Notes under the pieces: model-generated | Databases searched by the model: none | What the model was told of the DNA's origin: nothing | The model's input: the letters and a program-made list of their open reading frames with translations, nothing else | Made by a program: the position numbers and the translations under genes | Virus record (IMG/VR): IMGVR_UViG_3300047558_000238 | Location: 1-64,000 of that record | Strand: one strand, 5' to 3' | Length of the DNA: 64,000 nucleotides | DNA from: a virus | In this document: positions 1-64,000 of the stretch, piece by piece | How the letters are laid out: every line of letters begins with the position of its first letter | Numbering within the stretch: position 1 is the first letter of the stretch

Positions 1-539
1 GCGGGGAGGGCGTCAGAACTTTAGAGCAGAGGACTGATTACTAGGCAAGTGCCTCTGAAACGCCCTCTAGGGGGTCTAGGAGGGCTTTAGAGTTAGGTTA
101 CCTGTATCTGGCTTGATAGACCCTCTAGGAGCCTGGTAGCCCCCTAGAGAGCCTCTAGTCTTATCTATCTACTCATTAGAGGCAGTCAGCAGGACTTAGG
201 CAGGCACATAGTCGCCTCTACTTAGTTGTCTTAGTCAATAGTTAGAGATCGTTAGAGACAGGGAGGGGGAGGGGTAGTCAAAAAATATTTTTTCTTCGCA
301 GAGCAGTCACTTTTTTCGAACTGAAAAAGAAAGAGGGGAGGGGGGTTTTCAGGAAACAAGTTCGAAGGTGCCTCAGAACAACAACTGCCGTCTCGCACCC
401 CAAAAGCAGTTAACGTTAAGGTACCCCCTTTTTCGTTTTGTACACCCACCCCCTCTTTTGAAACGCCCCTATACCCGCTCCACAAATTTTCAAAAAATTC
501 GTCTAAAGGTACCTCTCAGTCGCAGTGTACAATTAGTAC

Positions 540-1049
540 ATGACTCGCCGCCCAGCTCGTAACCAGCCAATCCCGCCTCAAGAGGTCCAACTACTCAACT
601 CGCTCAAAGGCCCCGCCTTACATGCCCGCGTCCGAGACCTCTACAACGCCGGTTGGGCTCTTCAGGCTATCGGAGAGTGTCTCCAGCCAACTCACCCACG
701 CTCAACCATCCGCTCTTGGGTCCTGAGAGCCGCTGATACTACCTCCGACCTAGAAGTAATAGACGCCCCTATTCCAACCCCAAAGCATCGAACCCACCCC
801 GAGGGCTACCAGAAGAAGCGCACGCCTTCCAAGGAAATCTCTCCAGACGATCTGGACCAGATCCAGTCGTTAGCTCCGCTAGCCCGCCAATATCGAGCAA
901 AGATGACCAAGACCTCCGCGCATGCTGTGGCGAATGACCGCCTCACCAACCTGTGCCGCCACCTCTACGCCAAGGGCGTTGGGATTACGGCCCTAGCTGA
1001 AGCCGCCGGAGTCACCTACCGCGCCATGTATAAGCGCGTAAAGCTGTAA
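540..1049 (+). CDS. Double helix-turn-helix DNA-binding protein (paralog of 2742..3317)
   Basis: Two HTH-like segments (AGWALQAIGECL; GVGITALAEAAGVTYRAMYKRV). TACAAT -10 box lies 6 nt before the ATG. Confidence 0.65.
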   Translation: MTRRPARNQPIPPQEVQLLNSLKGPALHARVRDLYNAGWALQAIGECLQPTHPRSTIRSWVLRAADTTSDLEVIDAPIPTPKHRTHPEGYQKKRTPSKEISPDDLDQIQSLAPLARQYRAKMTKTSAHAVANDRLTNLCRHLYAKGVGITALAEAAGVTYRAMYKRVKL

Positions 1050-1082
1050 TACCCACCGCCCCACCCCGCTCAAAAACACGAT

Positions 1083-1111
1083 TTGACAGACGCCCCTATT
1101 AACGCTAAGTT
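1083..1111 (+). promoter_or_regulatory. Housekeeping-sigma-type promoter
   Basis: TTGACA (1083-1088), 17 nt, TAAGTT (1106-1111), upstream of the NlpC/P60 gene. Confidence 0.65.
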
Positions 1112-1139
1112 AACCTGTGCTAGTCTGTTATATGCAGGG

Positions 1140-1178
1140 AGCACATCTAGGCACTAAAAGCCAAAGATGTGCTTTTTT
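1140..1178 (+). terminator. Intrinsic-terminator-like hairpin in the NlpC/P60 leader
   Basis: AGCACATCT...AGATGTGCT followed by a T run. Confidence 0.55.
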
Positions 1179-1273
1179 GCATCTAGATACAAAACATAAC
1201 TGAATAGCAGCCGAAACCGGCACACCAAGACAAAACACAGCCAAGTACTAACGCAAGGAAAGGTAGGCTGAAT

Positions 1274-1876
1274 ATGAAATGGTTACCATTTCTGCTAACT
1301 GCATCTACGGCGGTCTCTTCGACCGCTGCTCTCCCTACGGAGGAGCTCCATCCCCCTTTGGGGAGCGGAGTTTATGTGCAGACAGTAACCGCCCCGGACT
1401 TCTACGATGACGGCGAACTACCACTAGTTCGAATGCTCCAGAAGCTCGAGGCAAAGCAAACCCTGCTAGCTCAGCAGGCAGCAGCCGCGGAAGCAGCCGC
1501 TGAACGAGCCGAAAAAATAGACGCCACTATTAAGCGTCTACGAAAATACGTTGGCCACACGCCATACGTTTTTTCCGGTATTACCCCCTCAGGATGGGAC
1601 TGCTCAGGTCTGACGCTTTGGTTCTACGACCAAGCGCTAGGCATTGAGATCAAGCATTCTGCAGGTGACCAGGCCAAATACGGCACCGTAGTAACCGATC
1701 CCGCTCCGGGAGATATCGTTGCGTTCTACTACACAGGTCAGAAGCGCCCATACCATGTGGGCATCTATGTTGGTGACAACATGTTCATCCACGCCCCTAA
1801 GCCAGATAGACCAACGTCTATTGATAACGCTTATACTTGGGCGAATAATACAGAGGTTGCGTACATCCGGTATTAG
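1274..1876 (+). CDS. Secreted NlpC/P60 (C40) peptidoglycan peptidase
   Basis: Signal-peptide-like N-terminus, short coiled coil, DCSG catalytic Cys, HVGIY..MFIHA; SD AAGGAAAGG. Confidence 0.9.
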   Translation: MKWLPFLLTASTAVSSTAALPTEELHPPLGSGVYVQTVTAPDFYDDGELPLVRMLQKLEAKQTLLAQQAAAAEAAAERAEKIDATIKRLRKYVGHTPYVFSGITPSGWDCSGLTLWFYDQALGIEIKHSAGDQAKYGTVVTDPAPGDIVAFYYTGQKRPYHVGIYVGDNMFIHAPKPDRPTSIDNAYTWANNTEVAYIRY

Positions 1877-1891
1877 TGATAGTATGAGACC

Positions 1892-2101
1892 ATGTTTGAA
1901 CACACCGAATATTCATGGCTCATATTTGGGCTGCTAACAGCAGCTATCTATGCCGTACCAACTATCTACCGCATCTGGAAGGTGCGGAGACGTAAGGCGT
2001 CTATGTCTCGCCATCCGGCAGGCAAGGCTCAACCGCAAGTCTCCGCCCTTCTAGGTGTTGTCTATCCGACACAATCCAACGACCAAGACAAAGAGAACTA
2101 A
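1892..2101 (+). CDS. Small single-TM membrane protein
   Basis: Hydrophobic stretch then basic residues; TAGTAT box 6 nt before the ATG. Confidence 0.6.
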   Translation: MFEHTEYSWLIFGLLTAAIYAVPTIYRIWKVRRRKASMSRHPAGKAQPQVSALLGVVYPTQSNDQDKEN

Positions 2102-2107
2102 ACCTAA

Positions 2108-2263
2108 ATGCGTCTACTACTTTTTATCCGCTCGATTGTCTGGACTGCAGTCTTTGCTGTCCTACTAGCCATCATCTCGATTGCTACCTCTTCTATTCCT
2201 GTAGGACTGGCGTCTATTACTTTCGCCGTGCTGTCTCTAACCTCAAGCCGCAGCAAACTGTAG
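2108..2263 (+). CDS. Small two-TM membrane protein (51 aa, not in the ORF track)
   Basis: ATG 2108 to TAG 2263: MRLLLFIRSIVWTAVFAVLLAIISIATSSIPVGLASITFAVLSLTSSRSKL; fills the gap in a + strand gene run. Confidence 0.5.
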   Translation: MRLLLFIRSIVWTAVFAVLLAIISIATSSIPVGLASITFAVLSLTSSRSKL

Positions 2264-2288
2264 CCTGTAGCCAACCTGGATTTGACAT

Positions 2289-2492
2289 ATGAACGGCCCC
2301 CTACTACTATCACTACTTATAGGCATTCCAGTAGTACTGTTCCTACTACTCCTACTACTAGCCTTCACACTTCTGGTTATTGGCGCAGCTAACTTTCCAG
2401 ATGACCTAAACGACGACCACATAGAGACGAGACAGAGATCAAATGGCAACTCACCCGCCAACACCTACTCAAAGAATTCTCAGCGTTCATAG
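2289..2492 (+). CDS. Possible small membrane protein
   Basis: Leu-rich hydrophobic N-terminus; overlaps the next ORF by 50 nt. Confidence 0.35.
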   Translation: MNGPLLLSLLIGIPVVLFLLLLLLAFTLLVIGAANFPDDLNDDHIETRQRSNGNSPANTYSKNSQRS

Positions 2493-2742
2493 CGCAGACG
2501 AACTCCGAGACGAACTACCTAATAGTGGCGTCTTCGATATGACGGACTGCACTGTAGAGCTTGGCTGTCCGCTGGACTCTCATACTGAAGAGATCGAGAA
2601 GATGGTCAATCTCATCGAGTCGATGATTCATGTTGTTGACGTCAAAGTCTCAGGAATCCCCCAGCCACACCTAAACGACCTATACACAATTACCATTACC
2701 GATGTTCCGTTCAACCGAGCGATCAACAAAAAGGAAAAATAA
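2443..2742 (+). CDS. Hypothetical protein
   Basis: ORF with TAATG coupling to the next gene. Confidence 0.6.
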   Translation: MATHPPTPTQRILSVHSADELRDELPNSGVFDMTDCTVELGCPLDSHTEEIEKMVNLIESMIHVVDVKVSGIPQPHLNDLYTITITDVPFNRAINKKEK

Positions 2743-3317
2743 TGACCACCCCAACTACCACCCAGTACATTAAAAAGAACCAGCAAGTTCCTCAGCACAT
2801 TGCCGACTTCTTCAAGGCTCCGATTGACACAAATACTCGCGACAACCTAATTCGTTCGCTATGTGAGAAGCACTGGACCTACGAAGCCGTAGCAGCTGCC
2901 TGCGATATTACTCGTGAGCGTGTTCGCCAGGTTGCGCGTAAGGCTCCTGTTACTAAACTTGCAGACCTAGACGACTTCCCGTTCGAGATTCCAGAGCCTC
3001 CAGTAAAGCCAGAGCGCGAAAAGCCATCGTACGTAGAGCCGAGCCCGGAGACCCTAAAGCGTCTACTAGAGCTTCAGCCATATGCACAGCAGGTACGCTC
3101 TAACGGTAAGAAGTACCGCGAAGAAGCCGAAGAATATACAGCCTTACTAAACCACGCGCACACCGTTGAAGGCGTAACCCTATACCGTCTAGCGAAGCGT
3201 CTTGGCGTTACTCATGGTGCACTACGCTTCCGTCTTGTACGCTACGGCTACAAGCAGCCAGTTACCGCTCAGTCGAAGGTTTACACTCCGATTGTTCGCG
3301 AGAACCGAGCTAACTAA
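2742..3317 (+). CDS. Double HTH DNA-binding protein
   Basis: WTYEAVAAACDITRERVRQV (sigma-region-4-like HTH) and GVTLYRLAKRLGVTHGALRFRL. Confidence 0.75.
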   Translation: MTTPTTTQYIKKNQQVPQHIADFFKAPIDTNTRDNLIRSLCEKHWTYEAVAAACDITRERVRQVARKAPVTKLADLDDFPFEIPEPPVKPEREKPSYVEPSPETLKRLLELQPYAQQVRSNGKKYREEAEEYTALLNHAHTVEGVTLYRLAKRLGVTHGALRFRLVRYGYKQPVTAQSKVYTPIVRENRAN

Positions 3318-3332
3318 TCTAAACCATTAAGA

Positions 3333-3365
3333 GAAAGCCCCCGATTAGCAGGGGGTTTTCTTTTT
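3333..3365 (+). terminator. Intrinsic terminator
   Basis: GAAAGCCCCC / GGGGGTTTTC stem followed by TTTTT. Confidence 0.8.
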
Positions 3366-3367
3366 AG

Positions 3368-3375
3368 GGTAAAAT
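3368..3375 (+). promoter_or_regulatory. GGTAAAAT putative late-promoter -10 motif (first of several copies)
   Basis: Exact copies at 15232, 20825, 27531 (+) and 50838, 63016 (-), each just upstream of a gene start. Confidence 0.6.
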
Positions 3376-3405
3376 ATAGATCCTACGAAAGGATGCACTA
3401 ACACT

Positions 3406-4011
3406 ATGTTTTCACAAGAGATACGTGAGGCTACAAAGGCAGAGCACAAGTCTGCTGAAGAAAGCCCATTCATGCAGTCCCTGCTATTCGGTAAAGTTCC
3501 ACGCGATGCATACTTCGACTACATTGCTCAGCTTGCTCCGATTTACGAAGCTCTCGAGAAGTGGGAAGGCAGCATGCCGTTCTTTGACCGTCGCCTTGAC
3601 CGATTTGAGCGCATCATTGCTGATCTTGAGTACATTGGCACTCGCGTTGTGCTCAACTCAACCATCTCCTACGTCAAGCATCTGACCGAGCTAATTAAGA
3701 CCAAGGACGAGGTACGCATTCTTGCGCATCACTACGTCCGCTATCTCGGAGACCTTTCAGGCGGTCAGGCAATAGGAACGCTCGTTGCACGTAATCTCTC
3801 GATTCCGCCAAACTTCCTATCCTTCTACGACTTCGATGATATTGGCGACCGCGTCCGCTACAAAGAAACCTACCGCGAAAACTTAAACACATATATTGAC
3901 CCGAAGGACTATGACAAGTTCATTACCGAGGCTAAGCTTGCATTTAAGTACACAGAGCAGATCTTCTCAGAGCTTGCTGACAAGTGGATTCAGAAGGACG
4001 AAGTAGAGTAA
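3406..4011 (+). CDS. Heme oxygenase (HO-1/HmuO-like, biliverdin-producing)
   Basis: Proximal His in REATKAEHKSAE, IYEALE, distal helix AHHYVRYLGDLSGGQ, FYDF. Confidence 0.9.
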   Translation: MFSQEIREATKAEHKSAEESPFMQSLLFGKVPRDAYFDYIAQLAPIYEALEKWEGSMPFFDRRLDRFERIIADLEYIGTRVVLNSTISYVKHLTELIKTKDEVRILAHHYVRYLGDLSGGQAIGTLVARNLSIPPNFLSFYDFDDIGDRVRYKETYRENLNTYIDPKDYDKFITEAKLAFKYTEQIFSELADKWIQKDEVE

Positions 4012-4014
4012 CTA

Positions 4015-5415
4015 ATGGGCAAAAGTATTATGGAGCTGATTGCGATGCTCCCCGAAGAGGAGCGAGCGCAAGCTCTAGCCGACCTAGACCCCGAAGCATT
4101 GATGTGGGACTGGTCTGTTTGGGGACGCCCAGAGCAGCAAGCTCCTGAAGGCGACTGGAACATTTGGCTTGTACTTGCAGGACGTGGTTTCGGTAAGACT
4201 CGTCTAGCGTCCGAGTGGGTTCGCGAACAGGCTAAGTACACCAATACGGGCCAACGCCGTTTTGCACTTGTTGCTCGTACCGCAGCTGACGTACGTGACG
4301 TTATCGTTGAAGGTGAATCGGGCATTATGAATGTCACGCCACCTTCCGAGAAGCCACTCTACGAACCTTCGAAGCGTCGCCTAACTTGGCCTAACGGAAA
4401 TACAGCAACGCTATTCACCGCTGATGAGCCTGACTCGCTTCGTGGTCCTCAGTTCACTCATGCCTGGGGTGATGAGATCGCAGCTTGGCGTCAGACTCCA
4501 GATGCTGCAGGTATGACCGCGTTTGACAACTTGCGCGTTGGTACTCGTCTTGGTGATAAGCCAAAGATTCTTGTCACCACTACCCCGAAGCGTACGCCAC
4601 TGCTCTACAAGCTCATTGAAGAGGCAAATACTGGCCGCGTTGTGATTACCCGTGGTTCTACGATGGATAACGCAGGTAACTTGTCTGGCGCATATATGGA
4701 CACCATGCTTGGTGTTTACGAGGGAACCTCTCTTGCCCGCCAGGAGCTTTATGGTGAAATGCTTGAAGCCATGGAAGGCGCAATGTGGACAGAGGAGATG
4801 ATTGAAGCTGGCCGTGAAGCCATCTACCCACTCAGCACGCCTCTGCGCATCATTGGTGTTGACCCTAGCGTTGCAGAAAACCCTCGTGATGAGTGTGGAA
4901 TCGTAGTTGTATCGGCTACAGCAGAGTCTGACCTGTATAAGCGTCATGCTTGGGTGCTTGAAGACGCTTCAGTACTCGGTTCACCGACAGTTTGGGCTCA
5001 AAGAGTAGTTGATATGGCCCGTAAGTGGGGTTGCCCAGTTGTTGCTGAGGTAAACCAGGGTGGTGCGATGGTTAGAAACGCAATTAATACCATCGACCCA
5101 ACAATTAAAGTGCTTGAAGTCCACTCAAAGCAAGGAAAAGCCCTCCGAGCAGAGCCAATTTCGCTTGCATACGAGCAACAGCGCGTTCACCACGTTGGAT
5201 ATCTCGCAGATCTAGAGTCTCAGATGATTTCTTGGGTTCCAGGAGAGGGACGTTCACCAGACCGCATCGATGCACTAGTTCACGCACTCACTGCACTGCT
5301 CATTAAGCCACCAGCTGGCTTCTCTGGCGGAAAATTACGTGCAAAAAGCTTCGCTGACCGTAAAATTGGCATCCCAAACGGTAATCGTGGCGGAAAAATC
5401 TTCAGAATCAGGTAA
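4015..5415 (+). CDS. terL: Terminase large subunit
   Basis: Walker A GRGFGKT, Walker B WGDE, TTTP coupling motif, nuclease GVDPS and PDRIDA. Confidence 0.95.
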   Translation: MGKSIMELIAMLPEEERAQALADLDPEALMWDWSVWGRPEQQAPEGDWNIWLVLAGRGFGKTRLASEWVREQAKYTNTGQRRFALVARTAADVRDVIVEGESGIMNVTPPSEKPLYEPSKRRLTWPNGNTATLFTADEPDSLRGPQFTHAWGDEIAAWRQTPDAAGMTAFDNLRVGTRLGDKPKILVTTTPKRTPLLYKLIEEANTGRVVITRGSTMDNAGNLSGAYMDTMLGVYEGTSLARQELYGEMLEAMEGAMWTEEMIEAGREAIYPLSTPLRIIGVDPSVAENPRDECGIVVVSATAESDLYKRHAWVLEDASVLGSPTVWAQRVVDMARKWGCPVVAEVNQGGAMVRNAINTIDPTIKVLEVHSKQGKALRAEPISLAYEQQRVHHVGYLADLESQMISWVPGEGRSPDRIDALVHALTALLIKPPAGFSGGKLRAKSFADRKIGIPNGNRGGKIFRIR

Positions 5416-5417
5416 AT

Positions 5418-5780
5418 ATGACGAAAATTATTCTAGACAGGTTCCCTTGCCACCTTGCTGCAGCTCCAGCAGGACTTTTAGAGGATGTCAGCGAGCTCAG
5501 AAGCTTCGAACCAACCCCTGGTTCGTCTTATTTAGAGATTACTCGCGTAATTTTGACAGACACTAAGGTAATTATTGCCAAAGACAGTACCGAGGGACCT
5601 CAGATTGTGTTTCAAGAGGACTATAACGAGGCAATTCTTGCTGATAAGCCTACTGACGACTCAAGAATTATCACAGCTAGCGGAAAAATGTTAGCATTCA
5701 AGAAAGATACCGGCTGCGGCTGCGGTTCACGCCTTCGAGGGTGGAATCCGTACAAGACTTTAGCCGCGATGGGAGACTAA
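5418..5780 (+). CDS. Hypothetical protein with C-terminal CGCG motif
   Basis: ORF tightly coupled to terL. Confidence 0.65.
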   Translation: MTKIILDRFPCHLAAAPAGLLEDVSELRSFEPTPGSSYLEITRVILTDTKVIIAKDSTEGPQIVFQEDYNEAILADKPTDDSRIITASGKMLAFKKDTGCGCGSRLRGWNPYKTLAAMGD

Positions 5781-5817
5781 TGACGTTTACGTGGACTGAA
5801 GATTAACCTGCTATAGA

Positions 5818-6057
5818 TTGACCAGATTTTTGGTAGAAGACGTATTTTTTGAGCCACTTAGAGAATTCGTCTGGAAAAAGTTTCCACCGAGTACTAAATT
5901 TGGGTACTTGTTCACTTGTTACTGGTGCATGGGCGTCTGGACAACTGCAGGTTGGCTAATCGCCTGGGGAATTGTACCTGAAGCAGCACTTGTGCTATCA
6001 TTATTAATGTCCATATCTGCAGTTATTGGACTAATTTCCGCTTGGACTGAGCGGTAG
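5818..6057 (+). CDS. Small membrane protein, DUF1360-like; N-terminus appears truncated
   Basis: YR-LTRF..ED..F and FTCYWCMGVW motif, two TM helices; in-frame TGA at 5797. Confidence 0.55.
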   Translation: MTRFLVEDVFFEPLREFVWKKFPPSTKFGYLFTCYWCMGVWTTAGWLIAWGIVPEAALVLSLLMSISAVIGLISAWTER

Positions 6058-6072
6058 AGCTAGGGAGCACCC

Positions 6073-7812
6073 TTGGGAATTTTCAAACGCGAAGATAAGA
6101 AGTCGACCGGAGCTGCAAGCTCTGGCGTTCGCGCATCTGCACCTAAGAATGCAACACGAGTGGCTCCTGGAGTCTCTGTTGACTCATTTGGAATCGTATA
6201 CGCCGAACCAGCAGCGTTCAACGCGCCTCGCCCACTGACAGCTGCTGCTGCTCAGATTAGACTTGACGACAAAGGTGAAGCAGAGCAGTTTAAGTCACGC
6301 CGTCAGTCGGCTGCCACTGCCTGGCAGTCAGAAGCATGGGAGTACTACGATGCAATTGGTGAAATTAAATACGCTTTTAACCTTGTGGCGTCTGTCGTTT
6401 CGCGTATCCGTCTTTACGCAGCTGTTGTAGATAACCCAGCAGAAACTCCTGCACCTATTCGCTTAAGCGAGGCCATTGACGAGAACCTAGCTGCAGCTGC
6501 AGAGCGTGCACTTAGCCGTCTTGACAGCGCATACGGAGGCCAGGCTGGTCTTCTCAAGGATGCAGCCCTAAACCTTCAGGTTACCGGCGAGTGCTACCTT
6601 GTTCAGGTTCCAGAGCGTATCGGATCGGGCCTCCCCGAGTCATGGGACATCCGCTCTGTAGATGAGCTTCAGGTTGACGCTAAGGGCAGCTACATCATCA
6701 ATCCTCGTCGCGATGTCGGCGGTAGCAGCTCAATGATGGGCACCGGAACTAACCGAGATGCCATCCGTCTGCCAAATGGCTCATTTGTTGGTCGTGTATG
6801 GAGAAGCCACCCACGCTACTCAATGGAGTCTGACAGCTCGCTACGCGGCCTTCTAGACCTTTGTGCAGAACTACTGCTCCTGAACCGTACTTTCCGCGCT
6901 ACGGCCCGTTCTCGCCTCAATGCGGGTGCACTCTACCTACCTGATGGTCTCTCAGTAGCGGCGTCTCCAGACCCAGACTATCCATACGATTCAGAAGACG
7001 GTCTTGGTTCAGGTTTCACTGCTGAAGAAGCAGAAGATGAATTTGAAGAGCAACTTATCGATGCGATGACAACTCCGATTCGCGATGAAGAATCTGCGAG
7101 CGCGGTTGTTCCTCTTATCATTCGTGGTCCTGCAGAACTTGGTGACCGCATCAAGCAGTTCAAGTTCGAGCGTTCATTCGACCCAGCTCGTGCTCAGCGT
7201 GCAGACCGCGTACTAGAGCGCATCATGCAGGGCCTAGACGTCCCTAAGGACGTTGTGACGGGCCTAGCGAACGTTAAGTATTCTAACGCTCTTCAGATCG
7301 ATGAGGCCCTCTACAAGGCTCACATCGAGCCTCTGATGCTTCTTATCGTTGACGCACTGACAGTCATGTACTTGCGTCCATACCTGATTTCGATTGGCTA
7401 CCCAGAGTCTGAAGTTAGAAAAGTTCAGATTTGGTATGACCCATCTCAGGTTGCTACTCGCAATGACCGTGCTGCAGATGCTGACTCTGGCTTTGACAAG
7501 ATGGCAGTCAGCTTCGAAGCATGGAGACGTGCTCACGGATTCTCGGATGCAGATGCTCCGACTCCAAACGAAGTTGCAACTCGCCTACTGATGTCTCGAG
7601 CTATGTTCACTCCAGAGTTAACTCAGGCACTACTTGGAACGATCGCGCCTGACATCATGAAGAGCGCTCGCTCTGCATCTCAGGAAGCTTCTGGTGCAGA
7701 GATTCCACCAGAGGTAGATAAGATTCTCCAGGAGGCTACTGGTGTAGCTGCTCCTGGCGGTACCGAAGCCGTAGAGACTCCACCACCACCACTAGCTGAA
7801 CCAGAGGCATAA
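6073..7812 (+). CDS. Portal protein
   Basis: Follows terL, 579 aa; WQSEAWEYYDAIGEIKYA and NLQVTGECYL resemble actinophage portals. Confidence 0.85.
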   Translation: MGIFKREDKKSTGAASSGVRASAPKNATRVAPGVSVDSFGIVYAEPAAFNAPRPLTAAAAQIRLDDKGEAEQFKSRRQSAATAWQSEAWEYYDAIGEIKYAFNLVASVVSRIRLYAAVVDNPAETPAPIRLSEAIDENLAAAAERALSRLDSAYGGQAGLLKDAALNLQVTGECYLVQVPERIGSGLPESWDIRSVDELQVDAKGSYIINPRRDVGGSSSMMGTGTNRDAIRLPNGSFVGRVWRSHPRYSMESDSSLRGLLDLCAELLLLNRTFRATARSRLNAGALYLPDGLSVAASPDPDYPYDSEDGLGSGFTAEEAEDEFEEQLIDAMTTPIRDEESASAVVPLIIRGPAELGDRIKQFKFERSFDPARAQRADRVLERIMQGLDVPKDVVTGLANVKYSNALQIDEALYKAHIEPLMLLIVDALTVMYLRPYLISIGYPESEVRKVQIWYDPSQVATRNDRAADADSGFDKMAVSFEAWRRAHGFSDADAPTPNEVATRLLMSRAMFTPELTQALLGTIAPDIMKSARSASQEASGAEIPPEVDKILQEATGVAAPGGTEAVETPPPPLAEPEA

Positions 7813-7814
7813 TT

Positions 7815-8270
7815 ATGGATGAAAAAAATACACCGCTAGCTAAGGCTCTAGCAATCACTCTTAGTGACCTAGTTACCTTCAGCTTCATCGCTCAGGGGTA
7901 CCACTGGAACGTTATTGGCTCTGACTTCAAGGAGTACCACGGTCTTTTTGGTGACCTATACGGTGATGTCTCTGGCTCAATTGACCCAATTGCAGAGAAC
8001 ATCCTTAAGCTTGGCTTCGAGGCACCATACCTACTAGCAGACTTCCAGTCAATGACTCGTATCAACGAAGAGCGTGTTGTTGGTGGCGAGCCAGTCCAGA
8101 TGGTCGAGTCACTAGTACGAATCAACGAAGGCTTGATTGAAGAGCTTAAGGCCCTATTCCGCCTAGCTAATGAGCTAGACGAGCAGGGCATTGCAAACTA
8201 CACTGCTGACCGCATTGACGCCCACCAGAAGTGGCAGTGGCAGCTCAAGGCAACTCTAGGTATTCGCTAA
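7815..8270 (+). CDS. dps: Dps / ferritin-like protein
   Basis: HWNVIG..F...H.LF..LY, D.IAE, H.K..WQL Dps signature. Confidence 0.9.
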   Translation: MDEKNTPLAKALAITLSDLVTFSFIAQGYHWNVIGSDFKEYHGLFGDLYGDVSGSIDPIAENILKLGFEAPYLLADFQSMTRINEERVVGGEPVQMVESLVRINEGLIEELKALFRLANELDEQGIANYTADRIDAHQKWQWQLKATLGIR

Positions 8271-8289
8271 ATCTTAAGGTAAAAGAACA

Positions 8290-8790
8290 ATGAAAGCTTG
8301 GGAATACTACATCACCCGAGATGATCTAGTTAGCCTACACGAGGAGCTAACTTCAGAAGTCTCTGAGTCTCGTAGGATCTCTTTGGAGTCACTCGAGGAA
8401 GTTGCTCTACGTGCATCTGCTGCGTATGAGCACCTCGACTCAGCTGAAGAAGTACAGAATGCAATCCTCTGGGATGCAACTAACCTAGCTGAATACTCGG
8501 CACTAGGAGCATCAGAGATGGCCGAGGATTTGCTAAGCAGATACTCAGACCTTTTGCCTGCTGGACACCCAAACCATGAGTCGCATTCTCTAGAGGAGCG
8601 GGCTAGATGGACAGCAGGTGCTCCAGAGCTAGATGAGCTAAGCAGAGAGGCCATCCTGGCTGCGATGCTACCAACTGAAGATAAAATTCAGGAACTGCAC
8701 GCCACTGCTAGAGTCCGTGCAATGATTGCTTCTGGGAAGTTGTCTTCCGAGACTGCACGCTTGATCTATTTAGCAACAGAGTCAGAATAA
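8290..8790 (+). CDS. Hypothetical acidic head-region protein
   Basis: ORF in the head operon. Confidence 0.6.
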   Translation: MKAWEYYITRDDLVSLHEELTSEVSESRRISLESLEEVALRASAAYEHLDSAEEVQNAILWDATNLAEYSALGASEMAEDLLSRYSDLLPAGHPNHESHSLEERARWTAGAPELDELSREAILAAMLPTEDKIQELHATARVRAMIASGKLSSETARLIYLATESE

Positions 8791-8893
8791 ATTCAGATCA
8801 GCGAAGCTGGTGTAGTGGTACAATCCTACTAGGTTAGTCACCACTTAGGGTAAACTTATATGTAGCCCTTAACTACTTCGTAGAGGATCTTTA

Positions 8894-11728
8894 ATGTCTG
8901 ACATCCTTCTTGCCCTTCTAGCTGCCGACGGTAACTCAGCCGCGGCTCGTAGAGCCCGCGTAGCGCTTCAGCCTCGAGACAAGTACGGCCGCTGGGTCAC
9001 TACTGGAGCTCGACTATTCGCTAGCCTAGACCTTGGCAATGGTGCCTTTGGTAAGGTAAAGGGCCGCGCTATTGGTGGTACTAATAAAAAGGGCGAAATC
9101 CGTATGCTCGTGGGCAAGGGCTACGAGAAGTTCGGCATCCCTGAGAACACTGTACTGACAGTTAAGTCAACTAACGGTGAGCTATTTGCTGCAACTCTTG
9201 ATGCAGACTTCCTAAAGAAGAAGGGTATCGACCCTAACCTAAAGCACGCGCTACCTAAGGCTCTAGAGAACCAGCCTCAGACTCTGGCTTCGATGGACCC
9301 TCAGCCAGCTGACGCGCTTGACATTGATCTTGCTACAAACGGTCTTAGCGACGCTGAAGACAAGGAGCTCCGTAAGGAGCGTGACCAGGAGCCTCTAGCT
9401 AAGCTCCCGCCTGCAATGGAAGTTGCAGAAGGTCAGCAGGTTAAGGACATCGTTGAGTCTGCAGAAGCTGGCACACCAACTCCTGAAGCAACTCCTGAGG
9501 CTGAGACTCCTGTAGAAAAAGCAACTCTAGCTCCTGCCAGTTCTGCAGATGACGCTATTGCAAATGCACTTGCCAAGGTAGCTCTAGGTTACGATGCTCC
9601 AAACCTTGACACTCTGATTCAGGCAGCTCAGACTCCTGGAGCTAAGCCTAAGCTAATCAACACATCAATCAAGGACATTAAGGCTGGAGATATTATTCAG
9701 CTAACCCCTGTTAAGGGCGCTCCACCGGTTGACTATCGAGTTGTAAGCAATGCTCCTAGAACTACGCTAAATGGCGATACTGTATACGACCTTAAGATTG
9801 ATGACAATGGTCGAGTAGCTACTGTAATGAAGAACGGTATTGGTCCTCAATACTCGATTGGTCGCTACGATATTCCAGCCAAGCCAGCCGCTGCTCCTGC
9901 AGCAACTGCGCCTGCTAAGTCAGCCAAGCCAGCCAAGCCAGCCAAGCCAGCCAAGCCAGCCAAGCCAGCTGCTAATGCCCCTGCAGCTCCAGCTGCTCCA
10001 GCGGCTCCTGCAGCTGACGGCTCAGCTGCACTCACTCCTAAGAAGAAGGTGACTACTGGAACAAAGAAGCCTAAGAATCAGGCAATCCAGGCAGCACTTG
10101 CTAAGGGCCGCAAGGACGATGGTAAGGACATTACTCCAGACCCACTAAAGGGTCTAGATGACTACCGCAATAAGATAATCACTCCACTCTTTGATGAGAA
10201 TGGAAAGCCACTTCTTACTGGTAAGAAGGATGACAAGGGCAACCCGATTGCAGTTGAAGATCCAGACGCAATTGTCAATGCCCTTCTTGAAGAGAACCCT
10301 CAGGCAAAGGTTGACAAGGATGGCGCAATCATCCTTGAGCGTGGAGACTACACAGACGCTGATGGCACTGCCTTCAAGTATGAGGTAGCTGTCCAGAAGA
10401 CCCACGACAACAAGTTCATGGAGCGATACAGCTTCATCAATGCTGCAACTGGTGATCGCCAGGACTTCTACCACTACGACTACAAGGATAGCTTCAAGGG
10501 TATCTACGGAGAAAAGAACGGTGTAATGGTCTTTAGAGACCAGCTACTTGGTAAGTCGACTCCTGGAAACCCTAACAGCCCTGAAATCCAGAAGTGGTTT
10601 GGAAAGTACACCTCGCTAGAGCGTCGTATTCGCTACTTCCGTAACAAGTCAGGTGTTGGCAAGCAGATCGATGACCAGACTCTTGCTGAAGCAAAGAACA
10701 TGAAGCTCCTCACTCCTGATGAGGTAATCCGTAAGTACCTACACGGTAGACCTAGAACCCTTAACCGCAACGGTACTGTTGACCAGAAGTTCCTACAAAG
10801 CTTCTGGGAAATCCTAGATCAGGATGCATCAGCAACTAACCCTCAGGCTCTTGAGGCAATGGTACAGCTACTAGGTAGACTACCTGACAATGACAACTCA
10901 AGAGGTCTACTGATCTCTAACCTGAGAAAGACTATTGCTACCCGCTATGCAGGTAAGCCTGGTGCTCAGAAGCTAGCAACATTTGCTAAGAACATCGAAG
11001 TTCAGATCATGAATGGTGACTTCGACCTTCGCGACATCCAGCGCCGCCCATGGGCATCGCGTGATGGTAGAACAATCATCGAGCGTGGCGACAAGGTTCG
11101 CTACTATAACAACGAAGGTGAGACTTCTGTCGGTACAGTTCTTGGCTTGAACCCTTCAGTAGCAGGGTATGACGACACTGTTCGTATTCGCTTTGCTAAC
11201 GGAGTTGTATCTAACATTCTTGCAGCTAAGTACTTGGACCGTTTGACTGGCACTGATGAGGAAGATACTCCAGCATCTAAGTACATACCATCACTGAGAG
11301 GCGATGCTATGCGTGCTGCCCGTGGTGTTGTAGTCACACCAGGAGCACCTGCAGGTAAGGCTAAGTCTGAGAGAAATAGCAGCAACCCTAGCGTTGACTT
11401 TGGAGATAAGTCGAGACAGCAGGATGACGGCACTGATGGTCAGTCTTCTGACGTAGCAGATCCATACCTAGGAAACTCCGGTGCACCTGCTGATCAGGCT
11501 CCTGCCGCAGATGCCACTCCAGCAGCTCCAGTCGGAAACGTAGTACTGCTAGACACTGGAGACGCCTTCTATGGTCCTGATGGTAGCTACCTAGGTACAG
11601 TTGTAGAGACCATTGAAGTTGAAGCTAAGGATGGCGGAGAGCCTGGACTAGCTGTCTACTACATGGATGAAAATGGCGACGAGCACTACGACGTTCTAGA
11701 GAAGAGCGAGAACCGCGGCCCAAAATAA
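8894..11728 (+). CDS. Large putative internal head protein; short form of a -1 frameshift fusion
   Basis: SD GAGGA, N-terminal QPRDKYGRWV motif, Pro/Ala linkers; ends C CCA AAA TAA. Confidence 0.8.
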   Translation: MSDILLALLAADGNSAAARRARVALQPRDKYGRWVTTGARLFASLDLGNGAFGKVKGRAIGGTNKKGEIRMLVGKGYEKFGIPENTVLTVKSTNGELFAATLDADFLKKKGIDPNLKHALPKALENQPQTLASMDPQPADALDIDLATNGLSDAEDKELRKERDQEPLAKLPPAMEVAEGQQVKDIVESAEAGTPTPEATPEAETPVEKATLAPASSADDAIANALAKVALGYDAPNLDTLIQAAQTPGAKPKLINTSIKDIKAGDIIQLTPVKGAPPVDYRVVSNAPRTTLNGDTVYDLKIDDNGRVATVMKNGIGPQYSIGRYDIPAKPAAAPAATAPAKSAKPAKPAKPAKPAKPAANAPAAPAAPAAPAADGSAALTPKKKVTTGTKKPKNQAIQAALAKGRKDDGKDITPDPLKGLDDYRNKIITPLFDENGKPLLTGKKDDKGNPIAVEDPDAIVNALLEENPQAKVDKDGAIILERGDYTDADGTAFKYEVAVQKTHDNKFMERYSFINAATGDRQDFYHYDYKDSFKGIYGEKNGVMVFRDQLLGKSTPGNPNSPEIQKWFGKYTSLERRIRYFRNKSGVGKQIDDQTLAEAKNMKLLTPDEVIRKYLHGRPRTLNRNGTVDQKFLQSFWEILDQDASATNPQALEAMVQLLGRLPDNDNSRGLLISNLRKTIATRYAGKPGAQKLATFAKNIEVQIMNGDFDLRDIQRRPWASRDGRTIIERGDKVRYYNNEGETSVGTVLGLNPSVAGYDDTVRIRFANGVVSNILAAKYLDRLTGTDEEDTPASKYIPSLRGDAMRAARGVVVTPGAPAGKAKSERNSSNPSVDFGDKSRQQDDGTDGQSSDVADPYLGNSGAPADQAPAADATPAAPVGNVVLLDTGDAFYGPDGSYLGTVVETIEVEAKDGGEPGLAVYYMDENGDEHYDVLEKSENRGPK
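9921..9969 (+). repeat. 9-nt tandem repeat (CAGCCAAGC x5) encoding a PAK linker
   Basis: Seen directly in the sequence. Confidence 0.9.
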
Positions 11729-11773
11729 ATAGGGCTGCGGTACCGTCGACTCCAAACGACGGAACTTCAGCCC
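11719..11773 (+). promoter_or_regulatory. Programmed -1 frameshift signal (CCCAAAA plus hairpin)
   Basis: In-frame C CCA AAA, 6-nt spacer, GGGCTG/CAGCCC and CCGTCG/CGACGG stem; -1 frame open to 14733. Confidence 0.8.
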
Positions 11774-14733
11774 AGGCTCCTGCGGCAACTGTTAAGAGCA
11801 CTAGCGGTCGTGAGTTTGATACTAGTGCACTACGCGCACCTAGAAAAGTAGGTCCAGGTAGACCACCAAAGGTCATTAACCCACCTGATATGAAGCCACT
11901 TGAAGACCTCAAGAAGGCTATCTATGACAGCATTCCTGGAAACCATGACTCAGACAAGTTGAATAATCTTATCGATGCAGCAAAGGCTGCTCGAGAGGGT
12001 AACGATGAGCCAGCATATGTTAAGGCACTATTAGACCTAACTACCTTCCACAAGGATAGTTTTGCCGATGACGAGACGTACACTCCTCTCTCAGTTAAGG
12101 GCGACTCTTTCCTAGAGAAGAAGAGCGTGGCAATCATCACCGCCAGAACTCAGAAGTACGCTAGATCAGGTAACAAGCCTCAGACTGTAGCGGACGTACT
12201 AAAAGAGTCAGAGCGTTCACTGCGTAACAGACTGCCAAATATTTCGGCACTATTCGCAACCCATACTGGATGGGATGTCATCGGTCCTAGCCGTGAATCG
12301 CAGCGCCTCCAGGCCGAGTTCTCTGAGATCTACAAGAAGCTAGGAGCTTCAGACTCAGAGGCGTCATACAAGGCAATGACTAGCACCACTAAGGAGCTAA
12401 ACCGTCGCCGTGATGATGTTAACGCTGCAGTAATCACCGTTAAGAATGCTGGATCGAACAACGAAATCTATGTCCACATGGATGCAGACTCGTACGACCC
12501 AACTGACCCTAATGCTGGCTACATGCCTAAGGCTACTCAGGCTGACATCGACAATACAATCGACGCCATGAGAACTGCCACTAAGGGTGGTCTGTTCAAG
12601 GACCGCGTAGTAGTTCACTTATTGCCAGAAGCCTACAAAGTACCTAATTCAGACGGCTCTAGTGAGAAGAATACAGCAGCTTTTACCTATGACGGCTCTG
12701 ATCACATCTTTGCATTCGTAGATCGAATTAACGCACTTCCTGGCTCTACAGCAGCTCCAGCTGATTGGTGGTCAACAGATATTGTTGACTCTAAGACAGC
12801 ATATGGTCACATCATTTCGCACGAAGTTGGTCACCTACTAAAGAACAAGCTATATGGTGCCAAGAGCGGTAAGTCAGAGACTGACTTCAATACTGATGTT
12901 GAAAACTTCTCTGCTGGAAAGTACACTCCTGTAGCTACCCCTGAAGCTGCAACCTCTAAGAGCTCAATAAACATTGACCCTGTAGCTGATCTAGGTATCG
13001 ATACTGACGGCATTGTAAAATCTAAGACCACTGCTGGCTCGGACCTATCAGGCCAGACATTGACTAGACAGCTGGGCTCTAACCCAGGCGGGTTTACAAC
13101 TGACCCTACTACTGGCGAGACAGTCTACGTTAAGGTGCAAAAGAGCGAGCTACATGCTCAGAATGAGACTCTAGCTGCAGCATTCTATGCTAAAGCTGGT
13201 CTGATGTCTGCCGATACTCGACTAGGCACTAAAGATGGTCAGGTAATTACTTACGCACCGAATATCCCTAACGCTCAGACTGGTATCGACTATAGCGATA
13301 AGGGCTTCATCGAGAAGCTACAGAAGGGCTATGCAATGGACGCTCTTCTAGCTAACTGGGATAGCATGGCAAACGATGCCAATATCATGCGCGACATGAG
13401 CGGTAATCCTATCTGGATTGACCCAGGCGGCTCGCTACTGTTCAGAGCTCAGGGTGCTCGTAAGACCAACTTTGGTGATACTGTATCTGAACTTGACAGC
13501 CTAATCACTTCTACTTCTACTGGAACTAGAGTGTATGGTTCGATGACACCTCAGCAGAAGACTGACAGTGCAAAGCTAGTACAGCAGATTACTCATGCTG
13601 ATATCGACATTCTAGTTAATGGAATCATTACAGATCCAGTTGAAGCCAAGCGCCTGAGAGATACTCTCAAGAACCGTCGAGACTATATCCTTAAGCGTTT
13701 CAACCTAGAACTAGATCTAGATAAGGCGAGAGCAGATGCTCATGCTAGAAGTAACCAAGCTACTCCGACGAAGACTTCCACTAAGCTAGGAACCCCTAGC
13801 GGCAAGCCAGAACCAGTGAGCGGCCGTGGCACTGAAGACTTTGACGAGAACTTCGCCGAGCTGTATGCAAGATTTGTTCAAACTGATGATGAAGTTCCTC
13901 AGTGGTTTGTTGATCTTCTTGCAAGCCACGGCATCTCGAAGAGAACTGCTAGTAAGCTGTGGAGAGCTAACCACTCTGCAGAGGTACAGCACCTTCATGA
14001 TCAAATTGACAAGATGCTAGACCCTACCTTCCTCGGTGAGTTTAGCCAGCTTCGCGCTCAGAACCCTGGCATGCGTCAAAGTATTTATGGTCAAATGATT
14101 GCAAAGCTAAATGGCACCGATGGCGAAAAGCCAGAAGTAGTCAAGACACTAGACTCTAAGAAAGCTACAGTCTATCGTGGAGTTCACTCGGATAGTCATA
14201 GAAGAGGTAGCGCTGCTGCTAAGGCAGAGGTTGCTAAATTTAGAGATGAGTTTATAAATGGACTCATAGCTTATATGTCTAATACGACTGTGTACGGTAG
14301 CGGAACCTACTCCTCTACAAATAAGTCAACATCTCTGAGCTACTCCAATGGCGAGTCAGATCATGACCACCTATGGCAGATGAACATTAAGCCAGGTGCA
14401 AAGCTAGTAACATATGGTGGCCAGAGCAATATCGATCCAACGTTCCCGGACTTTACAGGAACCATCGATACCCTCAAGCGCAGCATGAAGTCGACACTCG
14501 CAGAGCGCGTTCAAAACGAGATGTTCCCCGACCTTGACACTACTGACCCTCAGGTAGTAGCCGAGGTGGACCGTCTTATGAAGGAGCTTCCACTAAGTGT
14601 TGGTGACTCTACCTCTAATATTGCTGGACTATTGGGCTATGATGGGGTAGAGTTGGTCATGGGCCGAGAAAGCTATGTGATTTACTTCAACCGAGGTATC
14701 TTCCAGATCCTTGACCCAGGGACAACCCCGTAG
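11725..14733 (+). CDS. Multi-domain effector: zinc metallopeptidase + HipA/PI3K-like kinase + ADP-ribosyltransferase-like; probable frameshift extension of 8894
   Basis: HEVGH...ENFAE; LGSNPGG/VYVK/NE/NWD..N/IDPG; VYRG..YGSGTYSS..GYDGV. Frame is open from the slippery site, upstream of the 11890 ATG. Confidence 0.7.
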   Translation: MNRAAVPSTPNDGTSAQAPAATVKSTSGREFDTSALRAPRKVGPGRPPKVINPPDMKPLEDLKKAIYDSIPGNHDSDKLNNLIDAAKAAREGNDEPAYVKALLDLTTFHKDSFADDETYTPLSVKGDSFLEKKSVAIITARTQKYARSGNKPQTVADVLKESERSLRNRLPNISALFATHTGWDVIGPSRESQRLQAEFSEIYKKLGASDSEASYKAMTSTTKELNRRRDDVNAAVITVKNAGSNNEIYVHMDADSYDPTDPNAGYMPKATQADIDNTIDAMRTATKGGLFKDRVVVHLLPEAYKVPNSDGSSEKNTAAFTYDGSDHIFAFVDRINALPGSTAAPADWWSTDIVDSKTAYGHIISHEVGHLLKNKLYGAKSGKSETDFNTDVENFSAGKYTPVATPEAATSKSSINIDPVADLGIDTDGIVKSKTTAGSDLSGQTLTRQLGSNPGGFTTDPTTGETVYVKVQKSELHAQNETLAAAFYAKAGLMSADTRLGTKDGQVITYAPNIPNAQTGIDYSDKGFIEKLQKGYAMDALLANWDSMANDANIMRDMSGNPIWIDPGGSLLFRAQGARKTNFGDTVSELDSLITSTSTGTRVYGSMTPQQKTDSAKLVQQITHADIDILVNGIITDPVEAKRLRDTLKNRRDYILKRFNLELDLDKARADAHARSNQATPTKTSTKLGTPSGKPEPVSGRGTEDFDENFAELYARFVQTDDEVPQWFVDLLASHGISKRTASKLWRANHSAEVQHLHDQIDKMLDPTFLGEFSQLRAQNPGMRQSIYGQMIAKLNGTDGEKPEVVKTLDSKKATVYRGVHSDSHRRGSAAAKAEVAKFRDEFINGLIAYMSNTTVYGSGTYSSTNKSTSLSYSNGESDHDHLWQMNIKPGAKLVTYGGQSNIDPTFPDFTGTIDTLKRSMKSTLAERVQNEMFPDLDTTDPQVVAEVDRLMKELPLSVGDSTSNIAGLLGYDGVELVMGRESYVIYFNRGIFQILDPGTTP

Positions 14734-14743
14734 GAGATAAATT

Positions 14744-15031
14744 ATGATATTGACTAGCAAAATTACAGTAGACCAGAGACTAGGTCTGGTCTACAACAAT
14801 GCTCTGGACTCAGACTACTACAGTAGAGACGGCCTCACCTGGGATGAGACTGCTGATGCTCCCGAGTATTCATTTACCTCTTACGATTTCAAAGTGTCGA
14901 TTGGCGATGCTATTAGAACTATTGACCCTTTTGGGTATAGCCTAAAGGGGCTGCCAAACGAAGTCTTGCAGTGGGTAGATCGAGTAGAAAAGCGTATGGC
15001 TGCTTCGATAGAGGAGTCTGCTGATGCCTAA
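14744..15031 (+). CDS. Small acidic hypothetical protein
   Basis: SD AGGAG directly after the effector gene. Confidence 0.6.
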   Translation: MILTSKITVDQRLGLVYNNALDSDYYSRDGLTWDETADAPEYSFTSYDFKVSIGDAIRTIDPFGYSLKGLPNEVLQWVDRVEKRMAASIEESADA

Positions 15032-15227
15032 CCTAGAGAGAAACTTTAGAACCAAGTTCTCGTACACACTAGACACTACTGATGAAAACGGACCTGTCAA
15101 GGGTGAGATAGACTTAACTCAGATGACTGATGAGGAACTTTCTGGGCTCCTCTTCGCTATTCCTGAGGTAACTTCCGAGATTGTCTTCAGGGAACTAAGC
15201 AAAAAAGTAAATAACACTAACGAATAA
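15024..15227 (+). CDS. Small hypothetical protein
   Basis: SD GAGGAG; overlapping start. Confidence 0.6.
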   Translation: MPNLERNFRTKFSYTLDTTDENGPVKGEIDLTQMTDEELSGLLFAIPEVTSEIVFRELSKKVNNTNE

Positions 15228-15288
15228 TAATGGTAAAATAGACTAATTAGCCATGTATTAGATACGTTTCTGCGCAGAAAGAGTAAAA

Positions 15289-15654
15289 ATGGCACAGCCT
15301 AAAAGCAGCATTGTAGACATCTGGTTCTACGTCAACCCTGAAACTGAAACAATCGATGGGGTTTACTGCTTCTCTCTACTTGGCATCACCAAGCGCCAAG
15401 ACAGCAGCTGGATGCCAGTAACTCGCGAAGAGAGTGGCATTAATGACCTCTCGGGTGACGATGTTTATCAGTTTGATTGGGACTCTGATACTTCAGTTAT
15501 GACTGAAGACTTTGACTTCGACAGCTACGACGCAACCACCCCCGAGCCTGTAAAGCTATATGACAACGGGTCATTGACTCTAGAAGAGTTGCAGAACACT
15601 TCTGACCTAGTTATGAGTGGGTCCAGCGAAGCAGACGAGCTTCCTAACGAGTAA
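15289..15654 (+). CDS. Acidic hypothetical protein
   Basis: ORF after the GGTAAAAT copy at 15232. Confidence 0.65.
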   Translation: MAQPKSSIVDIWFYVNPETETIDGVYCFSLLGITKRQDSSWMPVTREESGINDLSGDDVYQFDWDSDTSVMTEDFDFDSYDATTPEPVKLYDNGSLTLEELQNTSDLVMSGSSEADELPNE

Positions 15655-15662
15655 GGTACACC

Positions 15663-17795
15663 ATGAACTTCTTGGGCTCTTCCGAGAGATTTGCACTTTT
15701 TTCCCTCGATGGATACACGGTAGCTGTAGATATCGAGGCTAATGCAATTGCAGAGGTCACCAGCTCTGCAGTTTTAGCATCCCTAGAAGGATCCCTAAGC
15801 AAGGAAGAAGTTAGCGAAGCTGTCGCTAATACCGCTAGACAGGCACTAGAGTCCGTCATTGCCGCAGCGAATGAGACAGACCGCATGTACACTATCCCCG
15901 GTGGGGTTCAGGCAGAAGCTAAGAAAGCACTAGCTTGGCGCAAGGAACACCGTCGCGGTGGAACTCCTGTAGGCATTAATACTGCCCGCACTCTTGCAAA
16001 GGGTGGCCAGATTGGCATCAAGAAGATTCGCCACATTGCCAAGTATTTCCCTCGTCACGAGGTGGATAAGCAGGGCAAGGGCTGGAAGCCTGGAACATCT
16101 GCATTCCCGTCAAATGGCCGCATCGCCTGGGCACTTTGGGGTGGAGATGCCGCATGGCGCTGGGCAGAAGCTATCGTAGAGCGCGAGAATAAGAAGGTGC
16201 TCACTGCTAGTGGCTACGATACCGTCGAGCTAACATCCGTAGATAGCCCTTCATACTCATCTGAAGTTAGCCCTTTCAAGATTGCTCATGAACTAGACAT
16301 CAATGCTGGTCCAGAATTTATGGCTAGAGTCCGCATGGATGGTTCTGGGATCGATCGACTCTACAAGATTGATATCGATGGTCGTGTATTTGTCTGGGAC
16401 GACTGCGGCTGGGACACTCTAGGCCACGTTGATGGCGATGTTTATACCTACGATGCTGCACTAGATGATCCGTACGACATGGTCGAAAAAGATTATGTGA
16501 TTATTGATCCTAGTTCGGCAGTAATTATTTCTGCATTTATGCAGGAGCGCCCATTCCAGCCAGTATCTATCGATGAGATTGACCCAGAAGAGGCATCAAT
16601 CGTATACGACGGGCTAGCTGACGAGGACTTCACGCTAGTGGATCGAGTTCTTCTTGCTGCTGGCCCTGCAGGGTCTGCTTCAGATGCTCCAACCTCAGAT
16701 GGTCAGTACACTCCTGAAGAGCGAGCTAAGAATGTTAAGGCTCAGCCTAGAGATGCTCGCGGTCTATTTGTCAAGGTAGGTGCTAGAACTATAGTTGGCG
16801 GTGACCCAGTACGCGGTCAGGGAACTATCTCAGCTATCAATGAGGATAAAGGCACTGTATCAGTACGTCTAGACAATGGTAGAACTGTAGAAGTTGACCC
16901 TAAGCACACTAAGGCTCCAGGTCTAGGCCTTAAGAGCGGGCAGAACTTAGTGCCTAGCCAGGAAGACTATCCACTAGATATGTCTGGCATTATTGGTGAG
17001 CCTAGAACTCCACACAACCAGCCAAAGGCGCATCTGCCTGGCACCTTAAAGCCTCTAACCGACAAAGAGATCAACCTTATGGTCTCAAACTTCCCTAAGT
17101 ATGTCCAGCAGATGCGTGCATCATACAAGGCAAAGGATGCAGCAGACAAGGCTAGAGTCCAAAAGAAGTGGGGCAAGGATGTCGGAAGCGACTTCAGCAT
17201 CACTGCTGCTGCCACTGAAGAAGAGGCTCTAACCCCTAAGACTTCAGATGTCCCTGCGAAATACCTAGCAATCGTATCGCCAGACGATAAGTCAGCTGTA
17301 ATGGATGTTGTTGCAATTGTCCCTAAGACTGTGACTACCACTGAGCCAATGCTATATGAGCGCAAAGATGGCAAGTGGGTAGCCAACGAGCAGATTCTAG
17401 GTGACCTAAAGTCAGCAACCCCACCTCCAGTAGTTGAGCTGGACGAGAAGGAGGTACTAAATGATGTACTCCTTCAGGTGGACGATAAGGTAGGCGTAAC
17501 TGCTTCAGCTAACTTAGACTTCAGCCAGTTCTGGAGCACTGTAGTCGAGCCTCTTCTTTCAGCAGGCGGTCTAGATCACAACCGTGGCAACGCAGAAAAG
17601 CTTCGCCGCTACTGGGTCCACGGAGAAGGCGCTGCCAAGATTCGTTGGGGTCAGCCAGGTGACTGGAAGCGCTGCGTTAAGCATCTATATAAGTACATTG
17701 GTCCAAGAGCTAAGGGCTATTGCCAGCTTCGTCACAAGGAAGCTCTAGGCTACTACACCTCAACACACGCTAAAAAGGATCGCAATAATGGCTAA
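15663..17795 (+). CDS. Multi-domain head-associated protein
   Basis: IAWALWGGDAA domain, QPRDARGLFV motif, C-terminal domain duplicated in the next gene. Confidence 0.75.
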   Translation: MNFLGSSERFALFSLDGYTVAVDIEANAIAEVTSSAVLASLEGSLSKEEVSEAVANTARQALESVIAAANETDRMYTIPGGVQAEAKKALAWRKEHRRGGTPVGINTARTLAKGGQIGIKKIRHIAKYFPRHEVDKQGKGWKPGTSAFPSNGRIAWALWGGDAAWRWAEAIVERENKKVLTASGYDTVELTSVDSPSYSSEVSPFKIAHELDINAGPEFMARVRMDGSGIDRLYKIDIDGRVFVWDDCGWDTLGHVDGDVYTYDAALDDPYDMVEKDYVIIDPSSAVIISAFMQERPFQPVSIDEIDPEEASIVYDGLADEDFTLVDRVLLAAGPAGSASDAPTSDGQYTPEERAKNVKAQPRDARGLFVKVGARTIVGGDPVRGQGTISAINEDKGTVSVRLDNGRTVEVDPKHTKAPGLGLKSGQNLVPSQEDYPLDMSGIIGEPRTPHNQPKAHLPGTLKPLTDKEINLMVSNFPKYVQQMRASYKAKDAADKARVQKKWGKDVGSDFSITAAATEEEALTPKTSDVPAKYLAIVSPDDKSAVMDVVAIVPKTVTTTEPMLYERKDGKWVANEQILGDLKSATPPPVVELDEKEVLNDVLLQVDDKVGVTASANLDFSQFWSTVVEPLLSAGGLDHNRGNAEKLRRYWVHGEGAAKIRWGQPGDWKRCVKHLYKYIGPRAKGYCQLRHKEALGYYTSTHAKKDRNNG

Positions 17796-20700
17796 TGAAG
17801 AGTTTATGATGGAAGAAGTTTGGGGCGAAAATATCGGTACACCTACAGAAGTCACCGATGAAGATATGCTTATGCCAATCGAGGACATTCTCGATGAGGT
17901 AGATGACTTATATGAGGACTCATGGGCTCCAGACGAGGAGACATGTAAGAATCTAGAAGATCTGGCAGAGTGCACTGATGAGGAGTTTGCACTACTTGCA
18001 GCCGGTGGCCTTGACCGCAACCGTGGCAATGCTGAGCAGCTCAGACAGTACTGGACCAGAGGAGAAGGCGCTCTTAAGATTCGTTGGGGAACTCCTGGCG
18101 ACTGGACCCGTTGCGTTCGTCAGCTTTCGAAGTACATGGGCCCTCGTGCAAAGGGATACTGCCAGCTTCGTCACAAGGAAGCTACCGGTCTTTACACTGG
18201 AAGCAAATTCAATCCTGGAAATAGAGACTCTCTAACTTCGTCACTGTTTGCGTCTGAAGACGAGATGGTGGATAAACTCATTACGAAGAGCGCCCTTACC
18301 GCTAGAGCTAACGATGCTAAGGCTAAGTTTGGTCTAGTTGCCGCTGCTCCACTGGCAGCTGAAGGCGCTAAGTTCCGTATTCCTCTCCTAATCCCGGAGC
18401 AGCTAGAGTCTGGCGATGGTCGTAGCTTTAAGAGAGATGCTATCTCTATTCGAGAGCTCCCTCTACCTCTACTATGGCAGATTAAAACTGGTGACGGTCA
18501 CGCTGGCTCAGTTGTAGTTGGTCGAATTGACTATGTAGAGCGTACTGAACAGGGCATCGGAAATGCTTATGGCGTATTTGATACTGGTGTATACGGGCAA
18601 GAAGCCGAGAGATTAGTGCGTAACGGATTCCTCCGTGGAGTTTCTGCTGACCTAGACCAGTTCCAGGCTACTGAAGAGAAGCAGCCAAAGAAGGCTGAAG
18701 CTTCAGATCTAGAAAATGCAGGCGAGATTGGCAAGGATAAGCTTGTAGTAAATAAGGCACGTGTAATGGCTGCTACAATTGTAGCTAAGCCTGCATTTCA
18801 AGAGTGCACTATTTCTATTGAAGAATCTGGGGACCAGGAGGAAACTATGACCCCTAACGACGGTATTTACGAGGAGTCAGTGGACTTCAGCACCGTCGAA
18901 CCGATTACTGCCTCTGGATTCCTTTCAGAAGAGATTCCGGTTACTCCTCCTCAGGAGTGGTTCGAAAACCCTAAGCTAACTAAAGCTACTCCACTTACTA
19001 TTGAGCCAGATGGTCGTATCTATGGCCACATTGCCGCATGGCACGTGAATCACATCGGCATGCCTCGCTCAACTCGTCCTCCACGCTCTAAGAGCAAGTA
19101 TGCTTACTTCCACACTGGCGTTGTTCGTACCGACTCTGGCAAGGACATCCCTGTTGGTCAGCTAACCCTAGCTGGTGGACACGCTGACTTACGTGCAAGT
19201 GCAGCCCAGGCTGCTAAGCACTACGATGACACCGCATCTGCTATTGCTGATGTTCACGCTGGTGAAGACGAGTATGGAATCTGGGTAGCAGGCTCACTAA
19301 GACCAACCGCTACCGAAATGCAGATTCGCGCTCTTCGTGCTTCCGCTCCTTCAGGTGACTGGCGTCCAATCAACGGCTCGCTTGAGCTGGTTGCAGTGTG
19401 CCAGGTAAATGTTCCAGGATTCCCGATTGCCCGTGCTCTTGTTGCTTCTGGCAAGGTTATGTCTCTGGTTGCAGCTGGAGCTAGCTTCCTAGCCATGATG
19501 AAGAGCGATGCTGTAACCCACTTTGCTGTTAAGGCTCAGGAGCTTGGCGAACTAGCTACATCTACTCCAGACTTGAAGGACCGCGTAAAGGCCAAGAAGG
19601 CTAACATGCGTAAGTTTGCTATCGAATCTGCAGCTACCAAGGTAGAAGACATGCGTCATCGTGCTCTTGTTGCATCTGCAGTTGCTGAGCTTGCAAAGTT
19701 CTCGGATGAAGAACGCGCTAAGCTCGCTGAGACTGGCGAAGCTCTTCCAGATGGCTCATACCCAATCCGCAACGAGCAGGATCTAAAGAATGCAATTCAC
19801 GCATACGGAAGATCTACTCCTAAGGACCGTGCAAAGGTTCGCACTCACATTCGTAAGCGTGCTAAGGCTTTGGGTCTTGCAGCACTTGTTCCTGAAGAGT
19901 GGAAGGCTGCAGCCTCTATCGAAGCTGCTACCTCTGTAGCTCAGATGCGTGCTTCTATTACTGCTGCGCTAATTGCTTCTGCATCAGCATCAGCAGAGCC
20001 TGCTGAAATGGTTCTCCTAGATACAGTGGAGCTATCAAGCGATGACTATTTGTCTACAATCATCGAGAACAACGCTCAGGACTCTGACCCAAAAGCATCT
20101 AGCTACCCAGCTGTAACTGCTGCACTACCTGCAGAAAGCGAGTTCGCTGAGGTAGCTAAAGATCAGATCTCTGATGTAGAGCTAGAGAAGCTTCGTAAGG
20201 CAAAAGAAGAAGCCGATAAGCAGACTGAAGATCAGATTAAACTAGCAGAAGACATTAAAGCTGGTAAAACTACAGTTCAAGACTTGTACGACGAAAAAGG
20301 TCGTCAGAAGTATGTATCTGGAGTGAACCAGCCTCGTGATGCTAAGGGTAAGTACCGTAAGGTTCTAGCCAGACTTAAGCAAGACCTAGGTGTTGCTGGT
20401 CTTCAGAAGGCTCTAAAGAAGGTAGAAGACGCTGAGAACATGGATTTTGCGGGTAACTATGCAGAATCTGCTAAGGCCAGCGAAGAACTTCTTGGAATGA
20501 TTGACCGTCTAGATGCTAAGGCACTTAACCCTAAGGCGCTAGAGAATGTTAAAGCTACTGCAGCTGAACTAGGCAAGGTAATCTCAAACCTACCTTTGCC
20601 TTTCGGTGAAGATGCAGAAAAAGTTAGATTTAGCGATCTACCAGCGGGACTCAAGGATCTCATCGACTCGATGATTACTAGAGTCGAAGCAAAGATCGGT

Positions 20701-20817
20701 AAAAAGGATGCAGATGTTGCCACTCAAAATCTGCGTTCATTTATGTCTGGAGCAGACGTTTATTCTCAGGGCGAAGTTCAATCTGAGATGAGCAAATTGC
20801 TCCGACTCCTTACCTAA
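17788..20817 (+). CDS. Capsid maturation protease, multi-domain
   Basis: LPLLWQ..GHAGSVVVGRI..GVSAD..ATIVAKPAF core; GHIAAW..SGDWR..VNVPGFP second domain; directly upstream of the capsid gene. Confidence 0.8.
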   Translation: MANEEFMMEEVWGENIGTPTEVTDEDMLMPIEDILDEVDDLYEDSWAPDEETCKNLEDLAECTDEEFALLAAGGLDRNRGNAEQLRQYWTRGEGALKIRWGTPGDWTRCVRQLSKYMGPRAKGYCQLRHKEATGLYTGSKFNPGNRDSLTSSLFASEDEMVDKLITKSALTARANDAKAKFGLVAAAPLAAEGAKFRIPLLIPEQLESGDGRSFKRDAISIRELPLPLLWQIKTGDGHAGSVVVGRIDYVERTEQGIGNAYGVFDTGVYGQEAERLVRNGFLRGVSADLDQFQATEEKQPKKAEASDLENAGEIGKDKLVVNKARVMAATIVAKPAFQECTISIEESGDQEETMTPNDGIYEESVDFSTVEPITASGFLSEEIPVTPPQEWFENPKLTKATPLTIEPDGRIYGHIAAWHVNHIGMPRSTRPPRSKSKYAYFHTGVVRTDSGKDIPVGQLTLAGGHADLRASAAQAAKHYDDTASAIADVHAGEDEYGIWVAGSLRPTATEMQIRALRASAPSGDWRPINGSLELVAVCQVNVPGFPIARALVASGKVMSLVAAGASFLAMMKSDAVTHFAVKAQELGELATSTPDLKDRVKAKKANMRKFAIESAATKVEDMRHRALVASAVAELAKFSDEERAKLAETGEALPDGSYPIRNEQDLKNAIHAYGRSTPKDRAKVRTHIRKRAKALGLAALVPEEWKAAASIEAATSVAQMRASITAALIASASASAEPAEMVLLDTVELSSDDYLSTIIENNAQDSDPKASSYPAVTAALPAESEFAEVAKDQISDVELEKLRKAKEEADKQTEDQIKLAEDIKAGKTTVQDLYDEKGRQKYVSGVNQPRDAKGKYRKVLARLKQDLGVAGLQKALKKVEDAENMDFAGNYAESAKASEELLGMIDRLDAKALNPKALENVKATAAELGKVISNLPLPFGEDAEKVRFSDLPAGLKDLIDSMITRVEAKIGKKDADVATQNLRSFMSGADVYSQGEVQSEMSKLLRLLT
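20088..20158 (+). promoter_or_regulatory. Second candidate -1 frameshift signal (CCCAAAA plus hairpin), truncating
   Basis: In-frame C CCA AAA, 5-nt spacer, TAGCTACCCAGC / GCTG-A-GGTAGCTA stem; -1 frame stops at TAG 20100. Confidence 0.55.
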
Positions 20818-20935
20818 AAAGTAAGGTAAAATTAGTGGTGGGTAGAGCGCCTCTTGCTTTTTGCACAGAGTCCCTCCACCTTGACTGTAAATCGGGTACA
20901 ACCAGTACCCAATAATAACTGGCCAAGGAGGTACA

Positions 20936-22997
20936 GTGTACGACCAGATCAAGACTCAGCTTGACACTATCACTGAACTTAGCGACGAACAGGTCGCTGA
21001 GCTACAGGCAGATATTGTCAGCCAGTTTGAAATGGTTGAGGGTGAAGACCCAACTCCTGAGACAGTTGATGCTATGACGTCGCTAGCCGACTCTCTTGAC
21101 ATCGTACGTGGCGAGCTTTCTCGTCGCGAAGCAGCTGCTGCAGAACTTGCAGCTAAGGCTGCAGAGGCTGTTGCCCGTGTCAAGGGCGAAGCAGCTGACG
21201 CTGGAGAGGAAATGGCTATGACCGAAGACATGCCGATGGAAGAGGAGACTCCTGTAGAGGAAGCTCCAGCAGCTGAAGAGGAAACTCCAGAAGTTGCTCC
21301 AGAGGAAGAGGTCGAGGTAGAGGCAGAAGAGGAAAAGGAAGAGGAGAAGGAGCCTGTAAAGGCTTCTGGCGAATCTGAAGTTCCTGCTGAAGCAACTGCT
21401 GAAGAGGTCGCTACCGAGACTGTGGCTGACGCCCCAGTTGAGGCTGAGGCCGCTGCTGAAGAAGCAGCCGTCGAGGTTACTGAAGAAGTTACAGAGCTTG
21501 CTGCTGATGCAGTAGAGACTACTGAACTTGCTTCAGAGGCTATTACCGAAGCATCAACCGATCAGGTAGATGGATCTGAACTATCAACCGAAACCACCGT
21601 AGAAGAGACCGAAGAACTAGCAACCGAGGTTGCTGAAGGTTCAGAGGCTTCTGCAGAAGAAATCAACGAAACATCAATTGCTCTTGAAGAGCAGGAAGGG
21701 CAGGCATCCGTGACCGCCGCAGCAGAACAGCCATTCGAGGCTCCAGCTGACCGCCAGCCTGTAGTTCAGGTTAACGAAGCACCAGTAGCAATTACTGCTG
21801 GAGCAGACATCCCTGGTTACACCGCTGGTAGCACAATTAACGACATGTACGAAGTAGCTCAGGCTATGGAGAAGCGTATCCACTCGCTTCGCCGTGTCAA
21901 TGGTGGAGATGGAGAGCAGCACATTGTTGCATCTGTAACCACTTCATTCCCAGAAGAGCGCACTCTAACCACAGACGCGCTGTCAAACGCAGCTAAGATC
22001 GAGGCTGTTGTTGGCCAGGACGCACTTGTTGCTTCTGGTGGACACGCTGCTCCATTCGAAGTTAAGTACGACATCTTCGCACAGGGTTCAACCACTGTTC
22101 GCCCAATCCGCGATGCACTGCCTCGCTTCCAGGCTGACCGTGGCGGTATCCGCTTCGTAACCCCACCTTCATTCGCTTCAGGTGACTACGCTAACGCTGT
22201 AGGTCTTTGGACCGCTGCTGTTGACGCAGACCCACAGGGTGCAACCAAGACCAGCTTGACTGTCTCGGCTGCTTCTGAGAACACCGTTTCAACTGACGCT
22301 GTAACCCTACAGCTACAGTTCGGTAACCTCATGACCCGTGCTTACCCAGAGCTAATTGCTCGTCACAACGAGCTTGCTCTTGTACAGCACGCTCGTGAAG
22401 CAGAGCAGAACCTTCTTTCGAAGATTGGTGCTGGTTCGACCGCTGTTACCACCTCATCGCTAATCGGTTTCGGCCGTGACTTCCTTGTACAGGTTCGTCG
22501 CGCTGCAACTGCTTACCGTTCACGTCACCGTATCTCGCCAGACGCTCGCCTGAAGGTAATCATCCCTGCATGGATCTACGACGCAATGGCAGCTGACCTT
22601 GCTCTTGCAATGCCAGGTGACGGTACTCTAGCAGTTTCGAAGGCTGAAATCGAGGGCTACCTAGCTACACTAAACGTGGACCTAGTTACCTCGCTAGACG
22701 CTAACGTATTCGGTGCACAGGGTGCTGGTGCTCTTGTAGAGTTCCCAGACTCATTCACCTGGTACCTATTCGCTGAGGGAACCTTCTTGTTCCTTGACGG
22801 CGGAAACCTAGACCTAGGTATCATCCGTGACTCGTCACTTGTTGGAACCAACGACTACAAGATGTTCGTTGAGACCTTCGAGAACGTTGCCAAGGTTGGT
22901 ATCTCTAGCAATCACCTCGACCATCTCGGTCAACGGTGTTGCTGCTGCTCTACGCGACACCACTGGTGGCGCAGCTGCAGCTGCTATCGAGCTCTAA
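20936..22997 (+). CDS. Major capsid protein with acidic scaffold-like N-terminus; apparent indel near 22901
   Basis: SD AAGGAGG + GTG; Glu-rich N-terminus; FLDGGNLDLGIIRDS..NDYKMFVETFE. Natural-looking C-terminus continues in the +1 frame to TAA 22997 (track frame ends 23005). Confidence 0.85.
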
Positions 22998-23015
22998 GCC
23001 GATAGAAACTCGTGA

Positions 23016-23041
23016 GGGGGAGGTCAGCAATGGCCTCCCCC
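23016..23041 (+). terminator. GC-rich hairpin after the capsid gene
   Basis: GGGGGAGGTCA-GCAA-TGGCCTCCCCC; no U tract. Confidence 0.6.
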
Positions 23042-23087
23042 AATACGAGATAAAATCAGATTTTCAACTTAGGTAAGGAACCTACAA

Positions 23088-23963
23088 ATGGCTTTCACAA
23101 AGACTGGCGTTGTATCAGCGCCTACGATTGTGCCTTCTGCATTCGGCCTTCTTGCCGTAGTCAAGCCTCAAAATGGTCCATCAGAGGACCAGTGGGTCCG
23201 TGGATTCTCGCAAGAGTGGGAAACAGAACTTTACTCAGCCACCAACTACGATGACACCAACAACACTTCTGCTACTGTTGTAACCGCTGGTGTGCCTAAC
23301 TACTTCACTGAGATTAAGCCTTGGTTCATCGAGGCAGAAGAACTTCGCTCTACCCTAGGCTTTACTGGTCTAGATCGTATTGAGCGCTTGAAGCGCCAGC
23401 TCGAAGGCGTAACTCAGCATGCTATGGAACTTGAGCTTTGGGATGGAGAAGTTCGCATTGCAGAGGGCCACGACAACCGAGCACTAATCTCCACTGGAGT
23501 CACCATTCTAAATGCTGGCGCAGCTCTATCGCCTCGCCGTGCCCTCGCGCTTCTGGAGCACCAGATTGGTCTAGCATCTGATGGTGGCGAACAGGGCATC
23601 ATCCACATGACTCGTGATGTTGCAGCTCTTCTTGCTAGCAACTCAAACATGCTATTCCACGAAGCTGGCAAGGAGCACCTACAGACTCTAGGTGGTACTC
23701 CAGTTATCGTTGGTTCCGGTTACACTGGAAATGGCCCTGTAGGAGATGCAAACCGCGTAGCTACAGACACCAACAAATGGATTTACGCCACCGGCACTGT
23801 GCGCACTTTTGTGGGCGAGGTCGATGTCGTGAATGACAATCTAAGCCAGGCTTACGATGTGTCAGGTAATGCGAATGACATGCGTCTCAAAGCAATCCGC
23901 CCGGCTGCGGCTTACTTTGATACTTCAATCCACCTCGCTGTTCGAGTCGATCTAACAGCCTAA
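23088..23963 (+). CDS. Second capsid protein (pentamer/minor capsid type)
   Basis: Lies between the capsid and tail tube genes; GTPVIVGSGY..WIYATG motif. Confidence 0.6.
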   Translation: MAFTKTGVVSAPTIVPSAFGLLAVVKPQNGPSEDQWVRGFSQEWETELYSATNYDDTNNTSATVVTAGVPNYFTEIKPWFIEAEELRSTLGFTGLDRIERLKRQLEGVTQHAMELELWDGEVRIAEGHDNRALISTGVTILNAGAALSPRRALALLEHQIGLASDGGEQGIIHMTRDVAALLASNSNMLFHEAGKEHLQTLGGTPVIVGSGYTGNGPVGDANRVATDTNKWIYATGTVRTFVGEVDVVNDNLSQAYDVSGNANDMRLKAIRPAAAYFDTSIHLAVRVDLTA

Positions 23964-23981
23964 ACCAAGGAGAATAGCTAA

Positions 23982-25091
23982 ATGGCTACTCAAGAATATG
24001 CAGCTAGCATCCAGGGTGTGTCAATTCGTGTCACCCGCCTGGACGCTACTGGAAACTTGATGGCAGGCCCTGGTGACTCGTACACCACATCTGCTTTCAT
24101 GAGAATCTCATTTACCCCTGAGTACGAAGAGGGCGACGAGATCACCGAGAAGGGTGCTAACGGCGTTGTCTGCGTGACCTACAAGGCCCCAGACACCCTA
24201 AAGCGTATCACCATGGAGCTCGCTATCTGTGAGCCAGACCCTGAGCTTTCTGCTCTTCTTTCTGGTGGTCTTCTTCTTCGTAAGAACCTAGGAACTGCTG
24301 GCCAGCCAGACCACAAGTCTGTTGGTTGGGCTGCCCCTGGTGTTGGCGATGACCCTGCTGGCAACGGTGTTGCCATTGAAGCTTGGTCACACGCTGTGAA
24401 GGATGGAAAGCGTGCAGGCGTTCTTCCTTACTTCCACTGGGTATTCCCATACGCTAAGTTCCGTCAGTCTGGCGACCGCGTTATCGAGAACGGCCTTATG
24501 GCTAACACCTTCGAAGGCTTTGGTCTTGGAAATGTTAACTTCCAGTCAGGTATCGATGGCCGCTGGGAGTTCCCACAGGCTGCAGAGCGTCCATATGCAT
24601 ATGCACGCACCAACTGGGCTCCAACTGGTCTAAACGGTTTCTACACCTGGACCGACGGTTCTGGCCCTGTTTACTTCACCTCAGCAACTGCTACTGACCC
24701 AAGCACCATTACTTTGGTTAGCGCAGCTTCTACTGGTGCAAGCTCATCGAACACCTCTGTTCTTACATTCAGTGCTGACCCTGGCATTGTTGCTGGAGAC
24801 CAGATTGTTGTTAGCAACGTAGGTACTGGATTCAACGGAACTCGCACCGTAACAGTTGCTAGCGGAACTACAGTTCAGTTCGTCAACACTGCAGCTACAG
24901 CAGACATCGCTGAGTTCAACGTTGGCAAGAGCGCTAAGGTAACTGTTGCTAACAGTGCAACCGAGACCTTCCCTGCTCCAACTCCTGTAACTTCACTTGC
25001 TACCACTGGAACTACCTACAACGTTCCTGGTAACACTGGCTACAACGCTGATGTTGCAATCGACAACGTAATCGTTTCGAACGAGCAGTAA
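23982..25091 (+). CDS. Major tail (tube) protein with C-terminal beta-rich extension
   Basis: IRVTRLD..G, YEEGDEITEK.ANG..C, YFHWVFP; strong SD. Confidence 0.8.
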   Translation: MATQEYAASIQGVSIRVTRLDATGNLMAGPGDSYTTSAFMRISFTPEYEEGDEITEKGANGVVCVTYKAPDTLKRITMELAICEPDPELSALLSGGLLLRKNLGTAGQPDHKSVGWAAPGVGDDPAGNGVAIEAWSHAVKDGKRAGVLPYFHWVFPYAKFRQSGDRVIENGLMANTFEGFGLGNVNFQSGIDGRWEFPQAAERPYAYARTNWAPTGLNGFYTWTDGSGPVYFTSATATDPSTITLVSAASTGASSSNTSVLTFSADPGIVAGDQIVVSNVGTGFNGTRTVTVASGTTVQFVNTAATADIAEFNVGKSAKVTVANSATETFPAPTPVTSLATTGTTYNVPGNTGYNADVAIDNVIVSNEQ

Positions 25092-25102
25092 TACCTAAAA
25101 AA

Positions 25103-25148
25103 TAACGGGTGGCGATCTGGGCAAACTAGCTTAGGTTGCCACCCGTTA
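25103..25148 (+). terminator. Long hairpin after the major tail gene
   Basis: TAACGGGTGGCGATCTGGGC / GCTTAGGTTGCCACCCGTTA. Confidence 0.7.
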
Positions 25149-25170
25149 AAATTATCTAAGAGGTTTAAAT

Positions 25171-26283
25171 ATGACTAACAACTTATGGATTCAACCAGAA
25201 GAGATGGGCGACTACGCGTACACGGAGTTTACGCTCGAGGCCGCTCAAGTTGCGTCGTACCTGCTATGGGCTATGTCTGGTAGAAAATATACTGGACTAA
25301 CTACCGTTACTGAACGCTACACATGCGTACTGAGAAATAACCGAATGGGGCCTTCTACTAAGACGACTAGTCCGGTCCTATTTGGTGGAGATGTTTACAA
25401 CATCCCTTCTGGCGACTATGACGAGTACTCGGAGTTAACTTCTGACGGTATGTCCCCTGATGCTCGCATCAGACTCCGTGGTCGTCCTGTAACTAAGATC
25501 CACGCCATCAGAAATAAGACTGGCCAAATTATTGACCCTGCTAACTACTATTTAGTTGACCACTCTACGATTCATATCAAGGCCGGGACCCCGTGGACTC
25601 CTTGTAATACTGAAATAACTTACTCCTACGGCACTCCAGTACCTATGGCTGGAAAGATGGCTGCTAGAAAGCTAGCAATCGAATTTTGCCGACTATGGAA
25701 CGGCGATGAGTCCTGTGAGCTACCTCAGCGTGTTACTTCTGTATCACGTCAGGGCGTTTCTTATACCATTCTTGATAACCAAGAATTTATCGATGAGCTC
25801 CGCACGGGCCTCTACGAGATTGACCTATTTCTAAAGGTAGTGAACCCAGATAATGCTCGCCGTAAGTCGCGTGTATTTTCTCCAGATCAGCCACGCGCTC
25901 GTAGATACTCGCCTAAGGCTCCAGTACTAACTGCAAATGCTGATTACGATTTGACCTTGGTTAAGGGGGCAGAAGCTACGTGGTCATCTGCTGGTCTTGT
26001 TGCCGTTAACCTAAGTAACTTCTTCCCAGATAGCGGATGGACCCCATCTGTCTCACTACGAAACTACTCCGGGTCTAAATCAGTAGAGCTAGATGCCGCA
26101 AGCATCTCTCTTAATACTGGTGCTGAAACTCTAGAGTTCACTGTTCCGTACGCTAAGGCCAATGCTGCTCTAGGTATGGTCGACCCAGGAACCTGGGCAC
26201 TTTATGCCACTAAGACTATAGATGGCATCCCTAATGTTGTAGAGCTTGCTTCTGGAAACCTCCAGATCAAGATGTATGAATAA
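25171..26283 (+). CDS. Head-to-tail adaptor
   Basis: A..LLWAMSGR.Y, CELPQRVTSVSRQGVS, TGLYEIDLF..VNP; position. Confidence 0.75.
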   Translation: MTNNLWIQPEEMGDYAYTEFTLEAAQVASYLLWAMSGRKYTGLTTVTERYTCVLRNNRMGPSTKTTSPVLFGGDVYNIPSGDYDEYSELTSDGMSPDARIRLRGRPVTKIHAIRNKTGQIIDPANYYLVDHSTIHIKAGTPWTPCNTEITYSYGTPVPMAGKMAARKLAIEFCRLWNGDESCELPQRVTSVSRQGVSYTILDNQEFIDELRTGLYEIDLFLKVVNPDNARRKSRVFSPDQPRARRYSPKAPVLTANADYDLTLVKGAEATWSSAGLVAVNLSNFFPDSGWTPSVSLRNYSGSKSVELDAASISLNTGAETLEFTVPYAKANAALGMVDPGTWALYATKTIDGIPNVVELASGNLQIKMYE

Positions 26284-26297
26284 AGAAAGAAGAAACT

Positions 26298-26495
26298 ATG
26301 TCAATCCAGACTAACTTTCGTGCTGTAGACATGCTAGGAACTGCTAAGCCTGTTTCTGCTGCTAAGCCAGCTGCTAAGAAGGCTGCCCCTAAGGCTGCTC
26401 CTAAGGTAGAGGCTCCAGTAGTAGAGGCTCCAGTAGTTGTTGAAGCAGTTGTCGAAGTTCCAGTAGTAGAGATAGAAGCTCCAGTAGAGGAGTAA
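26298..26495 (+). CDS. Small low-complexity protein
   Basis: AKP/VEAP repeats; in operon. Confidence 0.55.
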   Translation: MSIQTNFRAVDMLGTAKPVSAAKPAAKKAAPKAAPKVEAPVVEAPVVVEAVVEVPVVEIEAPVEE

Positions 26496-26499
26496 TCTT

Positions 26500-27006
26500 A
26501 TGCCTACTCAAATTGATGTCACTGGTGTATCCGAAGGTGCAACCAACCTTCGCGATATGATGCAGGGCGTCCTAGAGCGCGTTGAGTCCATATTCCAGTC
26601 ATATAACGTAAATCTGCCTGAACGGCGATACTGGATTATGGGCCAACCCGCTATTGACTGCGAACAGCTTGTAGTATCTTTTGTTCAAATGTATTTAGGT
26701 GCGCCCGGAGCTCAGGTAGCTGAACCTCAGCGTTGTCACGTGCCTAGAAGCGCCACGCTAAATATTATGATCTCTAGAGCTACCCCGATTGTAAACCAGA
26801 ACGGTAGACCGCCTGCTGCGGATAAGATTCAGAGTTCCTCAGAGACTATCGCGATTGACTCATGGGTACTGATGGAGTCCGTCAACCTACTGGACCAGTG
26901 GGACGAGAGCGGTTATGGTGTAGGTGTTGTAGCTACGTTAGAGACGGCTGGCCCCGAGGGCGGATTCCAGACAACAAGCCTAACTATTACGATGGCGGTA
27001 CCATAA
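26500..27006 (+). CDS. Tail completion/terminator-like protein
   Basis: Position; DCEQL.V and GPEGG motifs. Confidence 0.55.
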   Translation: MPTQIDVTGVSEGATNLRDMMQGVLERVESIFQSYNVNLPERRYWIMGQPAIDCEQLVVSFVQMYLGAPGAQVAEPQRCHVPRSATLNIMISRATPIVNQNGRPPAADKIQSSSETIAIDSWVLMESVNLLDQWDESGYGVGVVATLETAGPEGGFQTTSLTITMAVP

Positions 27007-27007
27007 A

Positions 27008-27535
27008 ATGCCAGCCTGGGGATTAGTACCTGACAGCCCTTGGATCTACGCTGCTCAAAAGCTTGCGCATAAAAGTGCCGTTAGGTACACCCCTCACAAA
27101 TCTGGTTGGGGCAGCAGCCTTTCTGTTGGGTTCAGATTTAATAGCTCTAAAGTCATAATTTATAAGTCGGTTCTTAACTTTGAAACTCATGCCGCTGAAG
27201 GTATGGTCGGTAAGCACCTAAATAAAATAGGTAACCGCATCGTTCGCGGGGCAAAGCGTCAAGTTGGTGTTCAGACCGGATATCTTCGTAAAAGTATCCA
27301 GCTCAGCCATATCACCTTCAGAGAGGGCGCGGCAATCAAAGTCGGCTCTAACGTTAAGTATGCCTACATGCACCATGAGGGTACTAAGCCGCACATCATT
27401 ACACCGAATCCGCCTAATAAGGTTCTTGTTTTTGGTAAGGGCTCGAGAGTAGTCCACGCCCAGGTCGTTAAGCACCCTGGAACTAAGCCAAACCGGTACC
27501 TATCTGACCAACTCAGAATCCACATAAGAGGGTAA
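27008..27535 (+). CDS. HK97 gp10-like neck protein
   Basis: TGYLRKSI, VGSNVKYA..HEGT.PH.I, V.HPGTKPN.YL. Confidence 0.7.
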   Translation: MPAWGLVPDSPWIYAAQKLAHKSAVRYTPHKSGWGSSLSVGFRFNSSKVIIYKSVLNFETHAAEGMVGKHLNKIGNRIVRGAKRQVGVQTGYLRKSIQLSHITFREGAAIKVGSNVKYAYMHHEGTKPHIITPNPPNKVLVFGKGSRVVHAQVVKHPGTKPNRYLSDQLRIHIRG

Positions 27536-27593
27536 AATAGAAGTGCTGCTAAATGGCAGCCTATCAATAAGCGCAGAAAGACATACATAGAAT

Positions 27594-27929
27594 ATGACTA
27601 AATTCAGAGACTTTGGTTCAGGCCCAGACCTAACCAACGTAGAGCCAATCTCGTTCTCTATCCATGGCGAGACATTCGAATGTGTCAAGGCCGTTCAGGG
27701 TAAGGTACTCCTAGAGCTAGTAGCTAAGTCTAAGTCAGATGACCCTAGCGAAGCAGCTTCTACCATTGACAACTTCTTCTCTCAGGTTCTGACCGATGAG
27801 AGTTACGCAAGATTTGATGCACTACTACTAGACAAGAACCGCGTTGTTACTGTAGAAAGCCTTGGTGAGATTTCTGGCTGGCTAGTAGAGCAGTTCAGTG
27901 ACCGCCCGGAAGAGCAGCCAGAGGCTTAG
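27594..27929 (+). CDS. Tail assembly chaperone (G)
   Basis: Two genes before the tape measure; ends with candidate slip site CCCGGAA. Confidence 0.8.
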   Translation: MTKFRDFGSGPDLTNVEPISFSIHGETFECVKAVQGKVLLELVAKSKSDDPSEAASTIDNFFSQVLTDESYARFDALLLDKNRVVTVESLGEISGWLVEQFSDRPEEQPEA

Positions 27930-28288
27930 CTGAGTGGGCTATTGACCTCTGGCCATATGTAAACGGAAAAGCTTTGACATCTGGAATCAACCTAAAAGAA
28001 GCGACAATGTCGGACATGCTTGACATTGTCCACTTCTTTTTTGAGGAAGATTCTAGGTATGGCTCTCAAGAAGAAGTCGAGTCTGTCAGTGCTGTTCGTA
28101 GCCAGATATACGAGACTTTGTATGGAGTTCCATATGCATACAAAGTTAAGTCTGGCGGCAAGACTAGATCTACTACCACTAGTGACATCCCAGATGTAGA
28201 TGAAGTTAAGCCGTATATACCTCCAACGGAGTTTGATCCAGGATCATCAAACCCTTTTGGAGCCGTCCTCGAAGCACCGCTTCGATAA
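27902..28288 (+). CDS. Tail assembly chaperone extension (T), reached by -1 frameshift
   Basis: -1 frame open from 27902 (TGA at 27899): ..GLAEWAIDLWPYVNGKALTSG.. Confidence 0.75.
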   Translation, partial: PPGRAARGLAEWAIDLWPYVNGKALTSGINLKEATMSDMLDIVHFFFEEDSRYGSQEEVESVSAVRSQIYETLYGVPYAYKVKSGGKTRSTTTSDIPDVDEVKPYIPPTEFDPGSSNPFGAVLEAPLR

Positions 28289-28305
28289 CTTAAGTAGGTG
28301 AAGAA

Positions 28306-31179
28306 GTGGCCCTAGTAGGTGAAGCCCACATTCTCGTTCGTGCGATTACCACGAACGTAGATAAGGATATCCGCAAGGCATTTAGCAATGTCAATGGCAA
28401 TGCTGCGTCGAATGCCGGTGCTGCCCTAGGGTCCTCTTTTTCTAATGGACTTAGAAATAACATAAACGGAAACGTTTTCTCTAAGCTAGCAAGTAATATT
28501 GCTGAACTTGCGCCCAACGCTGACGGGGCTAGAGAAGCCTTCCAGAGTATGGTCAAATCGTCGTACGTCACTGGTACGGCGATTTCCGTACTACTTGGCT
28601 CAATCTCGTCACTTATCGGCGGTCTTGGTGCATTGGTAGGTGCTGCTGGCCAAGCTGCAGTTGGGCTTGTAGCAGTTGCCGGTGCTGCAGTAGCACTTAA
28701 GGTCGGATTTAGTATTGCTGGACTAGCCTTCAAAGGAATCAGTCAAGCTGTATCTGCAGCAACTACAGCAAATAAGAGCTATTCTCAGTCGCTGAAGCAG
28801 GCAAAGTTTGATGCTGAGGAAGCAGCCCTTGCAGTAGATGATGCTGGCCTGGCTCTCGAGAGGGCTATCGAGGCTAGAAATAGGGTAGCTGATCTGCCTG
28901 CTAACAGCAGAATTAGGCGTCAGGCTGACTTAGATGTCAAGAAAGCAGAACTAGCTCTACGTAAAGCAAAAGATGCAGAAAAGAACGCAGGAAAAAATAC
29001 TTCTGGAAGTGCCGGGCAAGACCCGTATGCTGGCCTAACTCCAGCTCAGAAGGATTTTGCTAAATTCCTAGTGAGCATTAAGAGCAAGCTAGACGGAATT
29101 AAGGACGCTGCTGCCAAAGGCTTCCTACCGCTACTTCAGACTCAGATGGAGCGCCTAATTAAGATTGGCGTTCTTGACATCATAAAAGCTAGATTCTACG
29201 ATATCGGCCGCGGCATGGGATTCGCCGCCAAGAACTTTACAGATGTAGTCATTGCTAGGGATACCTTAAAGACCATGGACGAGGTGCTTAAGAACATCTC
29301 TAAACAGCTCCCGCCGATGGGAACTATTCTAGGTAATCTATTTGACGGTTTGCTCGGAGCACTACGACTAGCCGACCCTGCTACTAGAAACTTCATCAAA
29401 TATTTAGAAGGTAAGTCTTCTGCTTTTGCTGATTTCTTTACCTTTAAGGGTAATGCTAAAGATAGCCCTATCTCGAAGTTTCTCGTAGAGTCTGAAAAAA
29501 TGCTAGAGAGATTCTTTGGTATCTTTGGCAATATCTTTAAGACAATTGGCACGCTGGTAGAGGCAAACTTCGGTCCTGGTTCTGGTGGCGAGATCATGGT
29601 CCAGTATCTAGAAAAGATTACTACTGGCTGGTCAAACATGGGTCGCGATGTGAACGGTAAGGTTACTCCAGCGTTTAAGAAGTTCTTTGCTGATGCTGCT
29701 ACCAACACCACTAAAATTCTTGATGCTGTAGGTGCTCTGGTTAAGGAGTTCTTAAAGCTTGGTGATATGCCTGAGATCGGCGAAACTTTTGACATCCTAA
29801 AACAGGGTGCACCAGCTATGGGCGAGCTTATGAGAGCTGGAGTCGAGGCAGGTCCGGCTCTTGCTCGTCTAGTAGTTCAGCTAACTAGAATTTTTGCTGC
29901 CGTGGCCGACTCAGAAGGCCCTAAGGTATTCTTCGACACTCTTGCTTCGATCGCGTCTAAAGTTGCAGACATCCTTGAGAGCGAAGTTGCTCAGAAGATT
30001 ATGGCAGTTACTGGAAAAATTCTAGCTTTTGCTCTAGCAATTGGCACTGTGACAAAGATTGCCACCTTCTTCGGAAACGTTTTTATGGGTGCGTTCGGCA
30101 ACATCTTCAAGATTTTTGGCAATATTGGCGGTGCTTTAGGTAAGGTTCAGACCTTTTTTATGCAGATGAACCTGGGTGCAAAAGACCTAATCGGCAAGGG
30201 TGGCTTTCTAAATAATATCTTCGGTAAGTTTGGCCTGGGAATAAGCCGACTAGGCGGATTCTTTACATCATTCCCTGGAATTGCAGTAATCACAACGCTG
30301 ATTACCTTGTTTGTGGACCTCTACAATAACTCCGAAACATTCCGTCAGACTGTAACCGACACTCTTTCTGGCATTGGCGAAGCATTTGGACGCCTCTGGG
30401 ACTCGCTCATGGGGCTGTTTGACCAGCTATTCGGTGGAGAGGGTCTTGGCGGAATCATGGAGGCTATCCGCCCAGTGACTGAAATTTTGCTAGGAACTCT
30501 GTTCCCGATGTTTGGTGCTGTAATTAATATCATCATCGATACTGTGTCTACTGCAATTAACTTCATAACAACAGTTGTCAGAAGCGTTATGAATGGTGTT
30601 AAGCCGCTTATTAGTGGAATCATGGACCTATTCAAGGGTAACTTTGGTCCTGGTCTTGCAAAGATTTTTGGTGGTATCGGAATTATGCTTCTAGGCATTA
30701 TGGAAGGTATCGTAAACGCAATTATCGGTGGAATCAACCTAGTTCTTGGCGTAATCAATAACCTACTAAAAGCAATTGGAGATGGCCCGCTGGGTCAATT
30801 CTTGAAGACAATTTCTGGTGGAGCGATTAACCTATCTAAAGTTAAGATGAAGGTTGACTATGTAGACTGGACCAGTAAGGCTAAGGCTAACTTGGCAAAG
30901 GTTGGCGGAACCAAGATGGCAGAAGGTGGAACTGTATTCCCTACTTCTGGTGGATCTATGGTTACAGTTGCTGAGGCAGGCCGTCCAGAACGCATCGAGC
31001 CACTGCACCCTAATGGCCTATCAGATAGAGATATAGCCATTATCAATAAACTTTCCGGTGGAGCTGGAGGACCTAAGGTTCAGGTTATCGTAAACCCTAG
31101 CGCCGGTATGGATGAGCGAGAGCTCGCGGAAATAGTTTCTAGAAAGATTGCATTTGCTATGACTAAGGGTGGCTACTAA
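28306..31179 (+). CDS. Tape measure protein
   Basis: 957 aa, Ala/Gly-rich helical; C-terminal MAEGG.V..VAEAGRPE. Confidence 0.9.
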   Translation: MALVGEAHILVRAITTNVDKDIRKAFSNVNGNAASNAGAALGSSFSNGLRNNINGNVFSKLASNIAELAPNADGAREAFQSMVKSSYVTGTAISVLLGSISSLIGGLGALVGAAGQAAVGLVAVAGAAVALKVGFSIAGLAFKGISQAVSAATTANKSYSQSLKQAKFDAEEAALAVDDAGLALERAIEARNRVADLPANSRIRRQADLDVKKAELALRKAKDAEKNAGKNTSGSAGQDPYAGLTPAQKDFAKFLVSIKSKLDGIKDAAAKGFLPLLQTQMERLIKIGVLDIIKARFYDIGRGMGFAAKNFTDVVIARDTLKTMDEVLKNISKQLPPMGTILGNLFDGLLGALRLADPATRNFIKYLEGKSSAFADFFTFKGNAKDSPISKFLVESEKMLERFFGIFGNIFKTIGTLVEANFGPGSGGEIMVQYLEKITTGWSNMGRDVNGKVTPAFKKFFADAATNTTKILDAVGALVKEFLKLGDMPEIGETFDILKQGAPAMGELMRAGVEAGPALARLVVQLTRIFAAVADSEGPKVFFDTLASIASKVADILESEVAQKIMAVTGKILAFALAIGTVTKIATFFGNVFMGAFGNIFKIFGNIGGALGKVQTFFMQMNLGAKDLIGKGGFLNNIFGKFGLGISRLGGFFTSFPGIAVITTLITLFVDLYNNSETFRQTVTDTLSGIGEAFGRLWDSLMGLFDQLFGGEGLGGIMEAIRPVTEILLGTLFPMFGAVINIIIDTVSTAINFITTVVRSVMNGVKPLISGIMDLFKGNFGPGLAKIFGGIGIMLLGIMEGIVNAIIGGINLVLGVINNLLKAIGDGPLGQFLKTISGGAINLSKVKMKVDYVDWTSKAKANLAKVGGTKMAEGGTVFPTSGGSMVTVAEAGRPERIEPLHPNGLSDRDIAIINKLSGGAGGPKVQVIVNPSAGMDERELAEIVSRKIAFAMTKGGY

Positions 31180-32246
31180 TGACTTACTATGACATCCCGG
31201 AAAATCTTACGGTTTTAGGCTCATACACCACACTAAACGATCTAACAACGGCACATCCAACTGGTGTATATGGCCAGGTATATGTTGTTGCAGGGGAGTA
31301 CTATACCTGGTCTAGAGATTCGCTATCCTGGGTAAAGCTTCCTTCTCAGGCTGTTGAGAACAGACTAGTAAATCTTGCGTTAAGTAAGGTGCCGCAGCCG
31401 CACATCACTGGGCTAAAGCTGAAAGCTGATGTTGCTCTTGGCGACTTAGTTCTAAATACAATTGACGATGCCGGTGTAGTTTGGGTAGTTACTGATATTG
31501 ACGGTTGGTGGAGACTCCCGGAGGTGGAGACCCAGGACCTAGCTCGTGGTTGGGGTGACGGTTCGTATGACGCTAAAGGCCGATATGCTAATAGGCTCAT
31601 CACTCTTACAGGGAGCTTCCTGACTCAGACGGCTGATCAGGCTGCTGCTGCTAGAGACAGACTATTTAGAGCAATAGATCTTGTCTATAAGGGTGGCTGG
31701 CTAATTGTACGGGAAAGCCCAGATAAGTATGCCTGGGTTCGATTAAGCGGAACCCCTGAGGTGCAGAACGTATCTGCTAGAGGTAGGACAGACTTTAGCA
31801 TAGGTCTAAAAGCTGTAGACCCTATCAAGTATGAGCTTGTAGGCAACGATGTCAACTCATTAAATGATGAAGTTATTGCTATGAATGGCAGCGTTACCGT
31901 AACAAATATCGGTAATACTCCAGTGCCAGTGATGTTTGAAGTGAGCGGAGCGCTAACAGCATCTCCGGCATCTCCGGCAAGCATTAAACTTACGTCTGCA
32001 GAACCAGACAAGGTTATTAATATCGTTGTGTCCCAGAGTGCTGGTAATCAACTTGAAATAGACACCTACAAAAGAGAAGTGCTCTATAACGGTCAAGGAT
32101 ACGAGACAGGTGTAGGCGCAGCCCGCAGGCGAGTAAGTACTATTGTTGACTGGTTTGAGCTGCAACCTGGAGCTAATACAATCTCATTCACTGGAACTGG
32201 TCAGGCTACGTGTACCGTACTGTTCAGATCCGGTTGGATTGGCTAG
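31179..32246 (+). CDS. Distal tail protein (Dit-like) with extra N-terminal module
   Basis: Follows the TMP; IDGWW, R.ITLTG, DPIKY, N.GNTP..P, WFELQPGANTI. Confidence 0.8.
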   Translation: MTYYDIPENLTVLGSYTTLNDLTTAHPTGVYGQVYVVAGEYYTWSRDSLSWVKLPSQAVENRLVNLALSKVPQPHITGLKLKADVALGDLVLNTIDDAGVVWVVTDIDGWWRLPEVETQDLARGWGDGSYDAKGRYANRLITLTGSFLTQTADQAAAARDRLFRAIDLVYKGGWLIVRESPDKYAWVRLSGTPEVQNVSARGRTDFSIGLKAVDPIKYELVGNDVNSLNDEVIAMNGSVTVTNIGNTPVPVMFEVSGALTASPASPASIKLTSAEPDKVINIVVSQSAGNQLEIDTYKREVLYNGQGYETGVGAARRRVSTIVDWFELQPGANTISFTGTGQATCTVLFRSGWIG

Positions 32247-32282
32247 TGTAAACTAATATAAAGACGTTTACGAAAGAGAACA

Positions 32283-34307
32283 ATGCCATATAAGTACTCT
32301 AATAATGCAGTGGTATATAAGTACATCACCACTGACCTCCTAACTGACTCTATCTTGGCTGAACTACCTCTGCAGGATGTATCCTTCACTCGAGCACTAA
32401 AAGATGCTGGCTCTTTTAGTGGCAGTATCCCAGTTATCCCTGATAACGACTACTTGGATCTATATGAGACAACGATCCCCGGTAGGACTGCCCTATACGT
32501 TCTTCGCGATGGGGTATGTGTCTGGGGAGGGATTATTTGGTCTAGAAACTATGACATTAAGTCTAGATCTTTGACAATTAATGGTAGTGAGTTTACTAGC
32601 TACCTACACCGTCGTGTTGCCTGGAAGACCTGGAACCAAGAGCTAGACGCTACTATCTCGACTACTGGCAACGGTAGAGAGGCAAAGATTACTGTAACTA
32701 GTGGTAGTTTTGGCTTTGAAGGTGCCATGCCTATTCAGCTTAACTTCACTGATAAGCTGGTCTACTTCTCGGGTATCTATAGCGTAAAAGATACGCCTAT
32801 TCCGACTTCAATCGAATTCTACGTAACTCTTCCTGCTGTGACTGGTATGGAAAACATCACTATGGTAGATATTCCGATTACTGTCTATCCTCAGGTAGAT
32901 ACTTATGACTACCTAACTAGACTTCTTAGCTATATCAACACTGACTTTAGCACTATCCAGTTCCCTAACGCTGAGATTACTCCTGAGTATAACGTCTATG
33001 CAGATATTGCTAGCTACTCTCGCACGTCTAATGTTGCAACCATAACCACTACAGGCGAGCACGGGCTGATTTATGGACAAACTGTAGACATTAGCGGCTT
33101 GCCAGTGGGCTTCAATTCAAAGGGTATGAAGATTATTTCTACCCCTACAGCAACTAGTTTTACTTATCAGTCTATTGGCGGAGATATGTCAACCACCAAT
33201 ATTACTGGAACATCTAGAGGGGTATCTTCTGTAAAGATCGCATCTCTTAGTGAGACCTCTATTACTCAGGATGTCACGATTAAGACCGCCACTCCGCACT
33301 CTTATGCCGTTGGCGGCATCCTAAAGGTAACTAACGTTGATCCAGATATTGATGGTACACATATCATTACCGCGATTACTAGCGATACCGTTACCTATCA
33401 GCTAACCGGGTTACAGGATGCAGCAGAAAACTTCGAAGTCACTGGCACGGTGTCTTCTGGGCCTATTGCTAAGTTTGGTACATACGGCAGCTACATGAGC
33501 CATAGTAATATCGGCATTACAGTTAAGACTCCTAATGACGAGCCTTATAGTAATAAGTTCATTAAGACAACTACAATGCGTGGGTCTAGTCTCCAAAATA
33601 TTGGAGATCACCTAGATGTCTATACCAATACTTTCGAAGGTTTTGAGTACCGTATTGACTGCTCCTACGATGTAGCTACAAATACTTTCTCTAAGAAACT
33701 AGTTGTAATTCCATTGGATCCAGTTTCAGATGCGCAAAAAGAAGCCAACACCATCCCATACCCGCTGGAAGTTTTTGGTGCGGACAAGATCGTGTTCGAG
33801 CATCCAGGAAATATTTTGGAAGCCAGTATGGAAGAAAACGCTAGTGATGCTGCGACTAGATTCTGGGTACAAGGCAAAAACGAGAGCGGAATTAATAGCG
33901 AAGCAGGCGAGCCTTATTCTGGTGTAGCTATGTCAGGCCTTCTGGCGGATGGCTGGCCGATTCTCGACGATGTCGAGACCTACGACTCTAATGATGAGTA
34001 TGTACTGGCTGAATATGCCACTCGATACCTGCAGGAGTCAGTCCCGCCTATCTCGAACTTTACCGTCACCGTAAATGGAAGCGTCACGCCAGTGGTTGGA
34101 ACATACTTCCCTGGAGACTGGTGCTCAGTAATTATTGATGACGTGTTTGTACAGCTGCGTATGGCTAGTGGGCTAGAGCCTCGCGATCAAGTATTGGTAC
34201 GTAAAATCGATGCTTATACCGTCAATGTGCCAAATAGCCCGACCTACCCAGAGACTGTCTCGCTAGAGCTGTTCCGAGAATCAGGAGTCGATCCAATTGG
34301 GAATTAG
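32283..34307 (+). CDS. Minor tail / tail-tip hub protein
   Basis: LAELPL..VSF..L..AGSFSG, RDG..VWGGIIW; position. Confidence 0.75.
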   Translation: MPYKYSNNAVVYKYITTDLLTDSILAELPLQDVSFTRALKDAGSFSGSIPVIPDNDYLDLYETTIPGRTALYVLRDGVCVWGGIIWSRNYDIKSRSLTINGSEFTSYLHRRVAWKTWNQELDATISTTGNGREAKITVTSGSFGFEGAMPIQLNFTDKLVYFSGIYSVKDTPIPTSIEFYVTLPAVTGMENITMVDIPITVYPQVDTYDYLTRLLSYINTDFSTIQFPNAEITPEYNVYADIASYSRTSNVATITTTGEHGLIYGQTVDISGLPVGFNSKGMKIISTPTATSFTYQSIGGDMSTTNITGTSRGVSSVKIASLSETSITQDVTIKTATPHSYAVGGILKVTNVDPDIDGTHIITAITSDTVTYQLTGLQDAAENFEVTGTVSSGPIAKFGTYGSYMSHSNIGITVKTPNDEPYSNKFIKTTTMRGSSLQNIGDHLDVYTNTFEGFEYRIDCSYDVATNTFSKKLVVIPLDPVSDAQKEANTIPYPLEVFGADKIVFEHPGNILEASMEENASDAATRFWVQGKNESGINSEAGEPYSGVAMSGLLADGWPILDDVETYDSNDEYVLAEYATRYLQESVPPISNFTVTVNGSVTPVVGTYFPGDWCSVIIDDVFVQLRMASGLEPRDQVLVRKIDAYTVNVPNSPTYPETVSLELFRESGVDPIGN

Positions 34308-37269
34308 ACGTCGTCGTAAAAAAGTAAATACTATCCTGACTACGATTGACCGCAGACTGCGGTCTGTCGAACTTCAGCGCGTTCCTAGGGTTGTAAAAGA
34401 CGGAACAATCACCAAGCAAATGCTTGATAAGTCAGTGCAGATAGCCCTAGATACCGGAGCTGACGCAGCTACTGACACTCCGGGTACAGCCACTGCGCCT
34501 ACAGTGCCAACATTTAAAGATAGACCATTCACTAATATTGTGAAGATTGTCTATCGGGGGTATAACGAAACTGGCACAGCTAATGATAAAGACCGCGCAC
34601 GAGTCTACTTTGAGTCCGACCCTGGACTAAACGTTGGCGATAAGATCAAGTTTGCATCCCTCACCGGATCTCTAGACGTTCCAACTAAAACTACCGAGTA
34701 CGTAGTTAAAGAAGTTTCTGTAGTTGATAGCTACAACACTATTGTCTATTATCCAGGCAGAGCAACTATTGTTGACGGCGCTAAAACATATGACAAGGGT
34801 TGGAGAGTGCGTGCAGCCAATGTCTCAGTTACTGGGGCAATTGTCGATGGTACAACTACTAAATATAAGTATGGTCAAATTATTATTGACGGTAAGGATA
34901 CAGCTCCTACTGCAAATGATGACTATAAATATGGACCTACCTGGCCAGCTGGCATCGAAACAACTTCTGGTTTACACTTCACTGGTGGCGGGTTCCAAGA
35001 AGGCGATCTAATTAATTTAGATGGTCTAGGTAGTCCATTCGATGGTGTCCACAAGATCACTTCTAGCGTTACTTCTGGTAAGAGGATCACACTTCAGTTC
35101 GAGTTTAAGGACTATCCGACTGCGCCAGTACAGTTGCCTAATAGTAATGGTGCAATTAGAGGTGCTGCTGGTCGCTATCTTCGAGATGGCGAGACCTGGG
35201 TAGACACTAGTGTTACTCCTGCAATTACTTGGATCTGGGATGATAGTCTTCAGCGTTGGTGGAATGCAGCAGATGGTGCCAACCTACCAGAAGGTGTAGT
35301 AGTAGATGACGGTGTACCGCCTTCACCACCTACTGGACTATCAGGCTCCAGTGAGGGTTATGTTGATGGTAGTAAGCCATATTCTAAGGTGAACCTAACA
35401 TGGACTGCACCAACGACCAACTCAGATGGTAGCAATTTAAGTGACCTGAAAGGGTATGCGGTCTTCTATAGGTACAGTACTTCTGATGCTTGGACATATT
35501 ACTCTGATACGGCTAGTGCATCAGAGACAGTCACTGAACTAACTCCAGAAAAAACTGTCTATTTCGCTGTGAAAGCATATGATGCTACAAGAAATATGTC
35601 TAGCTATTCTGCTACATATAGTTTGAATACCGTACCTGGAACAACCGGGATTAATGCCCCCTCGCTACCTCTGGCTACAACTAGACTTGGCCAAATCAGG
35701 GTCACTTGGGATGGCCTAGATAGCTCTGGAGCAACCCCACCATCCGCCCTAGTCAGCTATGTTGAGGTTCACTGGTCTACTACTGCCGGATTTACCCCTA
35801 GTGATAGTACAAATAAGGGCAAACTTTTTGGTAAGAATGACTTTTTTGCGGATATTACTCCAGAGTACGGGGTCAACTACTACTTTAAATTTGTGTTTGT
35901 AGACGTATTCGGTAAAAAATCAGCAGCATCAGCTCAAAAAACTGCAACAGTCCAGCCTTTAGTGGATACCGACCTAATTACCGGGTCTCTCACTAGATGG
36001 CCATTTGGTGCCAACACTGTCGACACTAACTCGCTCGCTGATGGTTCTATTTCGGCTACGTACTTGGTATCAGGAAATGATGCCGACGGAACTGCTGTAC
36101 GAGTTCAAGGAAAAATCGCTGCTGGAAGCATTGGCGCTACATCGATTGCAGCTAACTCTATTGTTGCTGGAAAGATTGCTGCCGAGGCGATTACTGCTAG
36201 AGAGATTAAAGCTCTTAGTATCGAAGCTGGAAATATTAAAGGTAACACGATTACTGGAGATAAAATCCTTGCTGGATCTGTTTCCGGAGCTATCTTTGAT
36301 GCAACAACCAGAATTAGATTAGGTGACTCTAACAGCACTAATCCCTCTAATTATATTGAATTTGGTTATGTAACGCTACCTGGTAACCAATCCGCCCCTG
36401 GAATTATTGGGCAGTATGGTGGAGCTCGCACATTCTACGTTGGTGGATGGAACAGCGGTTATGGAGGTACGTCTGGAGTTGCTCTAGGTGTAGTAGGCAA
36501 TAACGGTAGCACTGCCGTGGATGTTTTAACAGCTGGTGGTTATGATAACGGAATCGCGCTAGCTAGCACTGTAGAGCTTACTGCTGGTAGGGTAAACATA
36601 ACTAGCTATGGTGGAAACTATAGCGATAGCTCATTTGGAGATTTAACACTAAATTCTACTGGCTATGGTGCCATCAATCTAATAGCACCTAGCGGTACTG
36701 ATGCTCAGGGTAGGTATCTTGGAGTCTATGTCTCCCCTGCGCTATTGATCGGTAAGACAACTACAGCTAGCTGGCAGGGTGTAGAAGGTACTCACATAAG
36801 TAGCGGCTTTGTTGCTTCAGCAAACGTTAGCGGCAACGCTTTCAGCATGTCCCGCATGAGTACTAACGGAACTGTATGTGTTTTCTATAGAGGTAACACT
36901 ACTGCTGTAGGAAACATATCTTTAACTACAACAGCTACTGCCTTTAATACATCGTCTGACTATAGGCTCAAGGAAAACGTTACTTCTCTAACTAATAGCC
37001 TTACTAAATTAAAAGCACTAAAACCTAGAACGTTTAACTTCATCGTGGAACCAGATGAAATAGTAGATGGTTTTATTGCCCACGAGCTTGCCGAGGTTAT
37101 ACCTAATGCTGTATCTGGCGAAAAGGACGCAGTCAAAGAGGATGGTGAGCCAGAGTATCAAGGAGTAGATATGTCAAAGCTTGTACCTGTATTGACTGCA
37201 GCTCTTCAAGAGGCTGTAACTCAAATAGAATCATTATCTGCTAGACTAGATGCTCTAGAGACGAAGTAA
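34297..37269 (+). CDS. Tail fibre/spike with FN3 domains and C-terminal intramolecular chaperone (peptidase S74-like)
   Basis: PPSPPTGL..LTWTAP..YFAVKAYD..S; SDYRLKENV..GFIAHEL..VDMSKLVP.L. Confidence 0.85.
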   Translation: MGIRRRRKKVNTILTTIDRRLRSVELQRVPRVVKDGTITKQMLDKSVQIALDTGADAATDTPGTATAPTVPTFKDRPFTNIVKIVYRGYNETGTANDKDRARVYFESDPGLNVGDKIKFASLTGSLDVPTKTTEYVVKEVSVVDSYNTIVYYPGRATIVDGAKTYDKGWRVRAANVSVTGAIVDGTTTKYKYGQIIIDGKDTAPTANDDYKYGPTWPAGIETTSGLHFTGGGFQEGDLINLDGLGSPFDGVHKITSSVTSGKRITLQFEFKDYPTAPVQLPNSNGAIRGAAGRYLRDGETWVDTSVTPAITWIWDDSLQRWWNAADGANLPEGVVVDDGVPPSPPTGLSGSSEGYVDGSKPYSKVNLTWTAPTTNSDGSNLSDLKGYAVFYRYSTSDAWTYYSDTASASETVTELTPEKTVYFAVKAYDATRNMSSYSATYSLNTVPGTTGINAPSLPLATTRLGQIRVTWDGLDSSGATPPSALVSYVEVHWSTTAGFTPSDSTNKGKLFGKNDFFADITPEYGVNYYFKFVFVDVFGKKSAASAQKTATVQPLVDTDLITGSLTRWPFGANTVDTNSLADGSISATYLVSGNDADGTAVRVQGKIAAGSIGATSIAANSIVAGKIAAEAITAREIKALSIEAGNIKGNTITGDKILAGSVSGAIFDATTRIRLGDSNSTNPSNYIEFGYVTLPGNQSAPGIIGQYGGARTFYVGGWNSGYGGTSGVALGVVGNNGSTAVDVLTAGGYDNGIALASTVELTAGRVNITSYGGNYSDSSFGDLTLNSTGYGAINLIAPSGTDAQGRYLGVYVSPALLIGKTTTASWQGVEGTHISSGFVASANVSGNAFSMSRMSTNGTVCVFYRGNTTAVGNISLTTTATAFNTSSDYRLKENVTSLTNSLTKLKALKPRTFNFIVEPDEIVDGFIAHELAEVIPNAVSGEKDAVKEDGEPEYQGVDMSKLVPVLTAALQEAVTQIESLSARLDALETK

Positions 37270-37277
37270 GGACAATT

Positions 37278-37469
37278 ATGGAAGACCAAAAAACAGTAGA
37301 AGAGCTAGTAAAGAAGCTTCGTGAACGCGTTAGCTCGTATGCCGTAGCTATTATTGATCTCGAAACCCTCCTCGAGATTGAGACAGCTAAGGTAGCTGAA
37401 CTTCAGAAAAAAGTCGAAGACCTAGAGTCATCTACTAAAGCTGAAGACAAGAAGACATCTAAGGGCTAG
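37278..37469 (+). CDS. Small coiled-coil protein
   Basis: Heptad pattern; SD AAGGA. Confidence 0.6.
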   Translation: MEDQKTVEELVKKLRERVSSYAVAIIDLETLLEIETAKVAELQKKVEDLESSTKAEDKKTSKG

Positions 37470-37473
37470 TACA

Positions 37474-37944
37474 GTGCTGGAAGTAAAAGACGGAGCCAGA
37501 ACTTTACAGTTCAATGGCTCTTTATTAGGTAAATCTAGCTCGAAGAGACGAGACTCTACTAGATGGATTGAATTCGAGCTGTATCGAACAGAGAGTGGCT
37601 CGTACGTTCTCTCACGTGTCGGAGTCTCTCTAATTTTTCATGGGGCAGCATGTCCGCTAGTTAGCAGATATAACCTCCAAGAGAAACCGTCAAGCATGCT
37701 ACAGGATGCATCCCTCCCATGTGAAGAATGCAACCCTGATTACAGCCTTGCTCTAGTTTTTCCTGAGAAATATCGTCATTGGGCGCAGATCAGCGACAAG
37801 CCTGAAGCTGTGCTCGATGCTCTATATAAGTACGATGATAACGGTGCTAGATATCTGACTGGTGTCGCTCAGAGACTGCTTCAAGAGGCCGCAAAACTTG
37901 ACTCTGGTATTGCGGATATCTATAATTATGAAATAATTCCATAG
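37474..37944 (+). CDS. Hypothetical protein (HxxxC..CxxC)
   Basis: ORF with possible Zn ligands. Confidence 0.6.
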   Translation: MLEVKDGARTLQFNGSLLGKSSSKRRDSTRWIEFELYRTESGSYVLSRVGVSLIFHGAACPLVSRYNLQEKPSSMLQDASLPCEECNPDYSLALVFPEKYRHWAQISDKPEAVLDALYKYDDNGARYLTGVAQRLLQEAAKLDSGIADIYNYEIIP

Positions 37945-37974
37945 CATCACCCTAAATAAATACGAAAGACACTA

Positions 37975-39798
37975 ATGACAACAGGACTAGAAGGCGTACG
38001 CCTTGAGCTGGTTGATAGCGTTGCTCAGGCTGAGAAGTTTATCTCTTGGCTCGGTGAGCGTCGCCCCCACAATGCTTTGGCTATTGACACAGAAACTGGC
38101 GAACTGCCTGGCAAGCCGCGAGCGCACGCTCTATCTCCTTGGCATGGTCGCCTACGCCTTGTTCAGGTCGGCGATGCTATGACCGGATGGTCAATTCCTT
38201 GGGATGCCTGGAAGGGCGTCTTTTATGAGGCAATGAATAAGTTTGATGGCCCCCTCGTCTGCCACAACATTGCGTTCGAGGCTCGCTGGTTTGAAATCCA
38301 GTCCGAGTGGTCATTCCCTTGGCATCGAGGCCACGACACAATGATTATGGCTCAGCTTTTGGATCCGCTGGGCTCTGGAGCGCTAAAGAAGCTTACTCAG
38401 CAATACATCGACCCTCAGGCTGCTAGCCTCCAAAGTGTCCTCGATAGTGGAATGGTCGACAATGGTTGGACCTGGGGTACCGTTCCTATGAACTTTGAAC
38501 CATACTGGGCATATGGTGCACTAGACCCTGTGCTGACTATGCGCCTCTGGGAGAAGTTCTGGGAGAAGTGTGGCCCGGGGCAGCCTTATTCTCAGGCATA
38601 TGAGCTTGAGATGAATACTCGCCGTATCGTGACTCGCATGGAACTCAACGGGGCTCGACTAGACCTTAACTACTCTCAGAAGAAGTATGACGAGCTTGTC
38701 GGCTATACCGAGCAGGTAAAGGATTGGGCAAAGACAACCTACAACGGATTAGCTGTAGGCAGTAACCAGCAACTTGTATTCCAGTTCGAGAAGCTTGGTG
38801 CTGAAATTACTGAGCGTACAGACTCTGGCCAGAAGTCAGCTTCCGCGGACCAGCTCAAGATGCTTGTACGTGATGGCTCCCCCGAGGTTAGGCAGCTAGC
38901 TGAAACCGTCCTAAAGTATCGAAAAGCAGGCAAGCTAGCCAGCACGTATTTCTTGAACTTCATTAATGACAATGTTGATGGATTTGTTCACCCGTCTGTG
39001 AAGACCATGGGCGCTCGTACCGGACGTATGTCCATCCAGAACCCTGCGCTGCAGACTTTGCCTAAGGGTGACGATACTGTTCGTCGTGCGTTCTTGCCTA
39101 AGGATGACGACCACGTAATTATTACCTCGGACCTTGACCAGGTTGAGTTCCGTATGTTCTCGTCTCTATCACAGGACCAGAACCTGATTACGCTATTCAA
39201 TAACGCTGATGCGACTGGCTCAGACCCGTTTACGGAGATTGGTCGAGAAATCTACCAGGATCCAACTATGCAAAAGTCTGATAAGCGTCGTGCGCTCATT
39301 AAGGGCGTTGTGTATGGGCGTCTATATGGTGCAGGTGTGTCTAAGCAGGCTCTAACCGCAGGTGTGCCTGAAGAGCAGATGCGTGCAGTATCGAATGAAT
39401 TTGATAAGCGATTCCCTGGAATGGCAATGTTCCAGAAAAAGGTCGAAGATATCGGCATGCGACGCCTCCAAGCAGAAGGCCAAGGATATGTCAATACCTG
39501 GACTGGACGTCGCCTACCTTGTGATGATGACCGTGTTTATACCTTGGTCAACTACCTAATCCAGGGTGGTGCAGCAGAGGTGTTCAAGTCGAACCTGGTT
39601 AAACTTGACCAGGCTGACCTAACCGAACTACTAATTGTTCCTGTGCACGATGAAATTGTGCTCAATGCTCCTCGGAAGGATGCTGAAGAGATTAAAAAAC
39701 TAGTAAGAGAGTGCATGACAACCCGAGAGGGTTGGGCCGTACCACTTACTGCAGATGTCGATGGTCCACTAGAAAACTGGGGTCAAAAATATGCCTAA
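37975..39798 (+). CDS. polA: Family A DNA polymerase with 3'-5' exonuclease
   Basis: DTET, HNIAFE, TGRMS..P.LQ, DLDQVEFR, R..K..YG.LYG, VHDE. Confidence 0.95.
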   Translation: MTTGLEGVRLELVDSVAQAEKFISWLGERRPHNALAIDTETGELPGKPRAHALSPWHGRLRLVQVGDAMTGWSIPWDAWKGVFYEAMNKFDGPLVCHNIAFEARWFEIQSEWSFPWHRGHDTMIMAQLLDPLGSGALKKLTQQYIDPQAASLQSVLDSGMVDNGWTWGTVPMNFEPYWAYGALDPVLTMRLWEKFWEKCGPGQPYSQAYELEMNTRRIVTRMELNGARLDLNYSQKKYDELVGYTEQVKDWAKTTYNGLAVGSNQQLVFQFEKLGAEITERTDSGQKSASADQLKMLVRDGSPEVRQLAETVLKYRKAGKLASTYFLNFINDNVDGFVHPSVKTMGARTGRMSIQNPALQTLPKGDDTVRRAFLPKDDDHVIITSDLDQVEFRMFSSLSQDQNLITLFNNADATGSDPFTEIGREIYQDPTMQKSDKRRALIKGVVYGRLYGAGVSKQALTAGVPEEQMRAVSNEFDKRFPGMAMFQKKVEDIGMRRLQAEGQGYVNTWTGRRLPCDDDRVYTLVNYLIQGGAAEVFKSNLVKLDQADLTELLIVPVHDEIVLNAPRKDAEEIKKLVRECMTTREGWAVPLTADVDGPLENWGQKYA

Positions 39799-40252
39799 AT
39801 ATGTACTATCAGTCGATCCAGGTAAGGCAACCGGCATGGCTCTATTTAGCCTTGAGCCGGGCCAGGAGCCTGTTTTAGTCTGGTCTAAAGAGTTACAGCA
39901 AGAGGAGTATGCAGAGCCTATACGGGCCACTCTAGCCTCTGTAGACGTAGCTGTAGACGTAGTCTGCGAGCGCTTTACTATCAATGCACAAACTGTGCGT
40001 AACTCACAGGCACCTTACTCGCTAGAGCAGATTGGTATCCTCAAGCAATGCCTAATGGATGTGGGGCGTCCAGCAAATGACATCTACTTCCAGGCACCAG
40101 CCGATGCAAAGGCAATGTTCACTAACGAGACCCTAAAAAAGTTGGGCTATTGGCACAAGGGTGGCGAAGGCCACGCACTTGATGCAATACGACACGGGCT
40201 ACTTAGACTTGTCAAATTGGGCTGGAAACCTGTAAGATTATTAAAAGAATAG
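39791..40252 (+). CDS. RuvC-like Holliday junction resolvase
   Basis: SVDPGKATG, VVCE, HALDA. Confidence 0.75.
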   Translation: MPKYVLSVDPGKATGMALFSLEPGQEPVLVWSKELQQEEYAEPIRATLASVDVAVDVVCERFTINAQTVRNSQAPYSLEQIGILKQCLMDVGRPANDIYFQAPADAKAMFTNETLKKLGYWHKGGEGHALDAIRHGLLRLVKLGWKPVRLLKE

Positions 40253-40329
40253 GTATTATCAGAAAAAAGTACTTGATAACAAGATTTTTCTGATAATATA
40301 TAAATACGAAATGACGAACGGAGGCCTTT

Positions 40330-42144
40330 GTGCCTATTAGTGTAGAGCTCGACTCAACGGGCAAACACATTGTAATCAACGCTGAGTGGCGTCTCAAAGA
40401 AGTCTGTAAGGCACTTCCTGGCGCTTCATGGAGCGCTAAGGAGCAGATTTGGCGTATTCCAGTCTCGTGGACTGGTTGCTTAGCACTACGCTCTACCTTT
40501 AAGGATGAGCTAGAAATCGGACCTAACCTAGCAGCATGGGCACGAGAAGAACGTGCTCGCCGAATCGAGCCGTCTAATGCTCTACGAGAGCTTGAAGTTG
40601 CTGAAGATGGCGATGAAGACCTCTTCCCGCACCAGCGTGCTGGAGTTAAGTTCCTTACTACTGCTCGTCGAGCTCTTTTAGCTGATGAGCCAGGTCTAGG
40701 TAAGACCGCTCAGGCAATTCGCTCACTTAAGAAGTTGCACGATGATGGCGAAGATATCTTCCCGGCACTAATCGTCTGCCCGAATACTCTGAAGAGTAAC
40801 TGGCAGCGCGAGTTTGATAAGTGGTGGCCTGGAGTCAACGTATCTGTAATTAAGGGATCTGCCGTTCAGCGCAGAAAGGCTTTTGAAGATCCTGCTGATG
40901 TCTACATCATCAACTGGGAGTCACTACGCACTCACTCAAAGCTTCTTTCTTACGGATCTATTGCTCTTGCACGCTGCGAAGAGTGTGGTGGGCATGACTC
41001 TCGAATCACGGCTACTCGCTGTGAAGTGCATCAGCGTGAGCTAAACACGATTGACTTTAAGGCTGTAGTTGCAGATGAGATTCACCGCTCTAAAGACCCT
41101 AAGTCTAAGCAAACACGTGCACTATGGGCAGCTACTGGAGATGCCGATGTTCGTTTTGCAATGACTGGAACTCCTATTGCTAAAGATGTAGTGGACCTAT
41201 GGCCTATCCTTCACTGGCTTGACCCAGCTGAATGGCCTAGCAAGACTAAGTGGATTGACCGCTATGTCAACACGATGCTCAATGCATTCGGTGGAATGAT
41301 GGTCATGGGCCTAAAGCCGGAGATGACAGATGAGTTCTATGCTGGAATCAACCCACGTATGCGACGCATGCTCAAGGCTCGAGTACTTCCATGGCTACCA
41401 GAGGTTATCAATGACCGACGCGATGTCGAGATGGGTGCTAAGCAACTTAAGGCATATAAGCAGATGCTAGAGAACATGATCGTTCTTCTAGAAAATGAAG
41501 GTACGGTCTCTTCTACTGGAGATGTAGTAGTTGCACCTAACCCGCTAACTCAGACTCTGCGTCTGCTTCAGTTTGCAAGTGCATATGCTCAGATCGAACT
41601 TCAAGAGAATGGCGAAGAAAAAGTTCTTTTGTCAGACCCTTCTTGTAAGGTTGATGCTCTGATGGATGACATTGAGAATGGTGACTTTGGCGATGACTCT
41701 GTAGCAGTATGTGCAGTATCACGTCAGCTCATCGAGCTTCTAAGTGCACGTCTGACTAAAGAGGGCATCGCTCATGGCCTAATCACTGGTGCCCAGGATG
41801 GCGACCAGCGACAGCAGGCTATTGACGACTTCCAGTCTGGCAAGACTAAGTGGATTCTGTTTACTGCTCAGGCTGGTGGTGTAGGTGTCACCTTGACAAC
41901 TGCACGAAGACTTGTTATGCTTCAAAGACCATGGTCACTCGTTGACTACAAGCAGGCTCTCGACCGCGTACACCGTATCGGCTCCGAGATCCACGACTCT
42001 GTAATCATCACTGACTATGTAACTGAAGGAACCATCGAAGAGCGTGTTATTCAAGCTCTAGACGTCAAGTCCGAAAACTTCGAAGAGATTGTTAAGGACA
42101 AGGCTAGGCTTCTGGATATGCTCAAGAACGGACTACCAAAATGA
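40330..42144 (+). CDS. SNF2-family helicase
   Basis: LADEPGLGKT, DEIH, MTGTP, GGVGVTLT, QALDRVHRIG. Confidence 0.95.
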   Translation: MPISVELDSTGKHIVINAEWRLKEVCKALPGASWSAKEQIWRIPVSWTGCLALRSTFKDELEIGPNLAAWAREERARRIEPSNALRELEVAEDGDEDLFPHQRAGVKFLTTARRALLADEPGLGKTAQAIRSLKKLHDDGEDIFPALIVCPNTLKSNWQREFDKWWPGVNVSVIKGSAVQRRKAFEDPADVYIINWESLRTHSKLLSYGSIALARCEECGGHDSRITATRCEVHQRELNTIDFKAVVADEIHRSKDPKSKQTRALWAATGDADVRFAMTGTPIAKDVVDLWPILHWLDPAEWPSKTKWIDRYVNTMLNAFGGMMVMGLKPEMTDEFYAGINPRMRRMLKARVLPWLPEVINDRRDVEMGAKQLKAYKQMLENMIVLLENEGTVSSTGDVVVAPNPLTQTLRLLQFASAYAQIELQENGEEKVLLSDPSCKVDALMDDIENGDFGDDSVAVCAVSRQLIELLSARLTKEGIAHGLITGAQDGDQRQQAIDDFQSGKTKWILFTAQAGGVGVTLTTARRLVMLQRPWSLVDYKQALDRVHRIGSEIHDSVIITDYVTEGTIEERVIQALDVKSENFEEIVKDKARLLDMLKNGLPK

Positions 42145-43088
42145 CAGAAATGACAAATGAACCAATCAGAATCTCTAACTCTGAGATTCAAACTTTCAAG
42201 GACTGCCGTCGCCGGTGGTGGTTTACCTACTACCGTCGTCTCAAGCCGAAGCTAAAGGACTTTACTGGCGCACTTGCACTAGGTTCTCGTATTCACGAGG
42301 CCCTAGACCGCTACTACACTTCTGGCATGGAGCGAGACCTACTTCAGATTCACGCAGAACTAGTTGCGGAAGACATGAAGAAGATGACTGACGACTACCG
42401 AGACACCTCGTCACTTGAGACAGAGGCAGAGCTTGGTCGAGTCATGCTTGAAGGCTACCTAGAGTGGATTGAGCTCGAGGGTATCGACGCAGAGCTTGAG
42501 ATGATCTCTACGGAAGAAATCATCGAGCGTCCTATGCTGGACGGTCGTGTAACTCTTCAGGGAAAGATTGACATGCGTGTTCGTCGCAAGATTGACGGTG
42601 TTCGTATGTTCCGTGACTTCAAGACTGTTGGTGGCTCTTTTGCCGACTTCGGCTCTATTGCTCACATGAATGAGCAGGTTCTAACCTACATGCTCCTTGA
42701 AGAGGCGCAGAATCAGGATGGTGAACGTTCCGAGGGAGGCATCTTTACAATGCTTCGTAAGGTTAAGCGCGGTGCTTATGCTAAGCCACCGTTCTATGAC
42801 CAGATTGAAGTTCGCCACAACCGATTTGCTCTTCGCTCGTTCTACCAGCGTCTAGAGGGAACTCTAGAAGATATCATGCGAGTCCGTGATGGTCTCGATG
42901 CTGGCGAGAGCCACTACAAACTTGCATACCCAAAGCCGTCTCGCGACTGCAAGTGGAAATGCCAATTCTTCGCTATTTGCCCGCTAGTTGACGATGGTTC
43001 GGCAGCTGAAGCAGCAATTAGCGATGCGTTCGAGGTCTCCGACCCGTACGGTTACTATCTATCAAATGAACAGAAAGGAAGTGAGTAA
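42141..43088 (+). CDS. Cas4/RecB-like PD-(D/E)XK exonuclease
   Basis: N-terminal C, GSRIH, GKID..DFKT, C-terminal C..C..C (Fe-S-type ligands). Confidence 0.85.
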   Translation: MTEMTNEPIRISNSEIQTFKDCRRRWWFTYYRRLKPKLKDFTGALALGSRIHEALDRYYTSGMERDLLQIHAELVAEDMKKMTDDYRDTSSLETEAELGRVMLEGYLEWIELEGIDAELEMISTEEIIERPMLDGRVTLQGKIDMRVRRKIDGVRMFRDFKTVGGSFADFGSIAHMNEQVLTYMLLEEAQNQDGERSEGGIFTMLRKVKRGAYAKPPFYDQIEVRHNRFALRSFYQRLEGTLEDIMRVRDGLDAGESHYKLAYPKPSRDCKWKCQFFAICPLVDDGSAAEAAISDAFEVSDPYGYYLSNEQKGSE

Positions 43089-43090
43089 AG

Positions 43091-43858
43091 ATGTCTGAAG
43101 TCGACCGCAGTTTAACAATTATGGTTTATGGCGAATCGAAGGTCGGTAAATCTACGTTTGCCGTCACAGCACCTTACCCACGCCTAATGCTCGACGTTGA
43201 GGGAGGCCACCGCTTCCTGCCAATCAACGTAAAGTATTGGGACCCAATGACCCAAGAGCCACCGCTAGCGGATGGCACCTGGGACACCGTTGTTGTCCAG
43301 GTTCGTGACTACGATGTAGTTATGAAGGCTTTCCAGTGGCTTCAGAGCGGAAAGCACCAGTTCAAGTCGCTTATTATCGACTCGATCTCGGAGCTTCAGG
43401 TCAAGTGTATGGACAACATCGCTGGCACAGAGCAGATGAAGATGCAACAGTGGGGAGAGCTACTTCGCCACATGGGTGCGCTTCTTCGTGACCTGCGTGA
43501 CCTCACCATGCACCCAACTCAGCCGCTTGAGGCTGTAGTTCTTACTGCTATGGCTCGTAAAGGTCAGGATGGCGTATACCGTCCTTACCTGCAGGGTCAG
43601 CTAGCAATTCAGGCACCATACTTCTATGACATCCTTGGAGCGGTTACGGTAGAAACAATGCCGAATCCAGACCCACTCCAGCCACCATACAAGGTGCGAC
43701 GCATGTACGTTGAGCGCACACCTGAGTACGAGGCCGGAGAGCGTGTCCAGGGTCGTCTAGGTAAAGTAGTCGAGCAGCAAGATCTAGGTATCGAGCGTAT
43801 GCTAGACATGGTTTTCGGAGAGAAGACCACCGCAACAACAACAAGTAAAAAGGCATAA
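43091..43858 (+). CDS. AAA ATPase (Sak4/AAA_24-like)
   Basis: GESKVGKS, LDVEGG, IIDSISE. Confidence 0.85.
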   Translation: MSEVDRSLTIMVYGESKVGKSTFAVTAPYPRLMLDVEGGHRFLPINVKYWDPMTQEPPLADGTWDTVVVQVRDYDVVMKAFQWLQSGKHQFKSLIIDSISELQVKCMDNIAGTEQMKMQQWGELLRHMGALLRDLRDLTMHPTQPLEAVVLTAMARKGQDGVYRPYLQGQLAIQAPYFYDILGAVTVETMPNPDPLQPPYKVRRMYVERTPEYEAGERVQGRLGKVVEQQDLGIERMLDMVFGEKTTATTTSKKA

Positions 43859-43871
43859 GGAGCCATAACTA

Positions 43872-44474
43872 ATGAGTACTATTAACTGGGCAGACCTCGT
43901 CAAGCAGGCGGGCGATGCAGGATCAAGCACCAACTACGAGCCACTACCAGAGGGCGACTACGAGCTTAAGGTAGTCGACGCTCAGGCAACCACCACCTCG
44001 ACTGGAAAGGTGATGTTCAAGGTCACCAACGAGGTTCAGGGTGGCCCATACAACAAGCGTCGCGTTTGGGACCAGCTTGTTGTAACCACTGACAACCCAA
44101 AGGCCATGAACATGTTCTTCATGAAGGCCAACGCAATGGGTCTGGGACGCACCTTCTGGGATGCAAACCCTACCAATGCTCAGGTTGAGCAGGCGCTAAT
44201 GGGACGCGCATTCCGTGCGACTCTAGGTACCCGTACTTACAACGGTAACGTTAGCAACGAGATCAAGAAGTATTTCCCTGGCCAGGCTGCAGTTGCTGCA
44301 ACTGCCGCTTCAGCTGCTCCAGCTGCTGCTCCAGCACCAGCTCCAGCTCCAGCACCTGCTGCTGCTCCAGCTCCTATTGCTACCCCGTTTGACGGTCCAT
44401 CGATCGCTAACGCGCCAGCACCAGCGCCAGCACCAGCACCGGCTGCTCCTGTAACCGCAGAAGAGCCGTTCTAG
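43872..44474 (+). CDS. Single-stranded DNA-binding protein (DUF669-like)
   Basis: PLPEGDY, OB-fold-like core, AP-rich tail ending EEPF. Confidence 0.75.
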   Translation: MSTINWADLVKQAGDAGSSTNYEPLPEGDYELKVVDAQATTTSTGKVMFKVTNEVQGGPYNKRRVWDQLVVTTDNPKAMNMFFMKANAMGLGRTFWDANPTNAQVEQALMGRAFRATLGTRTYNGNVSNEIKKYFPGQAAVAATAASAAPAAAPAPAPAPAPAAAPAPIATPFDGPSIANAPAPAPAPAPAAPVTAEEPF

Positions 44475-44493
44475 TAGTTAGCTAAAGTAGGCG

Positions 44494-44518
44494 ACGGGGC
44501 ATCTTTTAGGTGCCCCGT
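44494..44518 (+). terminator. Hairpin after SSB
   Basis: ACGGGGCATC / GGTGCCCCGT. Confidence 0.6.
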
Positions 44519-44538
44519 TTGCCTCATAGGGAGATAAT

Positions 44539-45549
44539 ATGAAAGTTCTATTTACTGGTATGGCTTCGCACCATTGCAGCCCGTCAGCGAATGTTGGATT
44601 TTTCAACACGCTAGCCGAGGTAGTCTCCAGGTCCGCTCAGATTACCTGGGCTAGCCCAAAGTTGACTTGGACTAAAGCTGAGCTAGAGTCATATGATGCT
44701 ATCTTTTTAGGGTTTATTCCACCAACTGCTTTAGGTGCAAACAAAATTTATGGGGCTATGCATGTTCTTGGCCTAATGTTTGACTCACCTAAACTCCATT
44801 TAGTAGCGGATAGCGCTCAGATTTGGCAGTACAAGAACAGCCTTGAAGCCGTAAAGAGGGACATCTCCGGGCTATTTACGCCTTTTTACTCGAAGAGGCT
44901 AGACTACTCTAAGGCTAGAGAGCCTAAATACATCAAAACAATTGTTGCTGCAGCGGAAAAAATGTCTAGCAGCGCTTGGCCAAAAATCCTATACCCGATT
45001 CTTCCATGGCAGAGCCCTGAAGATTCTTTTAAAAAGCTAGGGTTTGGCTCTCAGAGCAACTCTCTCGGTCTCAACCTGGACTCGGTTTTATTGAGTAATA
45101 GCTCTTACGGGCTGGATCGGTCGAACCAGTGGGCCGCTGACAACACAAAAAGTTCTTGGCTCGCTACCCTCGAGGCTACCTTACAGTTTCCAATTGTAAG
45201 CACCAAACTAGCTAGAGTTTCTTCTGATGCTGATGCTATCTCGGTTATGTCATCTAGCATCGGACTGATTGTTCCCCCTCAGGACCGCGGCCTGGGAACA
45301 TGGTGGTCATATCGGTACGTTCAAGCATTGAACTCAGGTACTCCGGTTTTGACCTACTGGCAAGATACTGCAAACTTTGACCAGTCTTGGTCTCAGCTGG
45401 CTTACCAAGTAGAAGACATGCACCCGACTGGACGAGTGGGGCTGGCTCGAGAGCAGTATGAAAGCTATAGAGCCTCGCTCCTACCAAAACTAGAACTTAT
45501 AAGCCACGTAAACACTGAACTGCTAGAATCAATCAAGGAGAGGATCTAA
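44539..45549 (+). CDS. Hypothetical protein, possible GT-B glycosyltransferase-like
   Basis: MKVLFTG Rossmann-like start; WWSYRYVQALNSGTPVL. Confidence 0.4.
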   Translation: MKVLFTGMASHHCSPSANVGFFNTLAEVVSRSAQITWASPKLTWTKAELESYDAIFLGFIPPTALGANKIYGAMHVLGLMFDSPKLHLVADSAQIWQYKNSLEAVKRDISGLFTPFYSKRLDYSKAREPKYIKTIVAAAEKMSSSAWPKILYPILPWQSPEDSFKKLGFGSQSNSLGLNLDSVLLSNSSYGLDRSNQWAADNTKSSWLATLEATLQFPIVSTKLARVSSDADAISVMSSSIGLIVPPQDRGLGTWWSYRYVQALNSGTPVLTYWQDTANFDQSWSQLAYQVEDMHPTGRVGLAREQYESYRASLLPKLELISHVNTELLESIKERI

Positions 45550-45986
45550 TGCCTGAATTAAATCAAGAGTGGATTAAAGAGCAGCTAACTGCTGCAAAAG
45601 TTAAAGTAGCGTCTGGTAAAGCTGTTCTCAAGCTATTGGCAGCCTGGGAAGAGCTTCCCGAGCTTTCCCCTGCAATTGTAGAAGAAGTTCTATCAGTATT
45701 CCCTGTGCTAGCTAGGGGCCATGCTTTAAAGCAGGAAGAGTCAGACGATGACTATCGCTGGATAGATGCTCAGCCTGGTGGGATTATTGTCGGTGATGTT
45801 GTCCGCGTTAAGGCTGATGCATACACCGAGAAGCTAGGCACTGTCCACAATGGTAGAGTCGGAAAAGTTATTGCCGTTAGATACGGCGACATCATTGTAA
45901 ATTCAACAGATGATAAGAAGCCTCCCCTAGCCGGAGCTCACTACTCGCCGTATAAGCTAGAGAAGCGCGTAAGGAAGGCTAACTAA
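45549..45986 (+). CDS. Hypothetical protein with SH3/KOW-like C-terminus
   Basis: VGDVVRV..NGRVGKVIAV. Confidence 0.55.
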   Translation: MPELNQEWIKEQLTAAKVKVASGKAVLKLLAAWEELPELSPAIVEEVLSVFPVLARGHALKQEESDDDYRWIDAQPGGIIVGDVVRVKADAYTEKLGTVHNGRVGKVIAVRYGDIIVNSTDDKKPPLAGAHYSPYKLEKRVRKAN

Positions 45987-46240
45987 TGCGAACATCATTT
46001 GATCTAAAAATAGTTGCGTCTACTATTGAAGAAGCAAAAACACTTGCTATCGGCGAGATTTCAAAGTTTCTTGGAATCCCCGAGAGTGAAGTTCCGGATC
46101 GAGTCTCGATGGAGCTTAAGGTCTCTTACCCTAAGGCAGAGACTGTTAGTGAGATCGAGCAAGCTGTCTCTGCTGGAATCTTCCAAGTAATTGCCTTTGG
46201 CACCGTTAAGCAGGGAGTTGTAAAACATTTCGGTGTCTAG
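45986..46240 (+). CDS. Hypothetical protein
   Basis: TAATG coupling. Confidence 0.6.
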   Translation: MRTSFDLKIVASTIEEAKTLAIGEISKFLGIPESEVPDRVSMELKVSYPKAETVSEIEQAVSAGIFQVIAFGTVKQGVVKHFGV

Positions 46241-46269
46241 TTGACAAACTAAAAAGTAAGCGGTACATT
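46241..46269 (+). promoter_or_regulatory. Housekeeping-sigma-type promoter, leaderless transcript
   Basis: TTGACA, 17 nt, TACATT, 6 nt, ATG 46276. Confidence 0.75.
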
Positions 46270-46275
46270 TGTTTT

Positions 46276-46767
46276 ATGCAAACATTTGTACCGCTTATTT
46301 CTTCTTTTGACGACATGGCTAAAACGCTTGACCGCGCTCGGCTCAATAAACAAGCCCTTGAGGGGTGGCAGATTCTTATGACTCTGCTGGAGCTGGACCC
46401 TCAGGGAAATCACCGAACTCCAAAAGGTTGGGTAAACCACCCAGCAGTGAAAATGTGGCGTGGCTACGAGACTGCACTATACCTCTACATTCAGGCTATG
46501 GTAGAAGAGTGGCTCGACCGAGGCTATAAGTCGACTATTGGCATAAAGGCAAAAGCAACGTTTGATGCTGCACTTAGTGCAGGGTTGGCACACTTTAGTC
46601 CGACAGAAGCCCCCGAGTGGATGACCAACAGGGAACTATTTGACTCAATTGCATCTAGTCACCGTACTGCGCTGCTAAATAAGGACTACGAGTGGTATTC
46701 TCAGTTTGGTTGGCCAGAAGATACTGGCAAGCGACCAGAAACTTACGAGTATATTTGGCCTATCTAA
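46276..46767 (+). CDS. Pyrimidine-dimer DNA glycosylase / endonuclease V-like (MSMEG_6728-like)
   Basis: MQTF.P..LD..RL.KQ..E..QIL, HPAVKMWRGYE, SHR..LL.KD..WY. Confidence 0.8.
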   Translation: MQTFVPLISSFDDMAKTLDRARLNKQALEGWQILMTLLELDPQGNHRTPKGWVNHPAVKMWRGYETALYLYIQAMVEEWLDRGYKSTIGIKAKATFDAALSAGLAHFSPTEAPEWMTNRELFDSIASSHRTALLNKDYEWYSQFGWPEDTGKRPETYEYIWPI

Positions 46768-46815
46768 TTTAGTAATTTACACTATTTAAGACATACCGCA
46801 CGGTAGAATCCTAGT

Positions 46816-47166
46816 ATGAAGGATTCGCGCGTAGGAGAGTCGCTCTGGGATATCTGGGAAGGCTCTGGATATACCCAGGGGTTCGCAGACTCTATTGTGT
46901 ACTATACCGAGGGCCACGTAGACATCGAACATGATGTAGTACGAAAAGCCCTTGCCTCCTCTATCCAGCGAGATGGTATTACTTACTCACTATTCTCTGC
47001 TTTTGGGCTAATAGATACTGGTATCTGTTCCCAGGGGTGGGTCGGGTTAGATACTACATACGAGGTATACCAAGAGGTATGCGACGAATCTGGACAAACA
47101 TATAGCGGAACCATGCTCAATGCTGTGGTGCCAGTAACTTTCGTCGAGGTTCAAGACATTGATTGA
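46816..47166 (+). CDS. Hypothetical protein
   Basis: TAGAAT box 6 nt before the ATG. Confidence 0.65.
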   Translation: MKDSRVGESLWDIWEGSGYTQGFADSIVYYTEGHVDIEHDVVRKALASSIQRDGITYSLFSAFGLIDTGICSQGWVGLDTTYEVYQEVCDESGQTYSGTMLNAVVPVTFVEVQDID

Positions 47167-47650
47167 TACACCTGATTGGCATGAAGATGCTGAGTGCTCT
47201 AAGCCTGCCAACAATAAGTTTATTGATAACTTTTTTGCAAATAAACCTTCCCAGCAATGGGAGGCTAAGAAACTATGCGGCGGATGCCCTGTGCGACTAG
47301 AGTGCGCTAAGTGGGCACTAGATAATAAGCAGCTTTGGGGCATCTGGGGCGGTCTAGATTACAAAGAGATTAGACGAACTCTCTCGGTTAACTGGGAGGG
47401 GCAAGAAATGCGTCACAAGCGTTTCCCGCTATGCCCAGGGTGTAAGGCAAAAACTAAGCATCTAAAAACTGCAACTATTGATAGGCCAGATGGTGGCAGA
47501 TGGTCAACTATGAGAGTAGTACGTTGCGATCTATGCCACTTCACGTGGCAGAGCAGAACAAGTGCTAATGCTGTAGACGCATACCATGTTGGTGTGACTA
47601 AGAAGCAGAGCTCAGCAAAGCCTGACGATAGTAGTAATTATTTGTTTTAA
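47159..47650 (+). CDS. whiB: WhiB-family transcription factor with C-terminal Zn ribbon
   Basis: W...A.C, AK..C..CPV...C, GIWGG; then CPGC..CDLC. Confidence 0.9.
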   Translation: MIDTPDWHEDAECSKPANNKFIDNFFANKPSQQWEAKKLCGGCPVRLECAKWALDNKQLWGIWGGLDYKEIRRTLSVNWEGQEMRHKRFPLCPGCKAKTKHLKTATIDRPDGGRWSTMRVVRCDLCHFTWQSRTSANAVDAYHVGVTKKQSSAKPDDSSNYLF

Positions 47651-48674
47651 GTCTCTCATCATTGGGGGCTAGCAACTCTGCCTGTTCCCCGTAAGATACT
47701 GATTCTTTGTTGAGACCAAGATTGTGCGCTGAGATTGCTGCAAGATCGTATGGTAGTGCTCCCCACGCAAACTCCTCGCATAGGTAGTCGAGAGGTTTCT
47801 CTTTGATTTCTAGTGCCTTCAGTGCAGTTCTAAAGCACTCTGCCCAGTCTTGCTGCTCATAGAGGTGCTGAGCTAGCTCGACTAGTGCTTCTCGTCTTCC
47901 GGGAGCTTGGTCTATAGCTTTTAGTAGCCAATCGTGTCGATTATTTGGCTCTATCTTAGCCAGATACCTCATCGAGGCTGCTCGCTCTGGTGCCCAGGTG
48001 GCGCTAGGTAGGTTAAGATGGCGTCTAAACTCGGCAGAAGCTTCTGCATACTTTCCGTAGAAGTAGAGCTCTCTAGCGTAGTAGAAAGCGTTCCTATCGT
48101 CATGTAGGTCTTCTTGTACTGCAATCTTTAGCAGCGGGAGGTATTGCGAGCGTGGCTTAGAGTTGTCAGCATGGTGGTGAATCTCTAGTCCATACCACCC
48201 CTGAGTCTCCGCAGTCTCTCCATATGAGACTAGGACCTCGTGGACTGGGTGCTTCCATCTATAGCCAAATCTGGTGTGTATCTTATCTCCGCCATACTGT
48301 AGCCCTGGCACTGTCTCGGCATCGTCTTTCCAGTTCCACGTGTACTGGTATCTTGGCCTACTAACACCGTCTGCATAGGCTTTATCAAGCTCAGAGCGCC
48401 ATCCTGGTATGAGGATCTCGTCCATGTCGAGCGCGATGCAGTAGTCGATATCAGCTGGTAGAGCAGCTAATGAAGCATTTCGAGCTAAGTCAAATCGCCA
48501 AGGTTTAACCGAGACATCTATAATATTTATGCCTAGTGACTTAGCAAGCTCTATAGTTCCATCTGAGCTACCTGTATCTGCAATAAGTAGGTAGTCAGCA
48601 TCTTTTGCAGATTCATACCAACTTTTTACAAACTGCTCTTCATTCAGTGCAATAGTGTAGACAGCTACTTTCAT
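47598..48674 (-). CDS. GT2 glycosyltransferase with TPR C-terminus
   Basis: IALNEE, DTGSSDGT, RN.SL, LDMDE, HPVHE; TPR helices. Confidence 0.9.
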   Translation of the reverse strand: MKVAVYTIALNEEQFVKSWYESAKDADYLLIADTGSSDGTIELAKSLGINIIDVSVKPWRFDLARNASLAALPADIDYCIALDMDEILIPGWRSELDKAYADGVSRPRYQYTWNWKDDAETVPGLQYGGDKIHTRFGYRWKHPVHEVLVSYGETAETQGWYGLEIHHHADNSKPRSQYLPLLKIAVQEDLHDDRNAFYYARELYFYGKYAEASAEFRRHLNLPSATWAPERAASMRYLAKIEPNNRHDWLLKAIDQAPGRREALVELAQHLYEQQDWAECFRTALKALEIKEKPLDYLCEEFAWGALPYDLAAISAHNLGLNKESVSYGEQAELLAPNDERLKTNNYYYRQALLSSAS

Positions 48675-48889
48675 TTACTAGCCTTACTCTTTCGTATCTC
48701 TAGCATGTTCCAGAGTCTCTCATGGGCATAGTAGTAGCCAAGCTCAAGTAGCGAGCCAGTAACCGCTATACCAGCTGCTGTGGCTGGGTTACCTGACCAA
48801 CCCCATGCAATAAAAAAGAAAATAAGCTCGTGAGTAACGATATAGCTTACGCTTTTTATTGCTGACTTTACTCTAGACTCTTTAGACAT
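48671..48889 (-). CDS. DUF2061-like small membrane protein
   Basis: ES...S..K..SY and YYAHERLW motifs. Confidence 0.7.
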   Translation of the reverse strand: MSKESRVKSAIKSVSYIVTHELIFFFIAWGWSGNPATAAGIAVTGSLLELGYYYAHERLWNMLEIRKSKASK

Positions 48890-48891
48890 AA

Positions 48892-50088
48892 TTAAATCGG
48901 TAAGACGCTAATGAACTCTCGTGGGTCAAAATCTCCACCAAACACCATTGTCAAAAGTCCTGGCTTAGATTCAAGACCGGCACGATCACGGAACCATTCG
49001 GACCCTGGGTCAGTGGTAGGGCACTGAAGCCATAGGCGATCACCAATATCCATAGTGCGGAAGTTGTGGAAGTGCCCGGAGATCCAAATATCAGCGTTGC
49101 CTAGCGCGGTCTGCCCTGCAGCTTGACCAGAGATATATCTTAGGACATTATTCTGGTTAGCCTGGTGCCCGTGGAACATACCGATGTGCGTCCCGCAAAT
49201 CTCTGTAACTAGTGTCTGATGCCCTGAAGCCGGGAACCTAAACTGTACGTGCTGTAGAGCTGGGTTCTCAGCGCAGGCATCTGCCACTGCTGCTGCGATC
49301 TCGACATTCCAGCCATCTGCTGGATCCGCGGCTACCTGACGAGTTACCTCGTCGTGGTTGCCGTTGATAACAGGAACAATCATATTCTCGGCTAGAGGAG
49401 CCAAAGCTTTGATCTGAGCCATAAGAAGACGACGCGCTACACGCACCTGCTCGGTGATGCCTAAGTCAGATGCAGCAAGACCCTGTAGTCGACCATTCTG
49501 AGATACGTTACCTTCTACGTGGTCTCCAGGAAGTCCTAGGGTGATGGTTCCTAGCCCTAGGCCCATCTTTTGGTACATCTTATATCTGGCAACTGCCTTT
49601 TCGGTCAGCGTTAGGATTCTAGCGACAGACTGCTCGCTGCCTCCGCTTCCAGTCTTTTTTCCTAGCTGCTGGTCGCTAGGGAAGGCTGCAAAAGAGCCAT
49701 TTCCAGTGGACTGCTTAGTTCCACGCTCTGGACGCCACTTCTTGACCTCGTCAATTAGCTTTTCTACGTCTAGCTGATCTGCATAAGTCGGCCCAGCGGG
49801 AGTTAGGTTTACCCGCATAGACTCTAAATACTCGCCATCGTACTTCTGCCACTTACCTCGGCGAAGTGATGTCACTACCCATTCATTTGGGTCTAGGCCA
49901 AATTCTTCAACCACAGAGGTGGCGTCTGATAGTTGGCCTTCTGGCTTAGGTTGCGAAATTACAAAGCCACCTTTGATGGTGTCTATGTCCATTCTTGAGC
50001 GCCACTCTTCTGGCACTCCTAATTTCTTAAAGTCTGATCCAGAATGTCCTGGACTACGAAATTGCTCTAGCTTGTCAGAGAGACTCAA
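48892..50088 (-). CDS. Calcineurin-like metallophosphoesterase / nuclease
   Basis: SDQQ.G, GDHVEG, GNHD, HGH, GHFH. Confidence 0.85.
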   Translation of the reverse strand: MSLSDKLEQFRSPGHSGSDFKKLGVPEEWRSRMDIDTIKGGFVISQPKPEGQLSDATSVVEEFGLDPNEWVVTSLRRGKWQKYDGEYLESMRVNLTPAGPTYADQLDVEKLIDEVKKWRPERGTKQSTGNGSFAAFPSDQQLGKKTGSGGSEQSVARILTLTEKAVARYKMYQKMGLGLGTITLGLPGDHVEGNVSQNGRLQGLAASDLGITEQVRVARRLLMAQIKALAPLAENMIVPVINGNHDEVTRQVAADPADGWNVEIAAAVADACAENPALQHVQFRFPASGHQTLVTEICGTHIGMFHGHQANQNNVLRYISGQAAGQTALGNADIWISGHFHNFRTMDIGDRLWLQCPTTDPGSEWFRDRAGLESKPGLLTMVFGGDFDPREFISVLPI

Positions 50089-50089
50089 G

Positions 50090-50362
50090 TCACTTCACCA
50101 ATCGTCGGCAAGAACATTTGTTCCCGCGGTGTCTATCCACAGCGCTTGCACTTATATCGTAGCCCTCTGCACGAAGCAGAGCTGCAAGGTGTGAATTTGG
50201 AATATATCCGTCGTCATTTGGTTTTAAGTCTATAACACTTTTTAGTGCAGCTTGGTCTGCTTTAGGTACTTTAGGGTCTACAGTCAGTGCTGCTAGTTTG
50301 CAAGTAGATATGACTTGCTTATATGCTTCTGAGGCAGATGCGAGTTTCTGCATTAGCGGCAT
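50090..50362 (-). CDS. Small HTH/Zn-binding hypothetical protein
   Basis: SD AAGGAG; L...GY.IS...V.RHR...CSC. Confidence 0.6.
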   Translation of the reverse strand: MPLMQKLASASEAYKQVISTCKLAALTVDPKVPKADQAALKSVIDLKPNDDGYIPNSHLAALLRAEGYDISASAVDRHRGNKCSCRRLVK

Positions 50363-50413
50363 AGTTTCTCCTTAAATAGGCCTATGCCGTTATGCTACTA
50401 CATATTTATGTAT

Positions 50414-50785
50414 TTAGCTAGACTTTTTTCTAGCTGGTCTTGTTGTCTTTTTTAGTACTGGCTGCTCTGAAGGATAAAAAACAGTGTTTGTTGTAGGAAT
50501 GCTGTGAAGACCTAGAGCTAAGTCTTTGATTAAGTCAATCTCTGTTGAAGTCTTGATTACGTGCTGCTCAATGTTATTAACACGGTCAGCTAGAGAACTT
50601 CCGCCATTCTCCCAGAGCTGGTGTTCGACTCTGCTTAGACGGTCTGATATGGTTCGACCCTCGTGGTCTACTCCAAGCGCATCATCGATTCTTCTAGCTA
50701 GTCGATATATAGCCATGAATGACCCTATAATTACACCAATAGCAGTTATAACGGCAGCGACAGTTAGAATAAGCTCGGCGGTCAT
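50414..50785 (-). CDS. Single-TM protein with coiled coil (NGGSSLAD motif)
   Basis: N-terminal TM helix; GGTAAAAT copy upstream (50838-50845). Confidence 0.65.
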   Translation of the reverse strand: MTAELILTVAAVITAIGVIIGSFMAIYRLARRIDDALGVDHEGRTISDRLSRVEHQLWENGGSSLADRVNNIEQHVIKTSTEIDLIKDLALGLHSIPTTNTVFYPSEQPVLKKTTRPARKKSS

Positions 50786-51019
50786 GTCCTATAATAGTTT
50801 CTACTTGGAAGAAAGCGATTAGATTCGCATTTCTACTATTTTACCTTATTAAGGTGCCCCTGATTAGTGGGTAAAGTCGTTAGTTCGACCGTCTCATGTC
50901 AATTTTTAGTAAATTTTAGTGTAAATTTGCATTTGCAGCATTTCTGTGTATGCTGTACGGTAAGTCTTATTGGCGGAGAGTTTTATGTATTTCTTTAGTG
51001 ACGAACGGGTCGGTGCGTA

Positions 51020-53635
51020 ATGGGAGACTGGGAGTCTGCAAATGGTCGCCTTGGTAAAGGTGCTTTGTGGTATGCCAACCAAGGCTGGAAGATTCTTCCA
51101 GTGCACGGTATCTCGAGAGATGGTCGCTGTACCTGCGGTAAGTCGCACGCTGACCCTAAAGAGATCGGTAAGCACCCGGCTATCCCTTCATGGAACTCTG
51201 AAGCATCATCAGATACAGACAAGATAAGCGCGTGGTGGTCCGAGAACCCAGACTACAACGTAGGTGTTTTCTGTAAGGCATCTGGATTTTTAGTCATCGA
51301 TATTGACCCACGCTCCGGCGGAGATGAGTCGTTCCTAAAGCTCGAAGAACGTGCCGAGGGAGCACTTCCGCCAACTGTTGAAGCTATTACTGGCGTATAT
51401 ACAGTACGTGGAAAAGCTGTTCGTGGACGTCACCTAATTTATAGGTGTGACCCTGATGAAAAATTCATTGGTAACTTTAAAAAAGAAGGCCTAGACGGTA
51501 TTGACGTCAAGCACAATGGGTATATTCTTCTTTCCCCGTCACGCCACTTTTCAGGACTCACCTATGACTGGAAGCCTGGCCATGCACCGTGGGAGCGAGA
51601 GATTGCTGAAGCACCTGAAGAACTTCTTGCTGTAGTTCGTGCCAAGTCTCTGCGCCGTAATGCTACGGGGGGTAGCTCAACTTACCGCGATGGTAGCTGG
51701 GATTGGCTGACCGACCTGGAGTTTGCTGGCGAAAAAGTTGACGTCGACAAGATTATGGAAGAAGGCCTCGTTGAAGGCCAGCGTGCGGTTGAGATTTATC
51801 GACTAGCCTGCGCTCTTGCAAATAAGTACGGAACAACTGAAACAGACCGTCTCGCAATTGAATCGATGATGATTCGCTTCAACCACGAGATGGTTAAGCC
51901 CCCTATGGAGCTTGAGGGCCAGAACTCTCTACTTATGCACGTTCACCGTGCTATCGATTTTGTGGCTGCCAACCCTAAGGTCAACCTCAAGTGGGATGGT
52001 CTGGGTGAATGGGTAAGCAAGCAAGGTATGTCATGGGCCGAGCGTTCTCAGGGGGAGGGTGTTCCTAATGCCGCTTCACCATCTGTAGGTCCTGATTTTG
52101 TAGGCAATCAGATTGCCATCAATATCGAGCAGGGTATGTCAGTTTCCGAGGCAGTTAGCAACGGCAACCTAGATGTTCCTCAGGATGTCGATGCTATTGA
52201 AGCTGAAGATGGTGGACGTCCTGGCTACCGTACCCTCACTGATGTTGGTAATGGACGTCGACTTGTCGACACGTTCTCATCATCAATTCGCTATTCTGCT
52301 GGTCTTGGCTGGTTCTATTGGGACGGCAACTATTGGAAGCCAGACGTTGAAGAACTTGAAGTTCGAGAGCTCTCTAAGCGTGTAGCTGCAGTTATTGCAG
52401 GTGAAGTAGTTCAGTTCCCTATGAACGACTCTAAGGTCAATGAGCTGGTCTCCTGGGCGAAGCAGGCTAAATCAAACACTCGTCTGAATAACATGCTGAA
52501 GAGCGCCAACACAGATAAGCGAATTGTCGTAGATGTAGAACGCTGGGATAGCGATGCTCAGCTTCTCGGTGTTGCCAATGGTGTTGTAAACCTAAAGACT
52601 GGTGAGCTCTATAAGGGCAGGCCAGACCTCTACATCACTCGTAAAGCACCTGTTGCGTACACTCCTGGCCTCCGTAATGTCCGCTGGGAGCAGTATGTTG
52701 ACTTTGTTACTGGTGGCGATAAAGAGCTTCAGGATTGGCTACAGAAGGCTGTAGGCTACACGCTTACAGGTCTAAATAGCCAAGACGTGCTCTTCTTGGT
52801 TTACGGCCCTCCAGGCTCTGGTAAGACTACTTTCGTTGAGACAATCTATAACGCACTTGGTATGCATGAATACGCTTGGAAGCTGAACTCTGATGTTCTC
52901 GCTGCTGGCGACAGCCACGGCAGTCGTAGCGACGAGTATCACATGGCAGAGCTTCGTGGTCGTCGCATGATCTGGGTAGATGAGCTTCCTGAGTCAGAGC
53001 GTCTAAAAGAAAACAAGGTTAAGCAGCTAACTGGTTCTGGCCAGATTGAAGCTCGATCACCTGGTGGACGTCCATTCACATTCAGCTCTCAAGGCAAGAT
53101 GTGGATTACCACAAACCACCGCCCTATTATTACGGACGATGCTATGTGGCGTCGTCTACGTCCTATCCCGATTACCAACATCCCTGAGAACCCAGACCCT
53201 GAGCTGCGTCCGTATCTTTCTGACCCAGATGGCGGTCTTCCTGCCGTTCTAGCCTGGGCCGTTGAGGGTGCAATTAAGTATCTAAATTCTTCAGCAAAGG
53301 ATCCGCTTGGCTGGTGTAGCGTTGTTGGCGAGGCTGCCGAGATGTATCGCAAGAATGAAGACCGTATTGGTACCTTCTTGGAGGAAGAGACTAATGCTTC
53401 TCACGGTGGCAGTCTGCAGCTAAAGCAGCTGTACGCTATCTACCGTATGTGGTCAGAAGAGCGTGGTGAGCGTGCAATGACCCAGATTGGATTCCAGCGT
53501 AAACTTTCAGACCGTGGCGAAACTATCATTGGTCAAGGCTCGCGTGCTGAGATTAAGAACCGTGTTCTGATTCCACGAGTAGTCTCTAGCGGAGAAGTTG
53601 ACTGGTCAATGCAGACAAGATTTGCTGGGCTATAG
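51020..53635 (+). CDS. Bifunctional primase-polymerase fused to D5/SF3 helicase
   Basis: GW.ILPVH..C.CG..H..GKHP, VIDID, GRH.IY; GPPGSGKTT, DE, TTNH. Confidence 0.92.
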   Translation: MGDWESANGRLGKGALWYANQGWKILPVHGISRDGRCTCGKSHADPKEIGKHPAIPSWNSEASSDTDKISAWWSENPDYNVGVFCKASGFLVIDIDPRSGGDESFLKLEERAEGALPPTVEAITGVYTVRGKAVRGRHLIYRCDPDEKFIGNFKKEGLDGIDVKHNGYILLSPSRHFSGLTYDWKPGHAPWEREIAEAPEELLAVVRAKSLRRNATGGSSTYRDGSWDWLTDLEFAGEKVDVDKIMEEGLVEGQRAVEIYRLACALANKYGTTETDRLAIESMMIRFNHEMVKPPMELEGQNSLLMHVHRAIDFVAANPKVNLKWDGLGEWVSKQGMSWAERSQGEGVPNAASPSVGPDFVGNQIAINIEQGMSVSEAVSNGNLDVPQDVDAIEAEDGGRPGYRTLTDVGNGRRLVDTFSSSIRYSAGLGWFYWDGNYWKPDVEELEVRELSKRVAAVIAGEVVQFPMNDSKVNELVSWAKQAKSNTRLNNMLKSANTDKRIVVDVERWDSDAQLLGVANGVVNLKTGELYKGRPDLYITRKAPVAYTPGLRNVRWEQYVDFVTGGDKELQDWLQKAVGYTLTGLNSQDVLFLVYGPPGSGKTTFVETIYNALGMHEYAWKLNSDVLAAGDSHGSRSDEYHMAELRGRRMIWVDELPESERLKENKVKQLTGSGQIEARSPGGRPFTFSSQGKMWITTNHRPIITDDAMWRRLRPIPITNIPENPDPELRPYLSDPDGGLPAVLAWAVEGAIKYLNSSAKDPLGWCSVVGEAAEMYRKNEDRIGTFLEEETNASHGGSLQLKQLYAIYRMWSEERGERAMTQIGFQRKLSDRGETIIGQGSRAEIKNRVLIPRVVSSGEVDWSMQTRFAGL

Positions 53636-53656
53636 GTAGATCAAACCTATATAGGT

Positions 53657-53923
53657 TTATAGCTCTTTTGGCGCTGTGCCCCAGTGGCCGATTGGGCAGT
53701 AGGCATTAGGTAGCTTAGTTTTTAGATTCATAAAACAGCCGCACTTCCTGCACTGCTTGCTGATCTTAAATAAAAATGGGCACTGTAAACATATCGACAT
53801 GCGCTCTTCAGCTACTTCATCAGATACTCTACCTACCTCAGAGTCTAGTAGGTCCCATGGCTTTGCGCTTTTTCTTAGCTCTTCTGGGCTCGGTAGCGGT
53901 GGGATCTCAGGTAGTTGGCTCAT
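53657..53923 (-). CDS. Small Cys-rich Zn-binding protein
   Basis: R..IC..C....C..CGC...K.....CP.G.W. Confidence 0.7.
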   Translation of the reverse strand: MSQLPEIPPLPSPEELRKSAKPWDLLDSEVGRVSDEVAEERMSICLQCPFLFKISKQCRKCGCFMNLKTKLPNAYCPIGHWGTAPKEL

Positions 53924-54239
53924 TGTCTATAAACTTTCCGTCTATATATCTAGATCCTATTTTAGCAGTAGCTGTAGTATCATCAACTAGAACAAATGTT
54001 GGCTGTGCCAAAAATATATCTGCTAGAGAGTCCTGGGCTCTTAGGATATCATAAACTTCACCATCTAGAACCATTGCAATGGTATGTACCGATGGTCCGC
54101 TTAGGTTCTTCTTCTGTTCCAGTGAGTACTGACTCTCTGTGCCGCTGCCATGGCTGTGTTGATGTTCCTTCGAAAAAGTATTTTTTAGCTTCTGCAGGAA
54201 TGATACTTGACTGGCTAATCCAGCCTGCTTTGGGGTAGG
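53907..54239 (-). CDS. Hypothetical protein (paralog of 54954..55187)
   Basis: Likely start MKPRHK at 54239; shared F..QPTF motif. Confidence 0.55.
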   Translation of the reverse strand, partial: PTPKQAGLASQVSFLQKLKNTFSKEHQHSHGSGTESQYSLEQKKNLSGPSVHTIAMVLDGEVYDILRAQDSLADIFLAQPTFVLVDDTTATAKIGSRYIDGKFIDNEPTT

Positions 54240-54259
54240 TATCTTATGTCTTGGCTTCA

Positions 54260-54949
54260 TTAGTCGTACTTTTTTCTGTGCCACATGGTGCGCTTATAGT
54301 TAAAGTCTTTTGTTCGTGCTAGATAAGCAAAGTAGCCTAAGTTTCTAAGGGCCTTGCTGCTAGCTGAGCGTATCTGCATTTTCCAGTCGTAGCGCTTGAT
54401 AGGGATCAACTGGGCTATAGGAGTTCCTTTAGGGATAACCCCTTCAAAATCTTCTTTTATGAAAAACGGAATGTTGCCAGCGTTAAAAAATACATCTGAA
54501 TCGATGATACCAGAGGTCACGTGGAAAGGTAGATCTTCTCTATTTAGTGGATGGGTCAGTAACACACTGAATCCACGGGGAGCCTTAAAATTCCAGAAAC
54601 CTGTAAATGCGAGATGGTTTGGCGCGAATCCTGGCAGTCTAGGCATTGTCTCGCCTAGTGCTGCTGGACGTTCGTTAATTATTTGACCAAGAGGGTTTTC
54701 CGGGTATGAAAAAAATATGTTTCCATCTTTTTTAGAGACTTCAATATCAAAAGGAATAGTTAACACATATCCGGTAATCATCGCATCTAAAAAAGGCATA
54801 CACTGTTTAAGTCCAGCTGATTTTTCACCTGTAGCGGTTAAAAAATGGCTTTCTGCAGACTTATACCACCCGGGTAGCGCTCTTTTAGTAGGTACTGGTC
54901 TTCCGTATTCAACTAAGTCTTTAGCGATAAAAAACTTTAGAAGTTTCAT
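54260..54949 (-). CDS. Hypothetical protein, possible dUTPase-like beta-clip fold
   Basis: K.C.PFLDAM..GY, G.IDSD, GVIPKGTPIAQLIP; start moved to MKLLKFF. Confidence 0.55.
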   Translation of the reverse strand: MKLLKFFIAKDLVEYGRPVPTKRALPGWYKSAESHFLTATGEKSAGLKQCMPFLDAMITGYVLTIPFDIEVSKKDGNIFFSYPENPLGQIINERPAALGETMPRLPGFAPNHLAFTGFWNFKAPRGFSVLLTHPLNREDLPFHVTSGIIDSDVFFNAGNIPFFIKEDFEGVIPKGTPIAQLIPIKRYDWKMQIRSASSKALRNLGYFAYLARTKDFNYKRTMWHRKKYD

Positions 54950-54953
54950 AAAC

Positions 54954-55187
54954 CTATGGCTTGCTGAAAGTTCCAGTAACTGGGTCGTAAATGTCGCCAG
55001 CCTCCACTGGGTCGTTAACATCTACCTGAATAAATGTTGGCTGGCCACTAAAGACCGAAGCAAGTTGAGCATCTGTTCGCATTCTTTGGTAGACAACATT
55101 ATTGATAATTAGTGCAAAACCATATTCGTTTGCGCTCTGCTGAGGCTGGCCTGGCGATTCTAGAGGCGGAATGCTTGGTAAAGTCAT
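54954..55187 (-). CDS. Small hypothetical protein
   Basis: Operon-coupled ORF. Confidence 0.6.
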   Translation of the reverse strand: MTLPSIPPLESPGQPQQSANEYGFALIINNVVYQRMRTDAQLASVFSGQPTFIQVDVNDPVEAGDIYDPVTGTFSKP

Positions 55188-55188
55188 T

Positions 55189-55998
55189 TTAGTTCCTATC
55201 TATTGATATCTTATTAATTGTACTACCCTGGCCGTATGAGCTAGGGCTGATTGCTAATCCAAATCGTTTTGTTTTTGTTGGATTGTCTGCTGCATAAGTT
55301 AGGTCAGAGCCAATTTGGCTAGAAAAATTGTAGTCAGAGTAAGCTTGAATCGTAATAACATTATTTGAAGTTTTTACTCTAAATGCCGAGATTAACGTAG
55401 ATACAGCCTGAGACCACATGACGGATATCGAACCGGATACTGACTTAAGTATTCTCAGATACTGGGGGTAGCAGGTGCTACATGAAGTTCCAGAGCAGGT
55501 GCTACATGAAGTTCCAGAGCAGGTTTGACAAGTAGTTGTTGTGCCCCCGCCGGTATAGTAGATGCAATAGAAGCCAGTCCAAAATCCGCAGGTAGGTGCA
55601 GTATAGGAGTCAACACAGTTGCAACTATATGAGTAGTTGTAGCAGTTGCAACTATATGAGTAGTTGTAGCAGTTGCAACTTTCTGCTTGACTATATTTTT
55701 GTACCCCCCACCAACTATTGGATTCAGTCACCCAGAGGGAGACCATGGCCCCTTGATCTGGAGCGGCTAGTTCTACAGATACATTTTCTACGCCCATGTC
55801 TGTAGTCATCATTGGATATGTTCCAGCACCAGTAACTGTAGTCAGCTTATTGCTTACAATGCTAAATGTTCCTGCTGCTATATCCCATTTGCTGCCATCA
55901 GTAGCAACTCCAGGACTGTTTGTTATGTCAGCTCTAGTGAAAGTATCAACAAACTTTTTTCTTACAGCTTGAGCTTTGATGCCTATTGACGGTCTCAC
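55189..55998 (-). CDS. Beta-rich putative receptor-binding protein with Cys-rich tandem-repeat insert
   Basis: GTG 55998 overlaps the upstream TAG; (CNCYNYSYS)n and (CSGTSCST)n arms. Confidence 0.65.
   Translation of the reverse strand: MRPSIGIKAQAVRKKFVDTFTRADITNSPGVATDGSKWDIAAGTFSIVSNKLTTVTGAGTYPMMTTDMGVENVSVELAAPDQGAMVSLWVTESNSWWGVQKYSQAESCNCYNYSYSCNCYNYSYSCNCVDSYTAPTCGFWTGFYCIYYTGGGTTTTCQTCSGTSCSTCSGTSCSTCYPQYLRILKSVSGSISVMWSQAVSTLISAFRVKTSNNVITIQAYSDYNFSSQIGSDLTYAADNPTKTKRFGLAISPSSYGQGSTINKISIDRN
55470..55524. repeat. 24-nt exact tandem repeat (2.3 copies)
   Basis: AGCAGGTGCTACATGAAGTTCCAG x2 plus partial copy. Confidence 0.95.
55616..55680. repeat. 27-nt exact tandem repeat (2.4 copies)
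   Basis: CAGTTGCAACTATATGAGTAGTTGTAG x2 plus partial copy. Confidence 0.95.
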
Positions 55999-56714
55999 TA
56001 TGCCACCGTATCCCCAAACAATACCCACAAGTCAGTGCCGCGCTTGTAAAGCGTAGCGGATGACCACTGAGCACGCAGTTTATTTCCAGGAGTATAGTTT
56101 AGGGTTACACCAGCACCCGGTGACACGGTAACTTGACCTGCTCCAGTTTGCATAATTGATATCGTTGATCCAACTGCTATAGCAGCTGAAGAATTAGGCG
56201 GAACTGTGACAGTTATTGCAGCCGAGTTGTTTAACTCGATAAAGTAGGCAACATCGCCTGCAACTAAAGTATATGAAGTTCCAGTTTGGTTGTTTACTGG
56301 ATAAGTAAGTGAGGCTTTAGAGTTCAACTGTGTCTGTATCGGTGAGGTTACACCGCTAGCGTAGTTTAGCTCAGTGGTGGTTACAGTTGCGCCATCTAGA
56401 ATGTTAAGTTCTGCTGCTGTTGCCGTAACTCCCTCTACACCGGGGCCTGTCGGTCCAATCGGTCCTTGAATTCCGTCTGCTCCTGCTGGTCCAGTTGGTC
56501 CCATTGGGCCAGCTGCTCCATCTGCACCTGGTAGCCCATCGGCACCAGGTAGCCCGTCAGCACCCGTGGCACCAGTGGGTCCAGTTGGTCCGGTAGGGCC
56601 AACCACCATAGCTGTATTTGATGCCTTCCAGAAGGTGCCATTCCATGTCCAAGACTGGTCACCTAAAACATACGTCTGCCCTACAGTAGGGGTGTTAGGG
56701 AAATTGATTGGCAT
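55998..56714 (-). CDS. Short collagen-like fibre protein
   Basis: INFP..P.VGQ.Y N-terminus, Gly-X-Y tract, C-terminal LRAQWS..W...GD domain. Confidence 0.8.
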
Positions 56715-56715
56715 A

Positions 56716-57045
56716 TTACACTAGACCTCTCGATAAAGCATCAATCTCTAGGTCGGTTAGCCCAGCGATATCTTTTAATTTCTGTCTAGCAGTAATAGGG
56801 GCTGATATTTTCTCTAACTCTTCTGTAGTTAGATCACGTAAAGTCCATACTTGACGCCATACCCCATCAATTTCCTGTGGAAAGAGCTCCTGAAGAACTT
56901 TACCATCTATCAATGCAGGTGGATCAGTTGGTTTTACTAATGTCCACCCTGTAGGTAGACCAAACTCTGGTTCCCAGTCGGGGTTGGCAACTTTGATATC
57001 ACCAATGTGTCGTGGATACTCATTATTAGGGCTGATGTATAGCAT
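56716..57045 (-). CDS. Fibre-associated small protein
   Basis: Position; [14 protein letters not shown]. Confidence 0.55.
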
Positions 57046-58283
57046 TATCCTACTTCCGTACCTATATAGTTTACCGCTGCGCTAACCGACTGGTTGGTCA
57101 CAGAATATGACGATGCAACTGAAGAAAATCCTGGGTTTGCATAGCTAAATCCAGCGGTATTGTAATTAAATGATGGGGTAGTCACTTGTAGTGATGACGT
57201 GGCGTAGCTAAATCCTGAGTATGCTCCTAGCCCGGAGCCGTCGCCTTTTAATTTTGTAACGGCCGCTGTTCCCATTATTGCCACGGTACTATCTGGAGCA
57301 ACGTGCATTCTGAGCCAGCCCATGATAACGTTGAGCTTTCTAATGAACTGAATTGTTCCGCTACTGTTGAATTTAGCAAATCCGCCACCATAGTTTGGGT
57401 AGTCGGTATTGTTGTTGTCCTGATAAAAGCTTATATATACGTTTCCAGCACTATCTACTCCAGGAGTAGCATAGTCATTATAGCTATATACACCTGGAAT
57501 CTCTAGCTGCCTTGCCCACTGCATGGTGCCTGAGCTGTTGTACTTAACAATAAATGAGTGCCTTGTAGAGCCAGACATCCCGGAGACGTACACATTCCCG
57601 GAGGTATCTACAGTGCAGCCCATCCCCCACATTGTCTGTCCATCGGTTGGAGTTATGGTTCTTTGCCACTGAACTACGCCGTTACCTCCAGCATACGCTG
57701 TAACGTGAACTCCGGCTCCACCGCTATATGTTCCTGCTGCTACAGCAATCCCTGCGGATGCACTATAACCTATACCGTTATAGTAGCTACTTGGTGTAGT
57801 TAGGTACTGCGACCAAACCATATTTCCACTACTGTCTAGGCAAGATACGACAGGGTAGTCTGATCCACCAGTATTGTATTGTCCGCAGATGTATGTGGTT
57901 CCAATAGTGTTAGTTACGCTAGCTTGAGCAGAGCTTACAGTGGCATTTGTTGCTAGCTGCCTCTGCCACTGAATTACTCCATCAGAGTTATACTTAGCTG
58001 CAAAAAATGATCCAGAACCGGCAATATATACATTTTCTGAGCTATCTAGACTCAACCCTTGAGTATTGCTCGGGTTAATTCTTCTACCCCAGACAACTTC
58101 ACCATTTTTATTTAGCTTTATGGTTGTGCTGTATGTTTGGTAGTAGACATTTCCTAGTGCTCCAGTAGTTGCTACACCATACCCAGAGCCAGTTCCCTGG
58201 ACCACCCAGTAAAGTCCGAGTATGCGTTTTAGTCTGCCCCATGCGGCAGCTCCGCTATTCCCTAGAGTCTGTAGTAGTGGCAT
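57045..58283 (-). CDS. Beta-propeller repeat protein (putative adhesin)
   Basis: Repeated DS.GNVY..G / KYNS.G..QW.R blades. Confidence 0.8.
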   Translation of the reverse strand: MPLLQTLGNSGAAAWGRLKRILGLYWVVQGTGSGYGVATTGALGNVYYQTYSTTIKLNKNGEVVWGRRINPSNTQGLSLDSSENVYIAGSGSFFAAKYNSDGVIQWQRQLATNATVSSAQASVTNTIGTTYICGQYNTGGSDYPVVSCLDSSGNMVWSQYLTTPSSYYNGIGYSASAGIAVAAGTYSGGAGVHVTAYAGGNGVVQWQRTITPTDGQTMWGMGCTVDTSGNVYVSGMSGSTRHSFIVKYNSSGTMQWARQLEIPGVYSYNDYATPGVDSAGNVYISFYQDNNNTDYPNYGGGFAKFNSSGTIQFIRKLNVIMGWLRMHVAPDSTVAIMGTAAVTKLKGDGSGLGAYSGFSYATSSLQVTTPSFNYNTAGFSYANPGFSSVASSYSVTNQSVSAAVNYIGTEVG

Positions 58284-58291
58284 ATGTAATC

Positions 58292-61200
58292 CTACGCGAA
58301 CTTAGCTTGGCTAGCTAGAACAGTAAATGTGTTAGTAGCTGTCTTAATAATAGTGTAGGTGTACATGTCAATAGAGCTAGCGTTTCCGCTAGAAGGAGCA
58401 GTTCCACCTACCCATTTAGGGGTCACAGCCGTTCCATCGATTTGGTACGACGTTGGGTAGTATGGGGTAGTTCCGTTTGTAATCAGTAGTGCGCATGTCA
58501 CTGACTGATTTACTGACATAAATGCATCCAGGCTTGTGGCACCATCGTAATAGAAGTTAACTATTCCGTTGCCAGCTGCCGCTACAGTGTAGAACTGAAC
58601 TGCACCATCTACTAACTTAAATGCACCTCCAGCAAATCCAGTAGCTGTTGCATATACGCCTTCCTTGGTTTGTGAAGTCAGCACTGGGCTAATGAGTGTC
58701 TTATTAGATAGCGTCTGCGTTCCAGGAATTGTTACATATGTAGATGTGTCTGGAGCAGGGCCAGTTGCACCAGTAGGTCCAATTGGACCTTGAATACCTT
58801 GAACACCCTGAGGGCCTGCAGGGCCAGTGTCTCCAGTTGCACCAGTTAAACCCTGAACACCTTGAGCACCAGTTGCTCCAGTTGCTCCAGTTGGGCCGGT
58901 CGGGCCCATATCTCCGGCAACAGCTTCTGCCCAGAAGCCGTCGATATATGTGAGTAGAGTTCCAGTCGCGGTGTCGACCCATACGTCTCCTACGGAAGGC
59001 GATGTCGGGGCTACGTCTGAAACATAGAATTTACCGTCTGCACCTGTAGGACCAGTTGGTCCATCTAGTCCGTCGATACCGGCCGCGCCAGTAGGCCCAG
59101 TAGGGCCAGTTGCTCCTTGAACTCCAGTTGCACCAGTTGGACCTGTCGGACCAGTTGGGCCAATAGCACCAGCACTAATGGTTGTCCTAACGTTTGATGC
59201 CTTACCGTCTTCAAAATAGATGGTGGTAGTGCTATTAGAGTTTCCATATCCAGTAGGTCGGATTGCATAGTACTTAAAGACAAGTCTGTCAGTCAAATCA
59301 ATTGATGCTGCAACTGATCGTACATACTGATAAGAAATCTCTTCAATGGTAGTGTTGCTGTGCAGTTCAGAGTCTACAGTTGAAAGTAGAGTCTCGCTCC
59401 CTCCGCTAGGTCCGCACTTATAGACTTCAGTGCGGAACTTAACACTGCCAGAGTCTACAAGCATGTGTAGGGAGTTGACTCCGATTCCTGTTGGAATATT
59501 AGTCACACCAGGAACTCCGACTGGAGTGGCAAATGCTCCAATTAGGTATGGAGTATCTGCCAGAGATAGCTGAATAGTGTAGCTAGTAAGCGCATTTACT
59601 GAAGGGCTTTCACCTGCAATAAAGTATCCAGTTAGGTCAGAGGTATCAGTTCTATTTAGATAGAAAGTTCTACCAGCTGCACCACCCTGAGGTCCTGTCG
59701 GTCCAGTGGCACCAGTCGGTCCGGTCGGGCCAACTACCTGAGAGTTAGTCCAGACGCCAGTAGCCGAGTTATATCTAAGAACGTCACCATCAACTAGAGT
59801 GCTTAGATTTACATCGTGAAGCTCGTCTAGCTCTAGACCATTGGCTACCTTTACATAGATAGACCCGGTTGTGGCTGATTTACGGACTAGGACACCAACC
59901 ATAACCCCATGAGCTGGAGCTTCTGGCCGCTGAGTAGTCATGGTTCCAGCAGTTTCTGATAGCCAAAGGACTGCACCTTCGCTATAGTTACTAACTATTC
60001 CACCGAATCCAACATAGTTAGATGTATCTATGTCTCTAACTAGACCATTAAGGGTCACATATCCTTCACCAGCCACTGCAATATCTTCTGTAGCGATACC
60101 AACAGTAGCTGTAGACTGCAACTCGGTAGAGGCGTCTGCCAAAATAACTTCTGGTCTAGTGCCATTTGCGCCACTAAGAGCGACAACTGACCCATTGGTG
60201 ATAGTTGACCCGGTAGCGTTGTAGACCTTCATCACGAACTCTTGGCCAACCTGGAGGGTTACGTTGTTACCGCCAAGACGAAGGTTTAGCGTACCATCAG
60301 CCTCGTTCCAGGCTAGCTCGCCTGGATTCGAGACACCGTTAACATACGTGGTGTCAAATCCCAGCTTGTCTAGTCCAGAGATTGAAGTTATTTCGGTAAC
60401 AGCTCCGGATGGCATAGGCCCTGTTGCACCAGTTGCACCAGTTGGTCCAGTTGGTCCAGCAACAGTCGAAGCTGCACCAGTCGGTCCAGTCGCACCAGTC
60501 GGACCAGTTGGTCCAGTCGCACCATCAGCGCCAATGTATCCATCTGCACCCTGAGGACCAGTCGCTCCGGTTGGGCCAGTCGGACCTTCTACACCTTGAG
60601 CACCAGTTGGGCCAGTTGGGCCTACCGGTCCAACAGAACCAGTAGGACCAGTCGGACCATCTACACCCTGAATTCCAGGGACACCTTGAATACCAGCAAT
60701 ACCCTGAGCACCGGTAGGGCCTGTTGCTCCGGTAGGACCAGCCAAAGTGCCTGAGTCGACCCAGGATAGTGTTGTCTCTGACCAGATATATAGAACACCA
60801 CCAGCGATGCTTGCATCGCCTGGAGTTCCAGTAGGGTGCGCTGCAATGAGCTCTGCATAAGTGTTATGAGCGTCAATGATCTGAATACCTTGACCCTGCG
60901 CACCAGTTGGGCCTGTCGGACCCTGAGCTCCAGTTGCACCTGTCGGTCCAATATTCCCCTGAACACCCTGAGCACCAGTAGCACCCGTTGGTCCAGTAAC
61001 CCCTTGGGTTCCAGTTAGGCCTTGAGGCCCCTGAGCTCCCGTCGCACCAGTTGGACCGGCAATACCTTGAATACCTTGAGGACCTGTTGCACCAGTTGGG
61101 CCCTGGACACCTTGAGCGCCAGTTGCACCAGTTGGTCCAGTGACCATCGATGGGGCACCAGTCGGACCGGTTGGACCCTGAGCTCCTGTTGCACCAGTTG

Positions 61201-62623
61201 GACCAGTTACACCCTGAATTCCTTGGAATCCAGCCACGCCCTGAGGCCCCTGAGGGCCAGTAGGTCCAGTTGGTCCCTGTAAGTTTCCATTAGCTTCCCA
61301 GGCTAGGTTGTCCTGAGACCAGATGTAGATTGTACCGTTTACAACGTGCACGTCTCCGACGTTACCAATTGGGTGATCAGTGACAAGCTCTTGGTACGTA
61401 GCATAGGAGTCTAGAATAGTTAGGCTTTGACCCATTGGCCCTGTTGCACCAGTTGGTCCAGTTATACCTTGTACACCTGCGGCACCAGTTGCACCTGTAG
61501 GGCCTGTAGGGCCTTGAATACCCTGTAAACCAGTAAGACCCTGAGCTCCCTGGGCACCAGTTGCACCAGTTGCACCAGTTGCACCAGTAGCTCCAGTTGC
61601 ACCGGTTGGTCCAGCTGGACCCTGCGTACCTTGAGCACCAGTTGGGCCAGTAACACCTGCTGGTCCTTGAAGACCGCTTGCTCCAGTAGGGCCAGTTGGC
61701 CCTACGGAACCAGTTGCACCAGTGGCACCAGTTGCACCCTGAGTTCCAGTAAGACCCTGAGGGCCAGTTGCACCGGTAGCTCCAGTAGCACCTGTTGGCC
61801 CCTGGATACCCTGTGTACCAGTAGGGCCTGTTGCTCCGATGGGACCCGTTGCTCCAGTAGGGCCTTGAATGCCCTGTGCACCCTGAGCTCCAGTCGGTCC
61901 GGTTGCTCCAGTAAGACCTGCTGAACCAGTAGCACCTGTTGCACCAGTTGGTCCAGTAGCTCCAGCAGACCCTGCAATACCCTGAGGACCAGTAGCTCCA
62001 GTCGGACCAGTCGACCCGGTTAGTCCTTGAATACCTTGAGGACCAGTTGCACCTGTTGCTCCTGTTGCACCAGTTGGACCAGTTACACCCTGAATTCCTT
62101 GCTCGCCCTGAGGACCAGTAGCACCAGTTGCACCCTGAGTTCCAGTAAGACCCTGAGGGCCTGTAGCACCAGTAGGACCCTGAGGGCCAGTAGAACCAGT
62201 AGCTCCGGTTGGCCCTGCTTGCCCTTGAATACCTTGAATACCCTGCGCACCAGTAGGACCAGTTGCCCCTTGAGCTCCTGTTGCGCCAGTAGCTCCAGTA
62301 GCGCCCGTTGCACCAGTTGCACCAGCTGCACCAGTTGCACCTGGTGTTCCTTGAATACCAGTTAGACCCTGTGGTCCAGTTGGGCCCTGGATACCTTGAG
62401 GACCAGTTGCGCCAGTAGGGCCTGGAATAGTACTAGCTGCACCAGTAGCACCAGTTGCACCAGTTGCACCAGTTGCACCAGTTGCACCAGTAGGACCAGT
62501 AGATCCTGGAGCGCCTGTAGGGCCAGTTGGCCCTCCCGCAGGGCCAGCAGGGCCAGTAGGTCCAGCAGGGCCTTGAGCCCCTACGCCCTTAACTTCTAGA
62601 TACGCAAAGTCATCTGAAAACAT
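58292..62623 (-). CDS. Very long collagen-like fibre protein (1443 aa)
   Basis: Hundreds of GPT/GAT/GxQ triplets interrupted by small globular domains. Confidence 0.9.
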
Positions 62624-62982
62624 TAGTAAGTAATCTCCGCTCTAACGGTAAACTTTCCAGCAATAAATTTAGTAACGTCTCCGTCAGGGCTTTCAAGTTC
62701 TATATCATATGTGTAGATGCCAGCTGCTAGTGCCTCAGTTTGAGCTGGAGTAAGTAGAACTTCAACTTTTCCGGTGAGCGGCTCTATCACTAGACTTCTA
62801 GTTCCAGTAACTAGTGAGAGCGCAATCTCGGAGCTATTGGCTGAAGTTCTTATCTGCATTCGACCGGAGTACCCAGTCAAGTTGATAGGAGTCTTAGTAG
62901 ATGTCTTAAGAATTAAGACGCGATTCAGTGTAGCACCTTGATCGGCTATTATATCATAGTAATTGTTCGTTGCGCAATACAC
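62623..62982 (-). CDS. Small Ig-like fibre-anchoring protein (BppU N-terminal-like)
   Basis: DQGAT, INLTGY...MQIR, YTYDIE, G.F.V. Confidence 0.65.
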
Positions 62983-63038
62983 GGGAATCCTCTGGAGAAA
63001 AGGCTAGTCCTTTATATTTTACCGCAATAAGTGTTTTC

Positions 63039-63638
63039 CTAGTTGCTTAGCCTTTTAATCCAGAAAGCTGGCGACATGTATTTAACTCCTGAGACTACCG
63101 GAGTCGACCTGTGATAGTAGGGCTCTACAGATGGGAAGACCACAATACTTCCAGCTTCTGGCTTTATTTTTATATCGAACTCAGTGAAATGTAGCTCGCC
63201 GCCGTCCATATCGTCATTTAGGTAGATAACAGCTGACATTATTGGCTCTAAATGCGGCTCCCCGTGGTAGTCAACGTGAGGGCCCATCTCTGCTCCGCTA
63301 ATGTATTTAGAGATACTTATAGGCGCTGGGTCGATATAGTCTATGCCATTCTTTTTGGCATAATCTCTTCCCGCCTCGGTTAAAGCGGTTTTTAGATTTA
63401 GATATATTGACTTGACGCTATCAGAGCTGGTGCTTAGTTTAGATTCATCAGTAAATTTTTGCTGACCAAATACGTAAGGCTCTCCATCGCCAGAAGCCAA
63501 CCATTGATGCCATTTTTGTATAGCATCGTTGGTAGTCAGATTAGCATCTGTTGTCTCGATGAGCTCTATGATCTTTTCTGGGCTCTCTACAATACCCTTG
63601 TAGTAGTAAATTTTGTCAGCAAAAATCTCGGGGTTCAT
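63039..63638 (-). CDS. 2OG-Fe(II) oxygenase (prolyl-hydroxylase-like)
   Basis: HVD, YLNDD..GGEL.F, P.AGS...FP, H...PV.SG.KY; start at ATG 63638 (TAATG coupling). Confidence 0.9.
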   Translation of the reverse strand: MNPEIFADKIYYYKGIVESPEKIIELIETTDANLTTNDAIQKWHQWLASGDGEPYVFGQQKFTDESKLSTSSDSVKSIYLNLKTALTEAGRDYAKKNGIDYIDPAPISISKYISGAEMGPHVDYHGEPHLEPIMSAVIYLNDDMDGGELHFTEFDIKIKPEAGSIVVFPSVEPYYHRSTPVVSGVKYMSPAFWIKRLSN

Positions 63639-64000
63639 TAGGCGAACTTGTTGCCCTTCTCCCACTCTATTTTCTGCTCGGCCTGTGCCTTACGTACCTC
63701 TTGGATTTCGGCTTCCCAAGCTGCCTTTTTCTCATCAGAGTACACGGCATCGGCAAAGTCCCAGAAGGAGACCATGGTATATCTAGTTCCCTTTAGAATC
63801 TCTTTAACTCCGTGAATGTTTTCTATTCCGCCAGGGAAGCAGATGTACGAGTAGGCAGCTGGCTTAAACTCTAGGTTGTGGTCAGGAAAATAAAGCTCTC
63901 CACCCTCGTAATCGTCATTTAAGTACAAGATACCTACATACTTATTAATCTCAAAAGCGTTTGGCGAGCCGTCGAAGTCCGAGTTATCTGAGTGTGGCGC
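63638..64000 (-). CDS. 2OG-Fe(II) oxygenase, 5' end outside the window
   Basis: Frame open to the window edge: PHSD..YLNDDYEGGELYF..HGV..G.RY. Confidence 0.88.
   Translation of the reverse strand, partial: APHSDNSDFDGSPNAFEINKYVGILYLNDDYEGGELYFPDHNLEFKPAAYSYICFPGGIENIHGVKEILKGTRYTMVSFWDFADAVYSDEKKAAWEAEIQEVRKAQAEQKIEWEKGNKFA

Follow-up and report, generated by a model that had tools for sequence, protein, structure and literature searches.

A conserved candidate −1 frameshift signal that would join predicted enzyme domains to a head-module protein in an uncultured phage family

Introduction

Programmed −1 frameshifting usually follows the logic of an abundant short form and a minor long form, and its canonical signal consists of a slippery heptamer, a spacer of 5-9 nt and an RNA structure. 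In tailed phages, the textbook cases of programmed frameshifting are the tail chaperones and a small number of capsid proteins, where the added part is short and structural; in T7, for example, a −1 frameshift in gene 10A/10B extends the capsid protein. Outside phages, the tau/gamma frameshift of E. coli dnaX uses A AAA AAG and a hairpin. Other phage cases include a −1 frameshift in the major head protein gp5A/5B of Lactobacillus phage A2 (Garcia et al. 2004, ref. 41 of PMC10885494) and the frameshift of the lambda tail assembly chaperone gpG/gpGT (Xu, Hendrix, Duda 2004, ref. 39 of PMC7302621).

Phage proteins that carry effectors include the polyvalent proteins, which are multi-effector polypeptides (Iyer et al. 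2017, PMC5512222), the MuF-fused polymorphic toxins (Jamet et al. 2017, PMC5576092) and the MuF-VIP2 fusions found in Microbacterium phages (PMC7302621). In a literature search for frameshifting tied to polyvalent, MuF or ejection proteins, the only proposal found was that of the PRFect authors, who raised the idea that a frameshift could link MuF and VIP2 where these are separate genes (PMC10885494).

Here, we analyzed a locus in a 64,000-nt stretch of viral DNA (the window, meaning the whole stretch at its full length) for which an earlier note had proposed a −1 frameshift that appends an enzyme payload to a head protein. Comparison with related sequences indicates, at a probability of about 0.88, that positions 8894-14733 are one recoded gene with a −1 frameshift at C CCA AAA.

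Like retroviral Gag/Gag-Pol, this locus has a short carrier, a heptamer with an RNA structure and a protease-containing enzyme extension that lacks a start of its own. There is no homology between the two, however, and packaging in the window is proposed from gene order; the Gag-Pol stimulator is a pseudoknot or stem-loop, whereas the window, from a tailed dsDNA phage of bacteria, has a hairpin, and the Gag-Pol enzymes are an aspartic protease, a reverse transcriptase and an integrase, compared to a zincin, a kinase-like domain and possibly an ADP-ribosyltransferase predicted here. As in T7 10A/10B and A2 gp5A/5B, the −1 slip lies near the end of a head-module gene and would give a C-terminally extended second form in a fixed ratio. 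In T7 and A2, however, the major capsid protein is recoded and the extension is short and non-enzymatic, while the window has a separate 944-aa carrier and a 1002-aa enzyme extension.

Lambda G/GT and the locus share a conserved −1 frameshift in a structural operon, short and long forms with a common N-terminal part, a position that is kept in distant phages as the sequences diverge, and fused or separate genes in some lineages. By comparison, the lambda site is located between the major tail and tape measure genes, involves small proteins and usually needs no strong hairpin, whereas the site in the window belongs to the head module. The dnaX signal is similar in its Lys-codon heptamer and its hairpin 5-6 nt further on, and a distant clade among the relatives of this locus has A AAA AAA, but the dnaX shift leads to immediate termination and a shorter product, while the shift in the window would add ~1000 aa. 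Polyvalent and MuF-fused proteins resemble the locus in carrying effectors (zincin-like peptidase, kinases and ADP-ribosyltransferases) on a head-module protein, with the peptidase thought to process the polypeptide and the effectors thought to be packaged and injected. These proteins are single in-frame polypeptides, whereas the effectors in the window would be attached by recoding and, therefore, a cargo-free carrier would also be made; moreover, MuF-fused proteins have a MuF domain, which the carrier in the window lacks.

Results

The ORF at 8894-11728 terminates with GGC CCA AAA TAA, such that C CCA AAA forms an X XXY YYZ heptamer in the reading frame and adjoins the stop, in agreement with the earlier note. 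The features around this junction are as follows:

8894-11728, + strand: carrier gene in the 0 frame, 944 aa, from the ORF list; no known family
11719-11725, + strand: slippery heptamer C CCA AAA, shared without change by 12 related loci; in-frame fused relatives have CCT AAG instead
11726-11728, + strand: 0-frame stop TAA, abutting the heptamer and ending the 944-aa short form
11732-11773, + strand: putative stimulatory hairpin of 15 bp with an 8-nt loop, 6 nt 3' of the heptamer
11725-11889, + strand: Pro-rich linker, −1 codons 1-55, resembling an intergenic gap, with no ATG, GTG or TTG
11890-11892, + strand: ATG, the gene-caller start of a 947-aa ORF; not conserved, aligning with W/F/H in relatives

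The hairpin arms proposed previously were recovered at the same positions, with GGGCTG (11732-37) and CAGCCC (11768-73) forming the outer stem, CCGTCG (11743-48) and CGACGG (11757-62) forming the inner stem, and 3 further pairs located between them. Folding of 11719-11800 yielded a minimum free energy of −32.8 kcal/mol (z −4.63), and none of 200 shuffled sequences was as stable. Taking a stable structure 5-9 nt 3' of the heptamer as the criterion for a bacterial or phage −1 site, the spacer of 6 nt in the window falls within this range. An Rfam search around the slip site gave no match. A function of the hairpin as an intrinsic terminator was rejected because it has no U-run and no terminator-like match was found on the + strand; between the two ORFs, neither promoter-like nor terminator-like sites were found on this strand. 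The heptamer by itself is not unusual, as CCCAAAA occurs 5 times in the window compared to 6.1 expected. What exceeds chance is that independent contigs conserve the heptamer jointly with the stop, the spacer, the hairpin and a long −1 ORF.

The −1 frame was confirmed to be free of stops from 11671 to 14733, i.e., into and through the 11890..14733 ORF, and contains no ATG, GTG or TTG before 11890. The trans-frame product would comprise 944 + 1002 = 1946 aa, with the junction ...RGPK|INRAAVPSTPNDG (beginning ...RGPK-INRAAV...). The linker encoded by 11725-11889 aligns with the −1 extensions of relatives starting at residue 1. Over ~105 codons past the junction, relatives L007 and L013 differ by 6, 1 and 40 changes at the first, second and third codon positions, respectively (38 synonymous and 5 non-synonymous), and L002 and L003 by 20, 16 and 54 changes, indicating that purifying selection, as measured in these relatives, acts on the −1 frame right after the stop. 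For selection in the window's own gap, a search for the DNA of an 83%-identical relative found none.

These observations bear on the possibility that the locus consists of two independent genes, with the 947-aa ORF translated from ATG 11890 or by re-initiation past TAA 11726, and with the signal being incidental or serving mRNA stability. This ATG does exist and was chosen by gene callers, such that the 947-aa form is present in the database as P0035/P0036. The earlier note had remarked that it lacks an obvious Shine-Dalgarno (SD) sequence, which is correct, since the only SD-like element is AAGG at −21 to −18. Little weight attaches to this, however, as many genes of this phage have no clear or strong SD. 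Stronger arguments against a second gene come from the relatives, in which the 55 codons before the ATG have homologous coding sequence under purifying selection. Moreover, their extensions contain no ATG for 89-203 codons (the first ATG lies at codon 89-203), and relatives exist in which the two parts are fused in frame. In addition, heptamer, stop, spacer and hairpin behave as a unit, conserved jointly and missing jointly from the fused forms. Two independent genes are thus very improbable, and ATG 11890 most likely represents an internal Met rather than a start.

The conservation of heptamer and hairpin in homologues, one of the checks that had been proposed, was found across distant loci. 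Twelve related contigs (L002-L007, L009-L011, L013, L028 and L043), at 35-47% aa identity and representing about 10 distinct lineages, have C CCA AAA TAR with a hairpin 4-6 nt further on and a −1 ORF of 300-740 aa. Every relative of this CCCAAAA type has TAA or TAG at the same position, and the codon before CCA is GGC, CTC, GTC or TCC, encoding G, L, V or S, with C as the third base throughout. In some of these relatives the frames overlap by only 10-16 nt, with the heptamer inside the overlap. In a distant clade of six loci (L019/L020/L022/L024/L031/L032), one of them a marine contig from TARA, the heptamer is A AAA AAA, and a GC hairpin of different sequence follows after 5-6 nt; the −1 ORFs there have 261-901 aa. 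The hairpin starts 4-6 nt past the heptamer in every frameshift-type relative, and the inner stems or the whole sequence differ, as does the hairpin length. Covariation is modest, with an invariant outer stem and one compensatory pair in the closest subgroup; the stronger argument is that distant relatives carry different hairpins at the same place.

In-frame fused relatives (P0020, P0024, P0025 and P0027) read ...RGPKI... in one frame. The DNA of L014/L015 has CGC GGC CCT AAG CTA at the junction, with heptamer and stop absent, and the hairpin is absent from L014 (z −0.87). Across the fused relatives the junction reads ...RGPK-I/L..., and heptamer, stop and hairpin have been lost together. Because RGPK is kept even in these in-frame relatives, part of the nucleotide conservation at the junction also serves coding.

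The same comparison speaks to the possibility that the A-run contains an indel from sequencing or assembly, in which case the locus would truly be one continuous 1946-aa ORF. Homopolymer indels are common sequencing and assembly errors, and the existence of in-frame relatives fits such an error. However, the assembly at 11715-11730 reads CCCAAAAT, with four A's, and the four-A run and the stop recur in 12 further contigs that differ in sample and assembly, with A7 in 6 more; the in-frame relatives do not carry an extra A but the non-slippery CCT AAG CTA without a hairpin. The previous argument that an indel would hardly coincide with both heptamer and hairpin is thus borne out by 17 further frameshift-type contigs, and the probability of an indel is negligible.

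Fusion could also arise by RNA polymerase slippage, with one extra A in the mRNA, instead of by ribosomal slippage. An extra A in the run would yield the identical protein, and the distant clade has 7-A runs, a length with known transcriptional slippage in bacteria, which could allow it. By contrast, the run in the window and in 12 relatives is just four A's long, too short for efficient slippage. Conservation extends over the whole X XXY YYZ pattern and includes a wobble C before CCA that matters only to tRNA re-pairing, and the hairpin 4-6 nt away is the ribosomal arrangement. Polymerase slippage is therefore quite improbable as an explanation. Returning to the ribosomal frameshift, the slip site is conserved at the end of the carrier gene across ~15 distinct relatives and, therefore, some of the 944-residue copies very probably gain the 1002-residue enzyme module. 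The earlier proposal of a 944-aa protein and a 1946-aa enzyme-bearing form is strongly supported by the conserved signal, selection on the −1 frame, the lack of a conserved start and the existence of fusions without the signal.

Searches of the extension against Pfam and PHROGs, and a sequence search against PDB, found nothing. Its AF2 model (pLDDT 83.6) and comparison with relatives point to the following features:

11890-12924, + strand: zincin-like metallopeptidase, N-terminal part, extension aa 56-400, conserved with the 700-aa extensions of relatives
13033-13710, + strand: protein-kinase-like domain, extension aa 437-662, inserted between the peptidase helices that carry HExxH and the Glu
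13846-13869, + strand: ENFAELYA, predicted third-ligand Glu helix, extension 708-715, a motif found in relatives
14002-14733 (stop included), + strand: C-terminal domain, extension ~760-1002, with a conserved counterpart in the last 300 aa of relatives

HEVGH is located at extension 366-370 (nt 12820-12834), and HExxH was found in 12 of the 14 extensions examined. Zincin fold matches over extension 158-738 were to lethal-factor-type proteins and Pro-Pro endopeptidase (Z 10.8, 8.9 and 8.3). Most of the extensions examined, in-frame ones included, have both HExxH and ExFAExYA; the latter lies ~45 aa past HExxH in relatives and 342 aa past it in the window. The Glu-helix region was linked to the marine relative L032 by hhalign and BLASTP.

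The segment between the two motifs, extension 437-662, is predicted from its model to adopt a protein-kinase-like fold, with a Gly-rich loop, a Lys, the catalytic-type D...N and DxG; GSNPGG, NWD...N and DPGG occur both in this sequence and in the consensus of its family. VIA matched it to CtkA (3akj; Z 15.4, rmsd 3.4, 203 aligned), CotH (5jda; Z 14.2) and PI4K II alpha (Z 13.5), and Foldseek gave an E-value of 1.3e-4. While absent from the 700-aa extensions of relatives, the domain has 2858 cluster representatives, many in giant proteins. Phage records annotate proteins that match extension 449-661 as ADP-ribosyltransferase (ART), a reading that was rejected, as the fold is kinase-like; in P0144, a Pfam ART domain adjoins the kinase-like domain and is not inside it.

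For the C-terminal domain, an Atlas feature search with extension 760-1002 led to ART-PolyVal clusters at 0.92, and a structure search gave TM values of 0.4-0.57 to ART-PolyVal, MuF-fused and PARP clusters. The extension of L032, a distant relative, had a DRAT match at the cut-off. An hmmscan of the extension and 23 relatives for the PolyVal Pfam families found no match. The C-terminal domain is possibly ADP-ribosyltransferase-like, which we regard as a lead. The zincin-like and kinase-like folds in one 1002-aa extension place two predicted effector domains in one polypeptide, as in polyvalent proteins.

In the carrier itself, the N-terminal domain is conserved and includes a QPRD motif; the protein also has several small SH3/Tudor-like barrels, and the final one (aa ~880-944) lies directly before the slip site. 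Of the 34 carrier homologue clusters, 20 end in P-K. No family match was found in Pfam (E <= 0.01), PHROG, PDB or BFVD, and neither megablast with the region nor tblastn with the carrier matched any cultured phage. The AF2 model of the carrier (pLDDT 73.7) matched only Tudor/SH3-like folds (Z <= 8.4); likewise, Foldseek searches of PDB and BFVD and wide VIA searches returned small barrels only, and Atlas gave no usable match. Pfam, PHROG and fold searches recognized no head, MuF (Phage_Mu_F, PF04233) or portal-binding domain in the carrier and, because of this, the evidence for its virion location is gene order. Genes are ordered as terminase, portal (6073), carrier, protease-like gene and major head protein. 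A gene of its own at 20936-23005 encodes the major head protein (phrog_777), and the carrier has no capsid-protein match. With the major tail gene at 23982 and the tape measure at 28306-31179, the slip site lies between the portal and major head genes. L009 and L032 have the same run of ORFs, as judged by size and order and not by family scans, and in the cultured Actinomycetia phage DSL-LC01 the space from portal to protease holds a single 3289-aa ORF that includes the same kinase-like domain.

The frameshift could be real and its products not packaged, acting instead as an intracellular factor in head assembly or processing, or as a late take-over enzyme. The carrier matches no known virion protein family, and the conserved core of the extension is a predicted peptidase that could process head proteins, both of which fit such a role. 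On the other hand, the gene is located between portal and protease-like/major-head genes, with a like ORF run in the two distant relatives and with the giant multi-domain ORF of DSL-LC01 in the same slot. Kinase-like and ART-like domains on head-module proteins are typical of injected effectors (PMC5512222, PMC7302621), and enzymes made late would be useful against the host only when carried to the next cell. We consider products that stay in the cell possible but rather unlikely.

Discussion

In the mechanism that we propose, most ribosomes would make the 944-aa carrier and terminate at TAA 11726. A fraction would pause at the hairpin at 11732-11773 with CCA in the P site and AAA in the A site, slip one base back on C CCA AAA and read the −1 frame to 14733. 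The resulting 1946-aa product would consist of the carrier, the Pro-rich linker, the zincin-like peptidase with its nested kinase-like domain and the C-terminal domain. The long form may then join the capsid through its carrier part, with the enzyme modules being delivered into the host with the DNA; if the long form co-assembles in this way, the efficiency of frameshifting would therefore set the number of enzyme modules per capsid. Based on gene order, and on analogy to polyvalent and MuF-fused cargo proteins, we lean towards the combined view that the carrier resides in the head interior, that the long form co-assembles with it, that frameshifting doses the enzyme load of the capsid and that the peptidase processes the polyprotein.

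What would be new here is that recoding joins ~1000 enzyme residues to a structural-module protein and that the enzyme module has no start codon, as the sequence comparisons suggest. Gene callers split such genes and invent a start (here ATG 11890) and a gap and, therefore, effectors of this kind would be mis-annotated in metagenomic phage catalogues. With three signal types and in-frame fusions, the family provides natural controls for bacterial −1 frameshifting. It also offers a testable model for how phages may regulate how many copies of host-takeover or anti-defence enzymes they inject, and a widespread unnamed kinase-like domain gains a defined delivery context.

Taking these parts together, the balance tips slightly in favor of an uncultured phage family with Gag-Pol-like loading of injected effectors, in which the signal has been swapped or fused and the heptamer possibly reused. 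If so, these phages are probably actinobacterial and occur in freshwater and marine habitats, and a conserved −1 frameshift would sit at the end of their head-interior carrier gene. Evolution would have exchanged the signal (between C CCA AAA and A AAA AAA, in either direction and with differing hairpins) or removed it by in-frame fusion, and the heptamer may recur in the neighboring protease-like gene, giving forms with and without a C-terminal domain. The frameshift would set how many self-processing effector modules, i.e., peptidase, kinase, ADP-ribosyltransferase and, in some relatives, exonuclease, are loaded per capsid and injected with the DNA.

Organization of the structural operon

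Of a 107-kb IMG/VR virus record, the window covers the first 64 kb; its + strand carries a structural operon in the order terminase, portal, carrier (the 944-aa product discussed below), protease-like, major head and tail genes.

Features of the structural operon
4015-5415, +, large terminase
6073-7812, +, portal gene (phrog_776), TTG start
after the portal gene, within 6073-8270, +, ~151-aa gene matching phrog_3636 (DNA-binding protein)
between the portal gene and the 944-aa ORF, +, two small genes, the ~151-aa gene included
8894-11728, +, 944-aa ORF (carrier)
11890-14733, +, 947-aa ORF, gene-caller version
between the 947-aa and 1009-aa ORFs, +, two small ORFs, then a 710-aa ORF
17788-20817, +, 1009-aa ORF with a head-maturation-protease-like region
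20936-23005, +, major head protein
tape measure gene at 28306-31179, +, tail genes including this gene

The phage host is probably actinobacterial, based on one Actinomycetota MAG label, one MAG protein name and similarity to the cultured Actinomycetia phage DSL-LC01. Within the operon, a ~120-aa domain is duplicated across a gene boundary (17418-17765 and 17839-18204). The 710-aa protein has one copy at residues 586-701 and the 1009-aa protein the other at residues 18-139; the two are 52% identical (E 2e-35), and both match phrog_6439. A QPRD-x-x-G motif is found at 8969-8980, 16743-16754 and 20329-20340, corresponding to residue 26 of the carrier (in its most conserved N-terminal segment), residue 361 of the 710-aa protein and residue 848 of the 1009-aa protein; it may serve head-module proteins as a common signal for targeting or cleavage.

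Probable frameshift signal and its conservation

An earlier note on this DNA, made from the sequence alone, had claimed that the 944-aa ORF ends in an in-frame X XXY YYZ heptamer followed by a hairpin and an open -1 frame, and all three elements were confirmed. The ORF ends GGC CCA AAA TAA, with C CCA AAA (11719-11725) abutting the stop, and a 15-bp hairpin (11732-11773) begins six bases past the heptamer. The fold of 11719-11800 has an MFE of -32.8 kcal/mol (z -4.63; 0/200 shuffles as good); the hairpin is not followed by a U-run, and simple scans of the + strand between the two ORFs gave neither a terminator-like nor a promoter-like site. The -1 frame has no stop from 11671 to 14733 and lacks ATG, GTG and TTG upstream of 11890, so that a slip at the heptamer gives 944 + 1002 = 1946 residues with the junction ...RGPK|INRAAVPSTPNDG. 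The same note was also correct that ATG 11890, the start of the 947-aa ORF, lacks an obvious Shine-Dalgarno sequence, but this carries little weight because many genes of this phage lack one. Since, moreover, CCCAAAA is not over-represented in the window (5 observed vs 6.1 expected), the case depends on comparison with relatives.

Among 34 homologue clusters of the carrier in a large protein collection, 20 end in ...R-x-P-K. In DNA of related loci, drawn from viral, metagenome and genome collections, the heptamer and hairpin proved to be conserved: L002-L007, L009-L011, L013, L028 and L043, which represent about ten distinct lineages with 35-47% identical proteins, end in C CCA AAA immediately followed by TAA or TAG, with hairpin onset 4-6 nt past the heptamer and a -1 frame open for 300 to 740 codons. 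The residue preceding Pro in these loci is Gly, Leu, Val or Ser (GGC, CTC, GTC, TCC), and its codon ends in C in every case, a constancy that has a bearing only on how the P-site tRNA re-pairs; CCA is the sole Pro codon and AAA the sole Lys codon at the slip site. In several loci the frames overlap by just 10-16 nt with the heptamer inside, and the place of the shift is therefore fixed. The closest subgroup has a common outer stem, GGGCUG/CAGCCC, and an inner stem with one compensatory pair, while the hairpins of L004, L006/L010 and L011 are made of other sequences.

A second, more distant clade at about 25-32% identity (L019, L020, L022, L024, L031 and the TARA marine contig L032) has CCA AAA AAA GNC TAG or CTA AAA AAA TAG at the end of the homologue. 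The heptamer here is A AAA AAA, in frame; a GC-rich hairpin unlike those above begins 5-6 nt later, and the -1 ORF runs for 261 to 901 codons. Although its parts were exchanged, the device itself was thus retained. Production of the fusion by RNA polymerase slippage, which may contribute in this A7 clade, is unlikely as a general explanation, as the A run in the window is only four long and slippage would leave the conserved wobble C and the hairpin unexplained.

Coding of the gap and natural fusions

The -1 translations of relatives align with that of the window from residue one, including the 55 codons before ATG 11890. Relatives have Trp, Phe or His at the position of the Met encoded by this ATG, and their first -1-frame ATG lies 89 to 203 codons past the junction. 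Over the first ~105 codons past the junction, L007 and L013 differ at 6/1/40 sites in codon positions 1/2/3 (38 synonymous and 5 non-synonymous codon changes), and L002 and L003 at 20/16/54 sites. Judged from these comparisons, the post-junction stretch is under purifying selection as protein, and it is unreachable by ordinary initiation.

Four homologous proteins (P0020, P0024, P0025 and P0027) are single longer ORFs reading ...E-x-RGPK-I... where the window needs a shift, and their junction is exactly the predicted trans-frame junction. At DNA level, L014 and L015 read CGC GGC CCT AAG CTA at this point, retaining the RGPK peptide with non-slippery codons and no stop, and the 82 nt following the in-frame fusion fold no better than shuffles (z -0.87). 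Thus, heptamer, stop and hairpin co-occur where a shift is needed and are all missing where it is not. The argument that an indel would not coincide with both heptamer and hairpin is borne out by the further frameshift-type contigs. Signal conservation and the non-slippery in-frame fusions rule out an assembly indel in one continuous ORF, and the coding gap, the relatives without an ATG for 89 to 203 codons and the fusions likewise rule out an independent downstream gene.

A third architecture was found in L008 (6502-10503), L029 and L030 and in P0019, P0021 and P0022, where an in-frame extension of about 320-480 residues takes the place of the carrier's final ~55-80 residues, RGPK among them. 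The extension ends in ...LLGSGK or ...LMLGSAK in L008 and L030, in which the ATG of the next gene overlaps the stop (TAATG) without a slip site.

The 1009-aa protease-like gene has another in-frame C CCA AAA, in the linker that precedes its C-terminal domain, with a hairpin (z -2.5) after it (locus 20088-20158); this could be a second recoding site. Counterparts were found at L035:1509, L037:1513 and L040:2316 and were absent from L036, L038 and L039. In the window and L035, a ribosome slipping to the -1 frame would reach a stop 2-5 codons on, giving a truncated form. In L037/L040 (the record of L003) the roles are swapped, with a 0-frame stop 10 codons on and the conserved 220-aa C-terminal domain in the -1 frame; the L037 arrangement could also be an assembly indel.

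The predicted enzyme extension

The AF2 model of the 1002-residue extension (ext, numbered from the junction) is good, with a mean pLDDT of 83.6.

Features of the extension
ext 1-55, disordered Pro-rich linker (AF2 model)
ext 437-662, window 13033-13710, +, protein-kinase-like fold (AF2 model, structure matches)
ext 158-738, span of matches to a zincin metallopeptidase fold, around the kinase-like domain (AF2 model)

The kinase-like domain matches H. pylori CtkA (Z 15.4), CotH (14.2) and PI4K II alpha (13.5), with a Foldseek E of 1.3e-4, and a Gly-rich loop, NWD...N and DPGG are conserved in its family. The zincin matches are to a lethal-factor-type catalytic domain (Z 10.8) and Pro-Pro endopeptidases (8.9 and 8.3). 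HEVGH is at ext 366 and ENFAELYA at ext 708; the equivalent motifs are about 45 residues apart in relatives, whose 700-residue extensions lack ext 400-700 of the window, so the peptidase of this lineage encloses the kinase-like domain. The HExxH + ExFAExYA core is found in most extensions examined, including a marine one and the in-frame fusions, which makes the peptidase the ancestral cargo.

The last domain (ext about 760-1002) is conserved in relatives and, judged by language-model features and predicted structure, resembles ART-PolyVal, MuF-fused and PARP clusters; the extension of marine L032 has a DRAT match at the Pfam cut-off. Because Pfam assigned no family by sequence to this domain in the window, a possible ADP-ribosyltransferase-like identity is kept as a lead. 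Phage proteins matching the extension carry an ADP-ribosyltransferase annotation, but this identity was rejected for the kinase-like domain itself, given its fold and the true ART domain that lies beside it in such proteins. The family of the kinase-like domain (P0044-P0186) is very large and unnamed: at E <= 0.001 it has 2858 cluster representatives, most of them within 1500-7000-aa proteins; stand-alone members had no Pfam match. In L011 (10414-11331), whose contig ends 306 codons into the extension, an RNase T/DEDD-type exonuclease (Pfam E 5e-13) opens the extension in place of the peptidase core, which suggests that cargo is exchanged while the slip site stays constant.

Carrier identity and a proposed model for enzyme packaging

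The carrier matched no Pfam or PHROG family and no protein of cultured phages, and its model (pLDDT 73.7) matched solely small Tudor/SH3-like barrels. Its gene position suggests that it may be a head-associated protein. Neighbouring ORFs in distant relatives L009 and L032 have the sizes and order seen in the window; L009:3436-5635 and L032:37-2257 contain a TTG-started ORF the size of the window's portal, then a 151-152-aa ORF, and a Pfam scan of these large, portal-sized ORFs found nothing. In DSL-LC01, the portal and capsid maturation protease genes flank one 3289-aa ORF that contains the same kinase-like domain.

Frameshift-extended phage structural proteins are known, such as lambda G/GT, T7 10A/10B and the phage A2 head protein (references cited in PMC7302621 and PMC10885494), as are effectors fused in frame to head proteins (PMC5512222, PMC5576092, PMC7302621). 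For recoding that joins a large enzyme module to a carrier of the head module, full-text literature searches found no description; the PRFect authors go only as far as to raise a frameshift as a possible link between MuF and VIP2 where these are separate genes (PMC10885494).

The recoding step is established as far as sequence comparison allows. Packaging and injection are presumed in the literature for polyvalent proteins and MuF-effector fusions (PMC5512222, PMC5576092, PMC7302621). By the logic of Gag/Gag-Pol, the majority of ribosomes would yield the carrier alone, while a fraction would slip at C CCA AAA to produce carrier plus enzymes. If the carrier part directs procapsid incorporation, the number of enzyme modules per virion would be set by frameshift efficiency. 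The zincin peptidase could then free the enzymes, as Iyer et al. proposed for polyvalent proteins (PMC5512222).

What the first reader, a model, noticed from the sequence alone, without database searches (positions are those of the whole stretch)
20088..20158. Same CCCAAAA-plus-hairpin signal inside the protease gene, acting as a truncation switch
Seen: GAC CCA AAA in frame at codons 767-769, a 5-nt spacer, then a stem TAGCTACC-CAGC (20100-11) / GCTG-A-GGTAGCTA (20146-58) with an inner CTGCA/TGCAG hairpin. The -1 frame stops at once (..DPKSI*, 771 aa), removing the ~240-aa C-terminal domain that carries the third QPRD motif. Inference: one recoding signal is used in opposite senses, extension at 11719 and truncation here (as in dnaX tau/gamma), to set head-protein stoichiometry. 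An ORF finder cannot see this.
Basis: partly seen in the sequence, partly recalled or inferred. Interest (0 to 1): 0.8.

Follow-up and report, generated by a model that had tools for sequence, protein, structure and literature searches.

The report
Conserved frameshift site in phage protease
A slippery CCCAAAA sequence followed by an RNA hairpin inside a freshwater phage's head-maturation protease gene is very probably a real programmed -1 ribosomal frameshift site, because related phages keep it letter for letter and three of them can only make the protein's tail domain by shifting frame at exactly this heptamer.

Summary
C_CCA_AAA lies in the 0 frame at 20088-20094 of the 1009-aa head-maturation protease gene. 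The -1 frame reads PKSI then TAG (771 aa). A 12-bp-stem hairpin starts 5 nt downstream.

From the window alone this could be chance: the heptamer is not enriched, and about 1.6 such heptamer-plus-hairpin pairs are expected. Comparison with relatives changes that.

- Two other lineages of the same linker type keep the heptamer and the 5' arm unchanged. One of them (L004) also shows the 3' arm, and every change there preserves pairing.
- In 13 more distant in-frame relatives the domain boundary carries the same C_CCA_AAA. All wobble positions are invariant, although AAA and GCC/GGC are minority codons.
- In three relatives (two lineages) the conserved C-terminal domain sits in the -1 frame from exactly this heptamer. 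It has no start codon and dN/dS is 0.04-0.10.
- The window's second site (11719) has the same heptamer, a stop and a covarying hairpin in two distant relatives.

Best reading: a dnaX-like truncating frameshift makes a protease isoform without the QPRD-bearing helical C-domain. No RNA or protein data exist, and the shift efficiency and the short form's role are inferred. I found no published case in a prohead protease gene.

The parts
17788..20817 (+). Head-maturation protease gene. The 0-frame product is the 1009-aa long isoform: protease core about 200-650, variable linker about 711-790, conserved helical C-terminal domain about 792-1009.
   Evidence: ORF list and translation. PHROG 859/18402 head-maturation protease hits, E 3e-91 and 2e-62. 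Linker variability.
20088..20094 (+). Slippery heptamer C_CCA_AAA in the 0 frame (Pro768-Lys769), the proposed -1 shift site.
   Evidence: Sequence. Unchanged in L004 and in two Logan contig types. The same heptamer is invariant at the domain boundary in 16 IMG/VR relatives.
20100..20102 (+). TAG stop in the -1 frame. The shifted product ends ...DPKSI (771 aa).
   Evidence: Sequence. The same -1 stop is present in L004.
20100..20158 (+). Downstream stimulatory hairpin: outer stem 20100-20111 / 20146-20158 (bulged A20150), AACU/AGUU stem, and apical CTGCA/TGCAG hairpin at 20120-20134. It lies 5 nt after the heptamer.
   Evidence: MFE -25.7 kcal/mol, z -2.95. The L004 homologue folds at -28.9, z -3.85, with the same outer stem and a different apical stem. 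22 shared pairs, 3 one-sided changes that all keep pairing, none broken.
20161..20814 (+). Conserved C-terminal domain removed by the shift. It is all-alpha and carries the invariant QPRD motif at 20329-20340. In many relatives it is a separate 175-258-aa gene immediately upstream of the major capsid gene.
   Evidence: Alignment A3, 70-80% identity, QPRD invariant. AlphaFold model all-helical, pLDDT 64.5. Separate-gene forms. Motif positions.
11719..11773 (+). Second site with the same heptamer: C_CCA_AAA (11719-25), TAA stop (11726-28), 3 further nt to the stem (6 nt in all between heptamer and hairpin), hairpin 11732-11773. A -1 shift fuses ORF 8894-11728 to the frame of ORF 11890-14733.
   Evidence: Hairpin -25.9 kcal/mol, z -6.85. 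Heptamer, stop and hairpin are conserved at the same ORF junction in L104 and L105, and 7 of 14 pairs covary.

Best explanation
The site at 20088 is a functional programmed -1 ribosomal frameshift signal.

Proposed mechanism: with tRNA-Pro on CCA in the P site and tRNA-Lys on AAA in the A site, ribosomes are held up by the hairpin that starts 5 nt downstream. A fraction of them slip back one base onto CCC AAA. They then read Ser-Ile and stop at TAG 20100-20102.

Two isoforms result:
- The 1009-aa long form, which carries the helical, QPRD-bearing C-terminal domain. This domain looks like a scaffold or capsid-docking module by gene position, size and fold class.
- A 771-aa short form, which is the protease plus linker only.

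The same boundary site exists in a clade of related freshwater phages in both polarities. Where the C-domain is in frame, the shift truncates. Where it is in the -1 frame, the shift is required to add it. Both polarities yield the same pair of products.

Shown here: the anatomy, conservation at synonymous sites, C-domains encoded in the -1 frame under purifying selection, and a second conserved CCCAAAA-plus-hairpin site in the same genome.

Inferred: that shifting occurs in this gene, its efficiency, and the roles of the two isoforms.
For: 1. Anatomy. The heptamer is in the correct register, the spacer is 5 nt, and the hairpin folds at -25.7 kcal/mol with z -2.95.

2. Heptamer class. C_CC.A_AA.R belongs to the high-efficiency class V_VV.A_AA.R in E. 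coli, and C_CC.A_AA.G reached 54% with a pseudoknot (Sharma et al. 2014, PMC4066793).

3. Relatives with the same linker type.
- L004 is 80.6% identical over 8 kb. The 40 codons upstream of the site are only 30% identical at the amino-acid level.
- L004 nevertheless keeps GACCCAAAAGCATCTAGCTACCC and GAGTTCGCTGAGGTAGCTAA exactly.
- The loop differs by a 6-nt deletion, yet an apical stem re-forms.
- A third lineage (Logan contig X4 record 8) has unrelated upstream codons but keeps 20084-20115 with the same single change.

4. More distant relatives with the C-domain in frame.
- All 12 'VVAA[AG]PK' relatives, L043 (TPK) and L094 have C_CCA_AAA in the 0 frame at the linker/C-domain boundary.
- Codon usage in these genes is CCA 49%, AAA 30%, GCC 14% and GGC 29%. 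Given the amino acids, the heptamer is therefore expected in about 2-4% of lineages.
- The relatives fall into about 10 clusters that differ at about 48% of same-residue codons.
- Invariant wobble positions form one block from -18 to +6.
- L021 keeps the residues VVAAAP but has lost both the heptamer and the upstream GTGGTGG (GTA GTA GCT GCT GCT CCT GTC). The constraint is therefore on the RNA, not the protein.

5. Relatives with the C-domain in the -1 frame.
- In L061 and in L062/L072 (73-76% nt identity between the two lineages, three assemblies) the 0 frame stops 10 codons after PK. The full C-domain of 222-225 codons, ending in the same ...LLRLLT, continues in the -1 frame from the heptamer.
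- dN/dS is 0.04-0.10 with dS saturated.
- The first possible start codon in that frame is 174-291 nt downstream, inside conserved sequence and without a Shine-Dalgarno sequence.

6. The second site at 11719 uses the same heptamer with a stop and a hairpin (z -6.85). It is conserved at the same ORF junction in two distant relatives, and 7 of 14 pairs covary.

7. Protease-only and C-domain-only proteins occur naturally. Many relatives, including phage DSL-LC01, encode the C-domain as a separate gene.
Against: - Window-only statistics fit chance.
- The predefined wobble test against L004 gives only p about 0.03-0.09 (10 of 11 unchanged; background 0.59-0.68). The arms also encode conserved peptide motifs (SSYP, EFAEVA), so amino-acid selection could explain part of the signal.
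- Only two or three lineages of this linker type could be read as DNA. The contigs of P0002, P0003 and P0006 were not obtainable.
- The hairpin shows no double compensatory substitution.
- The window's heptamer lies 63 nt further from the 'EISD' start of the C-domain than in the other clade, so positional homology is uncertain.
- 25 of 43 relatives with a recognisable boundary have no slippery heptamer there, so the shift is not essential to the family.
- The SD-like element upstream in the window is weak and only 6 nt away, which is not the 10-14 nt spacing of dnaX.
- If shifting is inefficient, the two polarities would give opposite isoform ratios. This is puzzling unless efficiency is near one half.
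- There are no transcript, ribosome-profiling or protein data.
Confidence: 0.72

Rival explanations
1. Coincidence plus protein-level constraint. The in-frame CCCAAAA and the hairpin in the window do nothing to translation. They are conserved in L004 because the peptide motifs DPKASSYP and EFAEVA are selected, for example as a protease cleavage or docking motif.
For: Window-only statistics fit chance. The wobble test against L004 is only p about 0.03-0.09. Motifs similar to (S)Y..L...AEFAE recur at the amino-acid level in relatives without the heptamer. Runs of 7 or more identical codons are not rare overall (17 in 1234 codons).
Against: This does not explain why the same heptamer is fixed against codon bias at the same domain boundary in about 10 other clusters, or why three relatives need it to reach the C-domain. 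It also does not explain why the same heptamer with a hairpin is a conserved junction signal at 11719 in this genome. Every change in the arms keeps pairing, and the apical stem re-forms after a 6-nt deletion.
Confidence: 0.18
2. The conserved nucleotide island is a DNA- or RNA-level element with another role. It could be a short homology block where modules recombine between phages (a mosaic joint at the protease/C-domain boundary), or an RNA processing or pausing site. The heptamer would be incidental.
For: The island sits exactly at a module boundary in a family with very fluid architecture: fused, split and polyprotein forms. The C-terminal 120 codons cluster differently from the rest of the gene (for example L061 with L042), which suggests recombination.
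Against: A recombination joint does not require the 0-frame register of X_XXY_YYZ in every member. It also does not explain full-length C-domains in the -1 frame, without start codons, under strong purifying selection. The window-type and the other clade share only the heptamer and not the flanks.
Confidence: 0.06
3. The -1 arrangements in relatives are dead genes or assembly errors. The in-frame heptamers would then be an inherited relic with no present function.
For: All evidence comes from metagenome assemblies. L062 and L072 come from one sample.
Against: There are three assemblies and two lineages with dS above 1.6, yet the C-domain stays open for 222-225 codons with dN/dS 0.04-0.10. The indel is not inside a homopolymer. 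The shifted product restores the family consensus AAPK-x-EEISD exactly. A relic would not keep eight wobble positions invariant across about 10 clusters.
Confidence: 0.04

Closest known systems
E. coli dnaX tau/gamma programmed -1 frameshift
   Same: The -1 shift on a heptamer ending in a Lys codon leads to a stop within a few codons, giving a C-terminally truncated isoform that lacks a protein-interaction domain. A stem-loop lies 5-6 nt downstream. In the related clade there is a conserved upstream G-rich SD-like block (GAGGYGGTGGTGG, -20 to -8).
   Different: The heptamer is C_CCA_AAA, not A_AAA_AAG. The gene is a phage head protease, not a polymerase subunit. In the window the SD-like AGGA is only 6 nt upstream. 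Orthologues exist in which the same site extends rather than truncates; I know of no such case for dnaX (own knowledge).
Phage tail assembly chaperone G/GT frameshift (lambda-like; Xu, Hendrix and Duda 2004)
   Same: A conserved -1 frameshift in a phage structural module that sets the ratio of a short and a long protein sharing an N-terminus.
   Different: G/GT always extends and lies in the tail module. The site here is in the head protease gene and truncates in the window. The window's own chaperone pair (27591-27929 / 27902-28288) overlaps in the -1 frame but has no canonical heptamer.
Nested protease-scaffold genes (lambda C/Nu3, Mu I/Z, P2 gpO; own knowledge)
   Same: An N-terminal protease and a C-terminal helical scaffold-like module lie in one reading frame directly upstream of the major capsid gene. 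Two products share sequence.
   Different: Those systems make the second product by internal initiation or autoproteolysis, giving a scaffold-only protein. Here no in-frame start with a Shine-Dalgarno sequence precedes the C-domain, and the second product is the protease without the C-domain, made by recoding.
IS3/IS911 orfAB and T7 gene 10A/10B -1 frameshifts
   Same: An X_XXY_YYZ heptamer with a downstream structure. This extension type is like the 11719 site and like the L061/L062/L072 arrangement. C_CC.A_AA.G is the most efficient motif measured in the IS3 context (PMC4066793).
   Different: Unrelated genes and functions. The Z base here is A rather than G, and it is invariant although AAG is the preferred Lys codon (70%).

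Membership tests
Programmed -1 ribosomal frameshift site | X_XXY_YYZ heptamer in the 0-frame register | tested here: met
   GAC CCA AAA at 20086-20094. The register is the same in all 13 in-frame relatives, L004 and the three -1 relatives.
Programmed -1 ribosomal frameshift site | Stimulatory RNA structure 5-9 nt downstream | tested here: met
   The hairpin starts 5 nt downstream: -25.7 kcal/mol, z -2.95 in the window and -28.9, z -3.85 in L004. In the other clade there is only a weak 6-bp stem with one compensatory pair.
Programmed -1 ribosomal frameshift site | Conservation of the signal at synonymous positions in relatives | tested here: met
   Wobble positions -18 to +6 are invariant in 12 in-frame relatives, against codon bias. 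Window versus L004: 10 of 11 wobble positions unchanged. A third lineage also keeps the block.
Programmed -1 ribosomal frameshift site | Alternative frame encodes a selected product reachable only by the shift | tested here: met
   Met in relatives L061, L062 and L072: a 222-225-codon C-domain in the -1 frame, dN/dS 0.04-0.10, no start codon. In the window itself the -1 frame only adds SI and a stop.
Programmed -1 ribosomal frameshift site | Two protein products observed, or shifting measured | not testable with these tools
   No RNA run holds the stretch, and no proteomics or reporter data are available.
dnaX-type tripartite signal | Shine-Dalgarno-like element 10-14 nt upstream of the heptamer | tested here: not met
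   Window: AGGA at -10 to -7 (6-nt gap). L004: AGGAGG with a 4-nt gap. In the other clade GAGGYG ends 14 nt upstream and GGTGG 7-10 nt upstream, which is compatible but untested.
Phage head-maturation (prohead) protease | Significant profile match to protease families and a position between the portal-side genes and the major capsid gene | tested here: met
   phrog_859 at 3e-91 and phrog_18402 at 2e-62 over residues 204-635. The major head protein gene (phrog_777) lies directly downstream. Annotated as capsid maturation protease in DSL-LC01. Catalytic residues were not examined.
Lambda C/Nu3-type nested protease-scaffold | Internal in-frame start producing the C-terminal module alone | tested here: not met
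   There is no ATG or GTG, and only one TTG without a Shine-Dalgarno sequence, between residue 771 and the QPRD motif. The C-domain fold has no match to solved or viral predicted structures.

The most novel reading that the evidence does not exclude
One -1 frameshift site at the protease/C-domain boundary works at an intermediate efficiency, around one half. A single-base indel just downstream can then flip which frame holds the C-domain without much change in isoform ratio. This would make it a 'polarity-switching' recoding site: orthologous genes use the same heptamer either to truncate or to extend. In this phage it would work together with the 11719 site to decide how many protease and cargo molecules carry the QPRD capsid-docking tag.
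Probability: 0.3. Interest if true: 0.8.

Novelty: new variant of a known kind. Interest (0 to 1): 0.68.

Why it matters
- Frameshifting in tailed phages is textbook for tail chaperones and a few capsid genes. I found no report of it in a head-maturation protease or scaffold gene. The 2016 recoding review (PMC5009743, first 300,000 characters) does not contain 'prohead protease', 'scaffold' or 'head maturation', and three further full-text searches returned only tail-chaperone cases.
- If real, gene callers mis-describe this abundant freshwater phage family. They miss the short isoform in fused genes. In the -1 members they call a truncated protease plus a C-domain gene with a false late start (for example P0158, 167 aa, on L072's contig).
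- Natural orthologues in both polarities, together with split-gene relatives, give a ready-made comparative system. It could be used to ask how frameshift efficiency is tuned and how protease, scaffold-like domain and capsid cargo stoichiometry are set.
- The invariance of AAA, the minor Lys codon, rather than AAG hints at rules for slippery sites in hosts that have both tRNA-Lys species.

Tried and rejected
The DNA of the closest protein relatives P0002, P0003 and P0006, which share DPKASSYP, could not be read.
- The search for related loci with the single protein found nothing in IMG/VR.
- Degenerate DPKASSYP patterns gave only chance hits in IMG/VR (L002), in genome contigs (L005-L007, unrelated taxa, not followed) and one in metagenomes (L003). 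L004 was the one true relative found this way.
- No RNA holder was listed among the sequencing runs. The contigs laid added one new lineage but only part of the hairpin.
- Pfam gave no hit for any of seven head-region proteins.
- The C-domain has no convincing PHROG hit (best E 0.006) and no fold match in PDB or BFVD. The AlphaFold model has only moderate confidence (pLDDT 64.5), so 'scaffold-like' rests on gene position, size and helicity only.
- The tail-chaperone overlap was checked for use of the same heptamer. It does not use it.
- DSL-LC01 shows no homology across the 11719 junction.
- No tRNA genes were found in the window.
- Searching the literature for the heptamer string itself gave nothing relevant.
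- I rejected transcriptional slippage as the mechanism: a run of four A is too short (own knowledge).
- I rejected internal initiation of the C-domain: there is no suitable start codon.
Full report
**What is there**

The window is part of a 107-kb IMG/VR virus record. Its head module resembles those of actinobacteriophages, and its nearest GenBank relative is the freshwater Actinomycetia phage DSL-LC01.

The gene at 17788-20817 encodes 1009 aa. Residues 204-635 match head-maturation protease families (phrog_859 at 3e-91, phrog_18402 at 2e-62). The major head protein gene follows directly.

Codons 767-769 are GAC CCA AAA, so C_CCA_AAA (20088-20094) is in the slippery X_XXY_YYZ register. The -1 frame gives Pro-Lys-Ser-Ile and TAG at 20100-20102, a 771-aa product.

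Five nucleotides after the heptamer a hairpin begins. Its arms are 20100-20111 and 20146-20158, with an apical CTGCA/TGCAG stem. It folds at -25.5 to -25.7 kcal/mol with z -2.5 to -2.95.

**Chance**

The window alone cannot carry the claim.
- CCCAAAA occurs 5 times against 6.1 expected.
- There are 33 in-frame slippery heptamers in the + strand ORFs.
- About 5% of 75-nt stretches fold this well, so one or two such coincidences are expected.

**Relatives with the same linker**

The protease has over a thousand homologues in metagenomes. The segment around residue 769 is a variable linker, and the DPKASSYP motif is present only in the four closest proteins.

A degenerate pattern search recovered one true relative, L004. 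It is 80.6% identical over 8 kb.
- The 40 codons upstream of the site are only 30% identical in protein. Even so, the block GACCCAAAAGCATCTAGCTACCC and the 3' arm block GAGTTCGCTGAGGTAGCTAA are identical.
The one change (20109 A to G) keeps a G-U pair. This gives p about 0.03-0.09 against the background of 0.59-0.68.
- The loop carries a 6-nt deletion, yet L004 folds into the same outer stem with a new apical stem (-28.9 kcal/mol, z -3.85). All 22 shared pairs are kept.

Logan contigs from other freshwater samples add a third lineage. Its upstream codons are unrelated, but it keeps 20084-20115 with the same single change.

This is suggestive. It is not decisive, because the arms also encode conserved peptides.

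**The wider family**

An alignment-based scan of IMG/VR gave 80 relatives. In 43 of them the start of the conserved C-terminal domain (EISD...ADKQT) could be anchored.

Sixteen of these 43 carry CCCAAAA just upstream of that start.
- In 13 the C-domain is in frame (12 'VVAA[AG]PK' members and L043), and the heptamer is in the 0-frame register every time. The -1 frame stops after 4-15 codons. L094, found by the pattern scan, is a further in-frame member.
- In these genes CCA is 49% of Pro codons, AAA only 30% of Lys codons, GCC 14% of Ala and GGC 29% of Gly. The heptamer is therefore expected in 2-4% of lineages that have these residues.
- The loci fall into about 10 clusters that differ at about 48% of same-residue codons.
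- Invariant wobble positions form one block from -18 to +6, GAGGYGGTGGTGGCTGCYGS-CCCAAAA-G.
- L021 is a natural control. It keeps the residues VVAAAP but has lost both the heptamer and the upstream G-rich block (GTA GTA GCT GCT GCT CCT GTC). The constraint is therefore on the RNA.

**Three relatives that need the shift**

This is the strongest evidence. In L061, and in L062/L072 (two lineages, 73-76% nucleotide identity, three assemblies), the protease frame reads ...GCC GCC CCA AAA GTG ... and stops 10 codons later. The whole C-domain of 222-225 codons continues in the -1 frame from exactly the heptamer, down to the family's ...LLRLLT end.
- The -1 product reads AAPK-S-[DE]EISD, matching the family consensus in length.
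- dN/dS of these C-domains is 0.04-0.10, with synonymous sites saturated between the lineages.
- The first possible start codon in that frame lies 174-291 nt downstream, inside conserved sequence and without a ribosome-binding site.

These phages can make the C-domain only by a -1 shift at C_CCA_AAA. The same heptamer at the same boundary is thus used to extend in some orthologues and, by inference, to truncate in the in-frame ones. Both arrangements give the same two products.

**The other site in this genome**

At 11719 the 0 frame reads GGC CCA AAA TAA. The -1 frame is open into the next ORF. A hairpin with z -6.85 starts 6 nt after the heptamer.

Two complete relatives were checked. Their ORF1 is 56% and 43% identical to the window's, and their ORF2 37% and 31%. 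Both have CCCAAAA, an immediate stop, the same spacer and a GGGCUG/CAGCCC-closed hairpin at the same junction. The inner stems differ, and 7 of 14 pairs show compensatory changes.

This phage group therefore demonstrably, by comparative criteria, uses C_CCA_AAA plus a hairpin as a -1 signal. That raises the prior for the look-alike at 20088.

In E. coli, V_VV.A_AA.R heptamers are in the most efficient class (PMC4066793). The fixed AAA makes sense if the host also has a tRNA-Lys(CUU) that would anchor AAG. This last point is inference.

**What the two isoforms may do**

The C-domain is 70-80% identical across relatives and has an invariant QPRD motif. It is predicted to be all-helical at moderate confidence, and no fold match was found.

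In DSL-LC01 and many metagenomic relatives it is a separate 175-258-aa gene just upstream of the major capsid gene. That is the usual place of a scaffold gene.

QPRDxxGx[WFY] also occurs near the N-terminus of the 944-aa protein at 8969 and in the 710-aa protein at 16743.

A reasonable reading is that this domain docks proteins in the procapsid. The 771-aa form would then correspond to the stand-alone protease of the split-gene relatives. This part is inference. The efficiency of shifting and the role of the short form are unknown.

**Weaknesses**

- Few sequences of the window's own linker type are available.
- The window's hairpin shows no double compensatory substitution.
- The window's heptamer is 63 nt further from EISD than in the other clade.
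- 25 of the 43 anchored relatives have no slippery site at the boundary.
- The upstream SD-like element in the window is weak and too close to count as dnaX-like.
- No expression data exist.

**Verdict**

I put about 0.7 on a functional truncating frameshift in this gene, and about 0.9 on programmed frameshifting at this boundary in the family.

It is a new variant of a known mechanism. The gene context has not been reported, as far as I could find. The unusual feature is that orthologues use the site in both polarities.

Noticed in passing
window 11719-11773; L104:2864-2925 (-); L105:1501-1562 (+): The 11719 junction (CCCAAAA, a stop, and a hairpin closed by GGGCUG/CAGCCC) is conserved in two complete relatives, with different and compensating inner stems. 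This looks like a strong extension-type -1 frameshift that fuses the QPRD-tagged 944-aa protein to the downstream multi-enzyme ORF.
   Followed up: partly
window 27591-27929 and 27902-28288: The likely tail assembly chaperone pair upstream of the tape measure gene overlaps in the -1 frame over only 28 nt (GAC CGC CCG GAA GAG CAG CCA GAG GCT TAG). There is no canonical X_XXY_YYZ heptamer, and C_CCG is the only slippery-looking tetramer.
   Followed up: partly
window 15663-17795 and 17788-20817; proteins P0003-P0120: Most relatives fuse the upstream 710-aa protein and the protease into one ORF of 1420-1730 aa. In the window the two overlap by 8 nt with an ordinary coupled start. A roughly 70-aa module (phrog_6439) is present both at the C-terminus of the 710-aa protein and at residues 79-141 of the protease. 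The family looks like a head polyprotein that is split at different places in different phages.
   Followed up: no
L001 (DSL-LC01) 13913-14342; L061 5600-5700; linkers of L024, L027, L029, L031: Linkers between the protease core and the C-domain carry different small Cys motifs (DCGCEL; CANCILYEGGSSCK...C; NPCWDGY...NCVP) in different relatives. These may be small metal-binding inserts.
   Followed up: no
alignment A2 columns 13-27 (relatives L012-L072): The upstream block GAGGYGGTGGTGG co-occurs with the heptamer. It is SD-like (GAGGUG and GGUG match the 16S 3' end) and also fits a two-tetrad G-quadruplex pattern (GG-N-GG-N-GG-N-GG). RNAalifold pairs part of it with GCYGCC about 95 nt downstream. 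Which of these, if any, stimulates shifting is open.
   Followed up: partly
window 8969, 16743, 20329: QPRDxxGx[WFY] occurs in exactly three + strand head-region proteins. It is invariant in the protease C-domain family. It is a candidate capsid-targeting or cleavage motif.
   Followed up: partly
L042 versus L061 (C-terminal 120 codons): The C-domain end of L061, a -1 frame member, is nearly identical at synonymous sites to that of the in-frame member L042. The rest of the gene is only about 75% identical to the other -1 members. This hints at recombination at or near the frameshift site.
   Followed up: no
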